Shown piece by piece: positions 1 through 64,000 of a DNA stretch of 64,000 nucleotides. The stretch spans positions 3,172 to 67,171 of the forward strand of contig JADYYO010000342.1 of the NCBI GenBank assembly GCA_020853615.1. The letters run 5' to 3'. The translations under genes were made by a program, and so were the position numbers. Within the stretch, counting starts at the first letter, position 1. Each line of letters starts with the position of its first letter. The notes under the pieces were generated by a model that worked only from the letters and a program-made list of their open reading frames with translations, was not told where the DNA came from and searched no databases. Source of the DNA: Thermomicrobiales bacterium (GTDB taxonomy: Bacteria; Chloroflexota; Chloroflexia; Thermomicrobiales; UBA6265).

Positions 1-67
1 GGGCCGGGTCCGTGGCCTGCGTGGTCAGCTCGACGATGTCGCTGCCGGCGCGCCGGGCGGTGCTCAT
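1..67 (-). CDS. hypothetical protein, 5' end only (runs off left edge)
   Basis: ATG (cat 65-67) 10 nt after stop of 78-1055 gene with GAGG upstream; N-term MSTARRAGSDIVELTTQATDP. Confidence 0.4.
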   Translation of the reverse strand, partial: MSTARRAGSDIVELTTQATDPA

Positions 68-77
68 GGGCTAGGCC

Positions 78-1055
78 TCACGGGAGCCAGTCCAGGCCCT
101 GGTAGAACCGGATGAAGTCGATGTCGAACATCGTCGCGCCACCCGCGCCGTTGTTGCACCGGGCCCAGATCGCGACCGCGTTGATGCCCGCGAGGCCCGC
201 GTTCGTGTAGGTGCCCATGTAGATCTTGCCGCCGTCGTCGATGACCCAGGCCGCGTAGTCGGTCGAGTTGAGCTTCTGGAGCGCCAGGTACCCCGAGTAG
301 AACGCATAGTCGCTCCGGTTCGTCGTCGTCGCGTTCTGCCGCGTGCCCTCGCTGTTGTTGACGATCGTCGCGCCGTTGCGCCCCCAGAACAAGGGCTTGA
401 TCACGTTCGCGACCGCGCCCTCCTGCGTGTTGTTGAGGTTGATCGTCGCGTGCTTCGCGAAGCTGAAACCCGCGCCCGTGTCCTCGAAGAACGAGAGCCC
501 GATGTCGCTGTCGGCGGCCGCGGGCGCGGTCGCATTCTTCCAGCTGAAGCGGAACCGGCACCACGCGAGCAGCGCCGCGGGCGTCGCGCCGCCGAACGCG
601 GCGCTGTCGATCCGCTGCCAGATCCCGCCGAGACCTGCGGCGGGCTGCATCCGGAGCCACGTGTTCTGCGTGAGCGCGGCCGCGCTCGAGTTGTCCGGGT
701 CGCGCAGGTTCTCCCACGACGCGCGGTTCGTGACGATCGGGTTGACGTAGGGCGCCGGCCGGGTCGTGAAGTCCAGCGCGGTGAAGCCGGTCTGGAGCCA
801 GCTCGCGCTCAGCGCGTTCGTGTTGAACTCGTCGTCCGCGGCGTGCGGCGTGATCCGGGGCGCCCAGAGCTCGTTGAGCGTCGGCACCGGCGTGAGCTGC
901 GAGACCGTGCCGCCGCCGCCCATCGCAAAGAGCTGCGCGGTGCCGTTGACGCTTTTCGCGTAGAGCTGCGCCTGGCCCGCGACGACGCCGGGGTCGGCGA
1001 CGCGCGCGATCAGCTTGCCCAGCTTCGAGCCGGCCCGACGCAGGATCGAGCTCAT
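78..1055 (-). CDS. virion fibre/receptor-binding-like beta-sandwich protein (lectin/ConA-like?)
   Basis: Real start MSSILRRAGSKLG at 1055 (ATGA overlap with upstream stop). The first 117 codons of the tracked ORF are Arg/Gly junk. Beta-rich N/T/G-rich sequence at the end of the late operon. Confidence 0.65.
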   Translation of the reverse strand: MSSILRRAGSKLGKLIARVADPGVVAGQAQLYAKSVNGTAQLFAMGGGGTVSQLTPVPTLNELWAPRITPHAADDEFNTNALSASWLQTGFTALDFTTRPAPYVNPIVTNRASWENLRDPDNSSAAALTQNTWLRMQPAAGLGGIWQRIDSAAFGGATPAALLAWCRFRFSWKNATAPAAADSDIGLSFFEDTGAGFSFAKHATINLNNTQEGAVANVIKPLFWGRNGATIVNNSEGTRQNATTTNRSDYAFYSGYLALQKLNSTDYAAWVIDDGGKIYMGTYTNAGLAGINAVAIWARCNNGAGGATMFDIDFIRFYQGLDWLP

Positions 1056-1627
1056 GCCTCGTCCTGCACTTGGAGGTACGCCTCGACGTCCGTCGTGATC
1101 GGCGCGAACGCGCCGGTCGTGGTGATCGCGATGTCGAGCAGGTCGCCGGCGGCGTAGGTGTCGATGCCCGGCGCCTGCGTCACCTGCGTACCGCTGCCCG
1201 CGACGCTGGTCGCCGCCAGCGTCCCGGGCGCGCCGTTGACCCGCACGGTCAACGTCACCGAGCCCGCTGTGATGGCCTCGGAGAACCGGCTCACCAGCCC
1301 GACGATCGACCCCGCGCGCACCGCGCGCCAGGTCGCGAACAACTGCGACACGTTGGTCTCGAGCTGCACGTCGCTCTGCGAGGCCGCGACGTCCTGCTGG
1401 GCCCACATCTCGTTGGGCGTGTACCGAGCGCCGCCCAGCGCCATCCAGTCAGTGTCGGCCGCGCCGAACTTGACGTAGACCACGCCGGCGACGTTGTCCA
1501 TCGCCAGCGAGCCCAGGTCGGCCGCGAGCCCGCCGCCGGTGTTCGGCGCGGTCGCGACGCGCCGGACGTCGGCGCCGTCGGTCTTGGACCCGACGCGCAG
1601 ATGCCCGCTCGAGGCGTAGGCGGTCAT
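1052..1627 (-). CDS. fibre-associated beta-rich virion protein
   Basis: Start MTAYASSGHLRVGSK (cat 1625-1627), ATGA overlaps at both ends; only the last 191 aa of tracked ORF 1052-2902 look genuine. Confidence 0.65.
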   Translation of the reverse strand: MTAYASSGHLRVGSKTDGADVRRVATAPNTGGGLAADLGSLAMDNVAGVVYVKFGAADTDWMALGGARYTPNEMWAQQDVAASQSDVQLETNVSQLFATWRAVRAGSIVGLVSRFSEAITAGSVTLTVRVNGAPGTLAATSVAGSGTQVTQAPGIDTYAAGDLLDIAITTTGAFAPITTDVEAYLQVQDEA

Positions 1628-2943
1628 CAGATCCCTCCCTGGTGGAACACGCGGACGAGCTGCTCGGTGTCGGTGATCGGCAGGACCGGCGAGAAGTCGG
1701 TCCACGCGAACGTCCCGGCGTTGCCCAGCGACACGTCGCCCGAGCCGCCGGTGACGTCGGTCGAGCTGTCGGTCGTGACCGAGGCGTTGCGGATGCACTC
1801 GAGGCCGTAGTCGTTGCCGGTGCCGACCACGGTCGTCATGACCACCTCGAAGGAGCCCAGCACGTAGACGCCCGAGCCGGCGTTGTTGGTGCAGCGGACG
1901 CCGGCGATCGACCACGTGCCGAACCGGCACTGGATCGCGGCGCCGGTGCCGTTGCGCACCTCGGCTTGCGTGATCTCGGCCGCGAACTGGGACGTGCCCG
2001 AGCCGCCGCCGAGCGGCGAGCATGTGTCGAGCACGACCTGGTCGACGACCGCCCGGCCGCGCGTGCTGACGATGTTGAGATCGCGCCCGGCGACCTTCTG
2101 CAAGGTCGGGAACGCGCCCTCGAAGATCAGCCCGCCGTCGCGGATGACCGAGCCGTAGACCAGCACCTGCGCGCTGCCGCCGGCGAGGTGGAGCCCGTCG
2201 AGCTGGCACATCGTGAAGTCGACCGGCTGGTGCGCCCAGACCGTGAACGCCGCCGACTTGCTGGCGGCGGTCGACGCGAACGCCAGGCCCCGGAACGACC
2301 AGTCCGCCAGCGCGGCCAGGTGGATCGCGCCGTCGAGCCCCTGGGCCGGGTCGCCGTAGGTGATCGTCGCGCCCGGCGCGTAGGCCGTCGTCGCTGCCGC
2401 GAACGTCGTCGCGCTCGCGACGTAGATCGTGTTCGGCCCGGCGCCCGAGGTGTACCCGTTCTTGACGATCGGGCCCACGCCGCCGTCGACGTCGACCAGG
2501 ATCAGGTCGTCCAGAGCGCCGGGGGTGATCGCCTCGGCGACGGTGATCGTCGTCAGGTTCGTCGCCGGATCGGCGACCTGCGACGTGACCGTGAAGGCCT
2601 GCACGGGGGTCAGGTCGGCGCGGATCTGGACCTGGCGCCGGTTCGGCAGATCGGGCACGACGGGCGCGTTGTAGGTGTTGATCGTGCCGCCAAGGTCGGT
2701 GCCGCCCAGCTGCAGCAGTTCGGCGGCCGCGATCGTCATGCCGGTGACGTCGATGATCGACGGGCGGTTGGTCGCGTAGAGCGGCACCTCGCGCAGCGCG
2801 CGCTCGAGCGTCGCGAACGCGTCGAGCGCGCTCGTGCCGCTGTTGTTGTTGTCGCCGCCCGGCCGCACGTACCACGTGAGCGCGGCCTCGCCCACGGGCC
2901 ACGTGAGCGTGATGAGGCGGTTCGTCGCGAAGTCGCCTTGCAT
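1627..2943 (-). CDS. right-handed beta-helix (pectate-lyase-like) tailspike/fibre protein
   Basis: 438 aa with periodic short G/N/T/V-rich strands (NIVSTRG, VVLDTCS, IQCRFGT, VRCTNNAGSGVYV, IRNASVTT) typical of parallel beta-helix depolymerase spikes. Confidence 0.7.
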   Translation of the reverse strand: MQGDFATNRLITLTWPVGEAALTWYVRPGGDNNNSGTSALDAFATLERALREVPLYATNRPSIIDVTGMTIAAAELLQLGGTDLGGTINTYNAPVVPDLPNRRQVQIRADLTPVQAFTVTSQVADPATNLTTITVAEAITPGALDDLILVDVDGGVGPIVKNGYTSGAGPNTIYVASATTFAAATTAYAPGATITYGDPAQGLDGAIHLAALADWSFRGLAFASTAASKSAAFTVWAHQPVDFTMCQLDGLHLAGGSAQVLVYGSVIRDGGLIFEGAFPTLQKVAGRDLNIVSTRGRAVVDQVVLDTCSPLGGGSGTSQFAAEITQAEVRNGTGAAIQCRFGTWSIAGVRCTNNAGSGVYVLGSFEVVMTTVVGTGNDYGLECIRNASVTTDSSTDVTGGSGDVSLGNAGTFAWTDFSPVLPITDTEQLVRVFHQGGI

Positions 2944-2952
2944 GGAGATCCC

Positions 2953-4839
2953 CTACGGGCCGTTGAAGACGTCGAAGGTGATCACGTCGCCCAGCATGGG
3001 CGCCGTCGTGGTCTCGACGTCGAACGAGGCCGCGATCTTGGACGCGACGGCGATGCCGAACTGCCGGACGACCACGCCCAGCATGGAGCGCACCTGGTAG
3101 GTCGCGTCCGGCTGCGCGACAGGCAGCGTGACGGTGAACGCCTGGCCCTCGACGCCGGTCGCGGTGTACGTGAACGACTGCCAGTTCGTCGGCCCGGCGC
3201 CGACCGTCGCGACGATCGTCCAGTCCGAAACGCCGTCACTGACCAGCAGGAGCGCGCCGTTGGCCGGCACCCGGACCGCGCCGGCGGCGCCGCCGATCGT
3301 GTCGGCGCCGTTCGGCGTCACCGTCGCGACGCCGCCGCCGTGCTCCGAGACCAGGACGAAGCAGCCCGGGCCCGACAGGCCCTGCGCGGCCGCGCCGATC
3401 GCCGGGAGCGGTTGCGCGATCGCGCCGCCGCTCGCGTCGAGCCGCATCCAGAGGTTGAACGTCGCCGAGACCGGCGCCACCGCCGGCGCCAGCAGGTACG
3501 GCGTCGGCACCAGCGACGGCGCGACGTCGAGCCGGGGCGCGTCGATCGTGCCCAGCCAGTTCGGGTAGACGGTGTTGACCGTCGCCAGCGAGCTCGACGC
3601 CCGCTGCAGCGTCGCGCCGACCGCGCCCACCACCGCGGCCGGCACGGCGATCGCGCTCGCGCCCTCGGTACCGATGAAGACGGTCGCGCCTGCCGGCGCG
3701 TCGATCACCGGCCCGGCGACGAGCGCGCTCGCGCCGATCTGCGACGTCTCGTAGAGCTCGAAGACGACCGTGTCGCCCGGGCCCAGCGCCGCCAGGCCGA
3801 AGAACGGCTGGCCGCCGGTGACCGTCTCGAGGACGGCCCCGTGGAGCGTCACGATGCCGCCGTTCAGCAGGTCGATCACCGCTGGCGCCGTCGTGTTGAG
3901 GTTGGTGACCTGCAGGTAGCCCTGGAAGCGGCGCAGCCCGGCGAACGACGAGCCCTCGGCCAGCTCGACGAACGCGCCGAACCCGTCGGCGCGGCCCTCC
4001 CACGTCACGCCGGTCATGTTGTACGCGCCGGCGGGCACCACCGCTGGCGAGACGAACTGGTCGTCGAACTGGATCGTGTAGCAGCCGCCGCCGCTGGCGT
4101 CGGCGCGCAAGAGGCCCAGCGCCGTGATCAGGTCCGCCCACGTGTCGAACGTGCCCGGCCCGGCGCTGCCGCCGCCCGGCTGGTAGATCAGGCAGTTCGA
4201 GATGCCGGGCGTGCCGCCGCCACCGCCGCCACCGCCGGCGTCGTTGACCGCGCCCACGGCCGCCGTCGCGGTGAACGGGATGACCGCCTTGCGGCCGCTC
4301 ACGCGGACCCGCATGAAGTTGGCCGTGACGACCGCGCTCTGCTGGCCGCCGTAGTTGGCGAACGCGACGACCGGCGCGTACGCCACGCCGTCCTCGGACG
4401 CCTCGATCGTCAGCGTCACGCCCAGGAACGAGCCTGCCGTGATGAACGTGCAGTAGGAGCCCAGCGCGCTGACGTCGACGGCCGCGCCGACGCCGTTGTT
4501 GGCCGGCATCGGCAGCGCCGCGAACTGCGCGCCGATGTCGCTAGCGCCGACGTCGGCGTTGGCGGTGAACGTGACCGCGCTCTTGCGGCCCTCGACGTTC
4601 ACGCGCATGTAGCGCGCCGCCACCTCGAGCAGCCGGCGCTGGTCGCCGTTCTGGAACGTCGTCACCGGCGCGAAGCCGGTCGCGCCGCCGGCGTCCTGCG
4701 AGATCTCGATCGTGATCGTCGCGCCGGGGAAGTCGCCGCGCACCACCACGGTCTTGTCGCGGCCCATGCCGCTCACGTCCACGGCGGCGCCCGGCCCGTT
4801 GGCGACGGGCATCGGCAGGTCGGCGAACAGGTTGGCCAT
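2953..4839 (-). CDS. large fibre/spike protein with duplicated N-terminal domain
   Basis: Start MANLFADLPMP (cat 4837-4839); two ~98-aa homologous repeats, G8 linker, ~420-aa beta-rich C-terminal domain. Confidence 0.75.
   Translation of the reverse strand: MANLFADLPMPVANGPGAAVDVSGMGRDKTVVVRGDFPGATITIEISQDAGGATGFAPVTTFQNGDQRRLLEVAARYMRVNVEGRKSAVTFTANADVGASDIGAQFAALPMPANNGVGAAVDVSALGSYCTFITAGSFLGVTLTIEASEDGVAYAPVVAFANYGGQQSAVVTANFMRVRVSGRKAVIPFTATAAVGAVNDAGGGGGGGGTPGISNCLIYQPGGGSAGPGTFDTWADLITALGLLRADASGGGCYTIQFDDQFVSPAVVPAGAYNMTGVTWEGRADGFGAFVELAEGSSFAGLRRFQGYLQVTNLNTTAPAVIDLLNGGIVTLHGAVLETVTGGQPFFGLAALGPGDTVVFELYETSQIGASALVAGPVIDAPAGATVFIGTEGASAIAVPAAVVGAVGATLQRASSSLATVNTVYPNWLGTIDAPRLDVAPSLVPTPYLLAPAVAPVSATFNLWMRLDASGGAIAQPLPAIGAAAQGLSGPGCFVLVSEHGGGVATVTPNGADTIGGAAGAVRVPANGALLLVSDGVSDWTIVATVGAGPTNWQSFTYTATGVEGQAFTVTLPVAQPDATYQVRSMLGVVVRQFGIAVASKIAASFDVETTTAPMLGDVITFDVFNGP
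4246..4836 (-). repeat. in-frame tandem duplication of a ~98-aa domain (aa 2-99 / 101-198)
   Basis: FADLPMPVANGPGAAVDVS...YMRVNVEGRKSAVTFTANADVGA versus FAALPMPANNGVGAAVDVS...FMRVRVSGRKAVIPFTATAAVGA. Confidence 0.85.
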
Positions 4840-4843
4840 CGGG

Positions 4844-5161
4844 CTATCGCTTCTTCCGGTTCCGGCGGAGGATCGCACCGCCGACGAGCAACGCGACGCC
4901 GCCGAGCACGTACGGCAGCGCCCCGCGGCAGCAGCCGCCGGCCTGCGCGGTCAGGATCGCGCGGTTCTGGATCAGGTCGCCGCGGAACTGCATCGCCATC
5001 ATCTTGGGCGTCGCGATGACGTTGCCGGACTTGTCGACCGCGCCCAGCGACGCGCACGGCCGCCCCTGGGCGCAGGGCGCGCAGCACGCGCCCAACGACT
5101 CCTCCATCTGGCCGCGGGGTCCGACGTAGAGCCGGGCGCCCGGCGCGAGCATGTACGGCAT
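4844..5161 (-). CDS. small Cys-rich tail-anchored membrane protein
   Basis: Start MPYMLAPGARLY (ATGA overlap at 5161); ends GGCCRGALPYVLGGVALLVGGAILRRNRKKR. Confidence 0.65.
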   Translation of the reverse strand: MPYMLAPGARLYVGPRGQMEESLGACCAPCAQGRPCASLGAVDKSGNVIATPKMMAMQFRGDLIQNRAILTAQAGGCCRGALPYVLGGVALLVGGAILRRNRKKR

Positions 5162-6258
5162 CAGCGTGCTCCCTTCCGGCCGCGGGGCCGCGGGTTCGAC
5201 GTCGCCGCCTCGGCGCTGACGCGCCGCAGGTCGCGCACCAGCCGGTTCAGCGTCTGCGCGGCCGCGTTGGTGATCACGCGGCGGCGGTTGAGCGACGCGA
5301 TCCGCTCCTGGATCTCGGCGAAGTCGTGCGCGCCCTTGATCGCCTCGAGCATGTGCTCGGTGAGGCCGTTGGCGAGGCCCCGCCGGTTCTGGGCGTGGAC
5401 CTCGTCCTGCATCGCCACCATCTGGGCGTTCGTGAAGCCCGCGGGGTTGGCCATCGACCGCGGCGACCAGTCGACGCGCCACGCGTCCCGATCGTCGTCG
5501 GGCGAGGCGTCCAGCCATGCCTGGAAATGGATCCGCTTGAGCGGGAACGGCTTGTGGTTGTCGGTCCACGCGACGCCGGTGCCGAGCGCCTGCATCGCGA
5601 GCGCGTGCCCGAACAGGTCCGCGAGCCGGCTGGACGGCTTGCGCCCGTCGGCCTGGGCGGCCGTGCGGAACAGATCGGCGATCGGCTTGTCGTTGGCCTG
5701 CTCGTAGAGCTCGATCAGCGCCTGGCCGGCCTCAAGCGCCGAGCGCGGCGTCTCGCCGGCGGCGTCGTTCCAGTCGCCGCCGCCCGGCGCCAGCTCGCGC
5801 TGCTGGGCCTTGGGGAGCCCCTCGACCCAGTCGGCGAACGACGTCACCCAGATCGCCCGGGCCATGCCGTCCTTGATGTCGTCGTCGAAGTCGTCGGGGT
5901 TGTGGCGGGTCATCGGCTTGTTGCCCTTCCGGCGGGGATTGTCCTCGAGACGATCGCGCTCCATCTGCGGGCGCCAGTGCTTGATGTAGGCCAGCGCCCG
6001 GTCGCCCCATCCGCGCTGGTAGGACGCCCATGCCTTGTCGGGATCAAGCCCCTCGAAGTCGCCTTGATCGGCGATCCACCGCGCCTTCGTCGCTGGCGCC
6101 TTGACGTCGTAGGTCTGATCGAGGATGTCGTCCAGGAGCTGCGCGTCGGTGTAGCCAGGATGCTCGCGGAGCGCCTCACGCACGTCGTCCATATCGAAGA
6201 CGTTTTCTGCGTCGCGGACGCCGTCCTGATAGAAATGGTGGAGCGTGAGGCGGGCCAT
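5161..6258 (-). CDS. hypothetical virion-module protein (365 aa)
   Basis: Full tracked ORF with normal composition (W/D/E/K-rich, helical); C-terminus ...ATSNPRPRGRKGAR. Confidence 0.75.
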   Translation of the reverse strand: MARLTLHHFYQDGVRDAENVFDMDDVREALREHPGYTDAQLLDDILDQTYDVKAPATKARWIADQGDFEGLDPDKAWASYQRGWGDRALAYIKHWRPQMERDRLEDNPRRKGNKPMTRHNPDDFDDDIKDGMARAIWVTSFADWVEGLPKAQQRELAPGGGDWNDAAGETPRSALEAGQALIELYEQANDKPIADLFRTAAQADGRKPSSRLADLFGHALAMQALGTGVAWTDNHKPFPLKRIHFQAWLDASPDDDRDAWRVDWSPRSMANPAGFTNAQMVAMQDEVHAQNRRGLANGLTEHMLEAIKGAHDFAEIQERIASLNRRRVITNAAAQTLNRLVRDLRRVSAEAATSNPRPRGRKGAR

Positions 6259-6262
6259 GCTG

Positions 6263-6901
6263 CTAGCGCGCGAAGACGAGCGCGCCCCCCTGCCCGACCG
6301 GGCGGATCACGTTGTTCTCGATCACCACGTGGAAGTCGCAGATGTTGCCGAGGCGCTCGCGGTAGCGCGGGTCGATCTCCCACGTGCAGCGGAACGGCGT
6401 CGACACCGACAGCCGACCGCCGACGCCGGCCGGGAAGGCCTGCGCCATCTGCGCGTGCGTCCAGCCCGGGAACGCGGGCACGAACGGGCCCGGCTCGTAC
6501 GCCATCTGCTTCTGATCGGCGGTGACCCGGAGCGCGTTGCGCTCCGCGAACTCGCGCGCGAGGCAGTGCGGGCACAGCAGGTGGAGGTACATCGGCTGAT
6601 CGGGGAGCTGGTAGACGTCGATCTCGACGATCATCTCCTGCCCGCCGATCGCGTACAGGCACTTCGGGTGCCCGGCCGCGCTCTGGTTGAGCCGGTAGCC
6701 CGGCGCGACGCCGCGCGCGCTGCCACCGGTGGGGTCGGCGGCGTCGCCGGCGACGTGGAACGTCTCCTTGTAGCTGTCGGAAGGCTGCATGCGATCGACG
6801 GTACACCCGCGGGCGGACGCACGCACGGCGACGGCCGCGAGGGCCCAGGCGCTTGCCAGGGCCAGCAGCACGATCGTCACGAGGTGCGGACGCGCGGGCA
6901 T
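6263..6901 (-). CDS. secreted protein with N-terminal signal peptide
   Basis: MPARPHLVTIVLLALASAWALAAVAVRASARGC...; CPHC motif; 4-nt gap to the upstream gene. Confidence 0.75.
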   Translation of the reverse strand: MPARPHLVTIVLLALASAWALAAVAVRASARGCTVDRMQPSDSYKETFHVAGDAADPTGGSARGVAPGYRLNQSAAGHPKCLYAIGGQEMIVEIDVYQLPDQPMYLHLLCPHCLAREFAERNALRVTADQKQMAYEPGPFVPAFPGWTHAQMAQAFPAGVGGRLSVSTPFRCTWEIDPRYRERLGNICDFHVVIENNVIRPVGQGGALVFAR

Positions 6902-6909
6902 GGACGAGC

Positions 6910-7245
6910 TCAGCGGCGGCGGCGAGCCGGGTTCTTGCGCTTGCGCAGGAGCAGCGCGCCGGCGACGACCGCGACGCCGCCGACCGCGACGGGGACCACC
7001 CAGCCCGGCATGCCGCCGCGCTGCTGCAGCGCCGCCTGCTGCTGCGCCGCGATCTGCTGGTAGGCCTGCGCCTGGCCGGCCGACTGCTGGCCGGACGAGT
7101 ACACCGAGACGGCCGCCTTCGCGCCCGACTTGATGAAATCGCCGATCTTGTCCAGCACGCCGTCCAGCCCGGTGGGCGTGGGGCCGCCGTAGCCGCGCCG
7201 GGCGATCAGCTCGGTGGGGCCGTTGGTGGGTTGGAAGTAGGACAT
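6910..7245 (-). CDS. tail-anchored membrane protein with NPARRRR terminus
   Basis: Start MSYFQPTNGP (cat 7243-7245); Gln-rich middle; ends VAVGGVAVVAGALLLRKRKNPARRRR. Confidence 0.7.
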   Translation of the reverse strand: MSYFQPTNGPTELIARRGYGGPTPTGLDGVLDKIGDFIKSGAKAAVSVYSSGQQSAGQAQAYQQIAAQQQAALQQRGGMPGWVVPVAVGGVAVVAGALLLRKRKNPARRRR

Positions 7246-7261
7246 GGCCGAGCTCCTTCGA

Positions 7262-7825
7262 TCAGCGCTTGCGCTTGGTGATGGTGCGGTACAGCACGAC
7301 GCCGCCGGCGGCGGCGCCCGCCCAGATCCACCACGGCAGCTTCTTCGGTGCCGGGGCGGCGGGTTCGGCGCTGGCCTTCGTCGGGATCTCGTCGATCTCG
7401 TCGTAGAACCCGCCGCCGCCACCGCCGCCACCGCCGCCCGAGGCGGGACGCCCGGGCTGGGGCGCGACCGTGCCCGGCGTGACGCTGGTCGACGTCGACA
7501 GCGCCGGGCGGCCGGGCTGCGCCTTGACCGGCGTCAGGGTCTGGAGCGGCGGGAGCGTCGTCAGCCGAGGCGGCTTGGGCGCCGGGAGCGCGGGCATCCC
7601 GCGCGGCCGGGGCACCGGGAACGCGACGGTCACGAGCGTCCGCGGCCCCGTGCCCGAGCCGCCGCTGGCGCCCGAGCCCGAGTCCTGGCCCGGTCCGCCC
7701 TGGTTGATCGCGCCGAGCGCGCGCCGGCCGCGCAGCATCGGCGCCGGCGCCGAACGCGGGGCGGGTGCGTGCGCGGCGATCGCGCCAGCGCCCTGGGTGC
7801 GATCGAGGAAGTAGTCCTGGCTCAT
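7262..7825 (-). CDS. Pro/Gly-rich tail-anchored membrane protein
   Basis: Start MSQDYFLDRTQ (cat 7823-7825, ATGA overlap); G10 tract; ends LPWWIWAGAAAGGVVLYRTITKRKR. Confidence 0.65.
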   Translation of the reverse strand: MSQDYFLDRTQGAGAIAAHAPAPRSAPAPMLRGRRALGAINQGGPGQDSGSGASGGSGTGPRTLVTVAFPVPRPRGMPALPAPKPPRLTTLPPLQTLTPVKAQPGRPALSTSTSVTPGTVAPQPGRPASGGGGGGGGGGFYDEIDEIPTKASAEPAAPAPKKLPWWIWAGAAAGGVVLYRTITKRKR

Positions 7826-8160
7826 GCGCTCCTCCGTCGACGGCCGCTGGCGTAGCCCAGGGCGAACAGGCCGACCACGACCGCGGCGGCGCCGACGGGC
7901 ACGACCCACGGCCGCTCCCGCACCCAGACGACGGCCTCGAGCGGCTTGACCGCCGAGCACAGCCCGATGCCCTTGGTGGGCGGCTTGGGCGGCGCCGGCG
8001 GCTGGCCCGGCCGGGCGGGCGCCTGCCCGCGCTGCTCCGCGGCGTGCAGGCGCAGCACGAGCGTCGCGACGCGATCGAGGCACGGATCGGTGACGATCGC
8101 GTTGGTCGCGCTCAGGACGTCGGCGATGCCGCTCATCGGCTGGTGGGTGACGTAGGGCAT
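7822..8160 (-). CDS. tail-anchored membrane protein
   Basis: Start MPYVTHQPMSG (cat 8158-8160); ends PWVVPVGAAAVVVGLFALGYASGRRRRSA. Confidence 0.65.
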   Translation of the reverse strand: MPYVTHQPMSGIADVLSATNAIVTDPCLDRVATLVLRLHAAEQRGQAPARPGQPPAPPKPPTKGIGLCSAVKPLEAVVWVRERPWVVPVGAAAVVVGLFALGYASGRRRRSA

Positions 8161-8288
8161 GGGCTGGTAGGCAGGGGCGCGGGCCGCTCGAGGCACCCGG
8201 CGACGATGAAGCGTTGGCAGCTCTCCCGTTCTGTTCAACGACCCGGCGTCGGCCGGTTGCCTCCAGGGGCCCCCGCGGGGGTCACGGT

Positions 8289-8978
8289 TCAGGGGAGGGC
8301 CTTCTTGGGCTTGAGCGCGCCGGTCAGGCGCTCGCGGGCGCCCAGCTTGTCCCAGACGAACCAGCCCACGGCGACGACGCCGCCGATCTTGAGCCAGAAC
8401 CCCGAGTCCGTACACTTGCCGCTCTTGATGCACTCGTAGTGCTCGCGCTCCTCGGCGGTCTGGGCGCGCGACCGGATCAGCGTCGTCAGCACGAGCGCGA
8501 TCGCGCCGACGACGATGACGGCCGGCCAGAGCCAGACGAAGCCGACGTCCTGGGGCTGCGTCGCCTCGCCGGGCAGGCGCCCGCTGATCGCGATCTGCGC
8601 CAGCTTGACCGCGGCCTCGGGATCCCGGCGGAGGTCCGGAGCCGGCAGTTGGCGGGCGTCGAAGACTTCGCCCAGGAGCTGGTAGAGGTGCTCGGCCAGC
8701 GGCTGCTCGTCGGCCATGCGCTCGCGCTGGAGCTTCGTGCGGAGCACCGGCGCCGGCGGCGCCACCGCGCCCGGCCGGCGCAGGAGCGCGTCGGGCACGG
8801 GCTGGCCGCTGGCGACGCGATCATTGATCCGCCGGTAGCGCAGCCACCGCTCGAGCCCGCGCCGCATCTGCTGGAGCTCGACGCGGGCGCGCTGCGCCTG
8901 CGCCGGCGTGACCGGGGTGGTCGCGTCGGCCGGGACGTCGAGTCCCATGGCGTAGGAGGGGGCCGCGTAGATCGACAT
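8289..8978 (-). CDS. two-TM membrane protein
   Basis: Start MSIYAAPSYAMG (cat 8976-8978); helices VGFVWLWPAVIVVGAIALVLTTLI and FWLKIGGVVAVGWFVW. Confidence 0.7.
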   Translation of the reverse strand: MSIYAAPSYAMGLDVPADATTPVTPAQAQRARVELQQMRRGLERWLRYRRINDRVASGQPVPDALLRRPGAVAPPAPVLRTKLQRERMADEQPLAEHLYQLLGEVFDARQLPAPDLRRDPEAAVKLAQIAISGRLPGEATQPQDVGFVWLWPAVIVVGAIALVLTTLIRSRAQTAEEREHYECIKSGKCTDSGFWLKIGGVVAVGWFVWDKLGARERLTGALKPKKALP

Positions 8979-9009
8979 GGCGAAGGCCTTGCTCGCGCGA
9001 ACGCGCGGG

Positions 9010-9648
9010 CTACAGGTTGACGATCTTGTAGCCGGGGAAGCCGACCCAGAGGACGCCGGCGGTGGTGGCCACCTCCTCGCCGCCGCCCGGGTTGAAGACG
9101 ATCCGCTCAAAGGTCGGCGTGAACCGCACGACCGAGTTGGGCGCGAACAGCGTCGGCACCGGCAGCGGAATCGCGTTGTCGGGCCGAGACAGGATCGGCG
9201 CGACCGGCGCGTTCTGGAACTCGCGCTGCGAGCCACCGTCGGTCACCTCGTAGCTGATGTCGATCAGGTCGGTGCCGAGCTCCTGGGTCGGCAGCGGCCA
9301 CGTCGAGACCGGCCGCCACGCGCCGAAGTTGGTCGCGTTCTCGGGCTCGGTCGGACGCCAGATCGCCATCGGGTAGTGCGTCGCGATGAACGGGCCGTCC
9401 TGCGAGATCTCGAAGCGCATCGCGGTGGCGCGCGTGCCGGCCACGTCATCGTTGAACGGGAGCACGGCGCAGAGCGTGTAGAAGATCCGCCGGCCCGGGA
9501 TCGAGTCGATCTGCTGCGTGATCGACTGGGGCTGGTTCTGCAGCGCGCTCACCAGCTCGTTGTAGCGAGCGGCGATCTGCGCCATCTGCTGCTGCTGCAC
9601 CTTCTGGCGCTGCAGCAACTGGCGGACGACAACTTCGACGTTGGCCAT
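9010..9648 (-). CDS. beta-rich virion protein, capsid candidate (N-terminal Gln-rich coiled coil)
   Basis: Start MANVEVVVRQLL (cat 9646-9648); strand-patterned sequence, no TM segment; adjacent to a second beta-rich protein. Confidence 0.75.
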   Translation of the reverse strand: MANVEVVVRQLLQRQKVQQQQMAQIAARYNELVSALQNQPQSITQQIDSIPGRRIFYTLCAVLPFNDDVAGTRATAMRFEISQDGPFIATHYPMAIWRPTEPENATNFGAWRPVSTWPLPTQELGTDLIDISYEVTDGGSQREFQNAPVAPILSRPDNAIPLPVPTLFAPNSVVRFTPTFERIVFNPGGGEEVATTAGVLWVGFPGYKIVNL

Positions 9649-9793
9649 CGGACACTCCCGGCAGGGGTTGGCAGGCGAACCTGCCCTCCGCACCGACACG
9701 GTGCGGGTGGGCGCCTGGACGCATCAGCGGCCGAGGCGCGGAAGATGGACGCCCGGGGCGTCGGCCAGATCGACCGACGCCCGGGCGGGTGCG

Positions 9794-10369
9794 CTACTGC
9801 GCGTCGCGGGTCTGCAGGCCGTCGATCAGGTACATGATGACCATCTGATCGTCGGTGGCCGCGCCGTTGATCAGGTCGAGCACGTTGGTCGTCCCGACCG
9901 CGAAGAACTCGGCGTTGACCGAGATGTTCTGGCGGACCGGGATGATGATCGGACGCGCCAGCTTGAGGATGGCGGTCTGGCTCGGGTCGCCGTTGTTGAG
10001 CACCGAGTCGGCGGCGTCGAAGCCCGCGATGCCACCGCCGGCCGGGAAGTACCAGCACGGCGCGACGAACTGCGGCTTGTCGCCGAGCGTCAGCGTGAAG
10101 TACAGCTGCGACACCGTCTGCAGGTACAGATCGCGGTGGTTGGTGCCGTCGAAGTACAGCCACGCGCGGAGCGCGAGGATGACGTAGGTCTGGTCGCTCG
10201 CGAGCTGACCGGGGACCTGGAGGTTGGTGCGGTCCAGCTGGCCGACGTTCGCGTTGCCGAACAGGCGGGTGCTGGGACCGACCGCGGGGGTGGGCGAGCC
10301 GGTGCTGCGGACCAGAGTGTCCCAGACGGGCTGGTGGCGGCGCTCGCGGACTCCGTGCAGGCGGGGCAT
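9794..10369 (-). CDS. beta-rich virion protein, capsid candidate
   Basis: Start MPRLHGVRERR (cat 10367-10369); alternating-hydrophobic strands (YVILALRAWLYFDG, LYFTLTLGDK, IIIPVRQNISVNAEFFAV). Confidence 0.75.
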   Translation of the reverse strand: MPRLHGVRERRHQPVWDTLVRSTGSPTPAVGPSTRLFGNANVGQLDRTNLQVPGQLASDQTYVILALRAWLYFDGTNHRDLYLQTVSQLYFTLTLGDKPQFVAPCWYFPAGGGIAGFDAADSVLNNGDPSQTAILKLARPIIIPVRQNISVNAEFFAVGTTNVLDLINGAATDDQMVIMYLIDGLQTRDAQ

Positions 10370-10527
10370 GACATTCTCCTCGTGACGAATCGGTGCCCGG
10401 GATGGGCGGGTGGCCCCGCACATGCGGGGCCGGTGGGCGAGGTGTCGACGAGGAGGAGCGAAGAAAGGCCGGGCGGAGCGTCACCGGCCGGCGCGCCCGG
10501 AGGCGCCGGCGGTCCGGGGGCGGCTGA

Positions 10528-11862
10528 TCAGCCGCCGAAGCCGCCGGCGAAGACGCCGCCGTACAGGTTGCGCGGGTTGTCGTAGGCGGCCGACGCGTTC
10601 GGGATCGCCTTGGTGAACGAGCGGGCCGGCACCGCCTCGAGCGCGGGCATCTGCTTGATCGGCGCGAGCAGGTTGCCCTGGCGCTGGCCGCCCAGGTACG
10701 CGTCGGCGCCCAGCTCCTCCTCGAGCCCCAGCTCCTCCTCGACCTGGCCCAGCTCCTCCTCGGCACCGACCTCGAGGTAGTCGCCCACCTCGACGTAGTC
10801 GCCCATCGTGATGTTGTCGTCGATCGGCGGCGCGCCGTTGACGCCGACGTAGTCGCCCAGGCCGTCCGCGTAGACGTCGCCCAGGCCGATCTTGGCCTTC
10901 ACCGAGGCCGGCGCGATCGCCGACAGCGCGTTGTCGAGCAGGTTGAGGCCGAGGCCGATCATCACCGAGGTGCGGTACTTGGCCAGCTTGGCCACCTTCT
11001 TGGTGGCGAAGTGACCGATCACGCCCAGGCCGATCGCCATCGCGGTGCCCTGCCACTGGCTCGGGAGCCGGTTGATGAGCGGCACGCGCGAGGCCAGCGT
11101 GTACGACGCCGCGCGGGCGCCGTACAGCGAGACCGCGATCGGCACCACCTGGGTCAGCGTGTCCATGAACACGCCGGCCGGGTTCGAGCGCATCCGGTAG
11201 CGCCGGATCGTCGCGCGGCCGAGCGCGGTCTTGTAGCGGTTGCGGATCGCCCGGCGGGCGCGGAGGATGCTCCGCTGCGTCGACGGCCGCGGGTTGCGGC
11301 GGTAGCGCCGGCGGCGGGCGTGGCTGCGCATCCGGCGCGCCGGGTTCCGCCGGCGGCGCCGGCGGGGCGCGTGGCTCGCGGCGGCGTTGTGGCGCCGGCG
11401 GCGGCGCCGGCGGGGCGCCGGGTTGGCGCGGCCCTCGGTCATCGCGACGGCGCGGCGGCGCCGGGCGCGGGTGCGGCGCGCGCGCCGGGCGTGCGGGCGG
11501 GTGCCGGGGCGGACGCGCCGGCGCGCCCGGGTGCGGGTCCGGCTGCGCCGGCGGCGCCGCTTCGGGGCGGACGTGCGGGCGGTCGCGCGCCGCTTGCGGC
11601 GGCGGCTGGTGGACGGGCGGCGCCGAGAGGCACCACGGCGCCGCTTCGTCTTGGCTCGCTTGCGGGCGTGCGCGAGAGCGGCAGCGCCATGGAGCTTCTT
11701 CCGGGCCATGTTCTTCTTCCTCCGAGGACGAGTGGGTGCGGCCGAGGTGGCCGCGCGCGACCGGCGGCCGTACCGGCCCCAGTCCTTGTGCGAGGTGGAC
11801 GCGCGCTTACCCCGTGCGTGCTTCCGGGGAGCCGGGGCGGGGTTCACGTAGGTGAGCGGCAT
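10528..11862 (-). CDS. protamine-like Arg-rich / membrane / acidic tripartite protein
   Basis: Full ORF. G/C third positions and AAG Lys codons persist through the Arg-rich half. Alternative start at 11709 (MARKKLHG, AGGAAG upstream). Confidence 0.75.
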   Translation of the reverse strand: MPLTYVNPAPAPRKHARGKRASTSHKDWGRYGRRSRAATSAAPTRPRRKKNMARKKLHGAAALAHARKRAKTKRRRGASRRRPSTSRRRKRRATARTSAPKRRRRRSRTRTRARRRVRPGTRPHARRARRTRARRRRAVAMTEGRANPAPRRRRRRRHNAAASHAPRRRRRRNPARRMRSHARRRRYRRNPRPSTQRSILRARRAIRNRYKTALGRATIRRYRMRSNPAGVFMDTLTQVVPIAVSLYGARAASYTLASRVPLINRLPSQWQGTAMAIGLGVIGHFATKKVAKLAKYRTSVMIGLGLNLLDNALSAIAPASVKAKIGLGDVYADGLGDYVGVNGAPPIDDNITMGDYVEVGDYLEVGAEEELGQVEEELGLEEELGADAYLGGQRQGNLLAPIKQMPALEAVPARSFTKAIPNASAAYDNPRNLYGGVFAGGFGG

Positions 11863-11921
11863 GGTTCTCTCTGGACCTCGAGACGCGGGTTGTCACCCGC
11901 ATCGACCGTGGGAGAGAACAC
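11863..11921 (-). promoter_or_regulatory. structured 5' leader (nested hairpins) abutting the start of the Arg-rich gene
   Basis: GTTCTCTC (11864-11871) pairs with GAGAGAAC (11912-11919); inner hairpin GCGGGT-TGTC-ACCCGC (11885-11900). Confidence 0.4.
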
Positions 11922-11981
11922 GGAGCGCGACGATGCACTGGGATGTTGATCTGATCTCCCCCAGCGTGTCAAGGCCCGCGC

Positions 11982-12215
11982 TCACGATGCGGCCAACTGC
12001 TGGATGCTGTCGCCCAGCGAGATGACCAGGCTGTCGCCGTCGTCGGCGACGTCGAGCACGATCCCGTCGTCGACGCTGTCGACCTCGGCGGCCAGCTCCT
12101 CGGCAGCCGCGCGCAGCTTGGCAGATTCGTCCATGCTCTGGCGACAGGCCTCGTCGTCGTCGTCGTAGACCGGCACGGCGGCCGGCGGTGGCGGCGGTGG
12201 CGGCAGCGGGATCAT
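11982..12215 (-). CDS. small highly acidic protein
   Basis: 77 aa with P7 then a D/E-rich sequence (VYDDDDEACRQSMDES...DVADDGDS); ATGA overlap with the upstream gene. Confidence 0.6.
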   Translation of the reverse strand: MIPLPPPPPPPAAVPVYDDDDEACRQSMDESAKLRAAAEELAAEVDSVDDGIVLDVADDGDSLVISLGDSIQQLAAS

Positions 12216-12616
12216 TCAGTGCCTCCTCGGATCTTGCGGACCAGCCCCTTGAAGGCCTCGAGCATCGCCTGCGACTGGCCCTGGAGCGCGTCGGCCTGCT
12301 GGCGCGACTGGGTGATGTGGCGCTCGAGCAGCTCCTGGTAGCGCTTGTCGTGCTTGTCCTGCTGATCGGCCAGGAGCTTGAGCGTCTCCTGGTGGCCGTC
12401 GCGAACCGCCTTGACCATCTGCGCGTGGAGATCGGCGATCTGGCGATCGTGCGCCTCTTGGCCCTTGGCCTGCGACGTCCGGTCCTCGCGCCGCTCGGCC
12501 AGGAACTGGCGCAGCCCGATGATGAGCGCCGCCAGCGCCAGCGCCGCGACGACGCCGATCGCGCCGTAGCGCTCCGCCCAGGACTCGGTCCCGGGCGGTG
12601 GAATCGTTGGGTTCAT
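12212..12616 (-). CDS. N-terminal TM + coiled-coil protein
   Basis: Start MNPTIPPPGTESW (cat 12614-12616); helix GAIGVVAALALAALIIGL followed by a Q/E/K-rich coiled coil. Confidence 0.7.
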   Translation of the reverse strand: MNPTIPPPGTESWAERYGAIGVVAALALAALIIGLRQFLAERREDRTSQAKGQEAHDRQIADLHAQMVKAVRDGHQETLKLLADQQDKHDKRYQELLERHITQSRQQADALQGQSQAMLEAFKGLVRKIRGGTE

Positions 12617-12669
12617 GGTGGCACGATCGCATGGCGTTAGGACGAGCGCGATGACCGTAGAAGGATGAG

Positions 12670-13158
12670 CTAGTGGACGATGCCGCGCCGCTCGACGCCG
12701 AGCCGGCCGCCCCAGATCAGCGCGAGCAGCCGGCGCTTGCTCTGGATGATCAGGAGCGCCTTGCCGGACGGCGTCGTGTAGAGCTCGGGCAGCGGCTCGG
12801 TGGCGCCGACCTTGCGAACGCGGCCGCCCTCGTCGCGGTACGCGAACCCCAGCGACTTGCCGAGCCACGTGAAGCTCTGCTGGCGCTGCAGCCAGCTCGG
12901 CACCGCCACCAGGTCGGCGTCGGCCGGCGGCCGCGCCTCGACGCGGTGGGCGATCACGCCGGCGCCGTGCTCGTGGATGTAGTCGATCCAGCCCTCGTCC
13001 TGGCCCGTCGTCGGGTTGAGCTTGTCCGAGCGGTAGAGCACGTGCTCGGCCGTGCCCAGCCGGATCACCTCCCGCGGGATCACCAGGTCGGCGTGGAAGT
13101 CCCCCTCGCCGCGCCAGTCGCGGGAGTGGAACGTCTTGAACATCCGGCGCGCGCTCAT
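12670..13158 (-). CDS. hypothetical protein (162 aa)
   Basis: Start MSARRMFKTFHSRDW (cat 13156-13158, ATGA overlap); only the tail of tracked 755-aa ORF 12670-14937 is genuine. Confidence 0.75.
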   Translation of the reverse strand: MSARRMFKTFHSRDWRGEGDFHADLVIPREVIRLGTAEHVLYRSDKLNPTTGQDEGWIDYIHEHGAGVIAHRVEARPPADADLVAVPSWLQRQQSFTWLGKSLGFAYRDEGGRVRKVGATEPLPELYTTPSGKALLIIQSKRRLLALIWGGRLGVERRGIVH

Positions 13159-13951
13159 CGGCGCCGCCGCCGGCGCCGGGCCGGGTTCGAGGTGGGCGCG
13201 GGCTTCTTGGGCTTCGCGAGGTAGTAGGCGGCGACGCCGAGCGCGCCCCACTTCGTCCACGTCCAGATCTTGCTGACCGTGTCGGGGATCGCGAGCACGG
13301 CCTCGCCGACCTCGACGACGACGCCGACGACCGTCCGCACGATCGCCGCGAGCTTCATGCACGCCGCCGACGCCGCCTGGAACATCGAGACGATGAACGG
13401 CTTGATGCACTCGAAGTACGCGACGGCCGTGTACCCGTTGCTGGTCGTCGTCATGCTCTCGAGCACCCACCGCCGCAGGCCGGGCGCCTCGATCACGCGG
13501 ATGTTCTTCGCCTGGGCTTCCTTGATCGCGCTCGTGTACTCGAGCGACGCGTTCATCTTCTTGTAGATCAGATCGAGGCGCCCGTAGAGGAACGTGCGCG
13601 CGTCGGCGGCGGCGCCCCGCTTGATCGACGCATCGATCGCGGCCGAGGCCCCCTTCAAGTAGGCGAACGTGGCGTCGCGCAGGCGGATCACCTCGTCGAC
13701 CGAGAACGTGTCGGGCGGGCGCCACGTCGCCGCGAGCCGGTTGGTCTCGCTGTCCAGGACGGCCGTGGCCGCCTTGGCCTTCGCCATGCACGCCTCGTCG
13801 GACGGCGCGCCGAACAGCGCGTTCGCCAGATCCTTCCACGGGTCGGTGATGAACGACAGCAACCCGTCGGTGGGCGTCGCGGTCACGAGCCCGGCGTGGG
13901 CCGGGGCCGTGTAGCGACCGCGGCTGATCGGCAACGTGCGGCGGTAGATCA
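13155..13951 (-). CDS. tail-anchored membrane protein with NPARRRRRRR terminus
   Basis: Start MIYRRTLPISRG (ATGA overlap at 13949-13951); C-terminal hydrophobic segments; ends WGALGVAAYYLAKPKKPAPTSNPARRRRRRR. Confidence 0.75.
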
Positions 13952-14275
13952 TCGCGACTTCCCTCCGAGGAGCACCTTGGCGCCGACGACGCCGGCGGCC
14001 ACCAGGAGCCCGATCTTGACCAGGCCCAGGCCGCCGCCGTCGTCGCTCGCGCCGAGCGCGCCCGCGCGATCGATCGCGACGCGCCCCTGGGCGTGAACAC
14101 CCGTGCCGACGAACCGCGCGCCGGCCGGCAGCGGCCACGCCGCCTGCTCGACGGTCGATCCGAGCGCCCGCGCGCGCAGGTGCGTCGGCTTCGGGGCGTG
14201 CGCGCCGACGTCGTCGCCGGCGGCGTCGTAGTAGTCGAACTGCCGCTGGCCGGGGTTCCAGACCGAGTAGCGCAT
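13949..14275 (-). CDS. tail-anchored membrane protein
   Basis: MRYSVWNPGQRQFDYYD...; ends GLGLVKIGLLVAAGVVGAKVLLGGKSR. Confidence 0.65.
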   Translation of the reverse strand: MRYSVWNPGQRQFDYYDAAGDDVGAHAPKPTHLRARALGSTVEQAAWPLPAGARFVGTGVHAQGRVAIDRAGALGASDDGGGLGLVKIGLLVAAGVVGAKVLLGGKSR

Positions 14276-14279
14276 CGGC

Positions 14280-14804
14280 TTAGAAGACCCAGTGGACGTG
14301 GTAGTTGACGCGATCGCGCCTGCCCCGGCCCTTGTTGCGGCGGCGCGCGAGCAGCACGAGCGCCGCCAGCCCGACCGCGCCCACGACCAGCGCCTTCTTC
14401 TCGCTGTCGCTCAGGTCGTCGACGAACCCGGCCGGGGCCTGGAAGTTGCGATCGCGGAGCGGCGGGTACGGGAGCTGGTAGGGCGAGAGCCCGCTCTCGT
14501 ACAGGTCGCCGCCCGAGAGCTCGCGCGTCTCGGCGGCCCGCTGGCCGCCGGGCACGCCGCCGGGCCAGCCGTGCCACTGGAACGGGTACGACCGCGCCTG
14601 CGCCGCGAAGCGGTAGTACGCGGTCGAGCCGGGCGGCTGACGCCGCCCGTTCGCGAGGTTGATCGCCGTGCGGATGATCGGGCCGGGTGCCGCGATGCTC
14701 CCCAGCGCAGGACGCCCTGGCGCGCAGCACGCCATCACGTGAACGACGTTGGGCGTGCGGTGGCACGCACACGGGCAGTTGTTGTAAGCAGGCGGCAACG
14801 GCAC
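14280..14804 (-). CDS. Cys-rich protein with C-proximal TM and basic tail
   Basis: GTG start at 14804 preceded by GAGGAG + 7 nt (VPLPPAYNNCPCACH...); ...ALVVGAVGLAALVLLARRRNKGRGRR... Confidence 0.6.
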   Translation of the reverse strand: MPLPPAYNNCPCACHRTPNVVHVMACCAPGRPALGSIAAPGPIIRTAINLANGRRQPPGSTAYYRFAAQARSYPFQWHGWPGGVPGGQRAAETRELSGGDLYESGLSPYQLPYPPLRDRNFQAPAGFVDDLSDSEKKALVVGAVGLAALVLLARRRNKGRGRRDRVNYHVHWVF

Positions 14805-14815
14805 GGGTGTTCTCC

Positions 14816-15523
14816 TCAGCGGCGACGGGTCCGGCGGACGCGGGTGCGGCGCGTCGGCGCGCGGCGACGCTTGCCCTTCGCCGGCGGGATCGCGAACTTG
14901 AACAGCGCGAGCCCGGCGACGCCGAGCGCGGCCGCACCCAGCGGCGACTGGAAGCCGCTTGGCAGGTACGTCAGCGCCGACACCGACGCGCTGCTCTGGA
15001 TCACCGACGGCGGCGGGTGGACGACGCCGCCCGAGCTCGAGGGCTGGGACGGCTGGCTGCTGCGCGGATCGGCGACCACCGGGTAGTTCATCTCGGCGGC
15101 GACCTGCTGGATCCGCGCGACGATCAGGTCCGCGGCCTGCGCGATCGTGTCGCACGGCTGGCCGCGGATGTTGGCCCACTGCAGGCCCATCGCCTGGGCC
15201 TCGGGCGTGATCGCCTTGCTGCCCAGCCACGCCATCGCGTCGGCGACGGCGTTCACCGTCGCGGGCCCGATCCGGCCGTCGACGGCGATCAGCTTCTTGC
15301 CGGCCTTGCTCAAGACACGGTTGGTCTGGCGCTGCAGCTCCTTGAACGTCGCGAGCGTCGCGGCGTTGGTCGGCAGGCAGATCCCCTTGAGCGGCGAGCA
15401 CGAGCCTTGCCGGTTCGCGGTGCTGCACCAGTTCGCGGCCGCGATCGACCCCAGCTCGGTGGGCGGCGCCAGCGGCGGCTCGAGGCTCACCATGTGATAG
15501 GCCATGCGGGGGACGTAGGGCAT
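14816..15523 (-). CDS. peptidoglycan-binding-domain protein, tail-anchored
   Basis: PG_binding_1-like LQRQTNRVLSKAGKKLIAVDGRIGPATVNAV; AGGAG RBS; ends GVAGLALFKFAIPPAKGKRRRAPTRRTRVRRTRRR. Confidence 0.8.
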   Translation of the reverse strand: MPYVPRMAYHMVSLEPPLAPPTELGSIAAANWCSTANRQGSCSPLKGICLPTNAATLATFKELQRQTNRVLSKAGKKLIAVDGRIGPATVNAVADAMAWLGSKAITPEAQAMGLQWANIRGQPCDTIAQAADLIVARIQQVAAEMNYPVVADPRSSQPSQPSSSGGVVHPPPSVIQSSASVSALTYLPSGFQSPLGAAALGVAGLALFKFAIPPAKGKRRRAPTRRTRVRRTRRR

Positions 15524-15535
15524 CTGGAGCTCCTG

Positions 15536-16009
15536 CTAGGACCGCTTGCGGCCCACGAAGTAGTAGAACGCGGCGCCACCCGCCAGCCACGCGAGCGGGT
15601 TGGACGCCAGGCTGATCACCGGATCGAGGACGTCGCCGGTGGCGGTGGCTCGGGCGGGCGGAAGCGTGGCCTGCGGCGCGCGCGCGACGACCTTGCCGGC
15701 CATCACGTCGCCGTAGATCTGCACCCAGGTCTTGTCCATCCACCGCGGCCCGGCGTAGACGCGCGTCGCGTCCATCGTGGCGCGGCCCATCCAGCCGTCG
15801 ACCGGCACGTGGTGGCCGCGCGCGGCGAGCATGTTCTGCAGCCCCTGGACGATCGCCTGCGTGGCCTGCGCGTACGGGTCGCAGGTCCGCGGCAGGAAGT
15901 ACATGTACGGGATCGCCATCTGGGCCAGGTACTGACCGATCCCGGCGTTGAGCACCATCTCGCGGACGTTCCACTGGTGCCCGCCGATCTGCTGGACGAG
16001 TTGGGCCAT
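15536..16009 (-). CDS. peptidoglycan-binding-like protein, tail-anchored
   Basis: Start MAQLVQQIGGH (cat 16007-16009); LQNMLAARGHHVPVDGWMGRATMDA; ends NPLAWLAGGAAFYYFVGRKRS. Confidence 0.7.
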   Translation of the reverse strand: MAQLVQQIGGHQWNVREMVLNAGIGQYLAQMAIPYMYFLPRTCDPYAQATQAIVQGLQNMLAARGHHVPVDGWMGRATMDATRVYAGPRWMDKTWVQIYGDVMAGKVVARAPQATLPPARATATGDVLDPVISLASNPLAWLAGGAAFYYFVGRKRS

Positions 16010-16013
16010 GGGA

Positions 16014-17051
16014 TCACCGCTTCTTCGTGGCGACGTAGAGGAGCCCCAGCCCGCCGACGACGGCCGCGCCGACCGCGACCGGCTTGACCCAGGTCGCGCG
16101 GGCCGGCGGCGGCGGCGGCGGCGGCATCGCGGGGAGCGCCGCCGCAGCGGCGCCACCGCCGCCACCGCGGTTGCAGACGCCCGAGGCGACGCTCGCGCCG
16201 GCGGCGCCGGCCGGGCCACCGGCGGCGGTCGCGGCCAGCTGGCCCGCGCCGGAGGTGACGACCGAGCAGGCCAGCCCGCCCAGCGCCGAGATGCCGCGGG
16301 TGACGAAGTTGCCGACCGACGAGGCCGCGCTCGAGGCCGCGCCGGCGACCGCGCCGGCCGCCGACTTGACGCCCGAGCCGATCGCCTGGCCGGCGCGCTT
16401 GACCGCCGAGACGGGGTTCAGATCGCTCAGACCGAAGCCCAGGCTCTCGAGCGCGTGGCTGGTCGCCCGGGGCACGGCGTCCGGGTAGACGCCGAGCGCG
16501 AGCTGGCCCTGCCGGCTCACCGGCTGGCGCTGGCCGCGCTGCGCGCGCCGCCCGGCCTCGACGATCTCGCGCAGCATGCCCTCGGACATGCTGGTGGCGA
16601 TCGCCTGCTGGAGCGCGTCGCGCGGGCTCGCGCCCTGGCTGCGGAGCTGCGTCGCGCGCGCCTCGACGGTCCGCCAGAGCGAGCGATCGATCGCGTCGAA
16701 CATCGCCCGGAGCGCCGCCGTCCGGTGCTCCGACGGCACGCTCCTGATCGAGTGCATGATCCACGACGCCGCCTTCTGGCCGTAGCCGGCGATCGCGTCG
16801 CCCTTGGCCGCACGCTGGGGCGCCTGCGCGCCCAGCGTGTCGTCGCCGAGCGAGCCCAGGCCCGCGTCCTTGCGGTCCAGGAGCGTCGTCCCGGCGCGCT
16901 GCGCCTGGAACTCCGGCACCAGCTCGCTGATCGTGCCGCGGGGCAGCCACGCGGTCGTGAACGTCCCCCGGCCCGGCGGCTCCGCCATGACGTAGGCCGG
17001 GATCGCGTAGCCGGGATCCCACGCGGACGGAAGGTTGTAGAAGTTCGACAT
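16014..17051 (-). CDS. Gly/Ala-rich tail-anchored virion-module protein
   Basis: Start MSNFYNLPSAWDPG (cat 17049-17051); P8 tract then VKPVAVGAAVVGGLGLLYVATKKR. Confidence 0.7.
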   Translation of the reverse strand: MSNFYNLPSAWDPGYAIPAYVMAEPPGRGTFTTAWLPRGTISELVPEFQAQRAGTTLLDRKDAGLGSLGDDTLGAQAPQRAAKGDAIAGYGQKAASWIMHSIRSVPSEHRTAALRAMFDAIDRSLWRTVEARATQLRSQGASPRDALQQAIATSMSEGMLREIVEAGRRAQRGQRQPVSRQGQLALGVYPDAVPRATSHALESLGFGLSDLNPVSAVKRAGQAIGSGVKSAAGAVAGAASSAASSVGNFVTRGISALGGLACSVVTSGAGQLAATAAGGPAGAAGASVASGVCNRGGGGGAAAAALPAMPPPPPPPARATWVKPVAVGAAVVGGLGLLYVATKKR

Positions 17052-17070
17052 GCAGGGGCTCCTTCGGGGG

Positions 17071-17673
17071 TCAGGCGATCGGCCAGATATGGGCGGCACG
17101 CACGCGGGCGAGCATCTTGGCCGCGCCCTCGGCGGCGACCGGGTCGAGCACGATCCACTGGCCGGTCAGCGGCTCGCGGACGCGCACGAAGACGTGGCTG
17201 TACTGGCGCTGGCCGCGCACGAACGCGTCCCGGAACGCGACCGTCATGATCTGGACCTCGCGGCCCAGGATCAGCAGCAGCGCCACCAGCAGCGCCGTCA
17301 TGTCGTCGCAGTCGAGCGACGGCCGCCACCGGGCGTCGCCCGCCTCGGCGACCTGGCCGGTGCGCGCGATCTCGAGCAGCTGGGCGGTGTGCCGCTCGAG
17401 CCGCGCCAGCACTTCCGCCGGCGACCGGACGAGCTCGACCGACCGCGGGTCGTTCGCGTAGCGGCAGTTCGCCAGCACCCAGTAGTGGACCGCGCCGATC
17501 TCGGACAGGTAGTCCTTCGACGGCAGCCGCCCGACGATCTCCTCCGCCAGCTCGCGGAGCGCGTAGTTCAGCTGGGCCTTGACGGCCAGCCGGCGGATGT
17601 TGTCGACGGTGTGCGGCGCGCCGCGAAAGCGCTCCGTCGTGACCCGTCGGCTTGCATCGAACTGACCGCGCAA
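17071..17673 (-). CDS. transglutaminase-like cysteine protease fold protein
   Basis: Cys-His-Asp core pattern: LDCDDMTALLVALLLILG ... YSHVFVRV ... WIVLDPV. Start is probably TTG at 17673 (uncertain). Confidence 0.7.
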   Translation of the reverse strand: MRGQFDASRRVTTERFRGAPHTVDNIRRLAVKAQLNYALRELAEEIVGRLPSKDYLSEIGAVHYWVLANCRYANDPRSVELVRSPAEVLARLERHTAQLLEIARTGQVAEAGDARWRPSLDCDDMTALLVALLLILGREVQIMTVAFRDAFVRGQRQYSHVFVRVREPLTGQWIVLDPVAAEGAAKMLARVRAAHIWPIA

Positions 17674-17712
17674 CGCATGTTCGCTTCCCGGGAGAGGGAG
17701 GCCTGTAGCGTA

Positions 17713-19629
17713 TCAGGTCTGGGCGCGAAACAGTAGCTGCGCGACCTGGCGGATCCACGTGCGGCCGTGCTGCGTCACCAGCGGGCTGGACGGCTTCTCG
17801 GCCGCGACCGCCTGCAGGAAGCGATCGATCCCCACCTCCTTGATCCACTGCACCGTCGCCGGCGGGATGAGCTTCGCCGCCGACGTCGCCACCTGCTCGG
17901 GCTTCACGCCGCGTCCGAGCGCGTTCTCGAGGTACGCGACCGCCATCGCCACCTCCTTGGACTCCGGCGGCGGCGTCGCAGGCGCGGGACCGCCCTGGGC
18001 GGCGGGCGCGGCCAGCGCGGGCGCCGGGGTGGGGGTTGGTGCGGGCGCGCCGGCGGGCGCCGCCGCACCAGCACCAGCGGCGGGCGCGCTCGGCAGATCG
18101 CGCCGGCGGCGCTGGGCCAGCTGGGGCGCGGGCGCGGCCGGAGGCGTGCCACCGGCGCCGGGCTGCGCGATCTGCTGGCGCGCCCGCTGCTTGGTCGCCG
18201 CCAGCATCTGGCGGACCTGCGCTTCCTCGTAGGGGCCCTCGAACAAGGCCTCGCCGCGGTGGATGTACCACTTGCCGTCATCGGGGTTCTTGAACGGGCG
18301 GCCGATGGGCGGCAGCATCCGCGGCTGCGGGTGCGGCGCGGGGGCCGCCGCCGGCGGCGCGTCGTCGCCGGCATCGGCATCGCCGACGTCGCCATCGCCG
18401 CCGCCGGTGAGCCGCTCGACGATCTTGATCCCCACCTCGCTGTTGCCGACCGCGTCCAGCACCTGCGCGTACCACGGCTTGTTCTCGTCGCCGCCCCCGC
18501 CGCCGCCGGTGAGCGCGTCCATCTGTTCCTTGATGGTCGCCATCTCCTTGAGCAGCTCGACCGGGGTCTTGTCCTTCTTGTCGCGCAGCGCGCCGATCTC
18601 GCCCTTGCTCTCGGCGATCTGCGCCTGGAGCCGGGCCACCTCGCCCTTGAGCGACGCGATCTGCGTCTCGTAGGCGATCTTCAGCGCGGCGCTCTCGCCG
18701 GACTGGCTGCGCTCGACGTGCTTGAGCTCGCGCTCGTGCGCCTTCGTCAGATCGGCGTTGGTCCGCTCCATCTGCTTCTGGAGATCGGCCAGCGCGCGAT
18801 CGTGGCGGTCCTCGAGCCGCTTGACGTCCTGCGCGTGCCCCTCGCGGAGCTGGCGCAGTTCGGAGGCGTGGTTGTCGCGCAGCTGATCGAGGCGCTTCTC
18901 GTAGCGATCAGCCTGGGCCTGGAGCTTGGCGTTCTCGTCGTCGACGGCCTTCGCGAGCAGCTTGTCGCGGAACTCGTCGCGCGGCGGCTGGCGCGTCGTC
19001 GCCGCCAGTAGATCCTGCTGGAGCCGCTCGTTGGTCGTGCGCATCGCGGCCAGCTCGTCGCGGAGCGGCCGCATCAGCAGATCGATCTGCGCCAGGTCGC
19101 CGAGGCCGCCCTGCTGGCGCCCCGCGGCGATCTCGCGCTCGAGCCGGTCGGCGCGCTCGCGCTCCTTGTCGGCGAACTTCGTCGCGACGCCGATCGCCGT
19201 GGCCGAGACGTTCTCGTTCTCGATCGGAATCGCCGCCGCCGGCGCCGCCTCCGTCAACGGCCGTCCGTGCATCTTCGGCTCGCCCGCGAGCCGCAACTGG
19301 CGCGCCTTGCCGTACCGCCACCCGCCCGTGTCCTTGGGGAGTTGCAGTTGGAGCTGGAACGTCCCGCCGCCCCACATGTCGCGGATGTACTCCTCGAGAT
19401 CATCGGGGACATCCTCGATCGTCTCGAGCACGCCGCCGCAGTTCTCGCCGTTGCGCCCGGTCCGGGGCGCCTTGCGATCGACGCGCACCTTGCAGGCCAG
19501 GCCGTTCGTGTTGGCGTTGAACCACTCGGCTGTCGACAGATCGTCTTCGTCGCGATCGCGGCGCAGCGCGGCCGACTCGCGGCCCTTGGTCGGGCGCTCG
19601 TCCATCGTCTCGGCGTCGGGCGTCGACAT
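17713..19629 (-). CDS. long coiled-coil protein (scaffold-like?)
   Basis: 638 aa with a ~250-aa heptad-like E/R/K/L/Q region, Pro/Ala linkers and a globular C-terminus; TAGATG junction with the upstream gene. Confidence 0.8.
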   Translation of the reverse strand: MSTPDAETMDERPTKGRESAALRRDRDEDDLSTAEWFNANTNGLACKVRVDRKAPRTGRNGENCGGVLETIEDVPDDLEEYIRDMWGGGTFQLQLQLPKDTGGWRYGKARQLRLAGEPKMHGRPLTEAAPAAAIPIENENVSATAIGVATKFADKERERADRLEREIAAGRQQGGLGDLAQIDLLMRPLRDELAAMRTTNERLQQDLLAATTRQPPRDEFRDKLLAKAVDDENAKLQAQADRYEKRLDQLRDNHASELRQLREGHAQDVKRLEDRHDRALADLQKQMERTNADLTKAHERELKHVERSQSGESAALKIAYETQIASLKGEVARLQAQIAESKGEIGALRDKKDKTPVELLKEMATIKEQMDALTGGGGGGDENKPWYAQVLDAVGNSEVGIKIVERLTGGGDGDVGDADAGDDAPPAAAPAPHPQPRMLPPIGRPFKNPDDGKWYIHRGEALFEGPYEEAQVRQMLAATKQRARQQIAQPGAGGTPPAAPAPQLAQRRRRDLPSAPAAGAGAAAPAGAPAPTPTPAPALAAPAAQGGPAPATPPPESKEVAMAVAYLENALGRGVKPEQVATSAAKLIPPATVQWIKEVGIDRFLQAVAAEKPSSPLVTQHGRTWIRQVAQLLFRAQT

Positions 19630-20196
19630 CTAGCCCTCCTGCCCGGGCGTCGCGCCGCCACCCTCGACCGGATCGACGACGGGCTCGCCCTCAGCCGGCT
19701 CGGGGCCGGCGTCGTCGTCGGGTGCCTCGGGATCACCCTCGCCGTCGAGCGTCGGGATCGCCATCACGACGTCGCGCACCGCGCTCTCGGTCGCGCGGTA
19801 GGTCCGGATCGCGTTCTGGGCGCGCTTCCGGGTGGTCTGGTCCGCCGTCTTCACGGCGGCCTCGAGCAGCTGGCAGATCACCTTGCCCTGCTCGAAGACG
19901 GCCATGATCTGGCCGATCGTCTCCTCGTGCAGAAACTCGCTGTCCTCGGCGAGCGCGTCCAGTTCCTGGGCCAGCTCGGACACCTCCTGGACGACGTCCT
20001 CCTGGACGGCTTCGGCCACGGCCTCGACGAGCGGGTAGGCGTTCATCGCCAGCTCGCGCTTGAGCCACTCGAAGACGCTCTGGACCGTCGGGACGGTCTC
20101 GCCCTCGGCGAGCGTCGCCTCGAGCGGCGTGGCGAGGATGCGCTCGCGCGCGAGCGCGGCGTCGGTCTTGGTCTGCTGCAAACGGGTGACGGTCAT
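19630..20196 (-). CDS. acidic helical protein
   Basis: 188 aa, GGAG RBS 7 nt upstream, E/D-rich, ends DPEAPDDDAGPEPAEGEP. Confidence 0.75.
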   Translation of the reverse strand: MTVTRLQQTKTDAALARERILATPLEATLAEGETVPTVQSVFEWLKRELAMNAYPLVEAVAEAVQEDVVQEVSELAQELDALAEDSEFLHEETIGQIMAVFEQGKVICQLLEAAVKTADQTTRKRAQNAIRTYRATESAVRDVVMAIPTLDGEGDPEAPDDDAGPEPAEGEPVVDPVEGGGATPGQEG

Positions 20197-20208
20197 CGGG
20201 AGAGGCTC

Positions 20209-20892
20209 CTACGGGTTGACGACGAGATCGGGGTTGTTCTCGAGGAAGGTCTCGCGGCGCTTCTGGAGCTGGCGCAGCTCCTTCGGATCGCCGGGATCCC
20301 ACTGGTTGCACTCGTAGACCAGGGTCTCGGTGAGATCGGTCTCGCAGCCGGGCTGGCGCATGCACGTGCGGACGATCTGGCGCGGCGCCTTGACGGGCTT
20401 GCCATCGGGCAGCGGGACGACCTGGTTGCCCTCGCAGACCATGCACGGCACCCATCGCGGCGCCGGCTCGTCGATGACGTGGTGGTGCGCGCCCGCGTGA
20501 TTCGCCACCAGCCGGCACGGGATCTCGCGGTGGATGCCCTGGCTCGGGCGGTAGCCGCACGCCGCGTCGTCCGACGGGGCAAGATCGGGCGTCGCCATGA
20601 CCTGGCCGCGCCCCGCGCAGTTCGGGCACGGCGCCATGTCGCGCAACCCGTGGACCGGGTCGAAGGTCTGCGCCGGGTTGCCGATGTCCAGGTGGACCTT
20701 GAGCTCGCCGTAGTAGCGACACGGGCCCCGCAGGCAGATGAACGTCTGCGGCGTCGCCTCGGGCAGCGGCGCCGGCGCGCCCACGGTCCCGGCCGCGATG
20801 CCGCCGTCGGGCGCGATCGGCGGGAGCGGGGCGCTGTCGATGTTGGCGTAGACGTCGATCGGGCTCTTGTGGCGCGGGGGGAGAGTCGGCAC
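20209..20892 (-). CDS. Cys-rich protein, first gene of late operon
   Basis: GTG at 20892 (VPTLPPRHKSPIDVY...). Several CxxC-type pairs (CPNCAGRG, CMVCEG). The upstream part of tracked ORF 20209-21231 is low-GC3 noncoding. Confidence 0.6.
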   Translation of the reverse strand: MPTLPPRHKSPIDVYANIDSAPLPPIAPDGGIAAGTVGAPAPLPEATPQTFICLRGPCRYYGELKVHLDIGNPAQTFDPVHGLRDMAPCPNCAGRGQVMATPDLAPSDDAACGYRPSQGIHREIPCRLVANHAGAHHHVIDEPAPRWVPCMVCEGNQVVPLPDGKPVKAPRQIVRTCMRQPGCETDLTETLVYECNQWDPGDPKELRQLQKRRETFLENNPDLVVNP

Positions 20893-21464
20893 GGGTGGTG
20901 ACACTACGCGATCCACCGGGCGGGTTCTAGCGCCGTTCGTGCGGCGTTTTCGCGAGCCCCGATCGCGCACGGGCGCAGCTTTCGATCGCCACCAGGCCGA
21001 GACCGTTGTGGCGTTTGGGTGCCGCTCGAGCGCGCGGGCAACGCCAAACCGCCGCGCAACTGCGCTCGGGGCCCGGTTTGGCGTTAGCGGATCCTGTTGC
21101 CAAAACGCGGATCGCGGTGCCGTTCCGGAGCGATCGATGGCGCGCAAGCGCGATCTGCGGCCTGGTACCGCGGTGGCCCCGGTCCCGCGCTGGACCGGGC
21201 GCCGGATGGCCCCGGTGCGATGCGATGCCACACCAGCCTACAGTGTAGGTGTTGCGGCCCGCAACATGGTTAAAATCCCCCGCCAACCTGTCAGGTTCCC
21301 GGACACTTTCCGGTGGATTTTCACCACGTGCCCGGTCAAGTACCCGGAAACACTGCGCCTAGAACCCGGCATGCCGGATGCTTTGACCGGGAATGCGGCC
21401 GGAATCCTCCGGCGCCCCCGGCTGGACAACCGGGGCCCGTCAACCCTCACCGACAGGATACCCG
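20893..21464. promoter_or_regulatory. 572-bp divergent control region between late (-) and early (+) operons
   Basis: Lowest-GC stretch. TTTGGCG/CGCCAAA inverted repeats (21010-21108). Palindromes CCTACAgTGTAGG (21237-21249) and GTTGCGgccCGCAAC (21251-21265). TAAAAT box at 21271-21276. CCGGA-N4/5-TCCGG palindromes at 21299-21313 and 21399-21412. Confidence 0.6.
20901..20906 (-). promoter_or_regulatory. -10-like TAGTGT, 8 nt upstream of GTG 20892 (leaderless late-operon promoter candidate)
   Basis: Minus strand reads gatcgcgTAGTGTcaccacccGTG. Confidence 0.35.
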
Positions 21465-22160
21465 ATGCTGGCGACCGAAAGCCGCGCCCATGGCGCGGTG
21501 GTACAGTGCCCGTCCTGCGCCTGGACGGGGCCGCGCACCGCGCGGGGCCCCATCCCAGCGCACAAGGTGATTCGGCTGGCGGGCCCGGGCGATCGACTCG
21601 CCTCCCGCCACCGCGGGGCCGCTCCCGTGGGACCCCGTCCCGCGTGCGCGGGCCCCATGTCCGACCGGCAGATCGCCCGGGCCATCGCCCGGACGTTCGC
21701 TGCGGTGCGCATGCCGGACCTTGCGCGACTCTCGACCACGCTTCCCCCCGATCTCTGGGCTACCAGCGCGCTGTACCGCGCGCTGGCCCCGATGCCGTGG
21801 GCCCGCTACGTGGTGCGCGTGCTGGCGCCGCTGGACCACGACGGTTCGCGCCGGACCGTGGTGCAAGCGTTCCACGTCCGGGCCCATGCGGAAGCGTGGG
21901 CCCACGCGTGCGCGCTGGCGCTGGGCCCCGCGGGGACCAGCGCGCGCACCGCGGGCTACGTGACCGTGGGTGCGCTGGACACCCGCCCCAAGCGGTGGGC
22001 CACCATGGCGAGCTACTACGGGCGGGATCTGGGGCTCGAGTCCCCGGTCACGTACACCGCGATCGATCCGGGTGGCGTGGTGTTCCGGTACACGGATCCC
22101 GCGCACTACCCCGGCCATGGCGACGCACCGTCGCGTGACGCGTGGGATCGGATCTGGTGA
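21465..22160 (+). CDS. hypothetical early protein
   Basis: ATG 21465 (MLATESRAHGAVVQCPSCAW); alternative start 21657 (MSDRQIARAIAR); the C-terminal 160 aa clearly look like protein. Confidence 0.55.
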   Translation: MLATESRAHGAVVQCPSCAWTGPRTARGPIPAHKVIRLAGPGDRLASRHRGAAPVGPRPACAGPMSDRQIARAIARTFAAVRMPDLARLSTTLPPDLWATSALYRALAPMPWARYVVRVLAPLDHDGSRRTVVQAFHVRAHAEAWAHACALALGPAGTSARTAGYVTVGALDTRPKRWATMASYYGRDLGLESPVTYTAIDPGGVVFRYTDPAHYPGHGDAPSRDAWDRIW

Positions 22161-22444
22161 TGCTGGCCCCGGCCGCATACACCGTCGCGTCCGACGCGTA
22201 CGCCCGGGGCCGCTCCGGGAAGTCTCGCGACCCGCTCCCGGGCGAACGTCCGGACGCCCCGCTCCCGGCCACGGATCCGTGGCTCGCGGGTCACTTGGAT
22301 CGGTGGCTGGAGCGTTGCGCGCCGCATGGCGCGGACGTCGCCGAGCTACGGGCCCGGATCCTCGGGTACTACGCGACCGATCCCGAGGATGCCCACCGGA
22401 GCGATTACCCGACGATCCTCCGCCGGACCGGGGGCGCGCGATGA
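22160..22444 (+). CDS. hypothetical small protein
   Basis: MLAPAAYTVASDAYARG...; TGATG junction with the upstream gene. Confidence 0.55.
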   Translation: MLAPAAYTVASDAYARGRSGKSRDPLPGERPDAPLPATDPWLAGHLDRWLERCAPHGADVAELRARILGYYATDPEDAHRSDYPTILRRTGGAR

Positions 22445-22677
22445 TGCCGTGCGCGGTCATGGTGCGCCTCCCGGGCGGCCGGCGCATCCTGGACAGCTAC
22501 CGGCCCGGACGTCCGTACTACCCCGGCCCGGGCGCCGCATGGCGCCGGGCGATCGTGATCGCGCGCGCCACGCGTGGCGTGGTGGTCACGGTCGAGACCT
22601 GCAATGGCGCGCGCCTCGCATCGATCACCCGCGCCACCGACGGCGCGATCACGATCGACACCCGGAGAACCCCATGA
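22441..22677 (+). CDS. hypothetical small protein
   Basis: ATGA overlap; MMPCAVMVRLPGGRRILDSYRPG... Confidence 0.55.
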   Translation: MMPCAVMVRLPGGRRILDSYRPGRPYYPGPGAAWRRAIVIARATRGVVVTVETCNGARLASITRATDGAITIDTRRTP

Positions 22678-23012
22678 AGATCCAAGCGTACACGAGCGGT
22701 GGCCGGTCGGAGATCGCCGCGGGCGGGTTTGATGGCCCGTGGCGGTTCGATCGGTACCACCCGGCGCCCCCGGCCGACGGGTGCCGGACGTGCGCGCGCA
22801 TCGCCCCGGCCCAGTGCAGCGACCACCGGCCCGTCATGGAGCGGTGCATGATCCTCGGGCCGGGCGATCTCAGTCTCCGGTGCGTCGGGTACAGCGGCAA
22901 CGGGCCGGCCCGGCCCGAGGATCCCGCGTGGCGCGCGTACGATCCGCGCTGCGGAAGCTGCTACCTCGGGACGCCACACACGATCGCGCGCCACGATCAC
23001 GAGACCGCGTGA
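22674..23012 (+). CDS. Cys-rich small protein
   Basis: ATGA overlap; MKIQAYTSGGRSEIAAGG...CRTCARIAP...CGSCYLG. Confidence 0.6.
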   Translation: MKIQAYTSGGRSEIAAGGFDGPWRFDRYHPAPPADGCRTCARIAPAQCSDHRPVMERCMILGPGDLSLRCVGYSGNGPARPEDPAWRAYDPRCGSCYLGTPHTIARHDHETA

Positions 23013-23091
23013 TCCGGTCGCGGGGTCCGGGCCATCGCCCGGGCCGCCTCCCGACGCTGCGAACCCTTCCCCTTCCCTCTGGAGCATCACC
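23013..23091 (+). repeat. intergenic repeat element copy A (hairpin + conserved 21-mer + SD)
   Basis: CCGGTCGCGGGG, hairpin CCGGGCcatcGCCCGG (23027-23042), core GCCTCCCGACGCTGCGAACCC (23046-23066), CT-rich tract, GGAG. Confidence 0.8.
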
Positions 23092-23460
23092 ATGATCACG
23101 TTCGATCTGTACTGGACCGAATCCGCGCGCGCCTGGCACGCGGTCATGCCCGGCGCGTGCGGAAGCGGCGCCACGCCGTGGGAAGCGCTGGCGGAAGCGT
23201 TGACCGTCTGGGATCGCCGCGGACGCCCGGAGGCCGATCCCGCGGACGTCCGGCGCGGCGGCGCGGACTGGGTGATCGATCACGTGGTCGACCGCGGCCC
23301 CGGTCACTTCTACCGCTACCACGTGCGCGGCGTGAACCTGAACCAGCGGCCCGGCGGGTACGCCCGGATCATCGACTGGGACGTTCCGAGCATCGCCGAC
23401 CCGCGTTACGAGATCCTCCCGGGCGCGTGGGGTTCCGCTTGCTGGAAGTGTGCCGCGTGA
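23092..23460 (+). CDS. hypothetical protein (122 aa)
   Basis: Full ORF MITFDLYWTESARAWHAV..., GGAG RBS. Confidence 0.7.
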   Translation: MITFDLYWTESARAWHAVMPGACGSGATPWEALAEALTVWDRRGRPEADPADVRRGGADWVIDHVVDRGPGHFYRYHVRGVNLNQRPGGYARIIDWDVPSIADPRYEILPGAWGSACWKCAA

Positions 23461-23669
23461 GCGATCCCGCGATCTACCTATCGACGTCGGATGGGCGCTG
23501 GCGCGTGATCCACCACGGCGCGCAACTGTGTGCTGATACCGATCTGGCCGGTGCGCGACGGGTCGCCGAAAAGTACCGTCTCGATCTCTCTGGAGTTCCC
23601 GTGTGGAATGGCGATCTCGGAATCTGGGAGGATCGGCCCGGCGCCCACCGTGGCGGGGGTGGGCGGTGA
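23457..23669 (+). CDS. hypothetical small protein
   Basis: GTGA overlap; VSDPAIYLSTSDGRWRVIHHGAQLCAD... Confidence 0.55.
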   Translation: MSDPAIYLSTSDGRWRVIHHGAQLCADTDLAGARRVAEKYRLDLSGVPVWNGDLGIWEDRPGAHRGGGGR

Positions 23670-24034
23670 GCATCGCGATCGGGATCCGCTGGCACGTCTA
23701 CCAGGTGCGAGACGGCGCGGCCGATAAGCACGTGGGGACCGTGGTGGCCATGGACGCGGACGGCGCGCGCCGCAAGGCGTTCCTGCGGTTCGGCTCGGGC
23801 CGTACTGCGCCGGTCGGCGACCGGCCCGGCCGCGGGTTCGCGATCGGGTTCACCCTGCGGTGCGAGCGCTGGTGCGAGGTGCGGCCCGGCGCCCACCGTA
23901 CCGCGGCGGAATGCGCGCCGACGCTGCTACCGGATCGCACGTGCGCCGTGTGCGGCGTCGCGCACGCGAACCCGTGCCCGACCTGCGGCGCCGGCGGGTT
24001 CCACGCCGACGGATGCCCGGAGATCGACGCGTAG
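23666..24034 (+). CDS. Cys-rich small protein
   Basis: GTGA overlap; VSIAIGIRWHVYQVRDG...CAVCGVAHANPCPTCGAGGFHADGC. Confidence 0.6.
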   Translation: MSIAIGIRWHVYQVRDGAADKHVGTVVAMDADGARRKAFLRFGSGRTAPVGDRPGRGFAIGFTLRCERWCEVRPGAHRTAAECAPTLLPDRTCAVCGVAHANPCPTCGAGGFHADGCPEIDA

Positions 24035-24127
24035 CCCGGTCGCGGGGCCGGTAGACGGTCCGGGGCCCAGTGCCCCGGCGCGCCTCCCGACGCTGCGAAC
24101 CCCTTCCCTTGCCCGAGGATCAGCACC
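24035..24127 (+). repeat. intergenic repeat element copy B
   Basis: CCGGTCGCGGGG, hairpin CCGGGGCccagtGCCCCGG (24060-24078), identical core GCCTCCCGACGCTGCGAACCC (24082-24102), GAGGA. Confidence 0.8.
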
Positions 24128-24799
24128 ATGCGCCAGCGCTACGCGATCACCTACGTCTCGGATCGGTCCGGGCTGCGAACCCTGCGGTTCGCGAACCAGG
24201 GCCACAACCACTATGACGATCCGAAGCATGCCGCGGCCTGGCTGCGGGCCGCGCTCAAAAACTCGCCGACCGGGCTCGGCTCGGATCGCGAAAAGATCTC
24301 GCTCGCGGTGTCCCCGGTCGAGTGTTACGACCACGGCGACGCCACGGGCGTCTACGTCGACGCCGTGCTGATGACCCTGCCGGATTGCCTCTGGCTGGAT
24401 CTGGCGTCGATCCCCGACAGCCTCGCCGGGCGCGGTTTCTGGGACGAGATCAAGCGGTACTGGCCGACGCCGACCCGGCCCCAGTTGGCCACCGCGCGCC
24501 GCGTGTGCGCGCAGCTGGCGGCGCTGGCCCGGCCGTACGCCATGATCCAAGTCGCGGAGTGCAACGGGATCCCCGAGGCGGCCCGGCCCGCCCTGGCCGA
24601 GAGCGCGCGCAAGATCGAGGATCAGGCGCGCGCGCTGATCGCGGAGCTCCCGCCGCTCACCAGCGGCAAGCGCGCGGGCGTCAAGTTCACCGGCGACCCG
24701 CGCGGGTTCACGCTGCGGGTGGTGATCCCCGACGCGCCCCACGACGGCAACACGTGGGGCCGCGATGGGGAGTTTGGGATCGATCCCGGCTACGTGTGA
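24128..24799 (+). CDS. hypothetical protein (223 aa)
   Basis: Full ORF MRQRYAITYVSDRSGLRTLRFANQGHNHYDDPKH...; normal composition. Confidence 0.75.
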   Translation: MRQRYAITYVSDRSGLRTLRFANQGHNHYDDPKHAAAWLRAALKNSPTGLGSDREKISLAVSPVECYDHGDATGVYVDAVLMTLPDCLWLDLASIPDSLAGRGFWDEIKRYWPTPTRPQLATARRVCAQLAALARPYAMIQVAECNGIPEAARPALAESARKIEDQARALIAELPPLTSGKRAGVKFTGDPRGFTLRVVIPDAPHDGNTWGRDGEFGIDPGYV

Positions 24800-24810
24800 C
24801 GGCGCCGACG

Positions 24811-24835
24811 GATGGCCCGGGATGGCCCGGGCCAT
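24811..24835 (+). repeat. 10-bp perfect tandem repeat GATGGCCCGG x2 overlapping 14-bp palindrome ATGGCCCGGGCCAT
   Basis: Read directly at 24811-24835 in the gap between the 24128-24799 and 24873-25040 genes. Confidence 0.8.
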
Positions 24836-24872
24836 GCTTCGGAATCGTTCACCTCACCTTGAAAGGATCACC

Positions 24873-25040
24873 ATGCGACTCCGCCAGTACGTTCGGGACA
24901 ACCGCGATCACCTGACCGCCTACGTGCGCCAGGCGCTCGGCCGGCCCACCGTCAAGCTCACCACGTCCGATCTGGAAGACTGGATCCGGAACGATGAATC
25001 CCTGTATCTGGCGGCAAAGCGGGCGGGGGCGAACCCGTGA
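24873..25040 (+). CDS. hypothetical small protein (55 aa)
   Basis: AAGGA RBS; MRLRQYVRDNRDHLTAYVRQALGRPTVKL... Confidence 0.55.
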   Translation: MRLRQYVRDNRDHLTAYVRQALGRPTVKLTTSDLEDWIRNDESLYLAAKRAGANP

Positions 25041-25834
25041 TGCCCCCTTCCGTGACCGACCTTCCGGCCCGGCTCGAGCCTGCGGTTCGCGCGGTGATCG
25101 CCGCGCGCGATGCCGGCGAGCCTGGGATCCTGATGATCCGGAGCCCCGGGCTCGGGGCGAGCATGCTCGCGAGCCGGATCCCGACCATGATCGATCTCAC
25201 CGAGCACCAGCGGCGCTGGATCGCCGTCGAGCATGACGCGTCGACGTGGACGTGGGAGAGCAAGAGCCCCGCGCCGACCGGCGCGCCGTTCCAGGCGCCG
25301 CACTACACGATCAGCGCGCCCGCCATGGCCGCGCGCCCGCACCGGGCGCACGACGTGCGGTGTCTGAACCCGACCACGCCGCGGTGTCTCTGCGGGCTCG
25401 CGTCCGATCGCAGCGCCGGCGGGCACGTCGTGACGAAAGCGAGCGTGTGCGAGTTGGCGCGGTTTGGCGTCCTCTTGCTGGACGAGATCGAGGAATTCCA
25501 GCGGTCGACTCTCGAGGCCGCGCGCGAGCGGCTCACCCGGATGGGGCCCACCGCGCCGTTCGTCGTCGCGGCGGCGCGGCCCTGCCCGTGCGGATACGGC
25601 GCGCCGGAACCCGCGGGCTCGGCGTACTGGCGCGATTGCCAGTGCAGCGCCGACGCGATCGCGCGCCACGTCGCGCGCGTCCAGCGGCACGCCGGCATCC
25701 TGCGGCTGGTCCGGTCCGTGGTCCTGCCGACCAACGGGATCGCCAGCCGGCCCACCGAACCGGCCGGCGGCGGGCCCCGGTGCCCCGACCTGGCGACGAT
25801 CCGCGCCGCGATGGCGGCGGAGCGCGCGGCGTGA
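25037..25834 (+). CDS. ComM/YifB (Mg-chelatase-type) AAA+ -like protein, degenerate Walker A
   Basis: IRSPGLGASMLASRIP (vs GPPGSGKTMLA), APHYTIS (PHHTxS), FGVLLLDEIEEFQRSTLEAARERL, AARPCPCGY (NPCPCGY). Confidence 0.7.
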   Translation: MMPPSVTDLPARLEPAVRAVIAARDAGEPGILMIRSPGLGASMLASRIPTMIDLTEHQRRWIAVEHDASTWTWESKSPAPTGAPFQAPHYTISAPAMAARPHRAHDVRCLNPTTPRCLCGLASDRSAGGHVVTKASVCELARFGVLLLDEIEEFQRSTLEAARERLTRMGPTAPFVVAAARPCPCGYGAPEPAGSAYWRDCQCSADAIARHVARVQRHAGILRLVRSVVLPTNGIASRPTEPAGGGPRCPDLATIRAAMAAERAA

Positions 25835-26061
25835 CCCGCCGGGACCACTGTCCGGACTGCGGCGCCGCATACGCGGCGCTCCGGGTCGGCCTGACGTTCG
25901 CGGACGTGCGCCGGGAACTTCGGGCCGAGCCGGAACGCCGACGCGTCACCCGCCACACCGTCCTGGGCCGGCTGCACGAGCACAAGATGAACCTCTGGCG
26001 CTACTGGCACGGGCCGGGGCGCTGCGTTGCCGACACCCACCACGCCCGCGAGGCCGCATGA
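25831..26061 (+). CDS. small zinc-ribbon-like protein
   Basis: GTGA overlap; VTRRDHCPDCGAAYAALRVG... Confidence 0.55.
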   Translation: MTRRDHCPDCGAAYAALRVGLTFADVRRELRAEPERRRVTRHTVLGRLHEHKMNLWRYWHGPGRCVADTHHAREAA

Positions 26062-26606
26062 CCACCGCGACCATGACCGAACCGATCACCCCCACCCTGC
26101 CGCTCCGGAAGCTCCGCGAGATCCTCGTGAGCCTCCCGGTCGATCAGCGCTGCGATCCGCTCTGCCCGGGCTGGATCGTGTCCGAGGGCAACGGCGGGTT
26201 GCGCGTCGAGCGCTGCGACGACTGCGACGGCGAGCGGCGCGCGCTGGGGATGCCCCAGATCTACGATGAGGACGTGCGCCGGTTGCCCGAGGCGCGCCGC
26301 GAGCGGCTCCGCGTCCTGGCCGGCAAGCCGCTCCGCGTCCTAGGCGTCACGTGCGCGGCGATGCACTGGACCGACGGCACCGCCAGCCAGTGGCGGGTCT
26401 ACCGGGTGCCCGTCCGCGGCTACCCGCGCCCGATCAAGGCGCTGGATCTCAACAAGGGCACCGTCATCGCCACGCCGACGATGCGCGGCGACTACACCGC
26501 CAACCAGCGCGGCCTCGCCGCGCAGTACGCCACCCAGGAATGGCCCGCGTTCGCGTGGCCGTCCGCCGACGACGAGATCGCCACCCTCGACAGGAGCAAC
26601 GCATGA
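26058..26606 (+). CDS. hypothetical protein (182 aa)
   Basis: ATGA overlap; MTTATMTEPITPTLPLRKLREILV...CDPLCPGW...CDDCDG. Confidence 0.65.
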   Translation: MTTATMTEPITPTLPLRKLREILVSLPVDQRCDPLCPGWIVSEGNGGLRVERCDDCDGERRALGMPQIYDEDVRRLPEARRERLRVLAGKPLRVLGVTCAAMHWTDGTASQWRVYRVPVRGYPRPIKALDLNKGTVIATPTMRGDYTANQRGLAAQYATQEWPAFAWPSADDEIATLDRSNA

Positions 26607-27133
26607 GCCACGCCAAGCCTTCCCGCCCCGCCCCGCCGTTCTCGGCCGCCGTCCTGGCCTCCGCCCGCGACTACGTGCCGGCGCTGATCGAGGCGTGCGG
26701 CAACCTCAACCCGATTGAGGTGCTGCTCGAGACCGCGCACTACCAGGCGGTTCTCGATCGCCTCGACATGGCCGAGTTCGTCGTGGGGTGGTTCCACGGC
26801 GTCGCCGAGGCGGCCGGCGGCGACAACGTCCGCGAGACCTATCTGCGGCTGCTCGAGGCCACGCGCCCGACCGCGCCCGCGAAGCGCACGGCGCCCGCGA
26901 AGCCCAAGGCCAAGGCCCCCGCGCCGGGGAAGCGCCAGCGCGTGGCCGTGGTGCCGCCGGCCGAGCTCGCGCCCCCCGCGGCGCCGCCCGCGCCCGCGCC
27001 CGCGCTGCCGCCGCCCCCGGCCAGCAAGCGCCAGGTGATGGCGGCGATCTACGAACCGCCGACCGTCACGCCGGCCGCCAGCCCCCGCGGCCGGCGCCAG
27101 CGGGGCACCAACCAGGCGAGCCTCGCGCTCTAG
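26603..27133 (+). CDS. hypothetical protein with Pro/Ala/Lys-rich C-terminus
   Basis: ATGA overlap; MSHAKPSRPAPPFSAAVLASARDYVPALIEACG... Confidence 0.6.
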   Translation: MSHAKPSRPAPPFSAAVLASARDYVPALIEACGNLNPIEVLLETAHYQAVLDRLDMAEFVVGWFHGVAEAAGGDNVRETYLRLLEATRPTAPAKRTAPAKPKAKAPAPGKRQRVAVVPPAELAPPAAPPAPAPALPPPPASKRQVMAAIYEPPTVTPAASPRGRRQRGTNQASLAL

Positions 27134-27142
27134 GGGGCCGCC

Positions 27143-27304
27143 ATGCTGATCTGTCCCCGCTGCAAGACGCCCGTGCGGGCCTGTCACCGCCGCGATCCCG
27201 GATGCACCCATTGCGATGGGTGCGGCTGGTGCGGCACCACCGCGAAGGAAGCGCCCATGCCGAACAAAGCGATCAAGGATGTCGCGCCCGGGGTCGCGCC
27301 GTGA
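27143..27304 (+). CDS. 53-aa zinc-ribbon protein (below ORF-track cutoff)
   Basis: MLICPRCKTPVRACHRRDPGCTHCDGCGWCG...; stop overlaps the next GTG (GTGA). Confidence 0.5.
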   Translation: MLICPRCKTPVRACHRRDPGCTHCDGCGWCGTTAKEAPMPNKAIKDVAPGVAP

Positions 27305-27696
27305 CCCGCGCGCTGGACGTGCTGCCGGAGGCGGCGCGCCGAGCGATGGCCTTGCGCGCGTCGATGGAGTTGCTCGGCGTCGATCTCGAGCGTGTGATCC
27401 TGGCGCTCTCGAGCAGCGAGACGCCCGACCACGCGCGGATCGTCGTCGCCTACTGCGCCACCGAGGGGGATCTCACGAGCGCGCGCTACGTCGCGGTCTG
27501 CGGGGACGTGCCGGTGACGTGGTCGATCGACGAGATCCCGCGCGCCTGGAACGCGCTCACCCAACCCCAGCGCGGGCTCGAGCGGCAACGGTGGGTGTCG
27601 CCCGACGCGCTGACGCTGCTCGTGCTCGATCTCCACCGCGCCGGCGTGCCGATGCCGCGGCTCCCGCCCGGGCTGACGCCCCCACCCCCGAACTAG
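27301..27696 (+). CDS. hypothetical protein (131 aa)
   Basis: VTRALDVLPEAARRAMALRASMELLGVDLERV...; followed by hairpin CCCGGCccggcGCCGGG (27705-27721). Confidence 0.6.
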   Translation: MTRALDVLPEAARRAMALRASMELLGVDLERVILALSSSETPDHARIVVAYCATEGDLTSARYVAVCGDVPVTWSIDEIPRAWNALTQPQRGLERQRWVSPDALTLLVLDLHRAGVPMPRLPPGLTPPPPN

Positions 27697-27777
27697 CGGC
27701 GAAACCCGGCCCGGCGCCGGGTCGCGCGGACCACGCCCCACCGCGCCTGATGAGCCAGGGCACCCCAGGAGACCACC

Positions 27778-28365
27778 ATGATCGTGATCCACCCCGACCA
27801 CAGCCTGACCGACCTGCAAGGCACGCTGCACCGCTGCGCCACCCGGCGCGTGGCCGAGCTCGCCGCCGCGACCAGCGCGCTCCGCGCGGCCGGCTGGACG
27901 GTGCGCGGCCCCGACACGCGCGCCGGCTGGCGCCGCCCGCTGCTGCTCGCGGGCGAGCGGTGCGGTGAGCCGCTGGACGGCGCGCGGAGCGACGAGCGCT
28001 GCCAGGGGCTGGTGATCTTCCGTGGCGGCGGCGTCGACGCGACGTCGCCCGACGCGCTCGTGATCGACGCCTGCGCGGGCCTGCCGCTCGCGGTGATCGA
28101 GGATCGTGGCGTCACGACGGCCGCCCGCGCGATCGTCGCGCTCTACCTCGGGCCGCTGCCCGGCGAGCCCATCCTGTACACCACGCACGGAGACGTTCGC
28201 GGCCCCTGTGGCCACGCTCACAAGTCGATCGAGGCCGCGGTGCGGTGCTTGCGCTCCGATCTGCGCACGAATTCGGACCGCAATGTAATGCGGCTGATCA
28301 ACGGGGGGCGTCAGCCGCTCACGCTCGACGAGGCTCGACTGGTGGATCACTTGGTGGAGGCGTAG
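27778..28365 (+). CDS. hypothetical protein (195 aa)
   Basis: AGGAGA RBS; MIVIHPDHSLTDLQGTLHRC... Confidence 0.75.
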   Translation: MIVIHPDHSLTDLQGTLHRCATRRVAELAAATSALRAAGWTVRGPDTRAGWRRPLLLAGERCGEPLDGARSDERCQGLVIFRGGGVDATSPDALVIDACAGLPLAVIEDRGVTTAARAIVALYLGPLPGEPILYTTHGDVRGPCGHAHKSIEAAVRCLRSDLRTNSDRNVMRLINGGRQPLTLDEARLVDHLVEA

Positions 28366-28368
28366 CCC

Positions 28369-29037
28369 GTGCCCAAGCCTATTCGCCCGCCGGTCTTTTC
28401 ACGCCGCTCGCCGCTCGCGCCCGGGCGCGTCCAGAACGCGGCGGCCCGCTGGTCCGACGCCATGCGCTACCCGCGCGAGCTCACCGACGACGCCGCGACC
28501 GGCGCCGCCGACGCGTACGCCGCCGAGCACGCCGCGCCCGTCATGCCGACGCGCGAGGCGTTCGTGGCGGCGGCCGGCCGCGCGCGCCTTGCGATCGCCG
28601 CGCTGGCGCTGGTGGCGGGCTGCGCTGGCCCCGCGCCCGAGCCCGGCCCGGACGGCGGCGCCGACGCCGGCGCCGACGCCGCGGACGGCGGCGCGTGCGC
28701 CGATCAGTGCCTGCCGCCCGACGCCGGCGACGCCGGCGCGGGCCTGCCGATCAACGCGGCGTGCGAGCCGACGCTCGACGAGTGCGCGCCCGGCCTGACG
28801 TGCCGGATCGCGTCCGCGCACGTCGGCACGTGCCGGCCGATCGGCACGCTCGCGGCCGGCGCGATCTGCACGGCGAGCGATCAGTGCGGCGCCGCCCAGG
28901 CGTGCCTGCCGGCGGAGGCACCCAACCGGCTGCGCTGCCAGGTCGTCTGCGCGATCGCGCGCCCGCTCGAGCGCTGCCAGGCCGGCGAGACCTGCGCCCC
29001 CCAGTGGGGTGCGGACACCGGCGTCTGCATCCCCTGA
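28369..29037 (+). CDS. Cys-rich lipoprotein
   Basis: Lipobox LALVAGC then a D/G/A linker and a 12-Cys domain (CADQC, CEPTLDEC, CTASDQC). Start is GTG 28369, or more likely ATG 28543. Confidence 0.7.
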   Translation: MPKPIRPPVFSRRSPLAPGRVQNAAARWSDAMRYPRELTDDAATGAADAYAAEHAAPVMPTREAFVAAAGRARLAIAALALVAGCAGPAPEPGPDGGADAGADAADGGACADQCLPPDAGDAGAGLPINAACEPTLDECAPGLTCRIASAHVGTCRPIGTLAAGAICTASDQCGAAQACLPAEAPNRLRCQVVCAIARPLERCQAGETCAPQWGADTGVCIP

Positions 29038-29052
29038 TTCCCCAGGAGTCCC

Positions 29053-29853
29053 ATGGAGATCCAACACTTCCCATACGCCCACCTGCGCGTCGCCGCGTGC
29101 AACCCGCGCGTCCAGATCGATCCCGCCGAGCTGCGCCAGCTGGCGCTGCACGTCGCGCGCGACGGCCTCTTGACGCCGCTCCGGGTGACGCCCGGCGGCG
29201 ACATCCTGGCCGGCCAGCGGCGCTGGCGCGCGATCGGGCTCGTGATCGCGTGGCGCGAGCATTTGGTCGACGGCGAGGATGGCGCGCAGCCCGACGAGCA
29301 TGCGCTGTTCGACATGCGGGCCCAAGCGCTGATCGGCGCGGTGCCGTGCGTCGTCGACGACGCCGGCGCCGCCCAGGCGCCGGTCCGCGCGCTCGCCGAG
29401 AACCTGCACCACGAGCCGATGAGCAGCTACGACACGGCCATGGCCTACGCCGCGCTGGCGGGCCCCGTCAACGAGCCGCGCCGGACGATGACCGAGCTTG
29501 CCCGCGAGACCGGGCGCAGCAAGAGCACCGTCTCGCGCATGCTGACCGCGTGGCGTCAGGCCGGCCCCGAGCTCCACGCCGCGTGGCAGGCGGGCCTGGC
29601 GTTCGAGCGCGTGCTCGCGCTGGCGGCGCTGCCGCTCGAGGCGCAGCGCGACGCGCTCGCTGGCGGTCACAAGAGTCACGGCCGGCCTGGGATCGAGGCC
29701 ACCAAGGCGGTGCTGCGCGAACTGCGCGAGACGCATGGCGACAGCCACCCGTACTCTGACGGCGCGATCGCCGCGCTGCGGTTCGTCGCCGGCGAGTTGC
29801 CGATGGACCAGTTCATCTCGACCATCAAGGCGGAAGTCGACGTCTCGCCATGA
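29053..29853 (+). CDS. ParB/Srx-fold N-terminal domain + HTH protein (ParB-like)
   Basis: LLTPLRVTPGGDILAGQRRWRA (GxRRxxA box), ENLHHEPMSSYDTA, HTH MTELARETGRSKSTVSRML; AGGAG RBS. Confidence 0.75.
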   Translation: MEIQHFPYAHLRVAACNPRVQIDPAELRQLALHVARDGLLTPLRVTPGGDILAGQRRWRAIGLVIAWREHLVDGEDGAQPDEHALFDMRAQALIGAVPCVVDDAGAAQAPVRALAENLHHEPMSSYDTAMAYAALAGPVNEPRRTMTELARETGRSKSTVSRMLTAWRQAGPELHAAWQAGLAFERVLALAALPLEAQRDALAGGHKSHGRPGIEATKAVLRELRETHGDSHPYSDGAIAALRFVAGELPMDQFISTIKAEVDVSP

Positions 29854-29892
29854 CGTCCGCGACCGCGATCACCCCCAGCACGGAGAATCCCT

Positions 29893-30105
29893 GTGACCAC
29901 TGAGAACCGCCCCGAGTGGAAACCCCACCGCGCAATCATCGCCGACCTGACGCCGAACCGCGCCACCGTCGTGCGCGTGCTGCCGCGCGGCGCGAAGGAC
30001 GCCGAGCACCGCCCTGACCAGCGGATGGTCGCCTCCGATGAGCCGATGTTCGTCGGTGATAGAGTGTGGATAACCGGACCCCAGGCCGTTGATATCGTGG
30101 GCTGA
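29893..30105 (+). CDS. hypothetical small protein
   Basis: GTG start with GGAGA RBS; TTENRPEWKPHRAIIADL... Confidence 0.55.
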   Translation: MTTENRPEWKPHRAIIADLTPNRATVVRVLPRGAKDAEHRPDQRMVASDEPMFVGDRVWITGPQAVDIVG

Positions 30106-30119
30106 ACAAGGAGATCGTC

Positions 30120-30590
30120 ATGGGTAATACCACCGCATTGATCTGTGGCCGCGGCACCGCACCGGCAGGCCTCCAAGCTGTCGTCGCGCAGGCAGACGCG
30201 CGCTGCGTCGTCATCGACCACCGCGATCCCGACGGGCAACGCAGCTGGTGGATCGATGGGCCGAATCGCGGTGAGCCGTTCGACGGCCAGTTGCAGCGCC
30301 GAATCTGCGCCGCCGCCAAGGCGCAGGGGATTGCCGGGTTCGTCGACGAGAGCGAGGCGACGGTGCCGGTCGCGCCCGCGCCGCGGCGGCGGGGCGGCGT
30401 CCACCGCCACCGCCCCAAGCACACCGACGAGCGCGTGTACATGGGCGAGCACCCCGCCGGCGCCGCCTACGCCAAGGTCCAGTCCGCCCAAGGTGGCGTC
30501 GCCATCCGCGACACGTGCAGCTGCGGCGCGACTCGCCTGACGCTCGCCAATGGCGCCCACGTCGCCCGCGGCAGTTGGACCTCGCCGTGA
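30120..30590 (+). CDS. hypothetical protein (156 aa)
   Basis: AAGGAG RBS; MGNTTALICGRGTAPAGLQAVV... Confidence 0.7.
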   Translation: MGNTTALICGRGTAPAGLQAVVAQADARCVVIDHRDPDGQRSWWIDGPNRGEPFDGQLQRRICAAAKAQGIAGFVDESEATVPVAPAPRRRGGVHRHRPKHTDERVYMGEHPAGAAYAKVQSAQGGVAIRDTCSCGATRLTLANGAHVARGSWTSP

Positions 30591-30799
30591 GATTCTACCG
30601 CGTTCACTTCAAGGCCTTCGACGTCGGATCGGCTGGCTTCGAGTTCTTCACCAATGAAGCCGCCGCCCGGAAGGCGCTGCGGCGCGACGCGCGGATGGAG
30701 CACGACCCGAGCTCGCTCGAGGTGATCGACGTCGAGCCTACCAAGGCGGGGATCTTGCGCGCCCTGCAACGCTACGCGAGCCACCCGGACAACGGGTAG
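30587..30799 (+). CDS. hypothetical small protein
   Basis: GTGA overlap; VRFYRVHFKAFDVGSAGFEFFTNEAAARKAL... Confidence 0.6.
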   Translation: MRFYRVHFKAFDVGSAGFEFFTNEAAARKALRRDARMEHDPSSLEVIDVEPTKAGILRALQRYASHPDNG

Positions 30800-30802
30800 A
30801 CT
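30797..30802 (+). promoter_or_regulatory. TAGACT box, 7 nt upstream of ATG 30810
   Basis: gGTAGACTGgcgcggATG; the TAG is also the stop of the upstream gene. Confidence 0.45.
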
Positions 30803-30809
30803 GGCGCGG

Positions 30810-30929
30810 ATGCTAACGGTCATGCGGGTTTGTTTCGGGATTGCCTTGTTGGCGTTCATCATCTACGCGACGCTGGCTGTGGTCGCAGGCGTCCGCCTGC
30901 TTTGGTGGCGCCTTCATCGCCGTCGGTAG
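30810..30929 (+). CDS. 39-aa single-TM protein (not in ORF track)
   Basis: MLTVMRVCFGIALLAFIIYATLAVVAGVRLLWWRLHRRR; sits just upstream of the lysis genes. Confidence 0.45.
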   Translation: MLTVMRVCFGIALLAFIIYATLAVVAGVRLLWWRLHRRR

Positions 30930-30945
30930 TGGTAGCGTCGCTGGC

Positions 30946-31191
30946 ATGGGATCGCTCTTGCGGCGCTGCGCGCCGTTCGTCGCCGTGCTGGCCTCGCTCC
31001 TGATCGCCTGCGCCACCCACGGCTGGACGCCGTGGTGCTGGGCCTGCGCGTGCGTCTGGACGGGCGACGCCCCGGCCACCCGGGCCAACGTCGACGGGGC
31101 GCTCTGCGCCTACCACGAGGCGCACGACGACGACGCGATCGTGCCGACGTGCCAGCGGTGCCTGATCGAGCGGGGGCTGGTCGCGATCTGA
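30946..31191 (+). CDS. small Cys-rich membrane/secreted protein
   Basis: MGSLLRRCAPFVAVLASLLIACATHGW...; the upstream part of tracked ORF 30841-31191 overlaps the 39-aa gene in another frame. Confidence 0.5.
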   Translation: MGSLLRRCAPFVAVLASLLIACATHGWTPWCWACACVWTGDAPATRANVDGALCAYHEAHDDDAIVPTCQRCLIERGLVAI

Positions 31192-31197
31192 TAGGAT
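31192..31197 (+). promoter_or_regulatory. TAGGAT box, 7 nt upstream of ATG 31205
   Basis: ctgaTAGGATggcggccATG. Confidence 0.4.
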
Positions 31198-31204
31198 GGC
31201 GGCC

Positions 31205-31771
31205 ATGCGTTTCTTCCGCCCGTCCCTGTTGTTCCTGACCCTCTGTTGCTTTGCGCTGCTCACGATGCTCTCGGTGCCGTGGGCGCTGGCCCAGGTCGCG
31301 CCCGCGACGCCGACCGCGTCCGACGGTGGGATGTTCTGGCAGGTCACCGACGGCGTGCTCAGGATCGTCGGGCCGGCGCTGGCGATCGTCCTGACCGCCC
31401 TGGCTGCGTTGCTGGTCCGGACGTTCCAGCAGAAGACGCACGCGACCGTCACCGATCGGCAGATGGCGATGATTGACACGTGGGTGGACGAGGCGGTGCG
31501 CTGGGTGGAGGAGCAGGTCCACAAGCGCGCCAAGGCCGGCGCCGGCAAGCCCGGCCCCGAGAGCAAGCTCGAGATGGGCGTGCGCTACGTGCTCGACCTG
31601 GTGGAAGCGGCTGGCATCCCCGGGTGGACCGCCCAGAAGGTCCAGCAGAAGATCGAGGCGGCGCTCCAGCACGAGCGGGTGGTGAACCGATCGCGCAGCT
31701 CGCTTGCGGAGGCGTTCGGCATGGGTCCGGACGCGATCAAGCCGCCGCCCAGCACCGGCGACGCGCCGTGA
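31205..31771 (+). CDS. holin, LL-H-like family
   Basis: N-terminal hydrophobic segments, then WVDEAVRWVEEQVHKRAKAGAGKPGPESKLEMGVRYVLDLVEAAGIP...KIEAAL, matching the LL-H holin pattern. Alternative ATG at 31196. Confidence 0.6.
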   Translation: MRFFRPSLLFLTLCCFALLTMLSVPWALAQVAPATPTASDGGMFWQVTDGVLRIVGPALAIVLTALAALLVRTFQQKTHATVTDRQMAMIDTWVDEAVRWVEEQVHKRAKAGAGKPGPESKLEMGVRYVLDLVEAAGIPGWTAQKVQQKIEAALQHERVVNRSRSSLAEAFGMGPDAIKPPPSTGDAP

Positions 31772-32280
31772 GCATCGCGATCGGCCTCGCCGCGCTGGCG
31801 GTGATCGGGAGCCTGGTGGCGCTCGCGTTCTACGCGCTGCGCCAGGCGTTCAAGCGCACCGACCAGGCGCTCGAGGGGTGGGTGTCGGCGCTCAAGCACG
31901 CCGACCGCGCGCTCGCGCTCCAGGACCGCGTTGACGTGCTGGGGCGGGAGGTGGAGAGTCGAGATCATGCCCTGGCCGACGTCAACCGCGAGATCACCCA
32001 GCACCGAAGCGCCCTCGAAGTCGTCCGCCGCCAGCGCGACGCCGCGCGCGACGGGCTCCAGGATATCCTCGCGCGCGTCACCGCCGGCGGCGATCTCGCC
32101 GGGCCGGCGGCTGCGCCTCGCGTGGCTCAGCTGGTGCGCGCTCAGCTTGACCGCCTGCAAGCTCTGGGGGGGCGGAGCGCCAGCGGCACGTTGCCCGGAG
32201 CCCCTGCCCCCGCTGCCGGCGCCGCCGCCGACGCTCCAGGTAGTGGAGCGGACGTGCGCGGGCCCGGACCTGCCGGCTGA
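31768..32280 (+). CDS. i-spanin-like protein (N-terminal TM + coiled coil)
   Basis: GTGA overlap; VSIAIGLAALAVIGSLVALAFYAL followed by a R/E/D/L-rich coiled coil. Confidence 0.6.
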   Translation: MSIAIGLAALAVIGSLVALAFYALRQAFKRTDQALEGWVSALKHADRALALQDRVDVLGREVESRDHALADVNREITQHRSALEVVRRQRDAARDGLQDILARVTAGGDLAGPAAAPRVAQLVRAQLDRLQALGGRSASGTLPGAPAPAAGAAADAPGSGADVRGPGPAG

Positions 32281-32461
32281 CGCGCTGGCCTTCCTGGCGC
32301 GCGACTGGCCCGAGCCCGATGCCCAGGGCGGCACCTATCTCTCCCCGCTCGCGACGATCAAGTTCGTGACCGCGCTGACCGCGCTGAACGACTACATCGA
32401 GGACGACCATGCCCAGTGCCACGCGCCGGCGCCCGCCCCAGCCGCAGCCCCAGACCCGTAG
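31967..32461 (+). CDS. o-spanin-like lipoprotein overlapping the i-spanin gene in another frame (start unresolved)
   Basis: RLRLAWLSWCALSLTAC (lipobox Cys codon 32156-32158) then Pro-rich CPEPLPPLPAPPP. No ATG/GTG lies close upstream (CTG at 32111; first ATG at 31967). Confidence 0.4.
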   Translation: MPWPTSTARSPSTEAPSKSSAASATPRATGSRISSRASPPAAISPGRRLRLAWLSWCALSLTACKLWGGGAPAARCPEPLPPLPAPPPTLQVVERTCAGPDLPADALAFLARDWPEPDAQGGTYLSPLATIKFVTALTALNDYIEDDHAQCHAPAPAPAAAPDP

Positions 32462-32999
32462 GTGCCGGTTCGAGGGCCGCCACGGCCGCTGCACCAGCAT
32501 CGCCACCAGCGACGGTTTTTGCGGTCGCCATCTCGAGGAGATCGCCGCCGACGTCGCGACGCCGACCCTGGGCGAGTCGATCCTGAACCTGTTTGCCGGC
32601 ACGCCGCGCCAGCAGCGCAAGGCCCAGGAGCACGTCGTGGCGGGGCTCGGCCAGTTCTTCCAGCAGACGATCGATCGGCGCTTCCCGCCGCCCGGCGCGC
32701 CGCCGGCTGGTGGCCAGGTCGGGCCCGGCCCGGCGGGGCCGGCGCGGCCACGCGTCTCGCCCGAGGCGATCGAGCGGCGCAAGCGGCAGATCGCGGCGCG
32801 CGCGACGATCGGGTTCGAGCCCGACGAGCCGCTGACCGTCGACGCGATCCGCAAGCGCCGCCATGAGCTCATGCGGGTCTGGCACACCGACAAGGCGGCC
32901 GGCGCGCCGGACCCGACGCGCGAGAAGATGGTCCGCCAGATCAACGCCGCCACCGAGTTCCTGCTGGCGCACGTCGCGCCCCCTCCGCCCCAACCGTAG
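32409..32999 (+). CDS. J-domain-like protein (HTD instead of HPD) with N-terminal Cys/His cluster
   Basis: LTVDAIRKRRHELMRVWHTDKAAG...REKMVRQINAATEFLL; N-terminal CRFEGRHGRCTSIATSDGFCGRH. Confidence 0.65.
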   Translation: MPSATRRRPPQPQPQTRRCRFEGRHGRCTSIATSDGFCGRHLEEIAADVATPTLGESILNLFAGTPRQQRKAQEHVVAGLGQFFQQTIDRRFPPPGAPPAGGQVGPGPAGPARPRVSPEAIERRKRQIAARATIGFEPDEPLTVDAIRKRRHELMRVWHTDKAAGAPDPTREKMVRQINAATEFLLAHVAPPPPQP

Positions 33000-33017
33000 C
33001 GGCGCCCCCCGGGGCGG

Positions 33018-33026
33018 TGGTAGCAT
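33018..33026 (+). promoter_or_regulatory. extended -10-like TGGTAGCAT upstream of the SLT gene
   Basis: Identical 9-mer to 40208-40216. Confidence 0.3.
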
Positions 33027-33058
33027 GACCCCCAGCTTTCCCAGGCTGGGGCCCCGCG

Positions 33059-33679
33059 TTGCTGCCCACGACCTACGATCCGCTGTTCCGCCGCTACGCG
33101 GGTTCGATCCCGGTCGCCTACCTGCGCGCGCTCACGCAGCGCGAGAGCGGCTTCAACCCCCGCGCCAACGCCGGCAAGGCGGCCGCGCAGGGCCTGCTGC
33201 AGATCACGACCGTGGCGCGCGACGCCTTCAACCGCGCCCAGGGCACGAGCTACACGCGGGACGACACGCTCGATCCCGAGGTGAACATCCGGATCGCGAC
33301 CAACCTGCTCCAGCGCATCATCGCCAGCTACCGCGCGCACCCGAGCGCCAACATGCGCGAGGACTGGAGCAACCCGGCGTTCGTCCAACTGCTGACCGCC
33401 GGCTGGAACGCCGGCTACTCCGAGGGCGGCGGCGTCGGCAAGGTCGCGCGCTACCTCGAGCAGCGCAACCTGCCGGTCACGCCCGCCACGGTCTACCAGC
33501 ACGCCGGCGCGGCCGGCGCGGTCGCGTTCTTGTCCGATCCGGCCCGGGCCCGCTGGCACCAGTCGGTGGCCGAGCTCTACCTGGCGCAGCCCGATCGCGC
33601 CTCCGCCGCCACGCCGGCGCTGGGCCTGCTGGCCATGGCGCTGCTCGCGTGGGGCGGCTACACCCTGCTGACGAGGTGA
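33059..33679 (+). CDS. lytic transglycosylase (SLT domain) with C-terminal TM anchor; endolysin candidate
   Basis: LTQRESGFNPRANAGKAAAQGLLQIT (catalytic-Glu motif ES-GLLQI); TTG start; ends LGLLAMALLAWGGYTLLTR. Confidence 0.75.
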   Translation: MLPTTYDPLFRRYAGSIPVAYLRALTQRESGFNPRANAGKAAAQGLLQITTVARDAFNRAQGTSYTRDDTLDPEVNIRIATNLLQRIIASYRAHPSANMREDWSNPAFVQLLTAGWNAGYSEGGGVGKVARYLEQRNLPVTPATVYQHAGAAGAVAFLSDPARARWHQSVAELYLAQPDRASAATPALGLLAMALLAWGGYTLLTR

Positions 33680-33683
33680 TCCG

Positions 33684-34310
33684 ATGGCCCCCAGCCTGCG
33701 CAACCTGACCCTGGGGCTGCCCCAGCAATTCGTGGAGACGGTCGCCGACCGGCTCCGCCAGACCGGCGGCCGGATGTCGCCCGAGGTGGCGCGCGCGCTG
33801 CCGAACGGGCCTGCCGGCGCCGACGCCAAGGATCTGCAGCGGTGGCGGACCGAGATGTCGGTCATCTTCACGACGCAGCTCGGCGTCTCGCAGCAGTTCT
33901 ACCAGGCCGAGCAGTGGCAGATCGTCCAGGTCATGCTCGAGACCGCGGGCCCGGTCGCGATCTCGACGCGGACCGACGTGCTGCCGGTGCTGTCGGGCAA
34001 GGGCCGGCTGCTCACGACGAACATCAACTACAAGTTCGTGCTGCCGCGGGGCGCGCGCCTCTACTACGCCGCCGAGTCGGTCAACCGGATCGCGTTCTCG
34101 GTGGAGCCGATCCCGTGGCTCGAGCAGCTCGCGATGGAGATCCGCCGCGTCAGCGCGGGCGGACTCGCGGGCGCGAAGGAGATCGTCAAGGCCGTCCTGC
34201 GCGGCCAGCCGGCGCGCGACGAGCTGCCCGCGATGCCCGAGCCGCCGCCGCCGGCGAGCGCGCCGCCGCCGCTCCGCCAGCTCAAGCGCCTCCCCAACTT
34301 CCGCGGATAG
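33684..34310 (+). CDS. hypothetical beta-rich protein (208 aa)
   Basis: Full ORF; WQIVQVMLETAGPVAISTRTDVLPVL...YKFVLPRGARLYYAAESVNRIAFSVEP. Confidence 0.7.
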   Translation: MAPSLRNLTLGLPQQFVETVADRLRQTGGRMSPEVARALPNGPAGADAKDLQRWRTEMSVIFTTQLGVSQQFYQAEQWQIVQVMLETAGPVAISTRTDVLPVLSGKGRLLTTNINYKFVLPRGARLYYAAESVNRIAFSVEPIPWLEQLAMEIRRVSAGGLAGAKEIVKAVLRGQPARDELPAMPEPPPPASAPPPLRQLKRLPNFRG

Positions 34311-34319
34311 CGAGCCCCC

Positions 34320-35237
34320 ATGACCCTGCCCAACCAGCCCAGCTCCGTCGACGCGGTCCTCGCCAACCAGGACTTCTTCCGGATCTTCCAGCCCGTCACG
34401 AGCCCCGGGGACATCTGGGAGATCGACAACGGCGCGCACGCGGTCTACATCGGCCCCAACAGCGATCTCGCGAAGGTCCGGCTGGCCTACTACCAGCGCG
34501 CGGCCGCGCTGAACCAGCAGGAGATCGCCGACGTCTCGGTCAACGGCCCGTTCGCGACGCGGATCGACGCGCTCAACGTCACGCCCTACCAGGGCCTGGG
34601 CGGCCAGAAGGGGCGGATCCTCGCCTACCCCGACGACATCGTGGATCTGGCCTACGAGCGCCCGACGTCGGCGCTCTCGGTGCCGCAGCGGCGCTACAAC
34701 GTCGTCCCGCGGATCGACCTGATCACCGCGCTCAAGCAGATCCCGGACATCCCGCAGGTCCGCGCCGATCGGACGCTCCGCTTCCCGCGGGTGCCGTTCC
34801 AGAACCTGGGCGAGACCGACACCAACGGCTCGACCGACATCGTGATTCCGATCTACGGCCGCCGCATGGTGACCGTCCAGATCGTCACGCCGGCGCTGGT
34901 CGCGCACGAGACCTCGTTCTTCCTGGCCGCGCTGCAGCCGGGCACGACGCAGCCGTTCGCCAAGTTCCTGGGCTCGGTGCTCAAGCCAGCGATCGCGGTC
35001 CAGGACACCGACTCCGTCGTCTACCGCGCCTCCGACCAGGTCAGCCAGATCACCGGCACTGGCACCACCGACGCGCCGTCGACGTTCGACTACACGCAGG
35101 AGTCGCAGCCGCTGCCGAGCGCCAAGGGCCAGGCCGACCTGCTGATCATCAACGTGCGCCCGGCGTACGGCGAGACCCCGCCGCCCGGCTACTCGATGAT
35201 CTCGCTGTTCATCCAGGTCTCCGACCGTGAGGCGTAG
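34320..35237 (+). CDS. hypothetical beta-rich virion-like protein (305 aa)
   Basis: Full ORF with normal composition, ends ADLLIINVRPAYGETPPPGYSMISLFIQVSDREA. Confidence 0.75.
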   Translation: MTLPNQPSSVDAVLANQDFFRIFQPVTSPGDIWEIDNGAHAVYIGPNSDLAKVRLAYYQRAAALNQQEIADVSVNGPFATRIDALNVTPYQGLGGQKGRILAYPDDIVDLAYERPTSALSVPQRRYNVVPRIDLITALKQIPDIPQVRADRTLRFPRVPFQNLGETDTNGSTDIVIPIYGRRMVTVQIVTPALVAHETSFFLAALQPGTTQPFAKFLGSVLKPAIAVQDTDSVVYRASDQVSQITGTGTTDAPSTFDYTQESQPLPSAKGQADLLIINVRPAYGETPPPGYSMISLFIQVSDREA

Positions 35238-35621
35238 ATGACGACCCCCGCGACCACCATCCAAGAGGCGATCGACCTGGCCGCCGACAACATCGCGGAG
35301 CTGTCCTACGACGGCGTCGTGTCGCTGGCCAGCCGGATGAACGACTGGGTCGACGGCATGTTCGTCGCCCCGGCCGGGATCTACATCGACGTCGACAGCA
35401 CGTCCCAGCGCCGGGTGCTGGACTGGTTCGGGCCGACGCGCCGGGCGCAGGCCGAGATCGAGGGCCCGAACCCCGGCGACAGCGGGCTGATCGGCACGTC
35501 GGCGGTGATCGACGCCGTCACGCGCGCGCTCTGCGCGGTGCGCGACTCGGCGCTGGCCGGCGCGATCACGGCGACGCAGGAGACCGACACGGTGACGCTG
35601 TTCAACACGGCGTGGACCTGA
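35238..35621 (+). CDS. hypothetical protein (127 aa)
   Basis: TAGATG junction; MTTPATTIQEAIDLAADNIAEL... Confidence 0.7.
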   Translation: MTTPATTIQEAIDLAADNIAELSYDGVVSLASRMNDWVDGMFVAPAGIYIDVDSTSQRRVLDWFGPTRRAQAEIEGPNPGDSGLIGTSAVIDAVTRALCAVRDSALAGAITATQETDTVTLFNTAWT

Positions 35622-35623
35622 CG

Positions 35624-35878
35624 ATGAAGATCGTCGACGCCCGCTCGGGCAAGGCCGTCCAGATCGGCCAGACGATCAAGTACCCGTGGACCCCGGAGTT
35701 CCAACCCCACGGGCCAGAGTGGATCAGGCTGGTCGACGTCCGTCCCGGCATCTGGAGCGCGAGCGCCATCATCCAGCGCGGCAACGGGGTGCGGTCCGAG
35801 ACCCTCGAGATCCCGCTGGTCGTGCGCTGGACGCACCCGAGCTACTTTCTGCAGCACGTCGCGTTTCTGCCGACGTAG
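35624..35878 (+). CDS. hypothetical small protein (84 aa)
   Basis: MKIVDARSGKAVQIGQTIKYPWTPEF... Confidence 0.65.
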   Translation: MKIVDARSGKAVQIGQTIKYPWTPEFQPHGPEWIRLVDVRPGIWSASAIIQRGNGVRSETLEIPLVVRWTHPSYFLQHVAFLPT

Positions 35879-35881
35879 ACT
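35876..35881 (+). promoter_or_regulatory. TAGACT box, 7 nt upstream of ATG 35889
   Basis: cGTAGACTGcggcgcATG; the TAG is the stop of the upstream gene. Confidence 0.45.
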
Positions 35882-35888
35882 GCGGCGC

Positions 35889-36452
35889 ATGCGCTCTCCC
35901 ACGAACCTCGAACGCCGCCCGATCAACCGCTGGGACTCCTTCGCCACCGACGAGTTTCGCCACCGCGCCTACCTGTTCGGGAGCGGGAACATCGGACGCA
36001 TGGACCACTGCAACATGGACGTGCCGGGCTCGCTGTCGCCGGACCTGACGACGGTGATCGAGCACGTCTACGCGCGGACCGAGGCGGCCCCGCGCGATCT
36101 GGTGGCGACCCTCGATCTCCATCGGTGGGCCAGCCACGCGGTCGTCCGCTTGCTCGTCGGCGACAAGCCGCGCCGCGTGTTCGCCCTGGCGGATCTGCTG
36201 CAGGAACGTCCGTGGGAGCCGGCGGCCATCGCGATCGCGCGCGAGATGGAGGCCGGCGAGCCCGCGGCGGCAGGAGTGGTCGCGGCCTACAAGGAGCGTC
36301 TCGGACAGCGGCGCGGCGACGGGCCGCCGGGGGTGGAGGTGCCGGTGCGCCAGTACGTCGCCGTCGACATCGATGCTCCGGACTGGCCGCCCGGGCCGCC
36401 GACCCGGATCTGGATCCATCTCGAGGGCTTCCAGGTCTGGCCGCAGTGCTGA
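35889..36452 (+). CDS. hypothetical protein (187 aa)
   Basis: Full ORF MRSPTNLERRPINRWDSFATDEFRHRAYLFG... Confidence 0.7.
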   Translation: MRSPTNLERRPINRWDSFATDEFRHRAYLFGSGNIGRMDHCNMDVPGSLSPDLTTVIEHVYARTEAAPRDLVATLDLHRWASHAVVRLLVGDKPRRVFALADLLQERPWEPAAIAIAREMEAGEPAAAGVVAAYKERLGQRRGDGPPGVEVPVRQYVAVDIDAPDWPPGPPTRIWIHLEGFQVWPQC

Positions 36453-36643
36453 TCGGCTTCGACCGCACGAGCGGCGAGATCCTGATCGACCGTCACGGTC
36501 GCCGCATCACCGATGTTGGTCTCGCGGCGTTGTGGTTGCGCTGGGACGCTGGCACGCCACCCGAGACGCGGGTTGCCGAGACGCTCGTGATCGACAACTA
36601 CACCCGGGGGCGCGACGACGGGATCCCGAGTGCCTTCGGGTAA
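36446..36643 (+). CDS. hypothetical small protein (65 aa)
   Basis: GTG overlapping the upstream stop (GTGCTGA); VLIGFDRTSGEILIDRHGRRITDVGLAALW... Confidence 0.5.
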   Translation: MLIGFDRTSGEILIDRHGRRITDVGLAALWLRWDAGTPPETRVAETLVIDNYTRGRDDGIPSAFG

Positions 36644-36653
36644 GGGCTACGTG

Positions 36654-36659
36654 TAGACT
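36654..36659 (+). promoter_or_regulatory. TAGACT box, 7 nt upstream of ATG 36667
   Basis: gtGTAGACTGcggcccATG. Confidence 0.45.
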
Positions 36660-36666
36660 GCGGCCC

Positions 36667-37687
36667 ATGAAGCTCTCCGTCATCACTCCGACCTGTCGCT
36701 CCAACCCGCGGTTCGCGGAGATGGCGGCGACGCTCCTGCAGTCGTTCATGCGCGCGCCGGCGACGACGCTGCTCGAGTGGCTCATCGTCGACGAGGTGCT
36801 CTGGCGCGATCCGCCCGAGGAGCGCCTGGCGCCGATCACCGAGGCGCTCGCGACACTGCCGCTCGAGGTGCGCCAGCGGATCCACGTCGATCACTTCGCG
36901 CCGCCGCCCGGCCAGCACCGCGGCCCCGACATCGCCGACCCGCTGCCCGCCCACAACACCGCGCGCAACGCCGGCCTGGCCGCGGTCGCGCCGGACAGCC
37001 GCTACGTCATCATCCTGTCGGACTGCTCGCTCGTCACGTCCGACTGGGTCACCGTCGCGTGCGAGCTGGCGCAGCAGCACGTGGGCTGGAAGTGCCGGCT
37101 GGCGCAGGTCCACGACATGGTCGTGCCCCACCACCAGCCGCTCCGCTACCAGGACGCGTGGGACACGTTCCACCCGGTCGCAGCGACGACGGTGGCCGGG
37201 CCGTGCTGGGGCGCGCCGCTCGACGCGTTCCTCGCGGTGGGCGGCTTCGACGCCGACTACGACGGCGAGGACGACTACTACGACCACGAGATCCTGCTGC
37301 GCCTCAGCCGCGTCGGGATCCAGTTCCACACCACCAAGCGCGCCGGCGTCGTCCGGCTCCGCCGCACCCTCGTCAAGCACGAGGTGACCAACCACCGCGA
37401 GGTGCTCCATGCGAAGCGCAACGTCGCCTTCTACCGCGCCCTGGCCGCCGACCGCGATCGTCTCCTGCCGGGTGGCAACGCCACCGGAGGTGCCCAGCTT
37501 GGCCGAGGCGCCCCCCACCAGCCGCCGCGTCCCGCTCCGGCTCCGGCTCCGGCTCGCGTGGCGCCGCCTGTGGCGGCCGGAACGCGTCGGGTTCCGGGCG
37601 CTGGCGTTCCGCCGGCGCGACCTGCACCGGCGCGTCCTGCGGCTGCACCTGCTGCAGACCACCGGCTCGCGGTGGGATCCGCCGTGA
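36667..37687 (+). CDS. family-2 (GT-A) glycosyltransferase; reading frame switches +1 near 37450-37500
   Basis: MKLSVITPTCRSNPRF..., GGFDADYDGEDDYYDHEILLRL. GC3 collapses in the starting frame after ~37455 while the +1 frame has high GC3 and stops at 37685-37687. Confidence 0.6.
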
Positions 37688-39309
37688 CGGCCGCGCCGCC
37701 GGTCGCGCGCAGGAACGATCCCCTGACGCCGGCGGCGCACGCGAGCGAGATCTGCGGCTACGTCCACGACGGCACCGCCTGCAAGCTGGTCACCGGCCAC
37801 GCCGGCGCGCACGTCTTCGGGACGCCCGAGTGGGTGTTCGGCGTCGACCCGGCGACGTACGTGCCGCGGTACCGGGAGCTCGAGGCCGCGATGGCCGAGC
37901 GCCGCCTCGCGATCGCCGATCCCCAGACGCCGGCCGAGCGGATCGAGCCGCTCAAGGCGGAGATCGCGGGGCTGGCCGACGAGCAGTCCGATCTCTGGTA
38001 TGCGCTCAGCCCGGCGCAGAAGGACGAGGTGGACCCCGAGGGCGCGCAGGCGCGCGCCTACGCCCGCGAGGCGGGCTCGATCCCGCAGGAGGCCCCGCTG
38101 TCGCTCCACGAGCGCGCCCAGCAGGCGAAGGCGGCCAAGGCGGCCCGGGTGGCGGCCGAGCAGGCCGGGACCGCGCCACCGCTGGCGGACGACGAGCGCT
38201 GCCCGTACACGCCCACCCAGGGGAGCTACGCCGGCATGCGTTGCCGCCACCGCGCGCGCCACGGCGGGCCGCACGCCTACATCGGCCAGACGCCGGCGGC
38301 GCCGGCGGCGCCCGCGGCCAAGAAGCCCGCGCCCACCGTGCCCCGCACGCCGCCGCAGCCCACCGCGGCGATCCAGCAGACGATGACCGCGCTGGCGGAC
38401 CACGGCCAGGTCGTGGTCGGCGAGCTCGCGCTCCTGCCCAAGAACCGCGCCCGGATCGCGGTGGCGATGGCGGTCGCGCTCCGCCAAGACGGGCTGCTCA
38501 CGCTCGAGGCCGACTACCGGCAGTTGCTGACCGAGATCGCCGCGGTCGAGTTCGGGCCGGCCGGCAACGCGCGGTCGGCTCTCGACGAGACGCCCGAGGG
38601 CTGGCTCGCCCAGCGGATGTCGACCTACGCCGGCGCCGAGCTCGACGCCGACCTGGCCGGCGTGGCCGAGATCTGCCAGATGCTCCCGGCGATCCCGGTC
38701 TCGCAGGTCGCGTTCCGCGCGCTCCACGACCACGCGCTGCAGGTCGACCGCTGGCGGGCCGCGAGCGGGCTGTCGCCCCGGGCCGAGATGAAGCTGATCG
38801 ATCGCGCCTACGCCTGCGCCGCCGACCACGGGATCGCGCTGACGCCGCCCGACGACTTTGGGGACTACGCGCTCGACGAGCTGGCCGAGCTCGAGCGCGC
38901 CAACGCCGAGGTGGGCCAGGACGAGATCGCGTCGGTCGAGCCGCTCTCGGCGGCGGCCGCCGCGTGGGAGGCGATGGGCCCGGTCCGGGCGATCGTCCAC
39001 ACCGACGCCTACCTGCAGGCGATCGCGCACGCCAACGGCATCACCGTCGACGAGGCGCAGCGCCGGCGGGACCAGCCGGTGACGCCCGCCGATCAGCCGC
39101 ACGACGACTACGCGACGATCGTGCGCTGGGTGGCGCCTGCCGACGTCACCGGGTTGCTGGCGAAGAACTGGGTGCTGGTCAACGAGGACGACCAGGATCA
39201 GCTCCGCACCTGCTGGCCGCTGCCGGAGCCCGAGTGGCCCGAGGAGCGCCAGCTGGCGTGGGTGCCCGACGCCGACGCGGTCGCGATGCTGACGCTCGAT
39301 CCGCTGTAG
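37684..39309 (+). CDS. hypothetical protein (541 aa) with two Cys/His motifs
   Basis: GTG 37684 in a GTGA overlap with the +1-frame stop; CGYVHDGTACKLVTGHAGAHVF and CPYTPTQGSYAGMRCRHRARHGGPHAY; GC3 high again from here. Confidence 0.6.
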   Translation: MTAAPPVARRNDPLTPAAHASEICGYVHDGTACKLVTGHAGAHVFGTPEWVFGVDPATYVPRYRELEAAMAERRLAIADPQTPAERIEPLKAEIAGLADEQSDLWYALSPAQKDEVDPEGAQARAYAREAGSIPQEAPLSLHERAQQAKAAKAARVAAEQAGTAPPLADDERCPYTPTQGSYAGMRCRHRARHGGPHAYIGQTPAAPAAPAAKKPAPTVPRTPPQPTAAIQQTMTALADHGQVVVGELALLPKNRARIAVAMAVALRQDGLLTLEADYRQLLTEIAAVEFGPAGNARSALDETPEGWLAQRMSTYAGAELDADLAGVAEICQMLPAIPVSQVAFRALHDHALQVDRWRAASGLSPRAEMKLIDRAYACAADHGIALTPPDDFGDYALDELAELERANAEVGQDEIASVEPLSAAAAAWEAMGPVRAIVHTDAYLQAIAHANGITVDEAQRRRDQPVTPADQPHDDYATIVRWVAPADVTGLLAKNWVLVNEDDQDQLRTCWPLPEPEWPEERQLAWVPDADAVAMLTLDPL

Positions 39310-39312
39310 ACT
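39307..39312 (+). promoter_or_regulatory. TAGACT box, 7 nt upstream of ATG 39320
   Basis: ctGTAGACTGgagcgcATG; the TAG is the stop of the upstream gene. Confidence 0.45.
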
Positions 39313-39319
39313 GGAGCGC

Positions 39320-39937
39320 ATGGCGCTCGACCTCGGCTTCCGGAAGCCCGTCCCCGACAACGTCTTTGCCGAGGTGATGAGCGGGTGGGGCCGGCCGCGC
39401 GCCGGCGGCAAGGAGCACTCGGGGCTCGACATCCTCCTGCCGATCGGCAAGCCGGTCGTGGCGATGGCGGACGGGCAGGTGATCCGCGTCCAGGCCACCG
39501 ACGACGGCGGCTCGGCCGGCATCTTCCTCGTGATCCGCCACCCGTCGGGGATCTCGAGCCGCTACATCCACCTGGGCCGGGCCGACGTGCGGCTCAACCA
39601 GCAGGTCGCCAAGGGCCAGGTGATCGGCGCGTCGGGCAACACCGCGATCAAGAACAGCCCGCCGCACATGCACGTCGACATCAAGGTGCCGGCGGCGCTC
39701 TTGCCGCAGATCGAGGCGGCCGCCGGCAAGCCGCCGGGCGGGTGGCACCCGCTGGTCAACCCCTGGGGCTACGGCGTGCCGGCCGAGCCGTGGATCCCGG
39801 TCGACCGCTACTCGGCCCGGACGCTCGAGGACGCGCAGCGCAACGGGATCCCGCTCTACCGGGGCGGGGCCGCGAAGGCGGTCGGGCTCGCCGCGCTGCT
39901 GCTCTTGGGCTGGGGGCTCTACCGCCTGACGCGCTAG
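39320..39937 (+). CDS. M23/LytM metallopeptidase with C-terminal TM anchor
   Basis: HSGLDILLPIGKPVVAMADGQV, RYIHLGRADVRLNQQVAKGQVIGASGNT, PPHMHVDI; ends AVGLAALLLLGWGLYRLTR. Confidence 0.8.
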   Translation: MALDLGFRKPVPDNVFAEVMSGWGRPRAGGKEHSGLDILLPIGKPVVAMADGQVIRVQATDDGGSAGIFLVIRHPSGISSRYIHLGRADVRLNQQVAKGQVIGASGNTAIKNSPPHMHVDIKVPAALLPQIEAAAGKPPGGWHPLVNPWGYGVPAEPWIPVDRYSARTLEDAQRNGIPLYRGGAAKAVGLAALLLLGWGLYRLTR

Positions 39938-40200
39938 ATGCGCTCGCGGATCTGCTGCGGCTGGGCCGGCCCGTCGATGCGGGGTTGCGCCGGGGCCAAC
40001 GGGAAGTCGCGCAGGGCCTCGGCGCGCGCCGCGTCGTTCATGCGGAGGAGCTCGTCGTTGTGCGCCTTGCACAACCGCGGCTCGAGGCCCTCGGCAAAGA
40101 CGCCCAGGGCGATGTCGTAGAGGACGGTGTACTCGGCCGGGCTCGCGCACCGGCAGCACGTGGCCGGCGCGGGTGGTTCGACAACGTCGGTGTTCGGCAT
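39934..40200 (-). CDS. hypothetical small protein (88 aa)
   Basis: Full ORF MPNTDVVEPPAPATCCRCASPAEYTVLYDIALGVF...; convergent overlap with the M23 gene stop. Confidence 0.65.
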   Translation of the reverse strand: MPNTDVVEPPAPATCCRCASPAEYTVLYDIALGVFAEGLEPRLCKAHNDELLRMNDAARAEALRDFPLAPAQPRIDGPAQPQQIRERI

Positions 40201-40206
40201 CCGACG

Positions 40207-40216
40207 ATGGTAGCAT
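40207..40216. promoter_or_regulatory. overlapping divergent -10 boxes in a 23-bp intergenic gap
   Basis: Plus strand TAGCAT (40211-40216) + 7 nt + ATG 40224. Minus strand TACCAT (40212-40207) + 6 nt + ATG 40200. Confidence 0.45.
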
Positions 40217-40223
40217 CGGCCCC

Positions 40224-40571
40224 ATGTACGCGTGGCCCGACGATGCCCCCCGGATCAGCCCCACCCCCGCGCTCGAGGCGCACTACCGCGCGGCGATCGC
40301 CGCGTCGGTCGCGTGGCTCGAGGCCAACGCCGCGCCGGCGCCGACGTGGAGCGGCGGCCACCACGCCAGCCCGGCGGATCCCGCCGCGCAGGCGCACCAC
40401 GCCGCGATCGTGGCGGCGATCGCGGCGCAGCCCGGGCCGACGCCGCAGGGCCTCGCGCTCCGGACGATCGTCACCGTCGCGGCGCGCTGCGCGTTCGTCG
40501 CGCGCGCCGGCGGCTTTGGCGAGGCGGGCTGGGCCAAGGTGCGGGCGACCTTCCAGAGCCCGCGGTCGTAG
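40224..40571 (+). CDS. hypothetical Ala-rich protein (115 aa)
   Basis: MYAWPDDAPRISPTPALEAHYRAAIAASVAWLEAN... Confidence 0.6.
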   Translation: MYAWPDDAPRISPTPALEAHYRAAIAASVAWLEANAAPAPTWSGGHHASPADPAAQAHHAAIVAAIAAQPGPTPQGLALRTIVTVAARCAFVARAGGFGEAGWAKVRATFQSPRS

Positions 40572-40573
40572 CC

Positions 40574-41188
40574 GTGCCGATCCGCGGCCAGCGCGTCGTG
40601 ATCGTCGGGGACAGCCTGTCGGCCGGGCCGCACACGCCCGGCCAGGTGCTGGCCGATCGGCTCGCCGCCGCCGGCGCCGACGTTCGCGTGAACGCGCGCG
40701 TCGGGCGCAGCGCCAACAACTTCTACGGCCGCGAGGACTGGCGGGGCCAGCTGCAGCAGATCGCGGCGACGCACCCCGACGTCGCGATCGTCGTGCTCGG
40801 CACCAACGACATCGGCCTGTCGATGACCGTCGACGCCCAGCGCATGACGCAGCTCCGCGACGCGCTCGCCGGCGCCGGCGCCGACGTCTACGCGTTCGGG
40901 CCGCCGACGTTCCCGCCCGGCACCCGGCTGGTCGCCGGCCAGCCCCAGGTCGTGCGGATGATGCGCGACGTGTTCGGCGGTGATCGCTTCATCGACCTGA
41001 CGCCGCTGACCGCCGACCTGGTGACGAGCCAGCACCGGACCGGAGACCAGGTTCACTTCACCGCCGCCGGCGGCGACGTCGCCGGGCAGCGCATGGCCGA
41101 CGCGTTCCTGCGGGCCTCGAGCGCGCCGGGCGGCGGCTGGCCGGTCGCGGTCGCGCTGCTCGTGGCCGGCTGGTTCCTGCTGCGGTAG
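40574..41188 (+). CDS. SGNH/GDSL hydrolase (esterase) with C-terminal TM anchor
   Basis: GTG start; VVIVGDSLSAG (block I), VLGTNDIG (block III), GDQVHFT (block V DxxH); ends GGWPVAVALLVAGWFLLR. Confidence 0.75.
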   Translation: MPIRGQRVVIVGDSLSAGPHTPGQVLADRLAAAGADVRVNARVGRSANNFYGREDWRGQLQQIAATHPDVAIVVLGTNDIGLSMTVDAQRMTQLRDALAGAGADVYAFGPPTFPPGTRLVAGQPQVVRMMRDVFGGDRFIDLTPLTADLVTSQHRTGDQVHFTAAGGDVAGQRMADAFLRASSAPGGGWPVAVALLVAGWFLLR

Positions 41189-42118
41189 CTACGGCTGGAG
41201 GCCGTAGGCGTAGTTCATCGGGATGCGCTGCTCGATCCCGTCGAACCAGACGTGGGCGCGGCCCGGGATCCGGACCTGCTTGCCCCAGCCCTTGGTGCCG
41301 GTGAAGACGTCGAAGTGCGCGCCGAAGATGCCGCCGCCGGTGTCGTTCACGGTCACCCAGCCGTCGTGGACGTCGCCGCCCGGCAGGCGGAGCCCGACGA
41401 GCTCGAGCACCCAGACCCGGGTGCCGGCCGGCACGACGCCGCCCAGGCTCGCGTAGCGATCGTCGTGCCGCGGCAGCCGGCCGTTGTCGGCGGCGACCGT
41501 GCGGAACGGCCGGCACTCGATCCCCTTGGCGCAGATCGGCCAGCCGCCGGGCCCGGGCCGCTTCACCGCGAACGTGCGGACCTGCGTCACCTGCTGGCCG
41601 CTGACCCGCAGCCCGGCGTACCCCGGCTTGTTGGGCAGCCAGCCGTTGCGCTGCGCCAGCGCCAGCACCGGCTTGTAGAGCGGGGCGTCGGCGCCGGCGT
41701 CGCGCCAGCCGCTCACGTTGATCAGCCGCCCGTCCGCGAGGATGCTCGAGCCCTCGAGCGAGGCCTCGACGAACGCGTGGGCGTTGACCGGCGCGAGCAC
41801 GTGCCCGTCGGCGCCGTAGAGCGGCACCTGGCCCGGGCCCCACGGCTGGACCATGCCCACGTGGTAGTAGGTCAACTGCCAGCGGCGCATCGACTGGATC
41901 TGCGCCGGCGCGCTGCGCTGCAGGGCCTGCGCGATCGGCGCGAGGACGTGGTCCGTCTTGGCGCCGAACCACCCGTCGGCCTCGCCGCACGCCGGGTAGT
42001 CGCGCTGGAAGCGCCGCAGGTCGTCGCGCCAGTTCTCGCCCTCGTAGTCGCCGTCCACCTCGCCGTCGTAGTAGCCCAGCTTCTGGAGTGCGGCCTGTGC
42101 CTCGGGGATGCTCAGCAT
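41189..42118 (-). CDS. peptidoglycan-binding domain + 3D (MltA/RlpA-like) domain muralytic protein
   Basis: LQKLGYYDGEVDGDYEGENWRDDLRRFQ...ADGWFGAKT; C-terminal VNDTGGGIFGAHFDVFTG. Confidence 0.75.
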   Translation of the reverse strand: MLSIPEAQAALQKLGYYDGEVDGDYEGENWRDDLRRFQRDYPACGEADGWFGAKTDHVLAPIAQALQRSAPAQIQSMRRWQLTYYHVGMVQPWGPGQVPLYGADGHVLAPVNAHAFVEASLEGSSILADGRLINVSGWRDAGADAPLYKPVLALAQRNGWLPNKPGYAGLRVSGQQVTQVRTFAVKRPGPGGWPICAKGIECRPFRTVAADNGRLPRHDDRYASLGGVVPAGTRVWVLELVGLRLPGGDVHDGWVTVNDTGGGIFGAHFDVFTGTKGWGKQVRIPGRAHVWFDGIEQRIPMNYAYGLQP

Positions 42119-42149
42119 GGCCGCGAGCGTACCCCGGGCCGGCCCGGCG

Positions 42150-42554
42150 TCACCAGTCGAACGGGAACGCGCCCTCGGCGTTGCCGTGGCGCTCGCGACC
42201 GCCGGCGGCGACGTAGCGCTCGACGTCGGCCGCCAGGTGCGCGGGCACGTCCGCCGGCGCGGCGCCTTGGCCGAGCTGGTAGGCCCAGACCCGCACCGCG
42301 CGCTCGTGCGCCGCGATCGCCGCCGGCGTCGGCGGGATCCACGGGATGCGCGACGCGGGCGCTGACGACCACCGCGGAAGCGCCAGTGGCACCGGCGGGG
42401 GAGGCTCGGGCCGGCGGGTCAGGGCGACGTACGCGGCGGCGCCGGCAAAGCCGCCCACGACCGCGGTGGCGATCGGGTGGCGGCGAAAGAAGCCGCCTAC
42501 GGCCCGGGCGACGTCGGGATCGTTCAAGAGCCCGAGCAACCCCGGCCCGCTCAT
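42150..42554 (-). CDS. membrane protein (134 aa)
   Basis: Start MSGPGLLGLLNDPDVARAV (ATGA overlap at 42551-42554); helix HPIATAVVGGFAGAAAYVAL. Confidence 0.6.
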   Translation of the reverse strand: MSGPGLLGLLNDPDVARAVGGFFRRHPIATAVVGGFAGAAAYVALTRRPEPPPPVPLALPRWSSAPASRIPWIPPTPAAIAAHERAVRVWAYQLGQGAAPADVPAHLAADVERYVAAGGRERHGNAEGAFPFDW

Positions 42555-42853
42555 CGCCGCTGGGCCGCCGCGGCCTGCGCGTTGGTGATGCGCGTGCTCC
42601 GCGCCTGCTGCTCGAGCGGCTCGATCCGGCGCGAGATCTCGGTCAGGAGCCGGATGTACGCGGGGATGTGCCCGACGTTCTTGTAGATCGAGCGCTCGGT
42701 CTTGCCGTTGCGGGTCCACTCGCGGAACACCGCGAACGAGTGCTTGCCGTCGACGGCGCGTTCGGTGATCACGCCCACCAGGCCATCGGGGTCGCGGATC
42801 TCGGCCACCACGATGAACGCGGGCGAGGGATCGTCGGGGAGAGCGTCGGGCAT
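42551..42853 (-). CDS. hypothetical protein (100 aa)
   Basis: Full ORF MPDALPDDPSPAFIVVAEIRDPDGLVGVITERAVDGKHSF... Confidence 0.7.
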   Translation of the reverse strand: MPDALPDDPSPAFIVVAEIRDPDGLVGVITERAVDGKHSFAVFREWTRNGKTERSIYKNVGHIPAYIRLLTEISRRIEPLEQQARSTRITNAQAAAAQRR

Positions 42854-42859
42854 GGTGGG

Positions 42860-43048
42860 CTACATCACCTTGTAGTGCGTCCAGTCGCCGTGGTTGCGCG
42901 GCTTGACCGAGAAGTTGTCGCCGCGCTTGAGCTTGCGCTTGCGCGGCATCTCCAGGTAGGCGCGCTTGGCGCCGTCCAGCGAGCGGGCGTTCACGGTGCT
43001 CATGCGGCCGTCGGGGCCGCGCACCAGGTACATCTCGACGGCCGACAT
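42860..43048 (-). CDS. small basic protein (62 aa)
   Basis: MSAVEMYLVRGPDGRMSTVNARSLDGAKRAYLEMPRKRKLKRGDNF...; first gene of a 3-gene minus-strand operon. Confidence 0.65.
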   Translation of the reverse strand: MSAVEMYLVRGPDGRMSTVNARSLDGAKRAYLEMPRKRKLKRGDNFSVKPRNHGDWTHYKVM

Positions 43049-43120
43049 CGGGCCATCATCCTACCACCACGTGGCGATTGCTGTCAGGTCGCACCTCGGG
43101 CCCGGGTACGATGCGCCCGC
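43049..43120. promoter_or_regulatory. 72-bp divergent promoter region (candidate genetic switch)
   Basis: Minus strand CTGACA-N18-TAGGAT (43063-43058) + 9 nt + ATG 43048. Plus strand TACGAT (43107-43112) + 8 nt + ATG 43121. Palindromes CCACGTGG (43067-43074) and CGGGCCCG. Confidence 0.45.
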
Positions 43121-43324
43121 ATGCTGTCTCCCTCCGCCAAGGCCTTCCGGCTCCAGCTCATCGCCGCCGCCCACTGCAAGGGCCTCGCGAGCGGCGTCCA
43201 CCTGTGGGTCGCCGACGACATCCCCGGCGGGGTGATCTGCGCCGGCTGCGTCGAGCGGCGCGCGCGGGCCGACGTGATCGCCAGCCCCAGCGACGACGAG
43301 CCGCTCGAGGCGACCGCGCCCTAG
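43121..43324 (+). CDS. small protein (67 aa) with CxxC
   Basis: MLSPSAKAFRLQLIAAAHCKGLASGVHLWVADDIPGGVICAGCVERR...; only the tail of tracked 690-aa ORF 41252-43324 is genuine. Confidence 0.6.
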   Translation: MLSPSAKAFRLQLIAAAHCKGLASGVHLWVADDIPGGVICAGCVERRARADVIASPSDDEPLEATAP

Positions 43325-43860
43325 CCCTCGTTCGCCGGCGCGGCCGCCGGCGGCGGCAGCTCCGGCGCCATCGACTCGCCGGTCAGCGCGACCGCGATGC
43401 AGTCGAGCCACGAGCCGTCGGTCAGCGCGCCGGCGGCGCGCGCCTCGGTCAGCCGGGTGTGCGCGAGCCGGTAGCCGCGGATCATCTTCTGATGATCGGC
43501 GACGATCGCCTCCTGCACGTAGCGGACGTCCTGCGAGGCCCCGCGGCCGGGGCGTTCGATCGTCAGCACCAGGTGGTTGGGCGCGCCGTCCGTCGATTCC
43601 GCGCCGCCGGCCATCGTCGAACACACGTACGAGGTGCCGTCGTCGAGCAGCATCGGGATCAGCGAGTTGCCGCGCAGCTCGCGCACCCGCTGCAGATCCT
43701 GCTGGTGCTTGGTGTGCTCGTCGGCCCGCGCCGCCTGCATCGCGTTCTTGAACCATGTCTCGAGCATCTCGGGGCCGAGGCCCCGGCGCAGGAACTCCTT
43801 GGCCCACGCGTGGTGGTCGGTGCAGTTGACGGTCCAGTCGGGAGTGGGAGAGGCAGTCAT
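43321..43860 (-). CDS. hypothetical protein (179 aa), last gene of integrase operon
   Basis: Full ORF MTASPTPDWTVNCTDHHAWAKEFLRRGLGPEMLETWFKN... Confidence 0.75.
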   Translation of the reverse strand: MTASPTPDWTVNCTDHHAWAKEFLRRGLGPEMLETWFKNAMQAARADEHTKHQQDLQRVRELRGNSLIPMLLDDGTSYVCSTMAGGAESTDGAPNHLVLTIERPGRGASQDVRYVQEAIVADHQKMIRGYRLAHTRLTEARAAGALTDGSWLDCIAVALTGESMAPELPPPAAAPANEG

Positions 43861-43979
43861 CGTGGCGTCCTTCGGTTGAGAGTCCAGTTTCGGTCACGCG
43901 GGCGTTCCTCGAGCTCGGCCAGCGCGACGGTTCCACAGGTCATCCACACCCTGTGGACAACCGCGATCATCACGTTCAT
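43857..43979 (-). CDS. 40-aa ORF coupled by ATGA overlaps on both sides (excisionase/RDF-sized)
   Basis: MNVMIAVVHRVWMTCGTVALAELEERPRDRNWTLNRRTPR; its ATG overlaps the int stop and its stop overlaps the next ATG. Confidence 0.4.
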   Translation of the reverse strand: MNVMIAVVHRVWMTCGTVALAELEERPRDRNWTLNRRTPR

Positions 43980-44833
43980 CGACGTTCCTCGACCGGCGGC
44001 TCGAACATGGATTCGGCGACCCGGTCGATCGCCTCGCCGCGGACGTGGTCGACGTACTGCATCGCCGTCGACAGGTTGGCCCACTGCATGTGCTCCATCA
44101 GCTTCGGGAGCGCCTCGGCGTCGCCGGCGTGGGCGCGCAGGAACGTCACCGCGTAGGTTCGACGCAGCCGGTGCGGGTGCAGCCCGTCGATCCCACACCG
44201 TCCTCCCAGCCGCTTGAGTTGGCGCTGGACCTTCCGGGCCGCGCTCTGCAGCCGCACCTCCTCGTCCTTGGACGTCGGAACGAGCAGGTGCGCGACGGTA
44301 TCCCAGCCGCGCTCGTGCGCGAGCAGCTCGAGCCACGGCTTGAACGTCTTGAGCACGGTGAACTCGAGGTAGCGCCGCCCCTTCGCAACGAACGAGAGCC
44401 GGCCCGTAACGAGCGCGCTGACGATCTGCGCGCGCTGCATCCTCAGCACGTCGGCGTCGCGGAACCCGCGGTATGCCATCAACCCGATCACCGCGCGCAT
44501 CGGCGGTGTAAGATCCTTCGCCGCCCGCACCTCGAGCATGAGCCGCTGCAGCGGCTGGGCGTCGACCGGCACTTTCTCTTTCGCGCGCCGGGGCGGCGGC
44601 AAGCGGAACTCGCCCAACGCCTCGCGCAGCGCAGGGTCCACGGCGTAGTCCGCCCAGCGGCGGGCGGCCGCCCGCACCAACCGGCGCGTCTTCGGCGCGC
44701 CCCGCTTGAGCCGCTCGATCCAGCCGCCGTCCTCGGTCGCGCGCTTCGCGTGGTGGACGTAGATCGCGACCGTGCCGGGCTGGAGCCCGAACCGCCCCAG
44801 GTAGGTGCGGAAGCCGTCGAGCGTGGTGGCCAT
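43976..44833 (-). CDS. int: tyrosine recombinase / phage integrase
   Basis: C-terminal catalytic motifs GLHPHRLRRTYAVTFL (HxLRHT-type) and LMEHMQWANLSTAMQYV (GH..x..T..Y); start MATTLDGFRTYL (a GTG at 44845 is also possible). Confidence 0.85.
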   Translation of the reverse strand: MATTLDGFRTYLGRFGLQPGTVAIYVHHAKRATEDGGWIERLKRGAPKTRRLVRAAARRWADYAVDPALREALGEFRLPPPRRAKEKVPVDAQPLQRLMLEVRAAKDLTPPMRAVIGLMAYRGFRDADVLRMQRAQIVSALVTGRLSFVAKGRRYLEFTVLKTFKPWLELLAHERGWDTVAHLLVPTSKDEEVRLQSAARKVQRQLKRLGGRCGIDGLHPHRLRRTYAVTFLRAHAGDAEALPKLMEHMQWANLSTAMQYVDHVRGEAIDRVAESMFEPPVEERR

Positions 44834-44845
44834 GTCCGAAAACAC

Positions 44846-45125
44846 CGTGCGCCGGTCTCCATGCGCTGGTCAAGGCGAGATCCCGGTCTTGACGCGGGGC
44901 GCGGACGTTGGCAGGATGACCGGGTAAGGACATCGGCTGGTCGCCATTGTCCCTGTCGCAACGCTGGCCCGGGATGTCCCCCCGGGCCAGCGCCCTTTTC
45001 GGGCCACCGTTGGCAGATCACTGAACACGCGCACCGTGCCGATCTCCCCGGGAGTGGCGACGGTTGCAGAGTTTCGGTCCGAAAAGGTTGCAACCCCGAC
45101 CCGGCTTCCGCAGGATGCGAGGCCG
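44846..45125. promoter_or_regulatory. int-adjacent noncoding region, attP/regulatory candidate
   Basis: IR GTCAAG-N13-CTTGAC (44869-44893). Direct repeats GTTGGCAG (44907, 45009) and GTTGCA (45063, 45087). Palindrome TTTCGGtCCGAAA (45072-45084). Confidence 0.45.
44964..45000 (+). terminator. 10-bp GC stem-loop followed by CGCCCTTTTC
   Basis: CTGGCCCGGG-atgtccc-CCCGGGCCAG then a T4 run. Its orientation does not match any upstream plus-strand gene, so the function is uncertain. Confidence 0.35.
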
Positions 45126-45353
45126 ATGACCGACTTCACGATCGAGACGTGGGTGGGCGGCCACCGTTGTCCGTGCGGCGGGACGGTGGAGATCGGCGTG
45201 CTCGCCGACGACACCCCGGTCCCGCCGGGCTGCCTACCGATCGTCGTTACCCACACTCTCCCGGCCTGCGACAAGTTCACGCAGCTCGAGGCGGCCGACT
45301 TCGTCTCGTACCTGGTGCGGCACCTGACCGCGCCAGCGCCGGTGCCGGCGTGA
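45126..45353 (+). CDS. small Cys-containing protein (75 aa)
   Basis: MTDFTIETWVGGHRCPCGGTVEIGVLADD... Confidence 0.6.
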   Translation: MTDFTIETWVGGHRCPCGGTVEIGVLADDTPVPPGCLPIVVTHTLPACDKFTQLEAADFVSYLVRHLTAPAPVPA

Positions 45354-45568
45354 GCGCGCCCCTGCGCGGCGTGCCGCTGCTCGTGTCGGTGGTGACGTCG
45401 ATGTTTGCGCCACCGCCGCTGCGCGAGGCATTGCTGCAGCGCTCGGCGTGCAAACGCCTGCAGGAGATGGCGGAGGGCAATCCTGCGCTCGTCACGCTCC
45501 TTGGCGGCGTGATCGCCGAGCATCTGGCCGCGCACCACCTCGACGAGATCGGACTGCCCCGATGGTGA
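45350..45568 (+). CDS. hypothetical small protein (72 aa)
   Basis: GTGA overlap; VSAPLRGVPLLVSVVTSMFAPPPLREALLQRS... Confidence 0.5.
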   Translation: MSAPLRGVPLLVSVVTSMFAPPPLREALLQRSACKRLQEMAEGNPALVTLLGGVIAEHLAAHHLDEIGLPRW

Positions 45569-45993
45569 ACATGAACGCGATGATGAGCGCGATGACGGTG
45601 CTTGGGATGGTTGACGGCCCCGAGTTGCTGGTGACGTACGACGGCCACCGCCCGCTCGCGGTGGTCGCGCCGCTTTGCCCGATCACGACCACGACCCGCG
45701 CGCTCTACGACCGCACGCTCTACGACCGCACGCTCGTGGTCGACGCGATCGCGCGCCCCCGGCCGCAGGTGCTGCCCACCGCCGTGCTGATGGCGGCCGC
45801 GTTGGCGTCGACGCCGACCGACATCCTGCCTCGGCGGCAGGGCGGGCTCGATCCGCACCTTGATCGCCGCCACGCGATCGAGGCGGCACGCAAGGCCGAG
45901 GCGCCGGCTCAGCCGAGCGCGCCTGGCGCCGGCGTGGGCGTCAGCGAGGCGCGCCGGCGGCGCCGGGCCGCGAAGCGCAAGAGGGGGTTCTAG
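45565..45993 (+). CDS. hypothetical protein (142 aa) with basic C-terminus
   Basis: GTGA overlap; VNMNAMMSAMTVLGMVDGPELLVTYDG...; ends EARRRRRAAKRKRGF. Confidence 0.55.
   Translation: MNMNAMMSAMTVLGMVDGPELLVTYDGHRPLAVVAPLCPITTTTRALYDRTLYDRTLVVDAIARPRPQVLPTAVLMAAALASTPTDILPRRQGGLDPHLDRRHAIEAARKAEAPAQPSAPGAGVGVSEARRRRRAAKRKRGF
45702..45735 (+). repeat. 15-bp tandem repeat GCTCTACGACCGCAC x2.3 (encodes LYDRT-LYDRT)
   Basis: Read directly at 45702-45735. Confidence 0.85.
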
Positions 45994-46301
45994 TGGAGTC
46001 GCTTGCCCAGCAGCTGCGGGACACCGTCCGCAAGGGCCTCCCCATCCACCAGCGGATCGAGCTCGAGCGCCACCTGGCCGGGCTGTCGGGCTCGCACTGC
46101 GCGCGCGCGATCGGCTGGTCGCACACGCTCTGGCAAGAGCTCGAGGCCGGCCAGCGGGAGCCCCGCCACGAGGAGCTGCCGCGGATCGCCAAGATCCTAG
46201 GGATCAGCGTCCGCCGGCTGACCGGCGGCCACGCCAAGAAGACGCCCGGCTGGAAGCCGATCGGCCGGCCCCGCACCCGCAAGGCGATCACCGCGGCATG
46301 A
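45993..46301 (+). CDS. XRE/Cro-CI-type helix-turn-helix regulator
   Basis: GTG overlapping the TAG stop; LSGSHCARAIGWSHTLWQELEAGQREPRHEELPRIAKILGISVRRL. Confidence 0.7.
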   Translation: MESLAQQLRDTVRKGLPIHQRIELERHLAGLSGSHCARAIGWSHTLWQELEAGQREPRHEELPRIAKILGISVRRLTGGHAKKTPGWKPIGRPRTRKAITAA

Positions 46302-47203
46302 GCGAAGGCAAGTACACCAAGGTGGGCACCGCGCTGTTCGCGTGGGAGCCCTACCTGGCCGTCCGGCGCGAGAGTTCGGATGCCGCGCACCTGTGGCTCG
46401 CGCTCTACGCGTCCGCGCCCGCGAAGCTGCTCATCCCCGGCCTCTGGATGGGCGGCGTGGGCACGATGGCCGACGCGAGCCGCCTGACGTTCCACGAGTG
46501 CGTCCACGCGCTCGACCTGCTGTGCGAGCGCGGTCTGGCCGAGTTCGACCCCAAGACCCAGTTGCTGCGCCTGACGGCCCTGCCCGACAAGAGCGAGGCC
46601 GCGCCCAACCAGGCCTGCCTGCTCGGCTGGTGGAGCCGCCGGCAGGGCCTGCCCGACTGCGGTGTCCGCGAACGCCACCTCGACCTGATGGCGTGGTTGA
46701 CCCTGCCGATCAAGCCCTCGAAGCGCTCCACCGGGCTCGAGATGCAGCGCGCCTGGGACAACACCTGGGGCGCGGCACTGCACGCTCGTGCAGGTCTTTC
46801 CTTCCCAGCTTCTCAGGTTCCGGTTCTGGGTGCCGCAAAACCAAACCAGCTCGACCTGTTGTCCAGCCCACCAAATCGAGACGGTGGGGGGGACCGTCAG
46901 GGGGACGGTCGGGGGGACCGTCCGGAAGAGGTAGAGGTATTGGTAGAGGAGAGAGGGAGAGGTGCAGGAGAGGGAGACCCGGACCACCGGCTCTGGGCGG
47001 CCGTCCTGGCGTCCGCCTCGGAGGGCATCACGGTCCAGAACTTCGACATGTGGCTGGCGCCGCTCCAGTGCCAGCGCGAGGACACCCAGCTCCGGGTGAT
47101 CGCCCCGTCCGAGTTCCACGCGCAGTGGGTGAAGAACAACTACCTGCGCCAGCTGCAAGCCGCCGTCGACCAGCAGGCCCCGGGCCTGCGCATCGCCATC
47201 TGA
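46298..47203 (+). CDS. replication initiator-like protein with DnaA-domain-I-like C-terminus
   Basis: ATGA overlap. C-terminus LWAAVLASASEGITVQNFDMWLAPLQCQREDTQLRVIAPSEFHAQWVKNNYLRQLQAAV matches the DnaA N-terminal domain pattern. Low-GC3 linker carries DNA repeats. Confidence 0.65.
   Translation: MSEGKYTKVGTALFAWEPYLAVRRESSDAAHLWLALYASAPAKLLIPGLWMGGVGTMADASRLTFHECVHALDLLCERGLAEFDPKTQLLRLTALPDKSEAAPNQACLLGWWSRRQGLPDCGVRERHLDLMAWLTLPIKPSKRSTGLEMQRAWDNTWGAALHARAGLSFPASQVPVLGAAKPNQLDLLSSPPNRDGGGDRQGDGRGDRPEEVEVLVEERGRGAGEGDPDHRLWAAVLASASEGITVQNFDMWLAPLQCQREDTQLRVIAPSEFHAQWVKNNYLRQLQAAVDQQAPGLRIAI
46885..46922 (+). repeat. three tandem ~12-bp iteron-like repeats GGGGG(G)ACSGTC, followed by purine-rich lower-GC tract to ~46975
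   Basis: GGGGGGGACCGTC A GGGGGACGGTC GGGGGGACCGTC, then GAAGAGGTAGAGGTATTGGTAGAGGAGAGAGGGAGAGG. Confidence 0.7.
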
Positions 47204-47225
47204 CCAGCCACGAAAGGGACATCCA

Positions 47226-48293
47226 ATGAACGAGACCGACCAGCGCCATCCCGTCAACAGCATCGTCGCGACCGACCACGAGATCCACATCCGCCTCGGC
47301 GGGCTGGCGGTGGCGATCCGCCTTGGCGCAGACGCCACCGACACCGCGGTGATCAACGAGGATCTGTACCTGCCGCTCTACAGCGTGGTTTCGCGCGAGA
47401 TCGCGAAGCGCATCAAGCTTGATGGCAAGTGGCCACAGCGCTTCCGTGAGTTCTTCGAGGCCGACCCCGAGTTCATCAGGAGCTTCGGCGGCGCCATCGA
47501 CGCCTCGATCGCCACCGCTGCCGCGAATGCGCCAGCGACCGACGATGAGCTTGCGGCGCTGTTGCGCGGCGAGAGCCTTCCGCGCGGACGGCGCGTGCTG
47601 GTGATGCAGGCGGCGCTGATCCGGCTCGAGTGGCGGCTCGGGGAGCAGTTGCCGCCGCAGATGCGCGAGATCGGGGCGCGCCTCGAGTCGCTGGAGCGCA
47701 ACATCCAGCAGCTCCGGTCGAACGTCGACGCCAACCTGACGACGCGGATCAGCAAGCTCGAGAGCGACATCACGGCGCTCAAGGTGCAGAAGGGCCACCA
47801 AGGCGACGTCAACGCCGAGCACAAAAAGGCCATCTCCGAGCTCTCGGTCGCGGTCGCCGGCCTCGATCGGGCGGCGCCGCCCGAGCTGGCGTCGCTCGTC
47901 GAGCTGGTGACCGGCCAGCAGGACCAGATCGACAAGCTGCAGGCGATGCTCGAGCCGCGCATCCCCGCCGGTGTGGTCGACGGGCGCCCGGTCGCCGGCC
48001 CGGAGATCGGGATCGCGCTCGACGGCGAGATCGCGCGGGCGATCGACCGCCAGGATCTCGCGACCCGCACGCACGTCGACGAGGCGGTCCGCAGGCTGGC
48101 CGCGACGATCCGCCAGTACGTCCGCGACCAGGTCCAGCAGGCGCTGCGCCGCCGGCCCTCGGCGCTCCGCCGCGTCTGGGACGCGCTCGCCGATCGCGGC
48201 GCGCCGTCCGCGCCCGCACCCGCGCAGGAGCCGGCGGCGGTTCCGCCGGCGATCGCCGAGCTGGCCGAGCAGGCGCTCCGGCGGGGGCGGTGA
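47226..48293 (+). CDS. coiled-coil protein (355 aa)
   Basis: Full ORF MNETDQRHPVNSIVATDHEIHIRLGG...; central heptad-like region (LESLERNIQQLRSNVDANLTTRISKLESDITALK). Confidence 0.75.
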   Translation: MNETDQRHPVNSIVATDHEIHIRLGGLAVAIRLGADATDTAVINEDLYLPLYSVVSREIAKRIKLDGKWPQRFREFFEADPEFIRSFGGAIDASIATAAANAPATDDELAALLRGESLPRGRRVLVMQAALIRLEWRLGEQLPPQMREIGARLESLERNIQQLRSNVDANLTTRISKLESDITALKVQKGHQGDVNAEHKKAISELSVAVAGLDRAAPPELASLVELVTGQQDQIDKLQAMLEPRIPAGVVDGRPVAGPEIGIALDGEIARAIDRQDLATRTHVDEAVRRLAATIRQYVRDQVQQALRRRPSALRRVWDALADRGAPSAPAPAQEPAAVPPAIAELAEQALRRGR

Positions 48294-48298
48294 CCCCG

Positions 48299-49888
48299 AT
48301 GGACGCGTTGCCCGACGGGCCGATCGACGTCGAGATCTTCTCGTGCGCCGGCGGCATGGCCGAGGGGTTCCGGCGCGCCGGGATCACGTTCCACATGGCC
48401 GTCGACATGGCCAAGGACCACTGCGACAGCTACGAGCGCAACCTCGGCCATCGGCCGGTGCAGATGGACGCCCGCGACCTGCTGCGGATGGCGCGCCTGG
48501 GCTGGCGCGTGCCCGTGCGGCTGCTCGTCGCCGATCCGCCCTGCACGCCGTGGTCGCGCGCCGGCAAGCGCCAGGGCGTCAGCGACGACCGCGACATGCT
48601 CCGGCAGACCGCCGAGATCATCGGGCTGCTCCGGCCCCGGGCCTACCTGATCGGCAACGTGCCGGGGCTCGAGGACGCCAACAACCTGGCGGTCGTGCAG
48701 GACGTGATCGGCGGGCTCGCGCGGTGGGGATACTGCGTCAGCGACTTCGCCGCGCTCGACGCGGCCGACTACGGCGTGCCCCAGCACCGCGTGCGGCCGT
48801 TCTGGTTCGGGCACCGCCACGGCCCGTGCCTGCGGTGGCCGTTGCCGACGCACGGCGACCCGTGCGACATCAAGGACACGCTGCCCGGCCTGCCGATGCC
48901 CGCGCCGTGGGTGACGTGCGGGCAGGCGCTCGGTCACCTGTCGCCGCGCGAGCTGGGGCGCATGGTCTGGCTGCGGAAGCGGCCGGCGGCGCCGGCGTCG
49001 GCGCTCCGCGCGAGCGTACCCGAGCGCCCGGCCCGGACCGTCTGCGCCTCGAGCTTGGGCGACGGGAACGTGATCAACTACAGCCGCAAGCACGCGCCGT
49101 CCGCCGGCAACCAGCCCGCCAAGACCGTGCGGACCGGCGGCCGAGGCGGCCACCAGGCCGTCGTCCTCGAGAACACCAACGACTCGGACCCGGGCCAGCC
49201 GGCCAAGACGATCGTCGCGGCCCGGCGAGGCACGCAGGCGATGACGCTGCACGACACGCCCAACCACCCGCCCGCGATGGCGTTTGGCGGCCGCGATGGC
49301 GGCGTCGACCGCACGCACCAGCAAAACAAGCCCGCGCGCGCGATCACGACGCAGACCGGCGACCATGGTGTGCTGGTGCTCGCGATCGAGGGCGCCCGGC
49401 GGCGGGTGCCGCAGTCGGAGCGCGTCGTCGCGACCGATGGCCCGGCGACGACGCTCCAGGCGCGGGAGGATCGGCAGGGCACCGGCATGGTGATGGAGTG
49501 GCCGTGGGCGCGGCCGTCGACGGCGATCATGGCCGATCCCCGGCTGGGCCAGCCGGGCCACAAGGACAAGGCCTGGAAGGGCAAGGGCGGCCAGCGCGCG
49601 CGCGCGAAGCAGCGCGGCGTGCTCTTAAGCGAGCGCGCCGGCGCGATCCTGCAGGGGTTCCCCGAGACCTGGGTGTTCTCGGGCGTCACGAAGAAGACGC
49701 GGTGGAGCCAGATCGGCCAAGCGATGCCGCCGCCCCTCGCGCACGCGGTCGCGCAGAGCATCGTCGCGCAGCTTGCCGCCACCGTCGACGACGGGCCGCC
49801 CGAGAACTACGTGGGCTGGGTGCCCCCGGTCGCGCGCACCGAGTCCGAGGCGCGCGAGCAGCTCGTGCTGGTCGGGGGATCGCCATGA
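48299..49888 (+). CDS. dcm: DNA (cytosine-5) methyltransferase-like, long repeat-containing target-recognition region
   Basis: Motif I IFSCAGGMAEGF, IV DPPCTPWSRAG, VI IGNVPGL (ENV Glu replaced by Gly), VIII QHRVRPFWFG, IX/X LQGFPETWVF...GQAMPPPLA. Confidence 0.8.
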   Translation: MDALPDGPIDVEIFSCAGGMAEGFRRAGITFHMAVDMAKDHCDSYERNLGHRPVQMDARDLLRMARLGWRVPVRLLVADPPCTPWSRAGKRQGVSDDRDMLRQTAEIIGLLRPRAYLIGNVPGLEDANNLAVVQDVIGGLARWGYCVSDFAALDAADYGVPQHRVRPFWFGHRHGPCLRWPLPTHGDPCDIKDTLPGLPMPAPWVTCGQALGHLSPRELGRMVWLRKRPAAPASALRASVPERPARTVCASSLGDGNVINYSRKHAPSAGNQPAKTVRTGGRGGHQAVVLENTNDSDPGQPAKTIVAARRGTQAMTLHDTPNHPPAMAFGGRDGGVDRTHQQNKPARAITTQTGDHGVLVLAIEGARRRVPQSERVVATDGPATTLQAREDRQGTGMVMEWPWARPSTAIMADPRLGQPGHKDKAWKGKGGQRARAKQRGVLLSERAGAILQGFPETWVFSGVTKKTRWSQIGQAMPPPLAHAVAQSIVAQLAATVDDGPPENYVGWVPPVARTESEAREQLVLVGGSP

Positions 49889-50790
49889 CCGACCTGCACA
49901 CGTGGGATCCGGCGAAGCTCGCGGCGGTGCCGCTGCTCAAGTGGGTCGGCGGCAAGAGCGCGCTCCTGCCCGAGCTCCGCAAGCGCCTCCCGACGCGGTT
50001 CGGGACGTACTACGAGCCGTTCGCCGGCGGCGCCGCCCTGTTCTTCGCGCTGGCGGCCGCGGTCGTGCGCCGGGATGCTTATCCGTGGAGCCACATCTCG
50101 GATCTGAACCCGCACCTGATCGGCGCGTACCGCCTCGTGCGCGACCATCCGTCGGAGGTGTTGGCCGCACTGGTCGACTACGAACGGCGCCACGCCACCG
50201 TGCGTCCATCGAAGCGATACCCGGCGCCCGCGCTCTACTACCAGGTCCGCGAGATCTGGAATGCCGGGGCGTTCACGACCGATCACCAGCACGCGGCCGC
50301 GTTCCTGTACCTCAACCGGACGTGCTTCAACGGCATCTGGCGGGTCAACAAGGAGGGCAAGTTCAACGTGCCGGCCGGGCGCTACAAGCGGCCGCGGATC
50401 GCGGACGAACGGCGGCTCCGGGTGTGCGCCGCCGCGCTTGCGGGCGCGCGCGTGGCGGTCGAGCGGTGGCAGGACGCGATCGAGGGCATCACCAAGAACG
50501 ATCTGGTCTACTTCGATCCGCCGTACGTGCCGCTGTCCGAGACCGCGAACTTCACGGCGTACACGCAGCAGGGCTTCGGGAAAGACGACCACGCGGAGCT
50601 GGCGGAGGCTGCGCACGCGCTCGTCCGCAAGGGCGTCCACGTGATCATCAGCAACAGCGACACGCCGGCGGTCCGCAAGCTCTACAAGGGCATGCGGATC
50701 AGCCGGGTGAAGATGGCGCGCTCGCTCTCGTGCAAGGGTGACCGGCGCCAGCCCGTGGGGGAGCTGCTGATCGTCGGAGGCCGACGGTGA
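49885..50790 (+). CDS. dam: Dam-family DNA N6-adenine methyltransferase
   Basis: ATGA overlap; LLKWVGGKSALLPEL, YYEPFAGGAALFF, CFNGIWRVN, VYFDPPYVPLS. Confidence 0.85.
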   Translation: MTDLHTWDPAKLAAVPLLKWVGGKSALLPELRKRLPTRFGTYYEPFAGGAALFFALAAAVVRRDAYPWSHISDLNPHLIGAYRLVRDHPSEVLAALVDYERRHATVRPSKRYPAPALYYQVREIWNAGAFTTDHQHAAAFLYLNRTCFNGIWRVNKEGKFNVPAGRYKRPRIADERRLRVCAAALAGARVAVERWQDAIEGITKNDLVYFDPPYVPLSETANFTAYTQQGFGKDDHAELAEAAHALVRKGVHVIISNSDTPAVRKLYKGMRISRVKMARSLSCKGDRRQPVGELLIVGGRR

Positions 50791-51419
50791 TCCTGCGAGC
50801 GGCCGCACGCGACGAGGTGCTCTCACTGTTCGAGCGGCACCATGCCTACGCGGGCATTTCACGCTCGACGACGTACCTGTTTGCTGTGGAGGAACCGTGC
50901 GGCATCGTCGCAGCGTTCGCGTGGCAGCCCCCCCCGCCCGGCGCCGCCAAGAGCGTCTGCGCCGAGGCACCTCATGGCGTGCTGGCCCTGTCCCGCATGG
51001 TCGCGGTGCCAAGGACGGATCGGGCGCTGCGGCACATCTCGAAGCCGCTTCGCCAGCAGATGCGCCGCATGATCGATCGGACGCGATGGCCTGTGCTCGT
51101 GACCTACTCCGACGAGGGACTGGGGCACACGGGCCACGTCTACAAGTGCTCTGGCTGGCAGCCGACGATCCGGAGCCAGCGACCGCAGTTCGTGGATGCT
51201 GATGGCGTTCGCCGGTCAGCTTACGCGAACGGCCGTAGCGGCCACGCTCATCTCCGGTCGATCGGCACGGCCACGATTCAGCGCTGGGAGCACTGGTCGT
51301 GCGAACGCGGTGACGCCGCCCGCTGGATGGAAGCGCATGGGTGGCAGCGCGTGGCCGTGCCCGGCAAGCAATGGCGCTCGGGCAGTCCCGCGTTCACGTG
51401 GGTGCGGAGCCTCGCATGA
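50787..51419 (+). CDS. Mom-like / GNAT-fold DNA-modification protein candidate
   Basis: GTGA overlap; ERHHAYAG, VLALSRMVAVP, VLVTYSDEGLGHTGHVYKCSGWQPT resembles the Mom-family YaD..GH.G.iY.a.gW core. Confidence 0.45.
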   Translation: MILRAAARDEVLSLFERHHAYAGISRSTTYLFAVEEPCGIVAAFAWQPPPPGAAKSVCAEAPHGVLALSRMVAVPRTDRALRHISKPLRQQMRRMIDRTRWPVLVTYSDEGLGHTGHVYKCSGWQPTIRSQRPQFVDADGVRRSAYANGRSGHAHLRSIGTATIQRWEHWSCERGDAARWMEAHGWQRVAVPGKQWRSGSPAFTWVRSLA

Positions 51420-52099
51420 GCGACGCGGTCGACGAACTGGCGATCGCGCGCAAGGCCCGGGCGGCTGCCGACGAGTTGGCGGACCTGCGCGCGCAGAACG
51501 CGCGGCTGGTCGAGCTGCTCGACGTGCTGCGGGCCCAGTCGGCCGGCATCGCCGAGACGCCGCGCCCCCACGCCGAGCAGAAGTGCTACCGCTGCGCCGC
51601 GGTCTACGTCGACAACAAGCGGCGCGTCGTCGAGTGCCAGCGGTGCGGCGCGGAGCTCGACCCGATCGAGGTGCTGCACGAGTTCGCGGTGCGCGAGCGG
51701 CGGTTCCTGGCCAGCAACGATCTGGCCAAGCGCGAGCTCGCCCGGCTGCACGCCGAGATCGAGGCGCTCAAGGGCGACCTGCAGACGGCCCGCCGGCCGC
51801 CCACGCGCGTCGAGTGCCCGCGGGGCTGCGGGAAGTTCGTCGCGGCCAGCGACGTCCACCCGCGGGGCGTGGCGCCGCACGCCTGCTACGCGGCCCGCGC
51901 CAAGCGCCACCTGGTGCCGCGCGTCATCCAGGAGCGCTGGCGCGTCGTCACCGACGCCGGCGGGGGACGGTGGACCGACATGGTGACCGCCACGCGCGCC
52001 GCCGCCGTCACCGCCGGCGCGCGCGTCGAAGAATACCTCGGCCCGATCGGCGACGCGGCCGAGCGCGCGACCGAGCGGCGCGCGCTCGAGCGGCGATGA
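51416..52099 (+). CDS. zinc-ribbon + coiled-coil protein (227 aa)
   Basis: ATGA overlap; MSDAVDELAIARKARAAADEL...CYRCAAVYVDNKRRVVECQRCGAEL. Confidence 0.7.
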   Translation: MSDAVDELAIARKARAAADELADLRAQNARLVELLDVLRAQSAGIAETPRPHAEQKCYRCAAVYVDNKRRVVECQRCGAELDPIEVLHEFAVRERRFLASNDLAKRELARLHAEIEALKGDLQTARRPPTRVECPRGCGKFVAASDVHPRGVAPHACYAARAKRHLVPRVIQERWRVVTDAGGGRWTDMVTATRAAAVTAGARVEEYLGPIGDAAERATERRALERR

Positions 52100-52621
52100 T
52101 CAGGCGGGGTCGGGGGCGTCGGGGCCGCCGACCGCGCCGGGGATGTCCTCGGCCAGCGCGACGTTCGGCTGCGGGTGGCGCGCGCAGAAGTGGTAGGTCT
52201 CGAAGGTCGGGGTCTCGGGCTCGTCGGTCTTCATCAGCAGCACCGAGACCGCGTCCATGACCGCGCCGTCCTCGACGTTGCCCTTCTTGAGCACGTCTCG
52301 GACCACCTGCAGGTCGGCGCGCAGCTTGTCGCACTCGTCATCGGCGTGGCCGATCTTGGTCATCAACTCGTCGACCAACGCGATCGCCCGCTGGCGCTCC
52401 TGCCCGTTGGCCTTGAGCATCTCGGACAGCGAGGCCCAGAGCGGCGCGATCGCCTTGCGGAGCCGGCCGCCGGCGGTGACGCCGTGGACCTCGGGCAGCT
52501 TTGCCGCCCACCACCCCTCCGGCAACTCGGCCCCGCAGAGGGCCGGCGCCTCGACCTGCTGATCGCAGGCCTGCTTGGTGGCGGGGTCGATGCCGTCGCA
52601 GAACAGGAAAGCCTTGTGCAT
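52100..52621 (-). CDS. hypothetical protein (173 aa)
   Basis: Full ORF MHKAFLFCDGIDPATKQACDQQVEAPALCG...; convergent with the upstream gene. Confidence 0.75.
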   Translation of the reverse strand: MHKAFLFCDGIDPATKQACDQQVEAPALCGAELPEGWWAAKLPEVHGVTAGGRLRKAIAPLWASLSEMLKANGQERQRAIALVDELMTKIGHADDECDKLRADLQVVRDVLKKGNVEDGAVMDAVSVLLMKTDEPETPTFETYHFCARHPQPNVALAEDIPGAVGGPDAPDPA

Positions 52622-52726
52622 GCGGGTACGATAAGCCCGCTCGGTTGACGGTCAATGGCGAGGCTGCATATACTTCCGAACACCTACGGGCGCGACCTCC
52701 CTCAGCGCACAAGTCGGAGCCCCAGC
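52622..52726. promoter_or_regulatory. back-to-back divergent promoters sharing a palindromic -35
   Basis: Plus strand TTGACG (52645-52650)-N18-TATACT (52669-52674), then GGAG + 7 nt + ATG 52727. Minus strand TTGACC-N16-TATCGT (52633-52628) + 6 nt + ATG 52621. Core TTGACgGTCAA. Confidence 0.6.
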
Positions 52727-53434
52727 ATGCCCAAGCCCGCCGCGTCGAAGTCGCCCGCCAAGCCCACCAAGACGCGCCCCGGCGCCGTGCGGCGCCGGCG
52801 GGCCCGCGCGACGGCCCGGGCGGTCATCCAGCGCAGCAACCCGGCCGGCGGCGGCTGGGGCGAGCTGGGCGCGATCGCCAAGCAGGTGGGCGCCGGCGCC
52901 GCCGGCTACGCGGGGACGCGGGTGGTCCAGCGGATCGCGTGGACGCTCACCCACAAGCGCCGGCCGACGTGGAGCAAGCACGTCCAGGCGCTGGCGGGCG
53001 TCGCGACGTTCGGCGCCGTGCTCTACGGGGCCTCCAAGATCCGGGCGCTCGACGGCTACCACGAGGCGGTCCTGGTCGGCTCGGGCGTCGCGGCGGCGCA
53101 GGGCGTCGTGCAGGCCTACGTGCCGAAGTACGCGTGGCTGCTCCAGGACCCGCGCGGCGACGCGGGGCGTGCGTTGCCGGCGGCGGCGCCCGAGGCGCCG
53201 GCCGCGCAGGGCGACGACGATCTCCTCGAGCAGCAGATCCAGCAGATGGAGCGGCTGCCGCAGCGGCCGCCGCAGCAGCGGCGCGCGCCGGTCGCGCAGG
53301 CGCTGCAGACGGCCGCCGCCGCAAGCGGCGACGGGATCGACCTCGACGAGAAGCTGCTCGAGGAGCTCGGCGACGAGGACGTCGACGACCTCTACGCCGG
53401 CACGTTCGAGAACCCCACCCTGTTCGCGAACTGA
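52727..53434 (+). CDS. paralog of the 10528-11862 protein (basic N-term / hydrophobic core / acidic C-term)
   Basis: MPKPAASKSPAKPTKTRPGAVRRRRARATARAVIQRSNPAGG...; WSKHVQALAGVATFGAVLYGASKIRALDGYHEAVLVGSGV aligns with QWQGTAMAIGLGVIGHFATKKVAKLAKYRTSVMIGLGL; ends LEELGDEDVDDLYAGTFENPTLFAN. Confidence 0.75.
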   Translation: MPKPAASKSPAKPTKTRPGAVRRRRARATARAVIQRSNPAGGGWGELGAIAKQVGAGAAGYAGTRVVQRIAWTLTHKRRPTWSKHVQALAGVATFGAVLYGASKIRALDGYHEAVLVGSGVAAAQGVVQAYVPKYAWLLQDPRGDAGRALPAAAPEAPAAQGDDDLLEQQIQQMERLPQRPPQQRRAPVAQALQTAAAASGDGIDLDEKLLEELGDEDVDDLYAGTFENPTLFAN

Positions 53435-53441
53435 GGCCCCG

Positions 53442-53735
53442 ATGCCCTACCTCGCCGCGAGCAGCCTGGGCGCCGACGAGACGACGGGATCGACCGTCGG
53501 GCTTGAGGTGCTCAACCGGGTCGACCTGCGCACCCAGCAGATCCTGGCCGGCCAGCGGCGCGCCGAGGCGCGCTGGAAGTGGCAGACGATCGCCGCGGTC
53601 GCCGGCGCCGTGTTCGCGGCGGTCCGCCTGGGCATCATCGCCGTGCCGCACGTGCGGGCGCGCCGCCAGCAGCGCCTGGGGCAGCTGGGCGAGGCCACGC
53701 CGAACCCGGCGCGCCGGCGCCGCCGGCGACGGTGA
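53442..53735 (+). CDS. small membrane protein with NPARRRRRRR terminus
   Basis: MPYLAASSLGADETTG...WQTIAAVAGAVFAAVRLGIIAV...GEATPNPARRRRRRR. Confidence 0.7.
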   Translation: MPYLAASSLGADETTGSTVGLEVLNRVDLRTQQILAGQRRAEARWKWQTIAAVAGAVFAAVRLGIIAVPHVRARRQQRLGQLGEATPNPARRRRRRR

Positions 53736-53935
53736 GCGCCACGCGGCCCCGGGCCGCCGTCGCCGCGCTCCTGGCGGTGGCCGGCCACCAGCCCAACCAC
53801 GGCTCCGTCCAGTGCGAGCGGTGCCGGCGGTGGACGCCGGCGCTCTCCGCCGAGGGGAGCTACCACTGCGCGTGCGGCGACGCCTGCTACGTCGAGCCCG
53901 CCCGCGCCGCCGATCAGTCGCGGAACTCGATGTAG
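53732..53935 (+). CDS. small zinc-ribbon-like protein (67 aa)
   Basis: GTGA overlap; ...VQCERCRRWTPALSAEGSYHCACGDAC. Confidence 0.5.
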   Translation: MSATRPRAAVAALLAVAGHQPNHGSVQCERCRRWTPALSAEGSYHCACGDACYVEPARAADQSRNSM

Positions 53936-54273
53936 AACTCGATCTCCGGGGTTGCGGCCGCGCCGTCTTCGTTGGTGACCTCGATCTGGAACGCGAGGCC
54001 GGTGCCGCTCTTGACGATGCGCAGCGGCACGGCGGTCGCCGGCGCGTCGCCGACGAAGTTCCATGTGACGCGGACCGACTCGGTCAGCGGGATCGTGTCG
54101 CCCTGGTAGGCGTACGGCTTGGGGTTGAACCCGTCGGGCAGCGCCTCGGCGCCGACGACGGTGGAGCCGAACAAACCGAACAGGCCGCTCGCAGCGGCGG
54201 CGAGCGAGAGGCCGGTGACGCGCACGCAGCGGTCGCTGATCTGGGTCTTGACGGCGGTTCCGGTGAAAGCCAT
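53914..54273 (-). CDS. small beta-sandwich-like protein (119 aa)
   Basis: GGAGA RBS + 7 nt; MAFTGTAVKTQISDRCVRVTGLSL...LAFQIEVTNEDGAAATPEIEFYIEFRD. Confidence 0.7.
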   Translation of the reverse strand: MAFTGTAVKTQISDRCVRVTGLSLAAAASGLFGLFGSTVVGAEALPDGFNPKPYAYQGDTIPLTESVRVTWNFVGDAPATAVPLRIVKSGTGLAFQIEVTNEDGAAATPEIEFYIEFRD

Positions 54274-54366
54274 GACGAAATCTCCTGCAGGGGCTGGCGG
54301 GGAGCTACCCGGCGAGGATAGGCGAAATCGGGATCGGCCGCCAGCGCGTGATACCGTGACCGGCGG

Positions 54367-55206
54367 ATGACCCTCATGATCCGCTACTTCTGCCTCGTGG
54401 CGCGAGGCGCCGCCGGCGACGCCGCCCACGCCTACCTGGTCGCCCTCGCGCAGACCGGCCGGCCGCTCCGGGCGCAGCCGATCGGCCTGGCCCAGTTCGA
54501 CTGCGAGCCCCGCTGGTGGCAGGTGACCCGGCTGTTCACGCGCCCGATGGGGACGCGCTTCGTCAACGTCGTCTGCGCCCGGCCCGGGCTGGCGCTGGGC
54601 GTGCGCCTGCCGGCGCGCGCGCTCCGCCCGCAGGGCGCGGACGACCCGCTGCGCGAGCTCGAGCGCGCGATCGGTCCGCTGCCCGACGCGCCCGACGACG
54701 TCTACCAGCCCGAGCTGGCGCTGGCCGGGCTCTACACCGTGGGCTGCCGGAACGTCGCGATCACGAGCGCGACGCCGCCGCCCAGCGACGTCGAGCTCGC
54801 CGCGCTCCACCGCTACGACCTGGTGATCGCCACCAGCCCGGACGACCGGGATCGGCTCCGGGATCTGCTGGGTCATCGTCACCCCCGCGTGGTACACGTG
54901 CCACCCGACGCCTCCCTCCTGGGCGCCTTCCTCGACGAACTATGCGGATCATCTACTTCGGCCACTACTCCGCCCTCACCGGCTACGGGCGCGCCTGCCG
55001 CGACTACTGCGCCGCCCTCCACCGCGCCGGCCACGATCTCCGGATCGTCGACTGGCAGTCGATCCCCGGCAACCAGGAGCGCGCCCTCAGCGCTCCGGAG
55101 CCGCGGTTCCGGGCGCTGGATGATCTCCTGGTGCCGTGGCCTCTGGCGCTGGGCGACGACGACGTGGCGATCGTTCACGGCACGCCGAAGCTCCTCGCGG
55201 CGGTGA
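54367..55206 (+). CDS. truncated paralog of the GT1 N-terminal half; ORF tail (after ~54945) is out-of-frame read-through of the GT1 gene
   Basis: MIRYFCLVARGAAGDAAHAYLVALAQTGRPLR parallels MRIIYFGHYSALTGYGRACRDYCAALHRAGHDLR; no stop codon until 55206. Confidence 0.5.
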   Translation: MTLMIRYFCLVARGAAGDAAHAYLVALAQTGRPLRAQPIGLAQFDCEPRWWQVTRLFTRPMGTRFVNVVCARPGLALGVRLPARALRPQGADDPLRELERAIGPLPDAPDDVYQPELALAGLYTVGCRNVAITSATPPPSDVELAALHRYDLVIATSPDDRDRLRDLLGHRHPRVVHVPPDASLLGAFLDELCGSSTSATTPPSPATGAPAATTAPPSTAPATISGSSTGSRSPATRSAPSALRSRGSGRWMISWCRGLWRWATTTWRSFTARRSSSRR

Positions 55207-56171
55207 TGGTGCAGGGCGCGCTGCCGCGCGGTGGCCGCCGCGTCGCGATGACGACGTGGGAGACCGACACGTTCCCCGGCGAGTTCATCGCTCCGCTCGG
55301 CTGCTACGACCGGATCCTCGTGCCGTCGGTGTTCTGCCGCAACGCGATCCTGGCCGCGCGTGATCGTCGCGAGGAGCCGTGGGTCGACGACGTCGTGGCG
55401 GTCGTGCCCCACACCTTCGATCCTGACTGGTGGACGCCGGCGCCGGTGTCGACGTTCCCGCCGGTCAACTTCTACAGCGTCGGCACGTGGAGCGAGCGCA
55501 AGAACCACGAGGCCGTGATCAAGGCGTACCTGCACGCGTTCACGCCTGACGATCCGGTCCACCTGACGATCATCAGCTCGGCGAGCGAGGGCCAGCGCGT
55601 CACGCACGCGTTCCAGTCGGTGCTGGGGCGCAGCGGCCTCGCGCCGGCTCAGATCCCGTCGATCGAGCTCGTCCACGCTCCGCTGGGTGACGCCGAGATG
55701 CGGGAGCTGCTGCAGCGCCAGCACGTCTACGTCAACGCCTCGCGTGGTGAGGGCTGGGGCCTGTCGGTGTTCGAGGCCGCGCTCCTGGGCCACGAGATCC
55801 TGACGCCTAACGAGGCGAGCGGCGAGGCGCAGTTCCTCGCGCGCTACGACAACCAGATGGAGATCGACAGCTGGATGACGCCGTGCTTCGCCGGCCCGGG
55901 CCTGCCGATCGTCCAGAACAACCAGGTCATGGGCGAGAAGACGCTGACCGTGCCCGGCATGAGCGCCCGCGGGATCTGGATCGACATCAACGTTCACGAT
56001 CTGGCCCACACGATGCGCGAGTCGCTCGTCTGTCGACTGTCGAAGTGCGGGCGCCACGCGAACACCCCGCGCGATGTCGCGCTTGCGGCCGAGACCCACG
56101 CGCGCCTGGTCGATCACTTCGGCTACGCGGCCGTGGCGGCGACGTTGACCGAGGCGCTGCAGCCGCTGTAG
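54942..56171 (+). CDS. family-1 (GT-B, GT4-like) glycosyltransferase
   Basis: MRIIYFGHYSALTGYG...; nucleotide-sugar half HVYVNASRGEGWGLSVFEAALLGHEILTP (E-x7-E region). Confidence 0.8.
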   Translation: MRIIYFGHYSALTGYGRACRDYCAALHRAGHDLRIVDWQSIPGNQERALSAPEPRFRALDDLLVPWPLALGDDDVAIVHGTPKLLAAVMVQGALPRGGRRVAMTTWETDTFPGEFIAPLGCYDRILVPSVFCRNAILAARDRREEPWVDDVVAVVPHTFDPDWWTPAPVSTFPPVNFYSVGTWSERKNHEAVIKAYLHAFTPDDPVHLTIISSASEGQRVTHAFQSVLGRSGLAPAQIPSIELVHAPLGDAEMRELLQRQHVYVNASRGEGWGLSVFEAALLGHEILTPNEASGEAQFLARYDNQMEIDSWMTPCFAGPGLPIVQNNQVMGEKTLTVPGMSARGIWIDINVHDLAHTMRESLVCRLSKCGRHANTPRDVALAAETHARLVDHFGYAAVAATLTEALQPL

Positions 56172-56211
56172 AAGCGGGACGTTCTCCACCCCAGCACGAG
56201 GTACATCGACC

Positions 56212-56544
56212 ATGTCCACGTTCACCGCCGCCGAATCGCTCGCCATGATGTTCCACCACGCCGTCAAGGCCGAGCCGACCCGGCCGCTCCAGATCTGCCT
56301 GCCCTACACGGGCCCCATCGGGCCCGGCATCGTCCGCGTCGCCGGCGAGGCGGTCGGCGCGGAGGGCATCTACACGATCGAGACCCAGGCCCAGATGGGC
56401 CAGGGGCCGAAGGCACGGATCCTCACGCTGCCGATCACCTTCGCCGCCGAGGATCTCGTCTGGTTCTCGACGGGCGCGGTCGAGCAGGAGCAGCCGCTGG
56501 TGGTGCCGCTCAACGGCGGCGGCCTGATCGTCCCCCGCAGCTAG
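56212..56544 (+). CDS. hypothetical protein (110 aa)
   Basis: Full ORF MSTFTAAESLAMMFHHAVKAEPTRPLQICLPYTGPIG... Confidence 0.7.
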   Translation: MSTFTAAESLAMMFHHAVKAEPTRPLQICLPYTGPIGPGIVRVAGEAVGAEGIYTIETQAQMGQGPKARILTLPITFAAEDLVWFSTGAVEQEQPLVVPLNGGGLIVPRS

Positions 56545-56576
56545 GACGCAGCCGGGGGGCGGGATCTGCCCGCGCG

Positions 56577-56623
56577 CGACAAACAGTTGACATGCGGCGG
56601 ACGTTTGTCGTAGAGGTGGGGGC
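56577..56623 (+). promoter_or_regulatory. sigma70-type promoter with flanking operator-like inverted repeat, leaderless GTG
   Basis: CGACAAAC (56577-56584) ag TTGACA (56587-56592) ... GTTTGTCG (56603-56610) TAGAGG (56611-56616) + 7 nt + GTG 56624; 18-nt spacer. Confidence 0.55.
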
Positions 56624-56815
56624 GTGCGTTGGGAACACATCGACGGCGTGGGCACGGTCTGCTTCCAGCCCGACGGATCGGTCTCGATCCTCGTGGCGGA
56701 CGGCGACGGGCTGCCCGAGACGGTCACGGACGCCATCGCGGCGACCGGGCTGTCCGCGGATGCGTTGATCCAGCGTATGCTGGATGCCGCCCATGCCCCC
56801 GACCCGCAGCGGACC
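56624..56815 (+). CDS. N-terminal segment of a split/frameshifted gene (continues in frame of 56784-57125?)
   Basis: VRWEHIDGVGTVCFQPDGSVSILVADGDGLPETVTDAIAATGLSADALIQRMLDAA is protein-like. Beyond ~56850 this frame loses GC3 and has no stop until 57241. Confidence 0.35.
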
Positions 56816-57125
56816 CCCCGTGCAACGCCCAGCGCAACGCCCGGCCACGCCGGGCCGCCCGACGCCCCGGACGGGGCCGCTGGGTGCGGTGCCGTGCCCG
56901 CACTGCGGCCACAAGCTGGACATGCGGCCGATGGCCGGCGTCGCGATGGGTGGGGTGGGGGAGGGGGACGTCGGGATCGAGGTGGGCGCGGTCTGGAGCT
57001 GCGACCACTGCCGGCAGAAGTTCAAGATCACGGCGCTGGACCGGATCGTCGTGGTGAAGGTCGCGCCGATGGCGCCGGCGGTTGCGGCGCCGCGACCGGG
57101 CGCGCCGCCGCCCCGGCGCCGCTAG
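56784..57125 (+). CDS. zinc-ribbon protein (113 aa)
   Basis: Pro-rich N-terminus then CPHCGHKL...CDHCRQKFKITALDRIVVVKV; high GC3. Confidence 0.6.
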   Translation: MPPMPPTRSGPPVQRPAQRPATPGRPTPRTGPLGAVPCPHCGHKLDMRPMAGVAMGGVGEGDVGIEVGAVWSCDHCRQKFKITALDRIVVVKVAPMAPAVAAPRPGAPPPRRR

Positions 57126-57251
57126 GTTCGCCCGCAGAGGGCTGTGACCGGGGCGGCGCCCCAACGCGACGGTGCTCGGCCGAGACGCGCCACAGGCGTG
57201 CGCGTCGTCCGTACGGCTCGGCCCCGATCGGGCGTGCATAGCGCAAGTCTC

Positions 57252-57273
57252 GGGGCCCGCTGCAGCGGGCCCC
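57252..57273 (+). terminator. 22-nt perfect GC palindrome (11-bp stem) followed by weak T tract
   Basis: GGGGCCCGCTG/CAGCGGGCCCC then ggggcggaTCTTTC; lies between two operons. Confidence 0.45.
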
Positions 57274-57311
57274 GGGGCGGATCTTTCACCACCAACCGAG
57301 GATGCTCTCCC

Positions 57312-57695
57312 ATGGGTTCTGAGTCGAAAGCCGAAGCCGCCGCCGCCCAAGCCACGCTGGCTCGCGACTTCGTGATGGCGCGCTGCGCGGCCGCTCGCGC
57401 GTCGCTGCAAGCCGCGCTCGAGTCGATCGACCAGGTGCTGCTCGCGTTCGTCGCACCCGACACCGACCCGAAGGGCAAGGATCGCACGCAGGCGCTCGAG
57501 GACGCCGACGCCGCGCTGGGCGACGCGGCCAGCTCGATCCACGCGGCGATGTCCGAGTTCGGCGAGATCGATCCCGCGGAGGGCGAGCCGGAGGCCGACG
57601 ACGACGACGACGACGACGACGAGGACGAGGACGAGGACGACGACGACGACGAGGACGACGAGGAGCAACCGCGCCGGCGCGGAGGCCGTCGGTGA
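57312..57695 (+). CDS. helical protein with extreme poly-Asp/Glu tail
   Basis: GAGGA RBS; MGSESKAEAAAAQATLARDFVMARC...EADDDDDDDDEDEDEDDDDDEDDEEQPRRRGGRR. Confidence 0.7.
   Translation: MGSESKAEAAAAQATLARDFVMARCAAARASLQAALESIDQVLLAFVAPDTDPKGKDRTQALEDADAALGDAASSIHAAMSEFGEIDPAEGEPEADDDDDDDDEDEDEDDDDDEDDEEQPRRRGGRR
57597..57665 (+). repeat. GAC/GAG trinucleotide repeat tract (23 acidic codons)
   Basis: gacgacgacgacgacgacgacgacgaggacgaggacgaggacgacgac... Confidence 0.85.
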
Positions 57696-57982
57696 GCGAA
57701 GGCCTCGTGCTCCGCGTGGAGCGCGTGGAGGCGCCGCCGATGCTCGGCGATCGGGTGATCTACACCCGCGCCCAGGGCGACGAGTACGCCGCGATCATCG
57801 TGAAGGTGGTCGTCTCCCGACCCGACGACAAGCGGGTCCAGCTCGCCGTCTTCATGCCGGGCGCGATCGCCACCGGATCGCCGGACGTGTTCGAGTCGAA
57901 GACGTGGTACTCGCGCTGGGTCGGCTTCGACGCTCACGGCGCGCAGAACACCTGGCGCTGGCGCCCGGACGGGTCGCGGTGA
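57692..57982 (+). CDS. hypothetical small protein (96 aa)
   Basis: GTGA overlap; SEGLVLRVERVEAPPMLGDRVIYTRAQGDEYAAIIVKVV... Confidence 0.65.
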   Translation: MSEGLVLRVERVEAPPMLGDRVIYTRAQGDEYAAIIVKVVVSRPDDKRVQLAVFMPGAIATGSPDVFESKTWYSRWVGFDAHGAQNTWRWRPDGSR

Positions 57983-58581
57983 GCTCCGCGCGCGTCGTCA
58001 CGCCGCCCGGCACGCGCACGTCGCGGGCCATGCCGGGGGCGTTGCCCGGGCCGCTCGTGACCGTCGAGCACGGCGAGCGCGTGGTCTGGGGCGACGACAA
58101 GGAGCTCGAGGCGGTGCTCGCGGACGCGCTGGCGTCGCGGCAGATGAGCTTCCACCCGACCGTTGGCGGCAAGCTGCTGGTGCGCGTCCAGGCCGCGACG
58201 ATCGTGCCGATGGTGCGCTGGGTGATCCAGTGGCGGACGCTGCCGCCCAGCCAGAACGAGATCATGCGGCGCTTCCGCACGCCGCAGGCGTACGACCGGC
58301 TGCTGGCCAGCTGGCGCCAGGTGTTCGGCGCGGCCGCCACCACCATTCCGAAGGCGACCGGCCGCCGGCGCCTCGAGATCACGCGGTTCGTCCGCGACAA
58401 GAACTACCGGCTGGATCGAGGGAACCTCGTCGGAGGGTGCAAGCCACTCCTCGACGCTGCGGTCCACGCCGGGTTGCTGATCGACGACAGGGAGGACCAC
58501 CTCGATGACCACTACGACCAACGGATCGACCCCGTCGAGCGGGTCCGGATCGCCATCTCCGACCTGCCCGCCAGCGGGTGA
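57979..58581 (+). CDS. rusA: RusA-like Holliday-junction resolvase
   Basis: GTGA overlap; ...PPSQNEIMRRFRTPQAY...RRRLEITRFVRDKNYRLDRGNLVGGCKPLLDAAVHAGLLIDDRE (D-x-x-N...K..lDal...g...DD pattern). Confidence 0.55.
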   Translation: MSSARVVTPPGTRTSRAMPGALPGPLVTVEHGERVVWGDDKELEAVLADALASRQMSFHPTVGGKLLVRVQAATIVPMVRWVIQWRTLPPSQNEIMRRFRTPQAYDRLLASWRQVFGAAATTIPKATGRRRLEITRFVRDKNYRLDRGNLVGGCKPLLDAAVHAGLLIDDREDHLDDHYDQRIDPVERVRIAISDLPASG

Positions 58582-58717
58582 CGCCGACCGCTGCGCCTGC
58601 GGCGCGGACGCGTGGGCGACGTCGGCGACGCTGATCGCCTGTCTCGCGTGCGGTCGGCTCTGGGGCCGCGTCAACGGCGCGTGGGTGCTCGACCCCGACA
58701 CGGTGCGTCGTGGCTGA
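58505..58717 (+). CDS. small Cys-rich protein (70 aa), 77-nt overlap with the rusA-like gene
   Basis: High GC3 downstream of 58581 (DADRCACGADAWATSATLIACLACGRLWG); the only in-frame start is ATG 58505. Confidence 0.45.
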   Translation: MTTTTNGSTPSSGSGSPSPTCPPAGDADRCACGADAWATSATLIACLACGRLWGRVNGAWVLDPDTVRRG

Positions 58718-59207
58718 TGATCTGGGCCAGGCCCGGCGCGAGAGCACGCTCACGCCCGAGCAACTGCTCGCGCAGGCGCTCAAGGACAAGGCGTTCCCGA
58801 CGCACCGCTTCCGGCTCGAGAGCCCGAAGGCGGGCGCGTCGCGGCTGCTGACGCAGAAGGCGGCCGCGCGCGCCCAGGCGCGCTACGGCGGCGACGTCGT
58901 GGAGCTCGTCACGATGAAGGACTGGCTGACCGCGACCGCGCAGTCCCTGCCGACGTGCGAGCGCGCGTCGTGCCAGGCGCCGGCGGGTCTCCCGTGCCGC
59001 GACGTTCACGGCATCCGCAAGCCGCACCCGAACCGGCTCGGCAAGCGCGAGTCGACGCGGATCGCGCTCGAGGAGTACCTGCGGTGCGAGACGTGCGGGG
59101 CGTGGCCCGGCAAGTCGTGCGTGACCGAGAGCGGCATGGTCCGGCGCGCGCACAAGGATCGGCCGATGCTGGCGCCGCCGGCGCCGGTCGCGGAGCCCGC
59201 GCCGTGA
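58710..59207 (+). CDS. hypothetical Cys-containing protein (165 aa)
   Basis: GTG start; ADDLGQARRESTLTPEQLLAQALKDKAFP...CERASCQAPAGLPCRD...CETCGAWPGKSC. Confidence 0.6.
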   Translation: MADDLGQARRESTLTPEQLLAQALKDKAFPTHRFRLESPKAGASRLLTQKAAARAQARYGGDVVELVTMKDWLTATAQSLPTCERASCQAPAGLPCRDVHGIRKPHPNRLGKRESTRIALEEYLRCETCGAWPGKSCVTESGMVRRAHKDRPMLAPPAPVAEPAP

Positions 59208-59485
59208 CCCGGACCCGCTACTTCACGCCAGCGGCGAAGGTCGCGCGGCCCGAGCACGTCCGCGAGGCGCGGCCCAGCACGATCCCGTGGTCGTCCAACC
59301 CCGCCGACTCGATCGCCGTCTTCCGCCCGGCGCGCTGCACGGTCGCGCGCTGCGCCGAGAAGCCGATGATCTGGCGGCGCTGCCGCCGCTGCCGCCAGCC
59401 GATCGCCCGCTGCTACCAGCACGAGGCGCCCGACCCGATCGCCACCGCCCACGCCACCCACGAGGCCGCATGTCCAGCACGATGA
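59204..59485 (+). CDS. small Cys-rich protein (93 aa)
   Basis: GTGA overlap; VTRTRYFTPAAKVARPEHV...CTVARCAEKPMIWRRCRRCRQPIARC. Confidence 0.5.
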   Translation: MTRTRYFTPAAKVARPEHVREARPSTIPWSSNPADSIAVFRPARCTVARCAEKPMIWRRCRRCRQPIARCYQHEAPDPIATAHATHEAACPAR

Positions 59486-60210
59486 GCACCGAGACGCGCG
59501 TCTACCTGCGCGAGCGCCGCCGCCAGCAGCGGATCGAGCGGTCGTCCGAGACCGCGGCGGCCACCGAGACCCAGATCGCCCGGCTGGCCGAGCCGGCGTT
59601 CAAGGATCACGTCTTGACCGCCGAGGGCCCGCACTGGCGGTGTGGGCGGCCGGACACCGGCGTCTACGGCTTCTGGCTCTACGCGCCGGCCGGCGCGATC
59701 ATGGTGTGGGGCGACATCGGTTCGTTCATGCTGCGCCACGGCTCCAAGGACAGCCTCGCCTGGCTAGCGGGCGCCGTCCGCAACGGCGACCCGGACTACC
59801 TGCTGGGCAAGCTCTGCGCGGCCGACGGGGCGATCAGCGAGTTCAAGCGCGGCGACGCGTTCCGGTACATCGACGAGATGGTCCGCGGGAGCGGCAACGC
59901 CGCGCGGTGGCGCGCGGTGCGCCAGCGCTTCCACGAGCGGCTGCCGCACACCTACGGCAACTCCGAGGAGGCGAACGCCTTTTACGCGGCCTGCCACGAG
60001 CATCGCGCCGATCCGTGCGGGGCGATGGGGTGGGCCAGCGGGCCGCTCTACCTCTGGCATGCGCTCCGCGTCTTCGCGCGCCTCCATCGCCGGGCGACGC
60101 ACTGCGGGGTCTGCGATCGGCAGACCACGAACCAGAACCACGCGCCGGTCGGCGCCGGGCTGCCGCCGGAGCCGACGTGCGATGCGTGCATCACCCCCAA
60201 CCAGGACTAG
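59470..60210 (+). CDS. hypothetical protein (246 aa)
   Basis: MSSTMSTETRVYLRERRRQQRIERS...GVYGFWLYAPAGAIMVWGDIGSFMLRHG... Confidence 0.7.
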   Translation: MSSTMSTETRVYLRERRRQQRIERSSETAAATETQIARLAEPAFKDHVLTAEGPHWRCGRPDTGVYGFWLYAPAGAIMVWGDIGSFMLRHGSKDSLAWLAGAVRNGDPDYLLGKLCAADGAISEFKRGDAFRYIDEMVRGSGNAARWRAVRQRFHERLPHTYGNSEEANAFYAACHEHRADPCGAMGWASGPLYLWHALRVFARLHRRATHCGVCDRQTTNQNHAPVGAGLPPEPTCDACITPNQD

Positions 60211-60214
60211 CGAC

Positions 60215-60763
60215 ATGACCAGCCGAGCCGAGTCCGATCGAGCCACGTCCGAGGGCGTGCCCCAACCGCTCCTCACCTCCCGCCCCGACGATCACACGCT
60301 CCGCGTGGGCGTCGTCGGCCAGATCGACGACGAGCCCACGTCGGACGGGATCTGCGACGACTCCTACGACGGGCCGACGACGTCCGCCAAGGCCAACCAG
60401 ACCGCGATGGTGCGGTTGCCCTCGGGGGCGACCGCGGTGGTCAAGGCCGGCCAGGTGCCGCCGGCCGGCGCGCGGACGATCACGCCCGCGCCGACGTCGC
60501 CGCGCGTGCGGCGCGACGGGCTGGGCCAGCCGATCGACCCGCGCCAGCACTACTTCATCCAGGACAGCCGGCAGTGCGTCGGCAACATGATGCTGTTCTG
60601 GGGGCCGGAGCGCAGCGGCTACCTGTGCTGCATCGACGACGCCGGGCGCTACCGCGGCGACGCCCTGCCCGGCAGTCGCGAGACCGACGTGGCGTGGCCC
60701 GTGGGCTACATCGAAGCCAAGGCGGCCCGCTACGTCGACGTCCAGCGCGTGGGGAAGCCGTGA
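60215..60763 (+). CDS. hypothetical protein (182 aa)
   Basis: MTSRAESDRATSEGVPQPLL...QHYFIQDSRQCVGNMMLFWGPERSGYLCCIDDAGRY. Confidence 0.65.
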   Translation: MTSRAESDRATSEGVPQPLLTSRPDDHTLRVGVVGQIDDEPTSDGICDDSYDGPTTSAKANQTAMVRLPSGATAVVKAGQVPPAGARTITPAPTSPRVRRDGLGQPIDPRQHYFIQDSRQCVGNMMLFWGPERSGYLCCIDDAGRYRGDALPGSRETDVAWPVGYIEAKAARYVDVQRVGKP

Positions 60764-61035
60764 CGCCCGCGCAGAAAACCATCATCGCCATCGCCGCCGG
60801 GGTGGCGTGCGGCGCGGCGTTCACGTTTGCCACCGGCTGCGAGGCTCCGCCTGAGCGCCGGGCGCGCCACCTGGTCGAGCAGGCCGGCGGCGGCCCGACG
60901 ACGTGCGTCACCGCCGACAGCGGCGAGAACGGCGACGACATCTCGTTCTGCACCAACGGCGTCACCCTGACGATCTGCGTCCAGGGTGGCGGCTGCATCA
61001 CCGTCGCCGCGCCGGCGGAAAGGCTCTCCCCATGA
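60760..61035 (+). CDS. small lipoprotein (91 aa)
   Basis: GTGA overlap; VTPAQKTIIAIAAGVACGAAFTFATGC (lipobox) then a Cys-containing domain. Confidence 0.6.
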   Translation: MTPAQKTIIAIAAGVACGAAFTFATGCEAPPERRARHLVEQAGGGPTTCVTADSGENGDDISFCTNGVTLTICVQGGGCITVAAPAERLSP

Positions 61036-62222
61036 CCTGGCACCACGACCACGATCACGCCACCGCGGCGACGACATCGCCCGCGCCCGCCGCCGGCGGC
61101 ACGCCCGGCAAGCGCACGCTCACGAGCCGCCTGCCGGCCCGCCGGGCGGCGCCGTCGCCGGCGGCAGACGACGCGAACGAGATCGAGATGACCGGCGTGC
61201 CGCTCATCGACGATGGCCTGTTCTGCGACGATCAGCCCTCGGGGACGCCGGGGTGCCCGCTCAACGGCACCGAGGCCGGCTACCTGCTGTTCGCGATCCA
61301 GACCCGCGCCCTCGAGTACGCCAGCGTCGTGATGACCCAGATCGGGCGCGTCCGGCTCGAGCTGGTGACGAAGCGGACGGCGCACTGGGACGCCTGGAGC
61401 GAGGCGATCTTCATGGCGATCACGACCGCGATGATCGGCCCGCTCGCCGGCGCGGTCGCGACGGCCGCCGCCCGGACGGCGGTGGCGGTGGCGGTCCGGG
61501 GCGCGACCAAGGCGGCGTGGACGCTGGCCTCGGTCGACCCGAAGCGGATCGCCGGCGCGCTGCAGATGGTCAGCAAGATGGTCCGCACCTCGCTGGCGCA
61601 CCGCAAGGACGCGCCGCCGACGACGCAGCAGGAGTTCCTCGACTACATGGAGACGCTGGCCGCGCCATCGGCCAGCGCGCTGCTCGACGGCATCGCCGAG
61701 CAGCAGCTCGACCAGCGCGAGATGCTCGAGTTGCTGGCCCGGCTCTCCGATCCGGCGCTGACCGGCCCGGCCGCCGTCCGCGATCGTCTGCGGACGCTGG
61801 TCGGGCAGTTCGAGCTCAACCGCGTCGGCCGGATCGGCGATCGGCGCGAGGGCATCGGCGACGAGGCGGAGCTGGCCGAGCCCGTCTGGGCGACGCTCCG
61901 CAAGCAGCGCTACCTCGTGCTCTGCGAGAGCTTCGGGGCGGCGCACCTGGGCGTCGAGCTCAACGGCGCGAACCTGCCCGATCGGACGCTGGGCGACGCC
62001 TTCACCGGCGCGCCGGCGCCGGCGCGCGAGCCGCTCGCGATGGCCAGCCGGACGTTCGTCCGGATCATCGAACCCGCGTTCCACGACCTGGTGCTGGCCG
62101 AGTACACCGCCAAGCGCAAGCGCGCGCCCGATCACGTCGACTTCAACGAGCCCGACCAGCGCCAGGCGCGTTGGTTCGCCGCCTTCTACGCCGCCACCAA
62201 GCAGCTCGCGCCCCAGGAGTAG
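61032..62222 (+). CDS. hypothetical protein (396 aa) with N-terminal PGKRTLT motif
   Basis: ATGA overlap; MTWHHDHDHATAATTSPAPAAGGTPGKRTLTSRLPARR...; internal hydrophobic segment IFMAITTAMIGPLAGAVATAAA. Confidence 0.7.
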   Translation: MTWHHDHDHATAATTSPAPAAGGTPGKRTLTSRLPARRAAPSPAADDANEIEMTGVPLIDDGLFCDDQPSGTPGCPLNGTEAGYLLFAIQTRALEYASVVMTQIGRVRLELVTKRTAHWDAWSEAIFMAITTAMIGPLAGAVATAAARTAVAVAVRGATKAAWTLASVDPKRIAGALQMVSKMVRTSLAHRKDAPPTTQQEFLDYMETLAAPSASALLDGIAEQQLDQREMLELLARLSDPALTGPAAVRDRLRTLVGQFELNRVGRIGDRREGIGDEAELAEPVWATLRKQRYLVLCESFGAAHLGVELNGANLPDRTLGDAFTGAPAPAREPLAMASRTFVRIIEPAFHDLVLAEYTAKRKRAPDHVDFNEPDQRQARWFAAFYAATKQLAPQE

Positions 62223-62226
62223 CCCG

Positions 62227-62679
62227 ATGCGCACCTCCCACCTCCGCCAGCGGATCGTCCCGCTCACCACCGGCGCCATCTTCGTCGCGGCGTTCGTGAT
62301 CGCCGTGGCGATCGCCGCCCGCGCGATCCGCGACAAGGACCGGCTCGCCCAGCGGGTCCAGGCGCTCGAGGCCTCGCGCGCCCAGGCCTGCCTGATGGTC
62401 GAAGCCCGGCTCGCGCTGGGCCGCTCGATCGCCGATCAGTGGCTGGCCGGCCGGGCACCGCACCTCGAGCCAGATCGCGTCCGGCTGCGCGAGGATCTCG
62501 TGCTGATCACCGTCCAGTCCGACCCGTGCCTCTACCCGCTCCCCGAGGCCACCACCCGGGCGCTCGACGCGATGTTCGCCGGCACGCTCGAGGACGAGGT
62601 GCTGGCCCAGGGCGTCCAGTCGCTCGACGACGCACTGATCCGGCAGGCCTACAAGGGCTGGCCGCTCCGCACCGACTGA
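62227..62679 (+). CDS. N-terminally anchored membrane protein (150 aa)
   Basis: MRTSHLRQRIVPLTTGAIFVAAFVIAVAIAARAI... Confidence 0.7.
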   Translation: MRTSHLRQRIVPLTTGAIFVAAFVIAVAIAARAIRDKDRLAQRVQALEASRAQACLMVEARLALGRSIADQWLAGRAPHLEPDRVRLREDLVLITVQSDPCLYPLPEATTRALDAMFAGTLEDEVLAQGVQSLDDALIRQAYKGWPLRTD

Positions 62680-62717
62680 CCCGAACCACCTCACCCCACT
62701 CCGAAGGACTCTCCCCG

Positions 62718-63272
62718 ATGAAGATCTACGCCGCCTCCTCGTGGCGCAACCCGTGGCAGCAGCCCGTGGTCGCGCACCTCCGCTCGCTCGGCCACGACGT
62801 CTACGACTTCCGCAACCCGCCCACCGGGAGCGGGTTTGGCTGGCGTGAGCTCGATCCGAACTGGCAGCGGTGGTCGCCCACCGAGTACCGCCAGAACCTC
62901 GAGAAGCCCCGGGCCCGCGAGGGGTTCGAGAGCGACTTCAAGGCGATGCGCGAGTGCGACGCCTGCGTGCTGATCCAGCCGTGCGGCACCAGCGCCCACC
63001 TCGAGCTGGGCTGGTGCGCCGGCGCCGGCCGCCACACCGCGGTCTACTTCCCGCTCGACACCCGGGCCGACCTGGCCAGCGTCGGGCACACGGGCTCGGC
63101 CACCGGCGGAACCACCGGGATCCCCTGCGGCGCCTGCGGCGACATGGAGGGGTGCCACCTGCCGGCCAAGCTCCACCGGATCGAGCCCGAGCTGATGGTC
63201 AAGCTGGCCGACGCGCTGCTCCTGGGCCGCGTCGAGCTCGAGGACTGGCTCAAGAAGGTCGACCGGCGGTGA
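62718..63272 (+). CDS. nucleoside 2-deoxyribosyltransferase-like (Rossmann-like) protein
   Basis: MKIYAASSWRNPWQQ..., MRECDACVLIQPCGTSAHLELGWCAGAGRHTAVYF (sD..v...p...s.G...ElG.a pattern) with a Cys-containing insertion. Confidence 0.5.
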   Translation: MKIYAASSWRNPWQQPVVAHLRSLGHDVYDFRNPPTGSGFGWRELDPNWQRWSPTEYRQNLEKPRAREGFESDFKAMRECDACVLIQPCGTSAHLELGWCAGAGRHTAVYFPLDTRADLASVGHTGSATGGTTGIPCGACGDMEGCHLPAKLHRIEPELMVKLADALLLGRVELEDWLKKVDRR

Positions 63273-63691
63273 ACTGCTGCGCGATCCACGGCGGCGACGC
63301 GGACCCGGCCACGCTGGCCCGGGTCGAGCACCCGCGTGCGGCGAAGCCGTACCGCTGTTGCGAGTGCGCCGCCGTGATCGATCGCGGCGAGCGCCACGAG
63401 CACTACACGCTGCTGTCGGAAGGCGGTTGGGACACGTACCGGACGTGCCTGTCGTGCGTCGAGATCCGGACGCACTTCGCCTGCGACGGATGGCTGTTCG
63501 GCGAGATCTGGAACGATCTGGCCGACGAGTTCCTCCCCAACCTGCGCGCCGGCGGCCCGTGTCTCGAGGGCCTGAGCCCCGCGGCCCGCGCCCGGCTGTT
63601 CGAGCTGCACCTCGCGCTCAAGGCCGAGGTGCCGCACTGGACGCGCGCCCACAAGCCCGATCCGGGCGACAAGCACTGGAGCCACCGATGA
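63269..63691 (+). CDS. Cys-rich protein (140 aa)
   Basis: GTGA overlap; VNCCAIHGGDADPATLARVEHPRAAKPYRCCECAAVIDRGERHEHY...CLSCVEIRTHFACDG. Confidence 0.6.
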   Translation: MNCCAIHGGDADPATLARVEHPRAAKPYRCCECAAVIDRGERHEHYTLLSEGGWDTYRTCLSCVEIRTHFACDGWLFGEIWNDLADEFLPNLRAGGPCLEGLSPAARARLFELHLALKAEVPHWTRAHKPDPGDKHWSHR

Positions 63692-64000
63692 CCACGCACA
63701 CGATCCCACCCCGCGATCCGCTCGCCGACGAGGCGACGATCGCCGCGCTCCGCGACCTGCACGCCGCCCTGGTCGGGCGGACCGCGCTCCTCGAGCGCAA
63801 GATCGCCGACGCCGACCAGCGGCACGTCGTCGAGCGCGCCAACGCCGAGCTCTGGGGCATCATGCGGGTGCTGCAGGCGGCCAACGCGCTGCGCACCTAC
63901 CCCGACCAGCCCGCGGGGGAGCCGCCCGGCTACAACATGGGCGTCGTCCAGTGGCAGCACCTCGCGCACGAGGGCTACGCGATGATGCGCGAGCTGCTCG
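63688..64000 (+). CDS. hypothetical protein, 5' part only (runs off right edge)
   Basis: ATGA overlap; MTTHTIPPRDPLADEATIAALRDLHAALVGRTALLERKIADADQRH...; no stop before the window end. Confidence 0.6.
   Translation, partial: MTTHTIPPRDPLADEATIAALRDLHAALVGRTALLERKIADADQRHVVERANAELWGIMRVLQAANALRTYPDQPAGEPPGYNMGVVQWQHLAHEGYAMMRELL

Follow-up and report, generated by a model that had tools for sequence, protein, structure and literature searches.

The locus and its repeated octamer

The window, that is, the whole 64-kb stretch of DNA analysed here, belongs to an uncultured, high-GC temperate phage that carries an integrase, and its only genome match was to a 2.4-kb contig assigned by binning to a 'Planctomycetota' MAG. 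Four exact copies of the octamer GTAGACTG, all on the plus strand, were clustered within 8.5 kb, each directly ahead of a gene (Table 1). The product of the 880-aa gene had no match in Pfam, PHROG, or PDB. The 39-aa ORF is the least certain of the four box-headed genes because its GC3 is only 0.75; it is 100% conserved in the related locus L001, where an identical site stands at box 1, and the region of box 1 is missing from L002. The neighboring holin was assigned from PF09682.

Table 1. Candidate promoter boxes and adjoining genes in the window
Feature	Position	Strand	Context
TAGTGT box	20901..20906	-	8 nt before GTG 20892; heads 20-kb leftward gene block
Box 1, GTAGACTG	30796..30803	+	6 nt before ATG 30810; TAG is stop of ORF 30515-30799
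39-aa ORF	30810..30929	+	downstream of box 1; single-pass membrane peptide MLTVMRVCFGIALLAFIIYATLAVVAGVRLLWWRLHRRR
TAGCGT box	30933..30938	+	7 nt before ATG 30946 of 81-aa gene preceding holin
TAGGAT box	31192..31197	+	overlaps first holin ATG (31196); 7 nt before in-frame ATG 31205
TAGCAT box, within TGGTAGCAT	33021..33026	+	32 nt before TTG 33059, SLT gene
Box 2, GTAGACTG	35875..35882	+	6 nt before ATG 35889; TAG is stop of 88-aa ORF 35612-35878
w187, 187-aa gene	35889..36452	+	downstream of box 2
Box 3, GTAGACTG	36653..36660	+	6 nt before ATG 36667; in 23-nt intergenic gap, not upstream stop
880-aa gene	36667..39309	+	downstream of box 3; N-terminus MKLSVITPTCR conserved from residue 1
Box 4, GTAGACTG	39306..39313	+	6 nt before ATG 39320; TAG is stop of 880-aa gene
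M23 peptidase gene	39320..39937	+	Pfam PF01551, E = 6.8e-22
Face-to-face overlapping boxes ATGGTAGCAT	40207..40216	both	23-bp divergent gap; TACCAT (-) 6 nt before ATG 40200, TAGCAT (+) 7 nt before ATG 40224
TACGCT box	42126..42131	-	7 nt before ATG 42118, 3D/PG_binding lysin gene
Divergent box pair	43058..43112	both	72-bp gap; TAGGAT (-) 9 nt before ATG 43048, CTGACA as -35; TACGAT (+) 8 nt before ATG 43121
Overlapping boxes TACGATA	52627..52633	both	TATCGT (-) 6 nt before ATG 52621; TACGAT (+) 22 nt before ATG 52655

The first-pass annotation had described TAGACT followed by 7 nt and ATG at four plus-strand starts, with the TAG doubling as the upstream stop codon in three of them, and both statements held at every position: the spacer from GTAGACTG to ATG was exactly 6 nt in 4/4 cases, the three upstream ORFs were GC3-supported, and their stop-to-start gaps were an identical 10 nt, while the hexamer at 36654 followed a TAA stop. 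Against random expectation, the octamer stood out (4 copies vs 0.40 expected in the window; 0 of 100 shuffles reached 4) and the bare hexamer did not (4 vs 3.3); the non-randomness of TAGACT lies in its placement, strand, and flanks, not in its raw count. The arrangement TAGNNT-N7-ATG was found 7 times vs 0.43 expected, and all 13 TAGACT copies, four in the window and nine in related contigs, were located 6-8 nt 5′ of the ATG of a real ORF. No sequence common to the four sites was found upstream of the box.

Related boxes that had been listed at 31192, 40211, and 43107 (plus strand) and at 40207-40212, 52628-52633, 43058-43063, and 20901-20906 (minus strand) were verified, as was the double occurrence of TGGTAGCAT at 33018 and 40208. 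By contrast, TAGAGG at 56611, ahead of GTG 56624, is not a TANNNT hexamer and comes with a GAGG Shine-Dalgarno sequence. The accompanying claim that none of the listed starts has a Shine-Dalgarno sequence was correct for most boxed starts, but failed for 56611 and for site 4 (39306), where GGAG is present, only 3 nt from the ATG and not conserved (CGAG in L002). The TAGCAT box ahead of the SLT gene, whose leader contains a conserved hairpin, is likely to represent a leadered promoter.

A TANNNT signal at gene starts

Among 264 gene starts from the window and six relatives (L001, L002, L004, L006, L007, and L008), which as related loci are non-independent samples, TANNNT ended 6 nt ahead of the start codon in 15 cases, 7 nt in 20, 8 nt in 6, and 9 nt in 5, vs 0-3 cases at every other offset within 0-54. 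The window itself contained 61 TANNNT hexamers on both strands vs 155.5 ± 12 expected, with a 2.5-fold depletion away from starts, and 13 of the 61 were placed 6-9 nt before a start. Boxed starts differed from unboxed starts, whose start codons come from a GC3-based caller and may include errors, in lacking a Shine-Dalgarno sequence (9/11 vs 36/81, p = 0.025), in their use of ATG (40/44, or 91%, vs 127/209, p = 8e-5), and in carrying a pyrimidine at -1 (33/44 vs 112/209, p = 0.011); TTG was never used at the 44 boxed starts. A promoter is required at divergent gaps, and 6 of the 11 boxed starts open onto such gaps, 23-572 bp wide.

The 43 unique boxes comprised 17 different hexamers, in which T1, A2, and T6 were invariant and N3-N5 and the spacer drifted; the base just before the box was G in 33/43, and no -35 consensus was found upstream of them. 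TAGACT is the commonest variant of this wider signal. A hexamer at 6-9 nt overlaps the Shine-Dalgarno window, and box and Shine-Dalgarno sequence are mutually exclusive, as would be expected of a non-canonical ribosome-binding element that pairs with rRNA or binds a protein; that explanation is scarcely credible, however, given that three fixed positions among 17 hexamers are incompatible with one rRNA sequence, that the T1/A2/T6 pattern is exactly that of sigma region-2 recognition, and that the four sites share no common RNA fold. A search for Rfam families in the window found none.

The first-pass annotation had offered a second possibility, in which a ribosome stops at the TAG in the motif and, unaided by a Shine-Dalgarno sequence, begins again at the ATG 10 nt further on, making the motif a coupling element at the mRNA level. 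The three TAG-stop sites with their identical 10-nt gaps and downstream cistrons without a proper Shine-Dalgarno sequence fit this model, and such coupling may well occur in addition where transcripts read through from upstream promoters. It was not supported, and is quite improbable, as the motif's function: only 7/43 unique boxes overlap an upstream stop, so termination-reinitiation fails to explain the signal, and site 3 (36654) and orthologous boxes in L004 and others follow an unrelated stop. The same box type also precedes genes at divergent gaps, where no cistron lies upstream, T6 is invariant yet superfluous for a stop codon, the spacing to the ATG varies from 6 to 9 nt, and the box is still found ahead of its gene where the upstream neighbor is different or missing.

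Conservation by gene family and linkage to the downstream gene

The presence of a box is gene-family-specific and conserved. The 880-aa gene was boxed in 9/9 lineages at 6-9 nt, as TAGACT (6), TAGAAT (2), or TAGTAT (1), across protein identities of 42-99% and with unalignable upstream flanks. Boxes were likewise kept in w187 (5/5), 3D lysin (6/7), w115 (5/6), and w81 (5/6); w187 homologs occur at other positions or on the opposite strand, and in each the ATG is preceded at 6-7 nt by a TANNNT box (TATCGT in L001, TACCAT in L004, and TACCGT and TAGACT in L008). At box 4, the orthologous sites are GTAGACTC in L002 and TAAGCT in L006, where the stop is now TAA and TANNNT is retained. Boxes were absent from SLT (0/8), w305 (0/7), GDSL (0/6), integrase (0/7), w208 (0/6), and w127 (0/7); w208 and w127 kept GAGG in place of the box, and the relatives of M23, w81, and w115 without a box have a Shine-Dalgarno sequence there instead.

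Homology blocks shared with L001, L002, and L006 begin at boxes (36649/50, 35883, 30930/40, and 40206/08), with the breakpoint against L001 at box 2 falling within 35883-35892 and homology with all three relatives at box 3 beginning at 36649/36650; each box therefore belongs to the downstream gene, and it persists where the upstream gene differs or is missing. In L001, two box-ATG junctions exactly bracket the insertion of an extra 146-aa gene, the genes lying between w127 and the 880-aa gene vary, and the 16-mer at site 2 of the window is identical to the 880-aa-gene site of L001. These observations would also suit a string, TAGACTGCGGCSCATG (box, spacer, and ATG), that serves mainly as microhomology for cassette exchange between phages, its repetition reflecting copy-paste and not selection for expression. 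We consider this very doubtful as the main explanation, since mosaic joints survive selection at gene boundaries anyway, with the box filling most of a 10-23-nt gap, and microhomology leaves unexplained the genome-wide TANNNT peak and the scarcity of TANNNT elsewhere, the bias toward ATG and a pyrimidine at -1, and the different hexamers at orthologous genes. Such exchange is compatible with promoter function as a side effect and does not replace it. The box-gene units resemble phage morons of the lambdoid-phage literature (Juhala/Hendrix), in which a gene with its own promoter is inserted between conserved genes, in that they are present or absent between conserved neighbors with homology beginning at the promoter box; a classical moron, which the lysogen often expresses, comes with a complete promoter and a terminator, whereas no terminators were found here.

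Four identical 8-mers among ∼13 boxes are more uniform than a degenerate TANNNT predicts. This identity within 8.5 kb, together with the retention of TAGACT by six lineages, L103 (65% identity) among them, at the 880-aa gene and the need for temporal control of lysis genes in a temperate phage, could point to a phage-specific promoter class or regulator site, in which the full GTAGACTG (+N6+ATG) is read by a phage factor (late activator, sigma-like protein, or repressor) that gives the four genes a common timing distinct from that of the TAGCAT/TACCAT boxes of the regulatory region. Such a factor is unlikely: no sigma factor, RNA polymerase, or obvious late regulator was seen among the recognizable domains, the flanking G's are not conserved (GTAGACTC in L002 and cgTAGACTc in L103), and nothing is shared upstream of the box. 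Orthologous sites in distant relatives read TAGAAT, TAGTAT, and TAAGCT, so the requirement is TANNNT and not the 8-mer. Preference for a strong variant, or common descent through recombination, may account for the surplus identity, but only in part.

Probable leaderless expression and comparison with known systems

We consider it highly probable that GTAGACTG is a -10 promoter box that starts transcription at the start codon and yields a leaderless mRNA. This was the main proposal of the first-pass annotation, and all sequence-level and comparative tests that were run support it, namely the TANNNT peak at 6-7 nt, the scarcity of Shine-Dalgarno sequences at boxed starts, their bias toward ATG and a pyrimidine at -1, the rarity of TANNNT in the rest of the window, the conservation of T1/A2/T6, and the movement of the box with its downstream gene. 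The sequence itself shows the geometry, statistics, and conservation of the boxes and the linkage of each to its downstream gene; initiation there by RNA polymerase, the sigma factor used, and the timing are inferred. TAGACT would be read by the host primary-sigma RNA polymerase without a -35 element and, ending 7 nt before the ATG, would place the transcription start at, or ≤1 base from, the A of ATG; the resulting mRNA would have neither a 5′ leader nor a Shine-Dalgarno sequence and would enter the leaderless translation pathway. The four copies would be internal promoters in a packed rightward block of lysis and accessory genes, each heading one 'box + gene' module. With only 10-23 nt of intergenic space, the AT-rich hexamer must occupy the end of the upstream gene, whose stop is then supplied by its TAG, an overlap that looks like genome compaction.

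In Mycobacterium tuberculosis, 73% of primary TSSs have TANNNT 7-12 bp upstream, with no -35 (Cortes et al., 2013, PMC3898074). In Actinobacteria and Deinococcus-Thermus, >20% of genes are leaderless, and these are marked by a TANNNT ∼12 bp ahead of the translation start (Zheng et al., 2011, PMC3160421). The boxes described here resemble these SigA/HrdB-type, -10-only promoters in the TANNNT form with uninformative middle bases, the lack of a -35 consensus and Shine-Dalgarno sequence, the first T ∼12-13 nt before the start codon, the purine at +1 and pyrimidine at -1, and the switching of orthologs between leaderless and Shine-Dalgarno-led starts. Unlike them, they are predicted from the sequence of an uncultured phage, G is preferred at hexamer position 3 (TAGNNT) and just upstream, and several are fused to the preceding gene's stop codon. 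Leaderless SigA-like promoters have been predicted in Cluster O mycobacteriophages (PL1/PR2/PL2, including divergent pairs; PMC4351075) and in Adephagia (P90; PMC11373665), where they lie in AT-rich stretches between genes and have recognizable -35 hexamers. The present boxes have no -35 and gaps of 10-23 nt, and one identical 8-mer is reused four times. Cluster K mycobacteriophages have start-associated sequences (SAS; Pope et al., 2011, as described in PMC11373665), which, like the present octamer, are short and identical and recur close to the start codons of some genes, at 3-9 bp upstream. The SAS is 13 bp long, spans the ribosome-binding site and reaches beyond it, and is presumed to work at the level of translation, with a separate promoter in the ∼50-bp ESAS; GTAGACTG differs in lacking an RBS-like core and in fitting a -10 hexamer.

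A host of the Actinobacteria type is suggested by the signature itself, by GC content, and by M23, which weakly resembles actinophage proteins. A bare host-type promoter before lysis genes in an integrase-carrying phage raises the question of how these genes are silenced in the lysogen, for which no operator or regulator was identified in this analysis. Rather than a new mechanism, the boxes most likely represent a known, leaderless style of expression that Actinobacteria-type hosts share with their phages.

The four GTAGACTG sites and their setting

The window is a temperate-phage-like element with a GC content of 72% and densely packed genes, which were mapped by codon-position GC (GC3 ∼0.9 or higher, GC1 > GC2). 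Recognisable genes encode a holin (PF09682), an M23 peptidase, an SLT transglycosylase, a GDSL hydrolase, a 3D/PG_binding lysin, a tyrosine integrase, HTH_31, DnaA_N, and ParB_N proteins, and two DNA methyltransferases; no tRNA genes were found in the window. Megablast of 28–46 kb gave no relative among cultured phages, and no cultured relative emerged when phages and plasmids were queried by tblastn with the 3D lysin, the 638-aa protein, and the holin, or when viral_contigs was scanned with a single protein. TAG is the stop codon of 35 of the 92 window genes, which is high for a genome of 72% GC.

Every copy of GTAGACTG, which holds the hexamer TAGACT, is followed after 6 nt by an ATG (7 nt from TAGACT), bearing out the association with four start codons made in the first-pass annotation. 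Counted against expectation, as that annotation had proposed, the 8-mer was enriched (4 observed, 0.40 expected; four copies reached in 0 of 100 shuffles), but TAGACT alone was not (4 versus 3.3), so that its placement is the non-random part. The TAG was confirmed as the stop of the preceding ORF at three of the four sites, the exception being site 3. A canonical sigma-70 promoter (TTGACA + TATAAT, with the −35 hexamer 16–18 bp upstream of the −10) was rejected, as no such −35 is present at the four sites; a scan of 29.5–45 kb found only one −35/−10 promoter, elsewhere, and no terminators near the four sites.

Coordinates of the GTAGACTG sites and other features (window positions unless a contig is named)
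Feature	Position	Strand	Details
Site 1, GTAGACTG	30796	+	ATG opens 39-aa membrane peptide
Site 2, GTAGACTG	35875	+	ATG opens 187-aa protein
Site 3, GTAGACTG	36653	+	ATG opens 880-aa protein; motif (36654) within 23-nt gap, 3′ of TAA stop
Site 4, GTAGACTG	39306	+	ATG opens M23 peptidase
880-aa gene	36667–39309	+	
Leftward block	78–20892	−	20 kb, 27 co-directional genes; TAGTGT box 20901–20906
Palindrome CCTACAGTGTAGG with nearby AT-rich box	21235–21276		Three overlapping TANNNT hexamers; TAAAAT at 21271
Repeated ∼45-nt element	23047–23091, 24083–24127		Precedes genes starting 23092 and 24128
Holin start codons	31196, 31205		TAGGAT box from 31192
SLT leader	33018–33058		TGGTAGCAT at 33018
Only −35/−10 promoter in 29.5–45 kb	43087–43058		
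Face-to-face box pair	40200/40224		ATGGTAGCAT
Discarded TAGAGG	56611		GTG at 56624
Uncertain gene structure	56545–56783		
Homology block edges	30930/40, 35883–35892, 36649/50, 40206/08		Versus L001, L002, L006
Cassette turnover hot spot	35622–36652		
Between 127-aa and 880-aa genes, window			88 + 187 + 65 aa
Between 127-aa and 880-aa genes, L001	8611–9999		84 + 146 + 203 aa
Between 127-aa and 880-aa genes, L002	9892–9987		No gene
Between 127-aa and 880-aa genes, L006	5935–6272		63 aa

TANNNT boxes before start codons

One gene caller applied to the window and six related contigs gave 264 starts, before which TANNNT hexamers ended at distances of 6, 7, 8, and 9 nt in 15, 20, 6, and 5 cases, respectively, with 0–3 cases at each remaining offset between 0 and 54 nt; the peak at 6–7 nt holds 35 of the 46 boxes (TANNNT hexamers shortly before a start codon) family-wide, the related loci being phylogenetically non-independent in these as in the family counts below. 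Counting both strands of the window, TANNNT is depleted 2.5-fold (61 copies, where dinucleotide shuffles predict 155.5 ± 12), as would be expected if spurious −10-only promoters were selected against; 13 of the 61 sit 6–9 nt before a start, and intergenic gaps hold about eight others, 20–90 nt before one. The arrangement TAGNNT-N7-ATG occurs seven times, with 0.43 expected.

Boxed starts also differed from unboxed ones, the latter as called by our own heuristic caller: an SD tetramer was absent at 9/11 versus 36/81 (p = 0.025), the start codon was ATG at 40/44 versus 127/209 (p = 8e-5; the boxed remainder comprised four GTG and no TTG), and position −1 was a pyrimidine at 33/44 versus 112/209 (p = 0.011). 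The claimed lack of a Shine-Dalgarno sequence (SD) held at nine of the 11 boxed starts; site 4 has a GGAG, which lies just 3 nt from the ATG and is unconserved. TAGAGG, proposed earlier as a related box, was discarded, being no TANNNT; its GAGG, 9 nt before the GTG, is an ordinary SD arrangement, in a stretch where gene structure is uncertain. Divergent gaps, where a promoter must exist, are faced by six of the 11 boxed starts, and one such pair has start codons separated by only 23 bp and boxes that overlap in face-to-face orientation.

Among 43 unique boxes, T1, A2, and T6 were fixed, the base directly upstream was preferentially G (33/43), and the 43-site matrix contained no −35 consensus. 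A role at the mRNA level, with the motif acting in the manner of a ribosome-binding site (RBS), is incompatible with these boxes because their 17 different hexamers have only T1, A2, and T6 in common; in addition, an Rfam search of the window returned no family, and the four sites have no common or unusually stable fold (z-scores −1.25 to +1.18).

Several further elements were observed outside the four sites. The leftward block is headed by a single leaderless-type box and has no start-adjacent boxes inside; its genes are essentially without Pfam or PHROG match, with no terminase, portal, capsid, or tail protein recognisable by either, and if it is a virion module it is very divergent. The two large gene blocks are separated by a 572-bp divergent gap; the palindrome lies there, near the only AT-rich box of the window (TAAAAT), and the region is a candidate regulatory or origin region. 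The near-identical repeated elements read cctcccgacgctgcgaaccc(c)ttcc.... Upstream of the SLT gene, TGGTAGCAT lies 32 nt before the TTG start, and a hairpin, CCCCAGC-tttccca-GCTGGGG (−19.2 kcal/mol, z = −1.6), is conserved in three related contigs (L001, L002, and L006); together these resemble a leadered promoter whose 5′ UTR is structured and lacks an SD.

Conservation of boxes and gene turnover among relatives

Syntenic contexts were compared for relatives of the 880-aa protein at 42–99% identity. At its start, the window shares cgtgTAGACTgcggcSc-ATG with L001, L002, L006, and L009, and cgTAGACTccgagctc-ATG occurs in L103, the only true relative among the loci fetched with the metagenome anchor pattern ATGAAGCTNKCNGTNMTSAC, which was too generic. 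Distant relatives carry TAGAAT at 8 nt (L004), TAGAAT at 6 nt (L007), or TAGTAT at 9 nt (L008), and further upstream their sequences are unalignable. In the family of the 187-aa protein (w187, families being named by window protein length), a box 6–7 nt before the ATG (TATCGT, TACCAT, TACCGT, or TAGACT) is kept even in relatives that carry the gene at another location or in the opposite orientation. Boxes were likewise retained for the 3D lysin (6/7), w115 (5/6), w81 (5/6), w62 (6/7), and w67 (3/3), and were never present for SLT, w305, GDSL, integrase, holin, w208, or w127 (0 of 4–8 orthologs per family); w208 and w127 keep GAGG in place of the box, and those M23, w81, and w115 relatives that have no box have an SD. 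At the M23 junction of L006 (TAAGCT), the stop has changed from TAG to TAA with TANNNT preserved. In ∼140 kb of related sequence (both strands), each of the nine TAGACT copies precedes a real ORF whose ATG follows after 6–8 nt.

The edges of homology blocks shared with L001, L002, and L006 each fall within ∼5 nt of a box, and L001 has an additional 146-aa gene exactly between two box-ATG junctions; hence each box goes with the gene downstream of it, the two forming a "box + gene" module. A role of the motif as a recombination joint is compatible with these edges but would not account for the genome-wide signal. The termination-reinitiation or coupling signal offered as an alternative in the first-pass annotation fails: the motif is not at a stop codon at site 3, only 7/43 boxes family-wide overlap an upstream stop, boxes occur at divergent gaps, and box-to-start spacing is variable. 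T6 is conserved, though a stop codon does not need it. Nor is the motif linked to the upstream gene, since homology runs on downstream while upstream neighbours differ, and the w187 box is kept at different genome positions and strands. Coupling on read-through transcripts may additionally occur.

Delimited by boxes, the interval between the 127-aa and 880-aa genes is a cassette-turnover hot spot, and its gene content differs in every relative. The 880-aa protein gave no Pfam, PHROG, or PDB sequence match and appears restricted to this phage clade; in it and its homologs (P0001–P0010), a ∼270-aa N-terminal region is strongly conserved (MKLSVITPTCR..., TVAGPCWG, DGEDDYYDHE) and resembles a glycosyltransferase-type start. 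A linker rich in Pro and Ala and conserved clusters of Cys/His are further features of the protein. In the holin gene, two in-frame ATGs are spaced by three codons (M-A-A-M); the box overlaps the first and precedes the second by 7 nt, so that read-through and leaderless transcripts could give two isoforms, reminiscent of dual-start holin/antiholin pairs. This stretch is conserved in L001, L002, and L006.

Probable leaderless initiation and its implications

The leaderless −10 reading of the first-pass annotation gained support from the positional peak, the scarcity of SD sequences, the bias toward ATG and a pyrimidine at −1, and the fixed T1, A2, and T6. TANNNT marks leaderless genes ∼12 bp upstream of the translation start, its middle positions are uninformative in high-GC groups, and >20% of genes are leaderless in Actinobacteria and Deinococcus-Thermus (PMC3160421); in M. 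tuberculosis, TANNNT lies 7–12 bp upstream of 73% of primary TSSs, without a −35 (PMC3898074), and leaderless SigA-like promoters, including divergent pairs, are predicted in mycobacteriophages (PMC4351075, PMC11373665). Because box geometry and invariant positions match this signature, GTAGACTG probably holds a −10 hexamer that would start transcription on the A of the ATG or no more than one base from it; the distance to the start, the lack of a functional SD, and the suitable start codon (ATG or GTG, with a purine at +1 and mostly a pyrimidine at −1) are as in leaderless −10-only promoters. The overlap with TAG stops is best read as compaction: where gaps are only 10–23 nt, the AT-rich hexamer has to lie right where the upstream gene ends, and a TAG is unreadable in frame.

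The leaderless reading leaves unexplained how bare host-type promoters before lysis genes would be silenced in a lysogen, and the four 8-mers are more identical than the TANNNT requirement alone predicts. A phage-specific promoter class is unlikely, as orthologous sites differ in the flanking G's and the middle bases, and Pfam and PHROG scans covering about 70 proteins recognised neither a sigma factor nor a phage RNA polymerase. It also seems unlikely that GTAGACTG-N6-ATG is a portable "stop + promoter + start" joint that would end one gene, launch the leaderless transcript of the next, and serve as microhomology for box-and-gene cassette swaps in an uncultured phage clade, perhaps read as well by a phage-encoded factor timing lysis and accessory genes, in a host perhaps outside the phyla with established leaderless expression. 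The Cluster K start-associated sequence (SAS), described as a 13-bp conserved motif 3–9 bp before the start that includes and extends the ribosome-binding site (PMC11373665), was ruled out, since conservation around GTAGACTG spans 8 bp or less, with no RBS-like core and unconserved flanks.

In the search for the host, the sole match of a genome_contigs scan was a 2.4-kb contig in a "Planctomycetota" MAG, and M23 similarity leans toward actinophages, though weakly and subject to database bias. A search with the 3D/PG_binding lysin returned 146 homologs, mostly on 40–96 kb contigs; one (41% identity) is on the 293-kb contig L010 (JGI 3300072490), which was rejected as a host chromosome because it resembles a jumbo phage (RNA ligase, RNase H, NUDIX, PTH2, and IMPDH-like genes), so that this lysin family extends across phages of very different kinds.

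The boxes are probably a clean example of a known element type in a new uncultured phage clade and leave the current understanding of transcription and translation unchanged. In annotating the clade, ∼1 gene in six should be given a leaderless start directly 3′ of a TANNNT box, and on the transcription map the lysis/accessory region would form a series of short units, each with its own promoter, whereas the leftward block would be one long operon. Compaction would be extreme, with an AT-rich promoter element coinciding with the upstream gene's stop codon in a genome of 72% GC and stray TANNNT copies purged from the remainder. The box signature could also be of use in matching uncultured high-GC phages with leaderless-proficient hosts.

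Follow-up and report, generated by a model that had tools for sequence, protein, structure and literature searches.

A phage-encoded J-domain homologue with HTD at the HPD position, located among lysis-like genes

The HPD tripeptide is treated as the defining, near-untouchable signature of Hsp70 co-chaperones. In Escherichia coli, the J-domain of DjlA is C-terminal, as is that of the viral protein described here. DjlB and DjlC have a natural HPE variant and are functional with a dedicated Hsp70, HscC, and no other replacement of HPD is known to be tolerated (PMC13254874). Altered HPD motifs are usually read as the mark of non-stimulating 'type IV' J proteins, pseudo-J examples being Pam16/Tim16 (DKE/DKS) and DNAJB13 (HPL); PMC13254874 leaves open whether natural deviations arose by accident or by selection. 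DnaK and DnaJ help to target E. coli tail-anchored proteins to the membrane (PMC3426401; PMC6794478), and the biogenesis of DjlC ties J proteins, DnaK and tail anchoring together (PMC6794478). The only characterised phage J-domain protein is Rki, encoded by gene 057w of the T4-like phage RB43, which works through DnaK and stabilises sigma-32 (PMC3486835). Host DnaJ modulates lysis by the L protein of MS2 (cited in PMC10688784). Together with phiX174 E and SlyD, this pair sets a precedent for chaperones that influence how a phage lysis protein enters the membrane or when it acts (PMC10688784).

The window, which is the whole stretch of 64,000 nucleotides that was analysed, encodes a small protein, here called the J protein (Table 1). 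Like Rki, it is a phage-encoded class-C J protein with no other annotated domain, and both would use host DnaK. However, the J-domain of Rki is N-terminal with HPD, while that of the J protein is C-terminal with HTD and is accompanied by an N-terminal Cys/His (CCCH) cluster, and the J gene lies in a membrane- and wall-active cluster. With its domain order reversed and no match in a tblastn search of the INPHARED phage records at E<=1, the J protein appears not to be of the Rki type. DjlA, DjlB and DjlC are membrane-anchored and cellular, whereas the J protein is viral and has no TM segment; the variation in DjlB and DjlC is at the Asp position and that in the J protein is at the Pro position. 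A recognisable J-domain with an altered tripeptide is shared with the type IV proteins, and HTD at the aligned HPD position would, by sequence, fall within the type IV definition of PMC13254874. Pam16/Tim16 and DNAJB13 have lost the His and/or the Asp, however, and the family of the J protein keeps both in 173 of 173 sequences, mostly as HPD. In the cases of MS2 L and phiX174 E, the chaperone is encoded by the host and the lysis proteins are single-gene peptides, whereas here a J protein is supplied by the phage within a holin/spanin/SLT-type cluster.

Table 1. Features of the J gene and its surroundings, in window coordinates
Feature	Position	Strand	Remarks
Holin_LLH-like membrane protein, 191 aa	31196..31771	+	PF09682 E=8.3e-9, 36.2 bits, cutoff 24.9; PHROG holin families
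i-spanin-like gene, ~170 aa	31768..32280	+	N-terminal TM and coiled coil; GC3 frame plot
o-spanin-like ORF	32093..32461	+	+1 frame of the i-spanin-like gene; signal peptide, lipobox LSLTAC, Pro-rich segment
J gene, 196 aa	32409..32999	+	CCCH cluster, linker, C-terminal J-domain with HTD; class-C type; by translation, start ATG 32409 and stop TAG 32997-32999
Putative zinc knuckle	32463..32531	+	C19-x8-C28-x9-C38-x2-H41; Arg/Pro-rich N-terminus before it
Pro/Gly-rich linker	32544..32750	+	Predicted disordered; poorly conserved
J-domain homologue, residues 115-190	32751..32978	+	Helices I 118-134, II 144-160, III 169-189; without helix IV
H159-T160-D161	32883..32891	+	CAC ACC GAC; HPD position; preceded by W (WHTD)
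SLT lytic transglycosylase, 206 aa	33059..33679	+	PF01464 E=3e-13; PHROG endolysin/transglycosylase families
Genes X (208 aa), Y (305 aa), Z (127 aa)	33684..35621	+	Follow J-SLT in most relatives
M23 peptidase	39320..39937	+	PF01551 E=6.8e-22; SLT-type C-terminal tail VGLAALLLLGWGLYRLTR
GDSL/SGNH esterase	40574..41188	+	PF13472 E=5.9e-16; SLT-type C-terminal tail WPVAVALLVAGWFLLR
PG_binding_1 + 3D-domain protein	41189..42118	-	Pfam; weak PHROG endolysin match; soluble endolysin candidate outside the J cluster

The ORF encoding the J protein is a real gene. Its GC content by codon position (0.72/0.59/0.92) is usual for genes of this window, which is 72% GC, the GC frame plot changes into its reading frame at approximately 32420, and a Shine-Dalgarno sequence, GAGGA, is present 5 nt 5' of the start codon. 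The N-terminus MPSATRRRPPQPQPQTRRCR is kept in five of six close homologues, which supports the assigned ATG as the start. The peptide LTVDAIRKRRHELMRVWHTDKAAGAPDPTREKMVRQINAATEFLL, quoted in the first-pass annotation of this DNA, is found in the translation. No hydrophobic segment and no lipobox are present in the J protein, and it matches neither the PHROGs nor the lysis families in PHROG and Pfam. The hallmarks of a lysis component (TM, SAR/signal, lipobox, hydrolase domain) are absent and the J protein is only located among lysis-like genes.

A J-domain with HTD in place of HPD had been proposed in the first-pass annotation and this is borne out. The HHpred-type check suggested at the time finds J-domains with a profile of the wider family, but not with the single protein or with its closest homologues. 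On its own, the J protein reaches E=0.037 and 14.6 bits against Pfam DnaJ (PF00226), under the cutoff of 27.8, and it matches no PDB sequence; the profile of the HTD clade, made up of the window protein and six close homologues, has no J-domain match in the PDB at E<=1. The wider-family profile matches 45 J-domains in the PDB and nothing else (best E=2.9e-7), E. coli DnaJ and CbpA being among them, and PF00226 is matched by 71 of 110 family members. When the HTD clade is aligned to the HPD members with hhalign, the match is full length (99.8%, E=1.7e-29) and WHTD is placed on HHPD. The match to J-domains is not due to chance, since the HTD and its flanking W are invariant in all seven clade members, down to 46% identity, the alignment to the HPD relatives is full length, and the PDB matches are to J-domains only. 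By these comparisons, the J protein is a divergent J-domain homologue, with homology established through the wider family; the domain is called divergent since the HTD clade by itself has drifted out of reach of J-domain models.

The structure model, also suggested as a check, agrees in part. In the AF2 model the J-domain region has three helices with a pLDDT of ~90, but helix IV is missing and the top Foldseek match in the PDB, the DnaJ-like domain 2ys8 (prob 0.97), has an E of 0.18. Its TM score is low because the query was the whole, partly disordered chain. In our own alignment with the DnaJ sequence, the residues that we take to be the equivalents of DnaJ Y25 and K26 are not conserved.

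A profile search from the HTD clade identified at least 320 protein clusters that share its architecture over their full length. The middle residue of HxD in the 173 family sequences is P in 149, T in 15, S in 5, G in 2, V in 1 and D in 1, and the Pro has been replaced about 11 times within the family. Two of the relatives, at loci L089 and L090, are independent HTD and HSD variants and a third, L088, is an HPD sister, all at the same orthologous position. The alignments indicate that HPD is the ancestral state of the family, that HTD marks one clade in it, and that the Pro has been lost repeatedly; HTD is not a one-off oddity. With orthologues in one genomic slot, His and Asp fixed and only the Pro exchanged, the family is a clean natural experiment on HPD. 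The literature search found no paper with an HTD variant of the motif.

Phage-encoded J proteins had also been described as rare. They are not that rare, having been counted in 137 phage genomes in a 2026 review (PMC13254874), with the clusters found here and dozens of other viral J segments returned by a scan of IMG/VR. To the few dozen phage-encoded J sequences known, this family adds hundreds that have a new architecture of CCCH cluster and J-domain. No close relatives of the HTD clade were found in the IMG/VR and GTDB genomes.

The Cys/His cluster noted previously at the N-terminus is present, but the spacing given for its first two Cys, C-x7-C, is wrong (Table 1). C19, C28 and C38 are each at least 90% conserved among the 110 family members, and H41 is invariant in the HTD clade. 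AF2 predicts short beta-hairpins and then a helix here, with a pLDDT of ~76, and the cluster may bind zinc. The J protein shares its C28...C38-x2-H41 stretch with Pfam DUF5763 (PF19067), an uncharacterised short Cys-rich family mentioned in no paper found by the literature search. Residues 27-44 align to positions 13-30 of the 39 in that model with an E of 4.2e-5 and 23.4 bits, which is below the gathering cutoff of 26.3, and just 8 of the 110 family members match it at E<=0.01. A similar Cys/His pattern occurs in DSPc phosphatases of related phages and is treated as a resemblance only, rather than as a shared module. An HMM of the J-family N-terminus matches J proteins only and no DSPc phosphatases, and the Pfam search has only weak matches, to Zf_WRKY19 and DUF5763. 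In the linker, the AF2 pLDDT is <50 at residues 51-108, and both length and sequence vary in the alignments of the 7-member clade and the 110-member family.

The genes flanking the J gene look like lysis genes, as had been stated, with a Holin_LLH match above the Pfam cutoff, an overlapped spanin-like pair in five loci, and an SLT with a C-terminal tail. The i-spanin-like gene has no family match and is so labelled for its architecture; the same gene is called in L001, L082 and L088. In the o-spanin-like ORF the lipobox Cys is at 32156-32158 and the start codon is uncertain; at the 3' end, the ORF runs 53 nt into the J gene. An ORF with a signal, Cys and Pro-rich segment in the overlapping frame is found in the window, L001, L088, L082 and L089, and the last four repeat the order of holin-like gene, spanin-like pair, J and SLT. 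The genes upstream of J in more distant relatives have no holin or spanin family matches. The gene junctions around J are short or overlapping. No promoter-like or terminator-like sites were found in 29800-36800 and no Rfam families in 28000-46000, and the GC-rich spacer between J and SLT folds no better than shuffled sequences (z=-0.39). The location of J inside a lysis cassette, as first described, would fit its flanks but is not secure, given that a more conventional PG_binding_1 and 3D-domain endolysin candidate is encoded elsewhere and that X, Y and Z follow J-SLT in most loci. A ParB-like gene is present ~2.5 kb upstream of the J gene.

In 15 of the 16 viral loci examined, an SLT-like gene whose product has a hydrophobic tail at its C-terminus lies no more than 1 kb downstream of the J gene. 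The J proteins of these loci are down to 25-30% identical to that of the window; L081 has a J gene without an adjacent SLT. In the window, the SLT tail is ALGLLAMALLAWGGYTLLTR, at about 33608-33676, and this type of tail is common to three hydrolases, the SLT, the M23 peptidase and the GDSL esterase. The near-constant pairing of J with a tail-anchored SLT, together with the additional tail-anchored hydrolases, points to an unexplored handling of lysis or wall-degrading enzymes. The tails end in basic residues and, because of this, simple N-in/C-out insertion would fit them poorly under the established positive-inside rule of membrane protein topology.

The J protein may be a class-C co-chaperone through which host DnaK is recruited to a client among the late gene products, possibly to the tail-anchored hydrolases, and the chances of this are judged to be about even. 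The source would be an uncultured, temperate, high-GC phage of a diderm host; the window has an integrase gene at 43976-44845. The partner would be the DnaK of the host because none of the window proteins scanned is an Hsp70. The J protein would be expected to bind and stimulate it: the J-domain would dock on DnaK-ATP, ATP hydrolysis would be triggered by D161, H159 and the basic helix II, and DnaK would then clamp a client bound by, or next to, the N-terminal module. Late, aggregation-prone phage proteins would be the most likely clients, since the J gene points the same way as its neighbours, shares sequence with the spanin-like ORF and, in nearly every relative, comes immediately before the tail-anchored SLT. 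The leading candidates, suggested by gene adjacency, would be the SLT, M23 and GDSL proteins because tail-anchored proteins need to be kept soluble until their post-translational insertion. Recruitment or blocking of host DnaK to time lysis, and help with the insertion of C-terminally anchored hydrolases, had been raised as possibilities in the first-pass annotation, and the adjacency of J and the tail-anchored SLT lends circumstantial support to the last of these. The change from Pro to Thr would be a lineage-specific, tolerated variant of the ancestral HPD and not decay.

It is possible, although unlikely, that the change instead abolished ATPase stimulation in the HTD clade, making this a pseudo-J ('type IV') protein that acts without activating DnaK. 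Such a protein could delay lysis, or set its timing, by holding or sequestering DnaK or by competing with the DnaJ of the host, or it could act through its CCCH module as a scaffold independent of DnaK. The HPD is altered, HPE is the one change for which tolerance is known (PMC13254874), and the HTD clade alone falls under the J-domain detection thresholds. Added to this, the loop after the motif is longer in the clade than in most relatives, and AF2 runs helix II on through H159-T160, which may distort the loop. However, in the HPD sister L088 the loop is just as long and the context is unchanged, which means that the substitution came without any other change. The J-domain is still highly conserved within the clade, with 37 invariant positions at residues 115-190 against next to none in the linker. 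Every lineage without the Pro still has both the His and the Asp, which is unexpected if the catalytic trigger has been abandoned. The independent replacements, at least 11 in number, are by T, S, G, V or D, mostly small residues, and are more suggestive of tolerance than of one functional switch.

A more specific form of co-chaperone activity is somewhat less probable than loss of stimulation. Here the J protein would be a dedicated biogenesis or timing factor for the tail-anchored SLT, the M23 peptidase, the GDSL esterase and an amidase, with the Pro-less H-x-D still triggering Hsp70. The Gly/Ala-rich tails would be passed to host DnaK, and the enzymes would remain soluble and inactive until insertion or release at lysis. 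If so, this would be a chaperone-gated lysis step, which has been described for no phage. If H-x-D without the Pro does trigger Hsp70, the 'invariant' Pro of HPD would be dispensable.

By analogy with T4 gp31, which the phage encodes in place of GroES and which serves its capsid protein alone, the J protein could direct DnaK to the folding or assembly of X, Y and Z or of other virion proteins, and not to the hydrolases, but this is improbable. The order J-SLT-X-Y-Z is conserved in most loci, with no terminators inside the block, and Y, which has at least 142 homologues, is modelled as a compact all-beta protein of two sandwich domains (pLDDT 88) with a weak, generic likeness to viral jelly-roll, tail-fibre and lectin folds. 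However, no structural-protein family match was found for X, Y or Z, and all fold matches have a TM <0.3. Judged by gene size, L081, L089 and L090 keep J without the same X-Y-Z set, and in L089 and L090 it is the tail-anchored SLT that still adjoins J.

The idea that Y is a double-jelly-roll capsid protein, with the tail-anchored enzymes being virion-membrane proteins as in PRD1, was also considered and is not supported, though not fully excluded. In Foldseek searches of the PDB and BFVD, the best 50 matches listed for the Y model are generic jelly-roll, lectin, tail-fibre and birnavirus VP2 folds, and the Y profile matches no PDB sequence. A scan of the GTDB genomes found no relatives of the Y family, and the large minus-strand ORFs of the window have no Pfam or PHROG matches that would type the virion.

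Least probable of all is a role in host takeover, either as in Rki, the sole characterised phage J protein, which acts in this way (PMC3486835), by titrating DnaK from sigma-32 and so raising the host chaperones, or as a recruiter, analogous to polyomavirus T antigen, in which the basic CCCH N-terminus of the J protein would attach to DNA or RNA and so guide DnaK to a complex for replication or for transcription: the Arg-rich N-terminus with its CCCH cluster, the weak matches of a few family members to the CCCH-type models WRC and zf-TRM13_CCCH, and the ParB-like gene upstream would fit a recruiter, but nucleic-acid binding is suggested only by these sub-threshold motif matches, Rki resembles the J protein only in the J-domain, which in Rki is N-terminal and has HPD, and the J gene is among membrane- and wall-active genes and not early or replication genes.

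The 8 kb around the J gene had no match in a blastn search of INPHARED. The phage lineage with the J family is of about 55-107 kb and has no cultured or annotated relatives. At the position equivalent to that of the PG_binding_1 and 3D-domain protein, L081 and L086 have GH25 with PG_binding_1.

The J gene encodes a member of a large, previously undescribed phage J protein family in which an N-terminal CCCH module is joined to a J-domain and the gene adjoins one for a tail-anchored lytic transglycosylase (SLT). Taken alone, the protein gives a marginal match to Pfam DnaJ (E=0.037, 14.6 bits, cutoff 27.8) and none to PHROGs or PDB sequences. A word-indexed search of 5.8 billion proteins returned six close homologues of 46-97% identity, all unnamed, and a profile of 7 sequences identified at least 320 clusters at E<=1e-3 among 1.84 billion representatives, almost all of them 140-210 aa and matched over their full length. 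The family consensus is MP..R.RC.Y.EGGRRC.R.G.G.PPLC..H at the N-terminus and ..LGF....LT...I..RRR.LARK.HPD..GGS..M..IN.AAD.LL at the C-terminus. The 110-sequence family profile matched 45 PDB chains, each a J-domain (best E 2.9e-7), including DNAJA1, E. coli DnaJ, CbpA, Tim14 and HscB, and 71 of the 110 members individually match PF00226. The profile of the clade with HTD in place of HPD does not by itself reach the PDB J-domains and the homology is thus transitive but, judged from sequence, solid: hhalign aligns this clade with 24 HPD members at 99.8% probability (E=1.7e-29, 168 columns), with WHTD on HHPD. Both the J-domain and the HTD replacement reported in the first-pass annotation are therefore upheld. 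With the whole chain, Foldseek ranks the DnaJ-like domain 2ys8 first, a weak match (probability 0.97 yet E=0.18).

HPD is the tripeptide in 149 of 173 family sequences; the others have HTD (15), HSD (5), HGD (2), HVD (1) or HDD (1), and none of the 173 lacks the His or the Asp. W-H-T-D is invariant in the six close homologues. In a neighbour-joining tree built from the 173 J regions, the window protein falls into a single HTD clade together with family proteins P0001-P0008 and P0010; the sister of this clade, P0009, has HPD, and the remaining non-Pro lineages are scattered. On this rough tree, Fitch parsimony puts Pro at the root, the middle position changing no fewer than 11 times and no change being required at His or Asp. 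Within the HTD clade, 37 positions of residues 115-190 are invariant and the linker varies freely. The J gene occupies the same genomic slot at relatives' loci carrying the HPD sister (L088), an independent HTD (L089) and an independent HSD (L090). Within the large family, HTD is best regarded as a state particular to one clade. The simplest reading of these sequences would be that the Pro is dispensable, or nearly so, and that His and Asp are not. The evolutionary pattern at this proline is directly testable.

Since HPD is one of the defining features of the J-domain family, a protein with HTD is formally a 'type IV' J protein, a group whose significance is unknown according to a recent review (PMC13254874). 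Apart from HPE, that review knows of no tolerated change to the tripeptide (PMC13254874), so function can only be presumed to be retained in the HTD J-domain. A pseudo-J protein, which would bind or block DnaK without stimulating it or act independently of DnaK, is rather unlikely. The classic examples have lost His and/or Asp (DKE/DKS in Pam16 and HPL in DNAJB13; PMC13254874), whereas the window protein keeps both.

The reading given about an even chance is that of a class-C J protein. Its C-terminal J-domain would dock onto host DnaK, H159 and D161 with the basic helix II would trigger ATP hydrolysis by DnaK, and the N-terminal CCCH module, which may bind zinc, would pick or position the client. 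That client would most likely be a late protein encoded beside the J gene, with the tail-anchored hydrolases as leading candidates.

The ORF is a real gene. Its codon-position GC (0.72/0.59/0.92) resembles that of other window genes, the frame plot changes to its frame at about 32420, and GAGGA lies 5 nt 5' of the ATG. The start codon is well supported, as the N-terminus MPSATRRRPPQPQPQTRRCR is common to five of the six close homologues. The peptide quoted in the initial annotation is present, as is the N-terminal Cys/His cluster, although its spacing is C19-x8-C28-x9-C38-x2-H41 and not the C-x7-C proposed. In an AF2 model from a shallow 7-sequence alignment, the N-terminal module is a small beta-hairpin with a helix (pLDDT about 76), residues 51-108 form a disordered linker (pLDDT below 50), and confident helices span 118-134, 144-160 and 169-189 (pLDDT about 90). 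Pfam DUF5763, a family not mentioned in the literature searched, falls under its cutoff (E=4.2e-5, 23.4 bits, cutoff 26.3). The protein lacks any TM segment, lipobox or hydrolase domain that would assign it to a known lysis-protein class. Short C...C...(F)C-x2-H clusters like this N-terminus also head dual-specificity phosphatases of related phages and occur in two other window proteins; for any relationship to it, the support is limited to weak Pfam matches (Zf_WRKY19, DUF5763).

The first 53 nt of the J gene overlap the 3' end of an o-spanin-like ORF. The signal, Cys and Pro-rich pattern of this ORF is conserved in the overlapping frame of four relatives (L001, L088, L082 and L089), a hallmark of i-spanin/o-spanin pairs that implies a diderm host. 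Neither the window nor L001 has an ATG, GTG or TTG just 5' of this signal peptide, so translation would require a non-canonical start codon or else a long extension at the N-terminus. The description of the J gene as lying between spanins and endolysin is fair in that the spanin-like pair and the SLT gene flank it. It is qualified by the more conventional endolysin candidate near the integrase, a PG_binding_1 and 3D-domain protein whose equivalent position holds GH25 + PG_binding_1 in L081 and L086, and by the genes X, Y and Z that follow. Three small genes, one with a TM segment, precede this candidate on the minus strand. No terminator-like or promoter-like sites were found in 29800-36800. 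The J-SLT spacer carries a motif, CGCCCCCCGG ... GGTGGTAG, conserved in three phages; in RNA folding predictions the spacer does not outperform shuffled sequence (z=-0.39).

Sixteen loci, on contigs of 8 to 107 kb, were examined (the window, L001, L003-L006, L080-L086 and L088-L090), the more distant J proteins having 25-30% identity to the window protein. Fifteen of them, all except L081, have an SLT-like gene no more than 1 kb downstream of the J gene; the products of these 15 genes all terminate in a Gly/Ala-rich hydrophobic segment and then 1-4 mostly basic residues. In the window SLT the last ~20 residues are hydrophobic, with a terminal Thr-Arg. Other wall or envelope hydrolases of the window, L082, L088 and L089 carry a very similar tail, and none of these enzymes, the window SLT included, has an N-terminal signal. 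The positive-inside rule is established, and the basic extreme C-terminal residues would fit poorly with simple N-in/C-out insertion of the tails. The solubility of tail-anchored proteins must be maintained once they are off the ribosome. E. coli DnaK/DnaJ help to keep the tail-anchored TssL, DjlC and Flk soluble (PMC3426401; PMC6794478), and lysis by MS2 L is modulated by host DnaJ (cited in PMC10688784). These cases make a connection between J protein and tail anchor, drawn purely from gene adjacency, plausible, and the link is directly testable.

X, Y and Z, which match no families, follow the J-SLT pair in most relatives, a position that would suit a morphogenesis chaperone serving them; such a role is nevertheless improbable. 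The AF2 model of Y (59 homologues; pLDDT 88, pTM 0.85) is all-beta, with two beta-sandwich domains. PRD1 has a membrane-associated transglycosylase, which the tail-anchored SLT recalls, and Y was therefore checked as a double-jelly-roll capsid protein. This lead gained no support: the best 50 Foldseek matches listed from PDB and BFVD are generic (jelly-roll, lectin, tail-fibre and birnavirus VP2; TM <0.3). A host-takeover factor, tethered to nucleic acid or resembling Rki, the J-domain protein of the T4-like phage RB43, is very improbable, the relation to Rki being confined to the J-domain.

Features of the window and of related loci (L numbers)
Feature	Locus	Positions	Strand	Remarks
Mg-chelatase-like AAA+ gene	window	25037-25834
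ParB-like gene	window	29053-29853
Holin_LLH-like membrane protein	window	31196-31771	+	PF09682 E=8.3e-9, above cutoff; upstream of J gene
i-spanin-like gene	window	31768-32280	+	N-terminal TM segment, coiled coil (translation)
o-spanin-like ORF	window	32093-32461	+	signal peptide, lipobox LSLTAC, Pro-rich stretch; +1 frame of i-spanin-like gene
J gene	window	32409-32999	+	196 aa; ORF and translation
H159-T160-D161 codons	window	32883-32891	+	sequence
J-SLT spacer	window	33000-33058		conserved motif
J-SLT spacer	L001	about 10595-10654		conserved motif
J-SLT spacer	L088	about 6619-6691		conserved motif
SLT transglycosylase	window	33059-33679	+	PF01464 E=3e-13; starts 59 nt after J gene
X	window	33684-34310	+	conserved
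Y	window	34320-35237	+	conserved; at least 142 homologues
Z	window	35238-35621	+	conserved
880-aa protein	window	36667-39309	+	two internal Cys/His clusters
M23 peptidase	window	39320-39937	+	tail almost same as that of SLT
88-aa protein	window	39934-40200	-	one Cys/His cluster, no phosphatase domain
GDSL esterase	window	40574-41188	+	tail almost same as that of SLT
PG_binding_1 + 3D-domain protein	window	41189-42118	-	endolysin candidate
Three small genes	window	42150-43048	-
Integrase	window	43976-44845
DNA methyltransferase	window	48290-49888
Glycosyltransferase	window	54942-56171
Amidase	L082	9402-10172		tail-anchored
Alpha/beta hydrolase	L088	11394-12038		tail-anchored
M23 peptidase	L089	7359-7886		tail-anchored
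Phosphatase	L081	8488-9084	-	N-terminal Cys/His cluster
Phosphatase	L083	9422-9991	-	N-terminal Cys/His cluster
Phosphatase	L084	9261-9863	-	N-terminal Cys/His cluster
Phosphatase	L085	10444-11037	-	N-terminal Cys/His cluster
Phosphatase	L005	9304-9876	-	N-terminal Cys/His cluster

The window has 70-75% G+C throughout and as a whole resembles an uncultured temperate phage with a genome of about 72 kb and 72% GC. A 76%-identical J homologue is present on two independently assembled contigs (L001 and L002; 72,386 and 72,394 bp) with gene order kept. No similarity to INPHARED phages was found, nor were relatives found in GTDB genomes. Most large ORFs lack Pfam or PHROG matches; eight large minus-strand ORFs scanned in 78-21231 have no Pfam match above cutoff, and the seven of these that were compared with PHROGs match no family of known function. 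A search with a single degenerate pattern, LA[RK][KR][HYF]HPD[RLK], yielded J-domain-like segments in over 70 other IMG/VR viral contigs (L007-L079), giant-virus bins (GVMAG) among them, so that J-domains may be fairly widespread among uncultured viruses.
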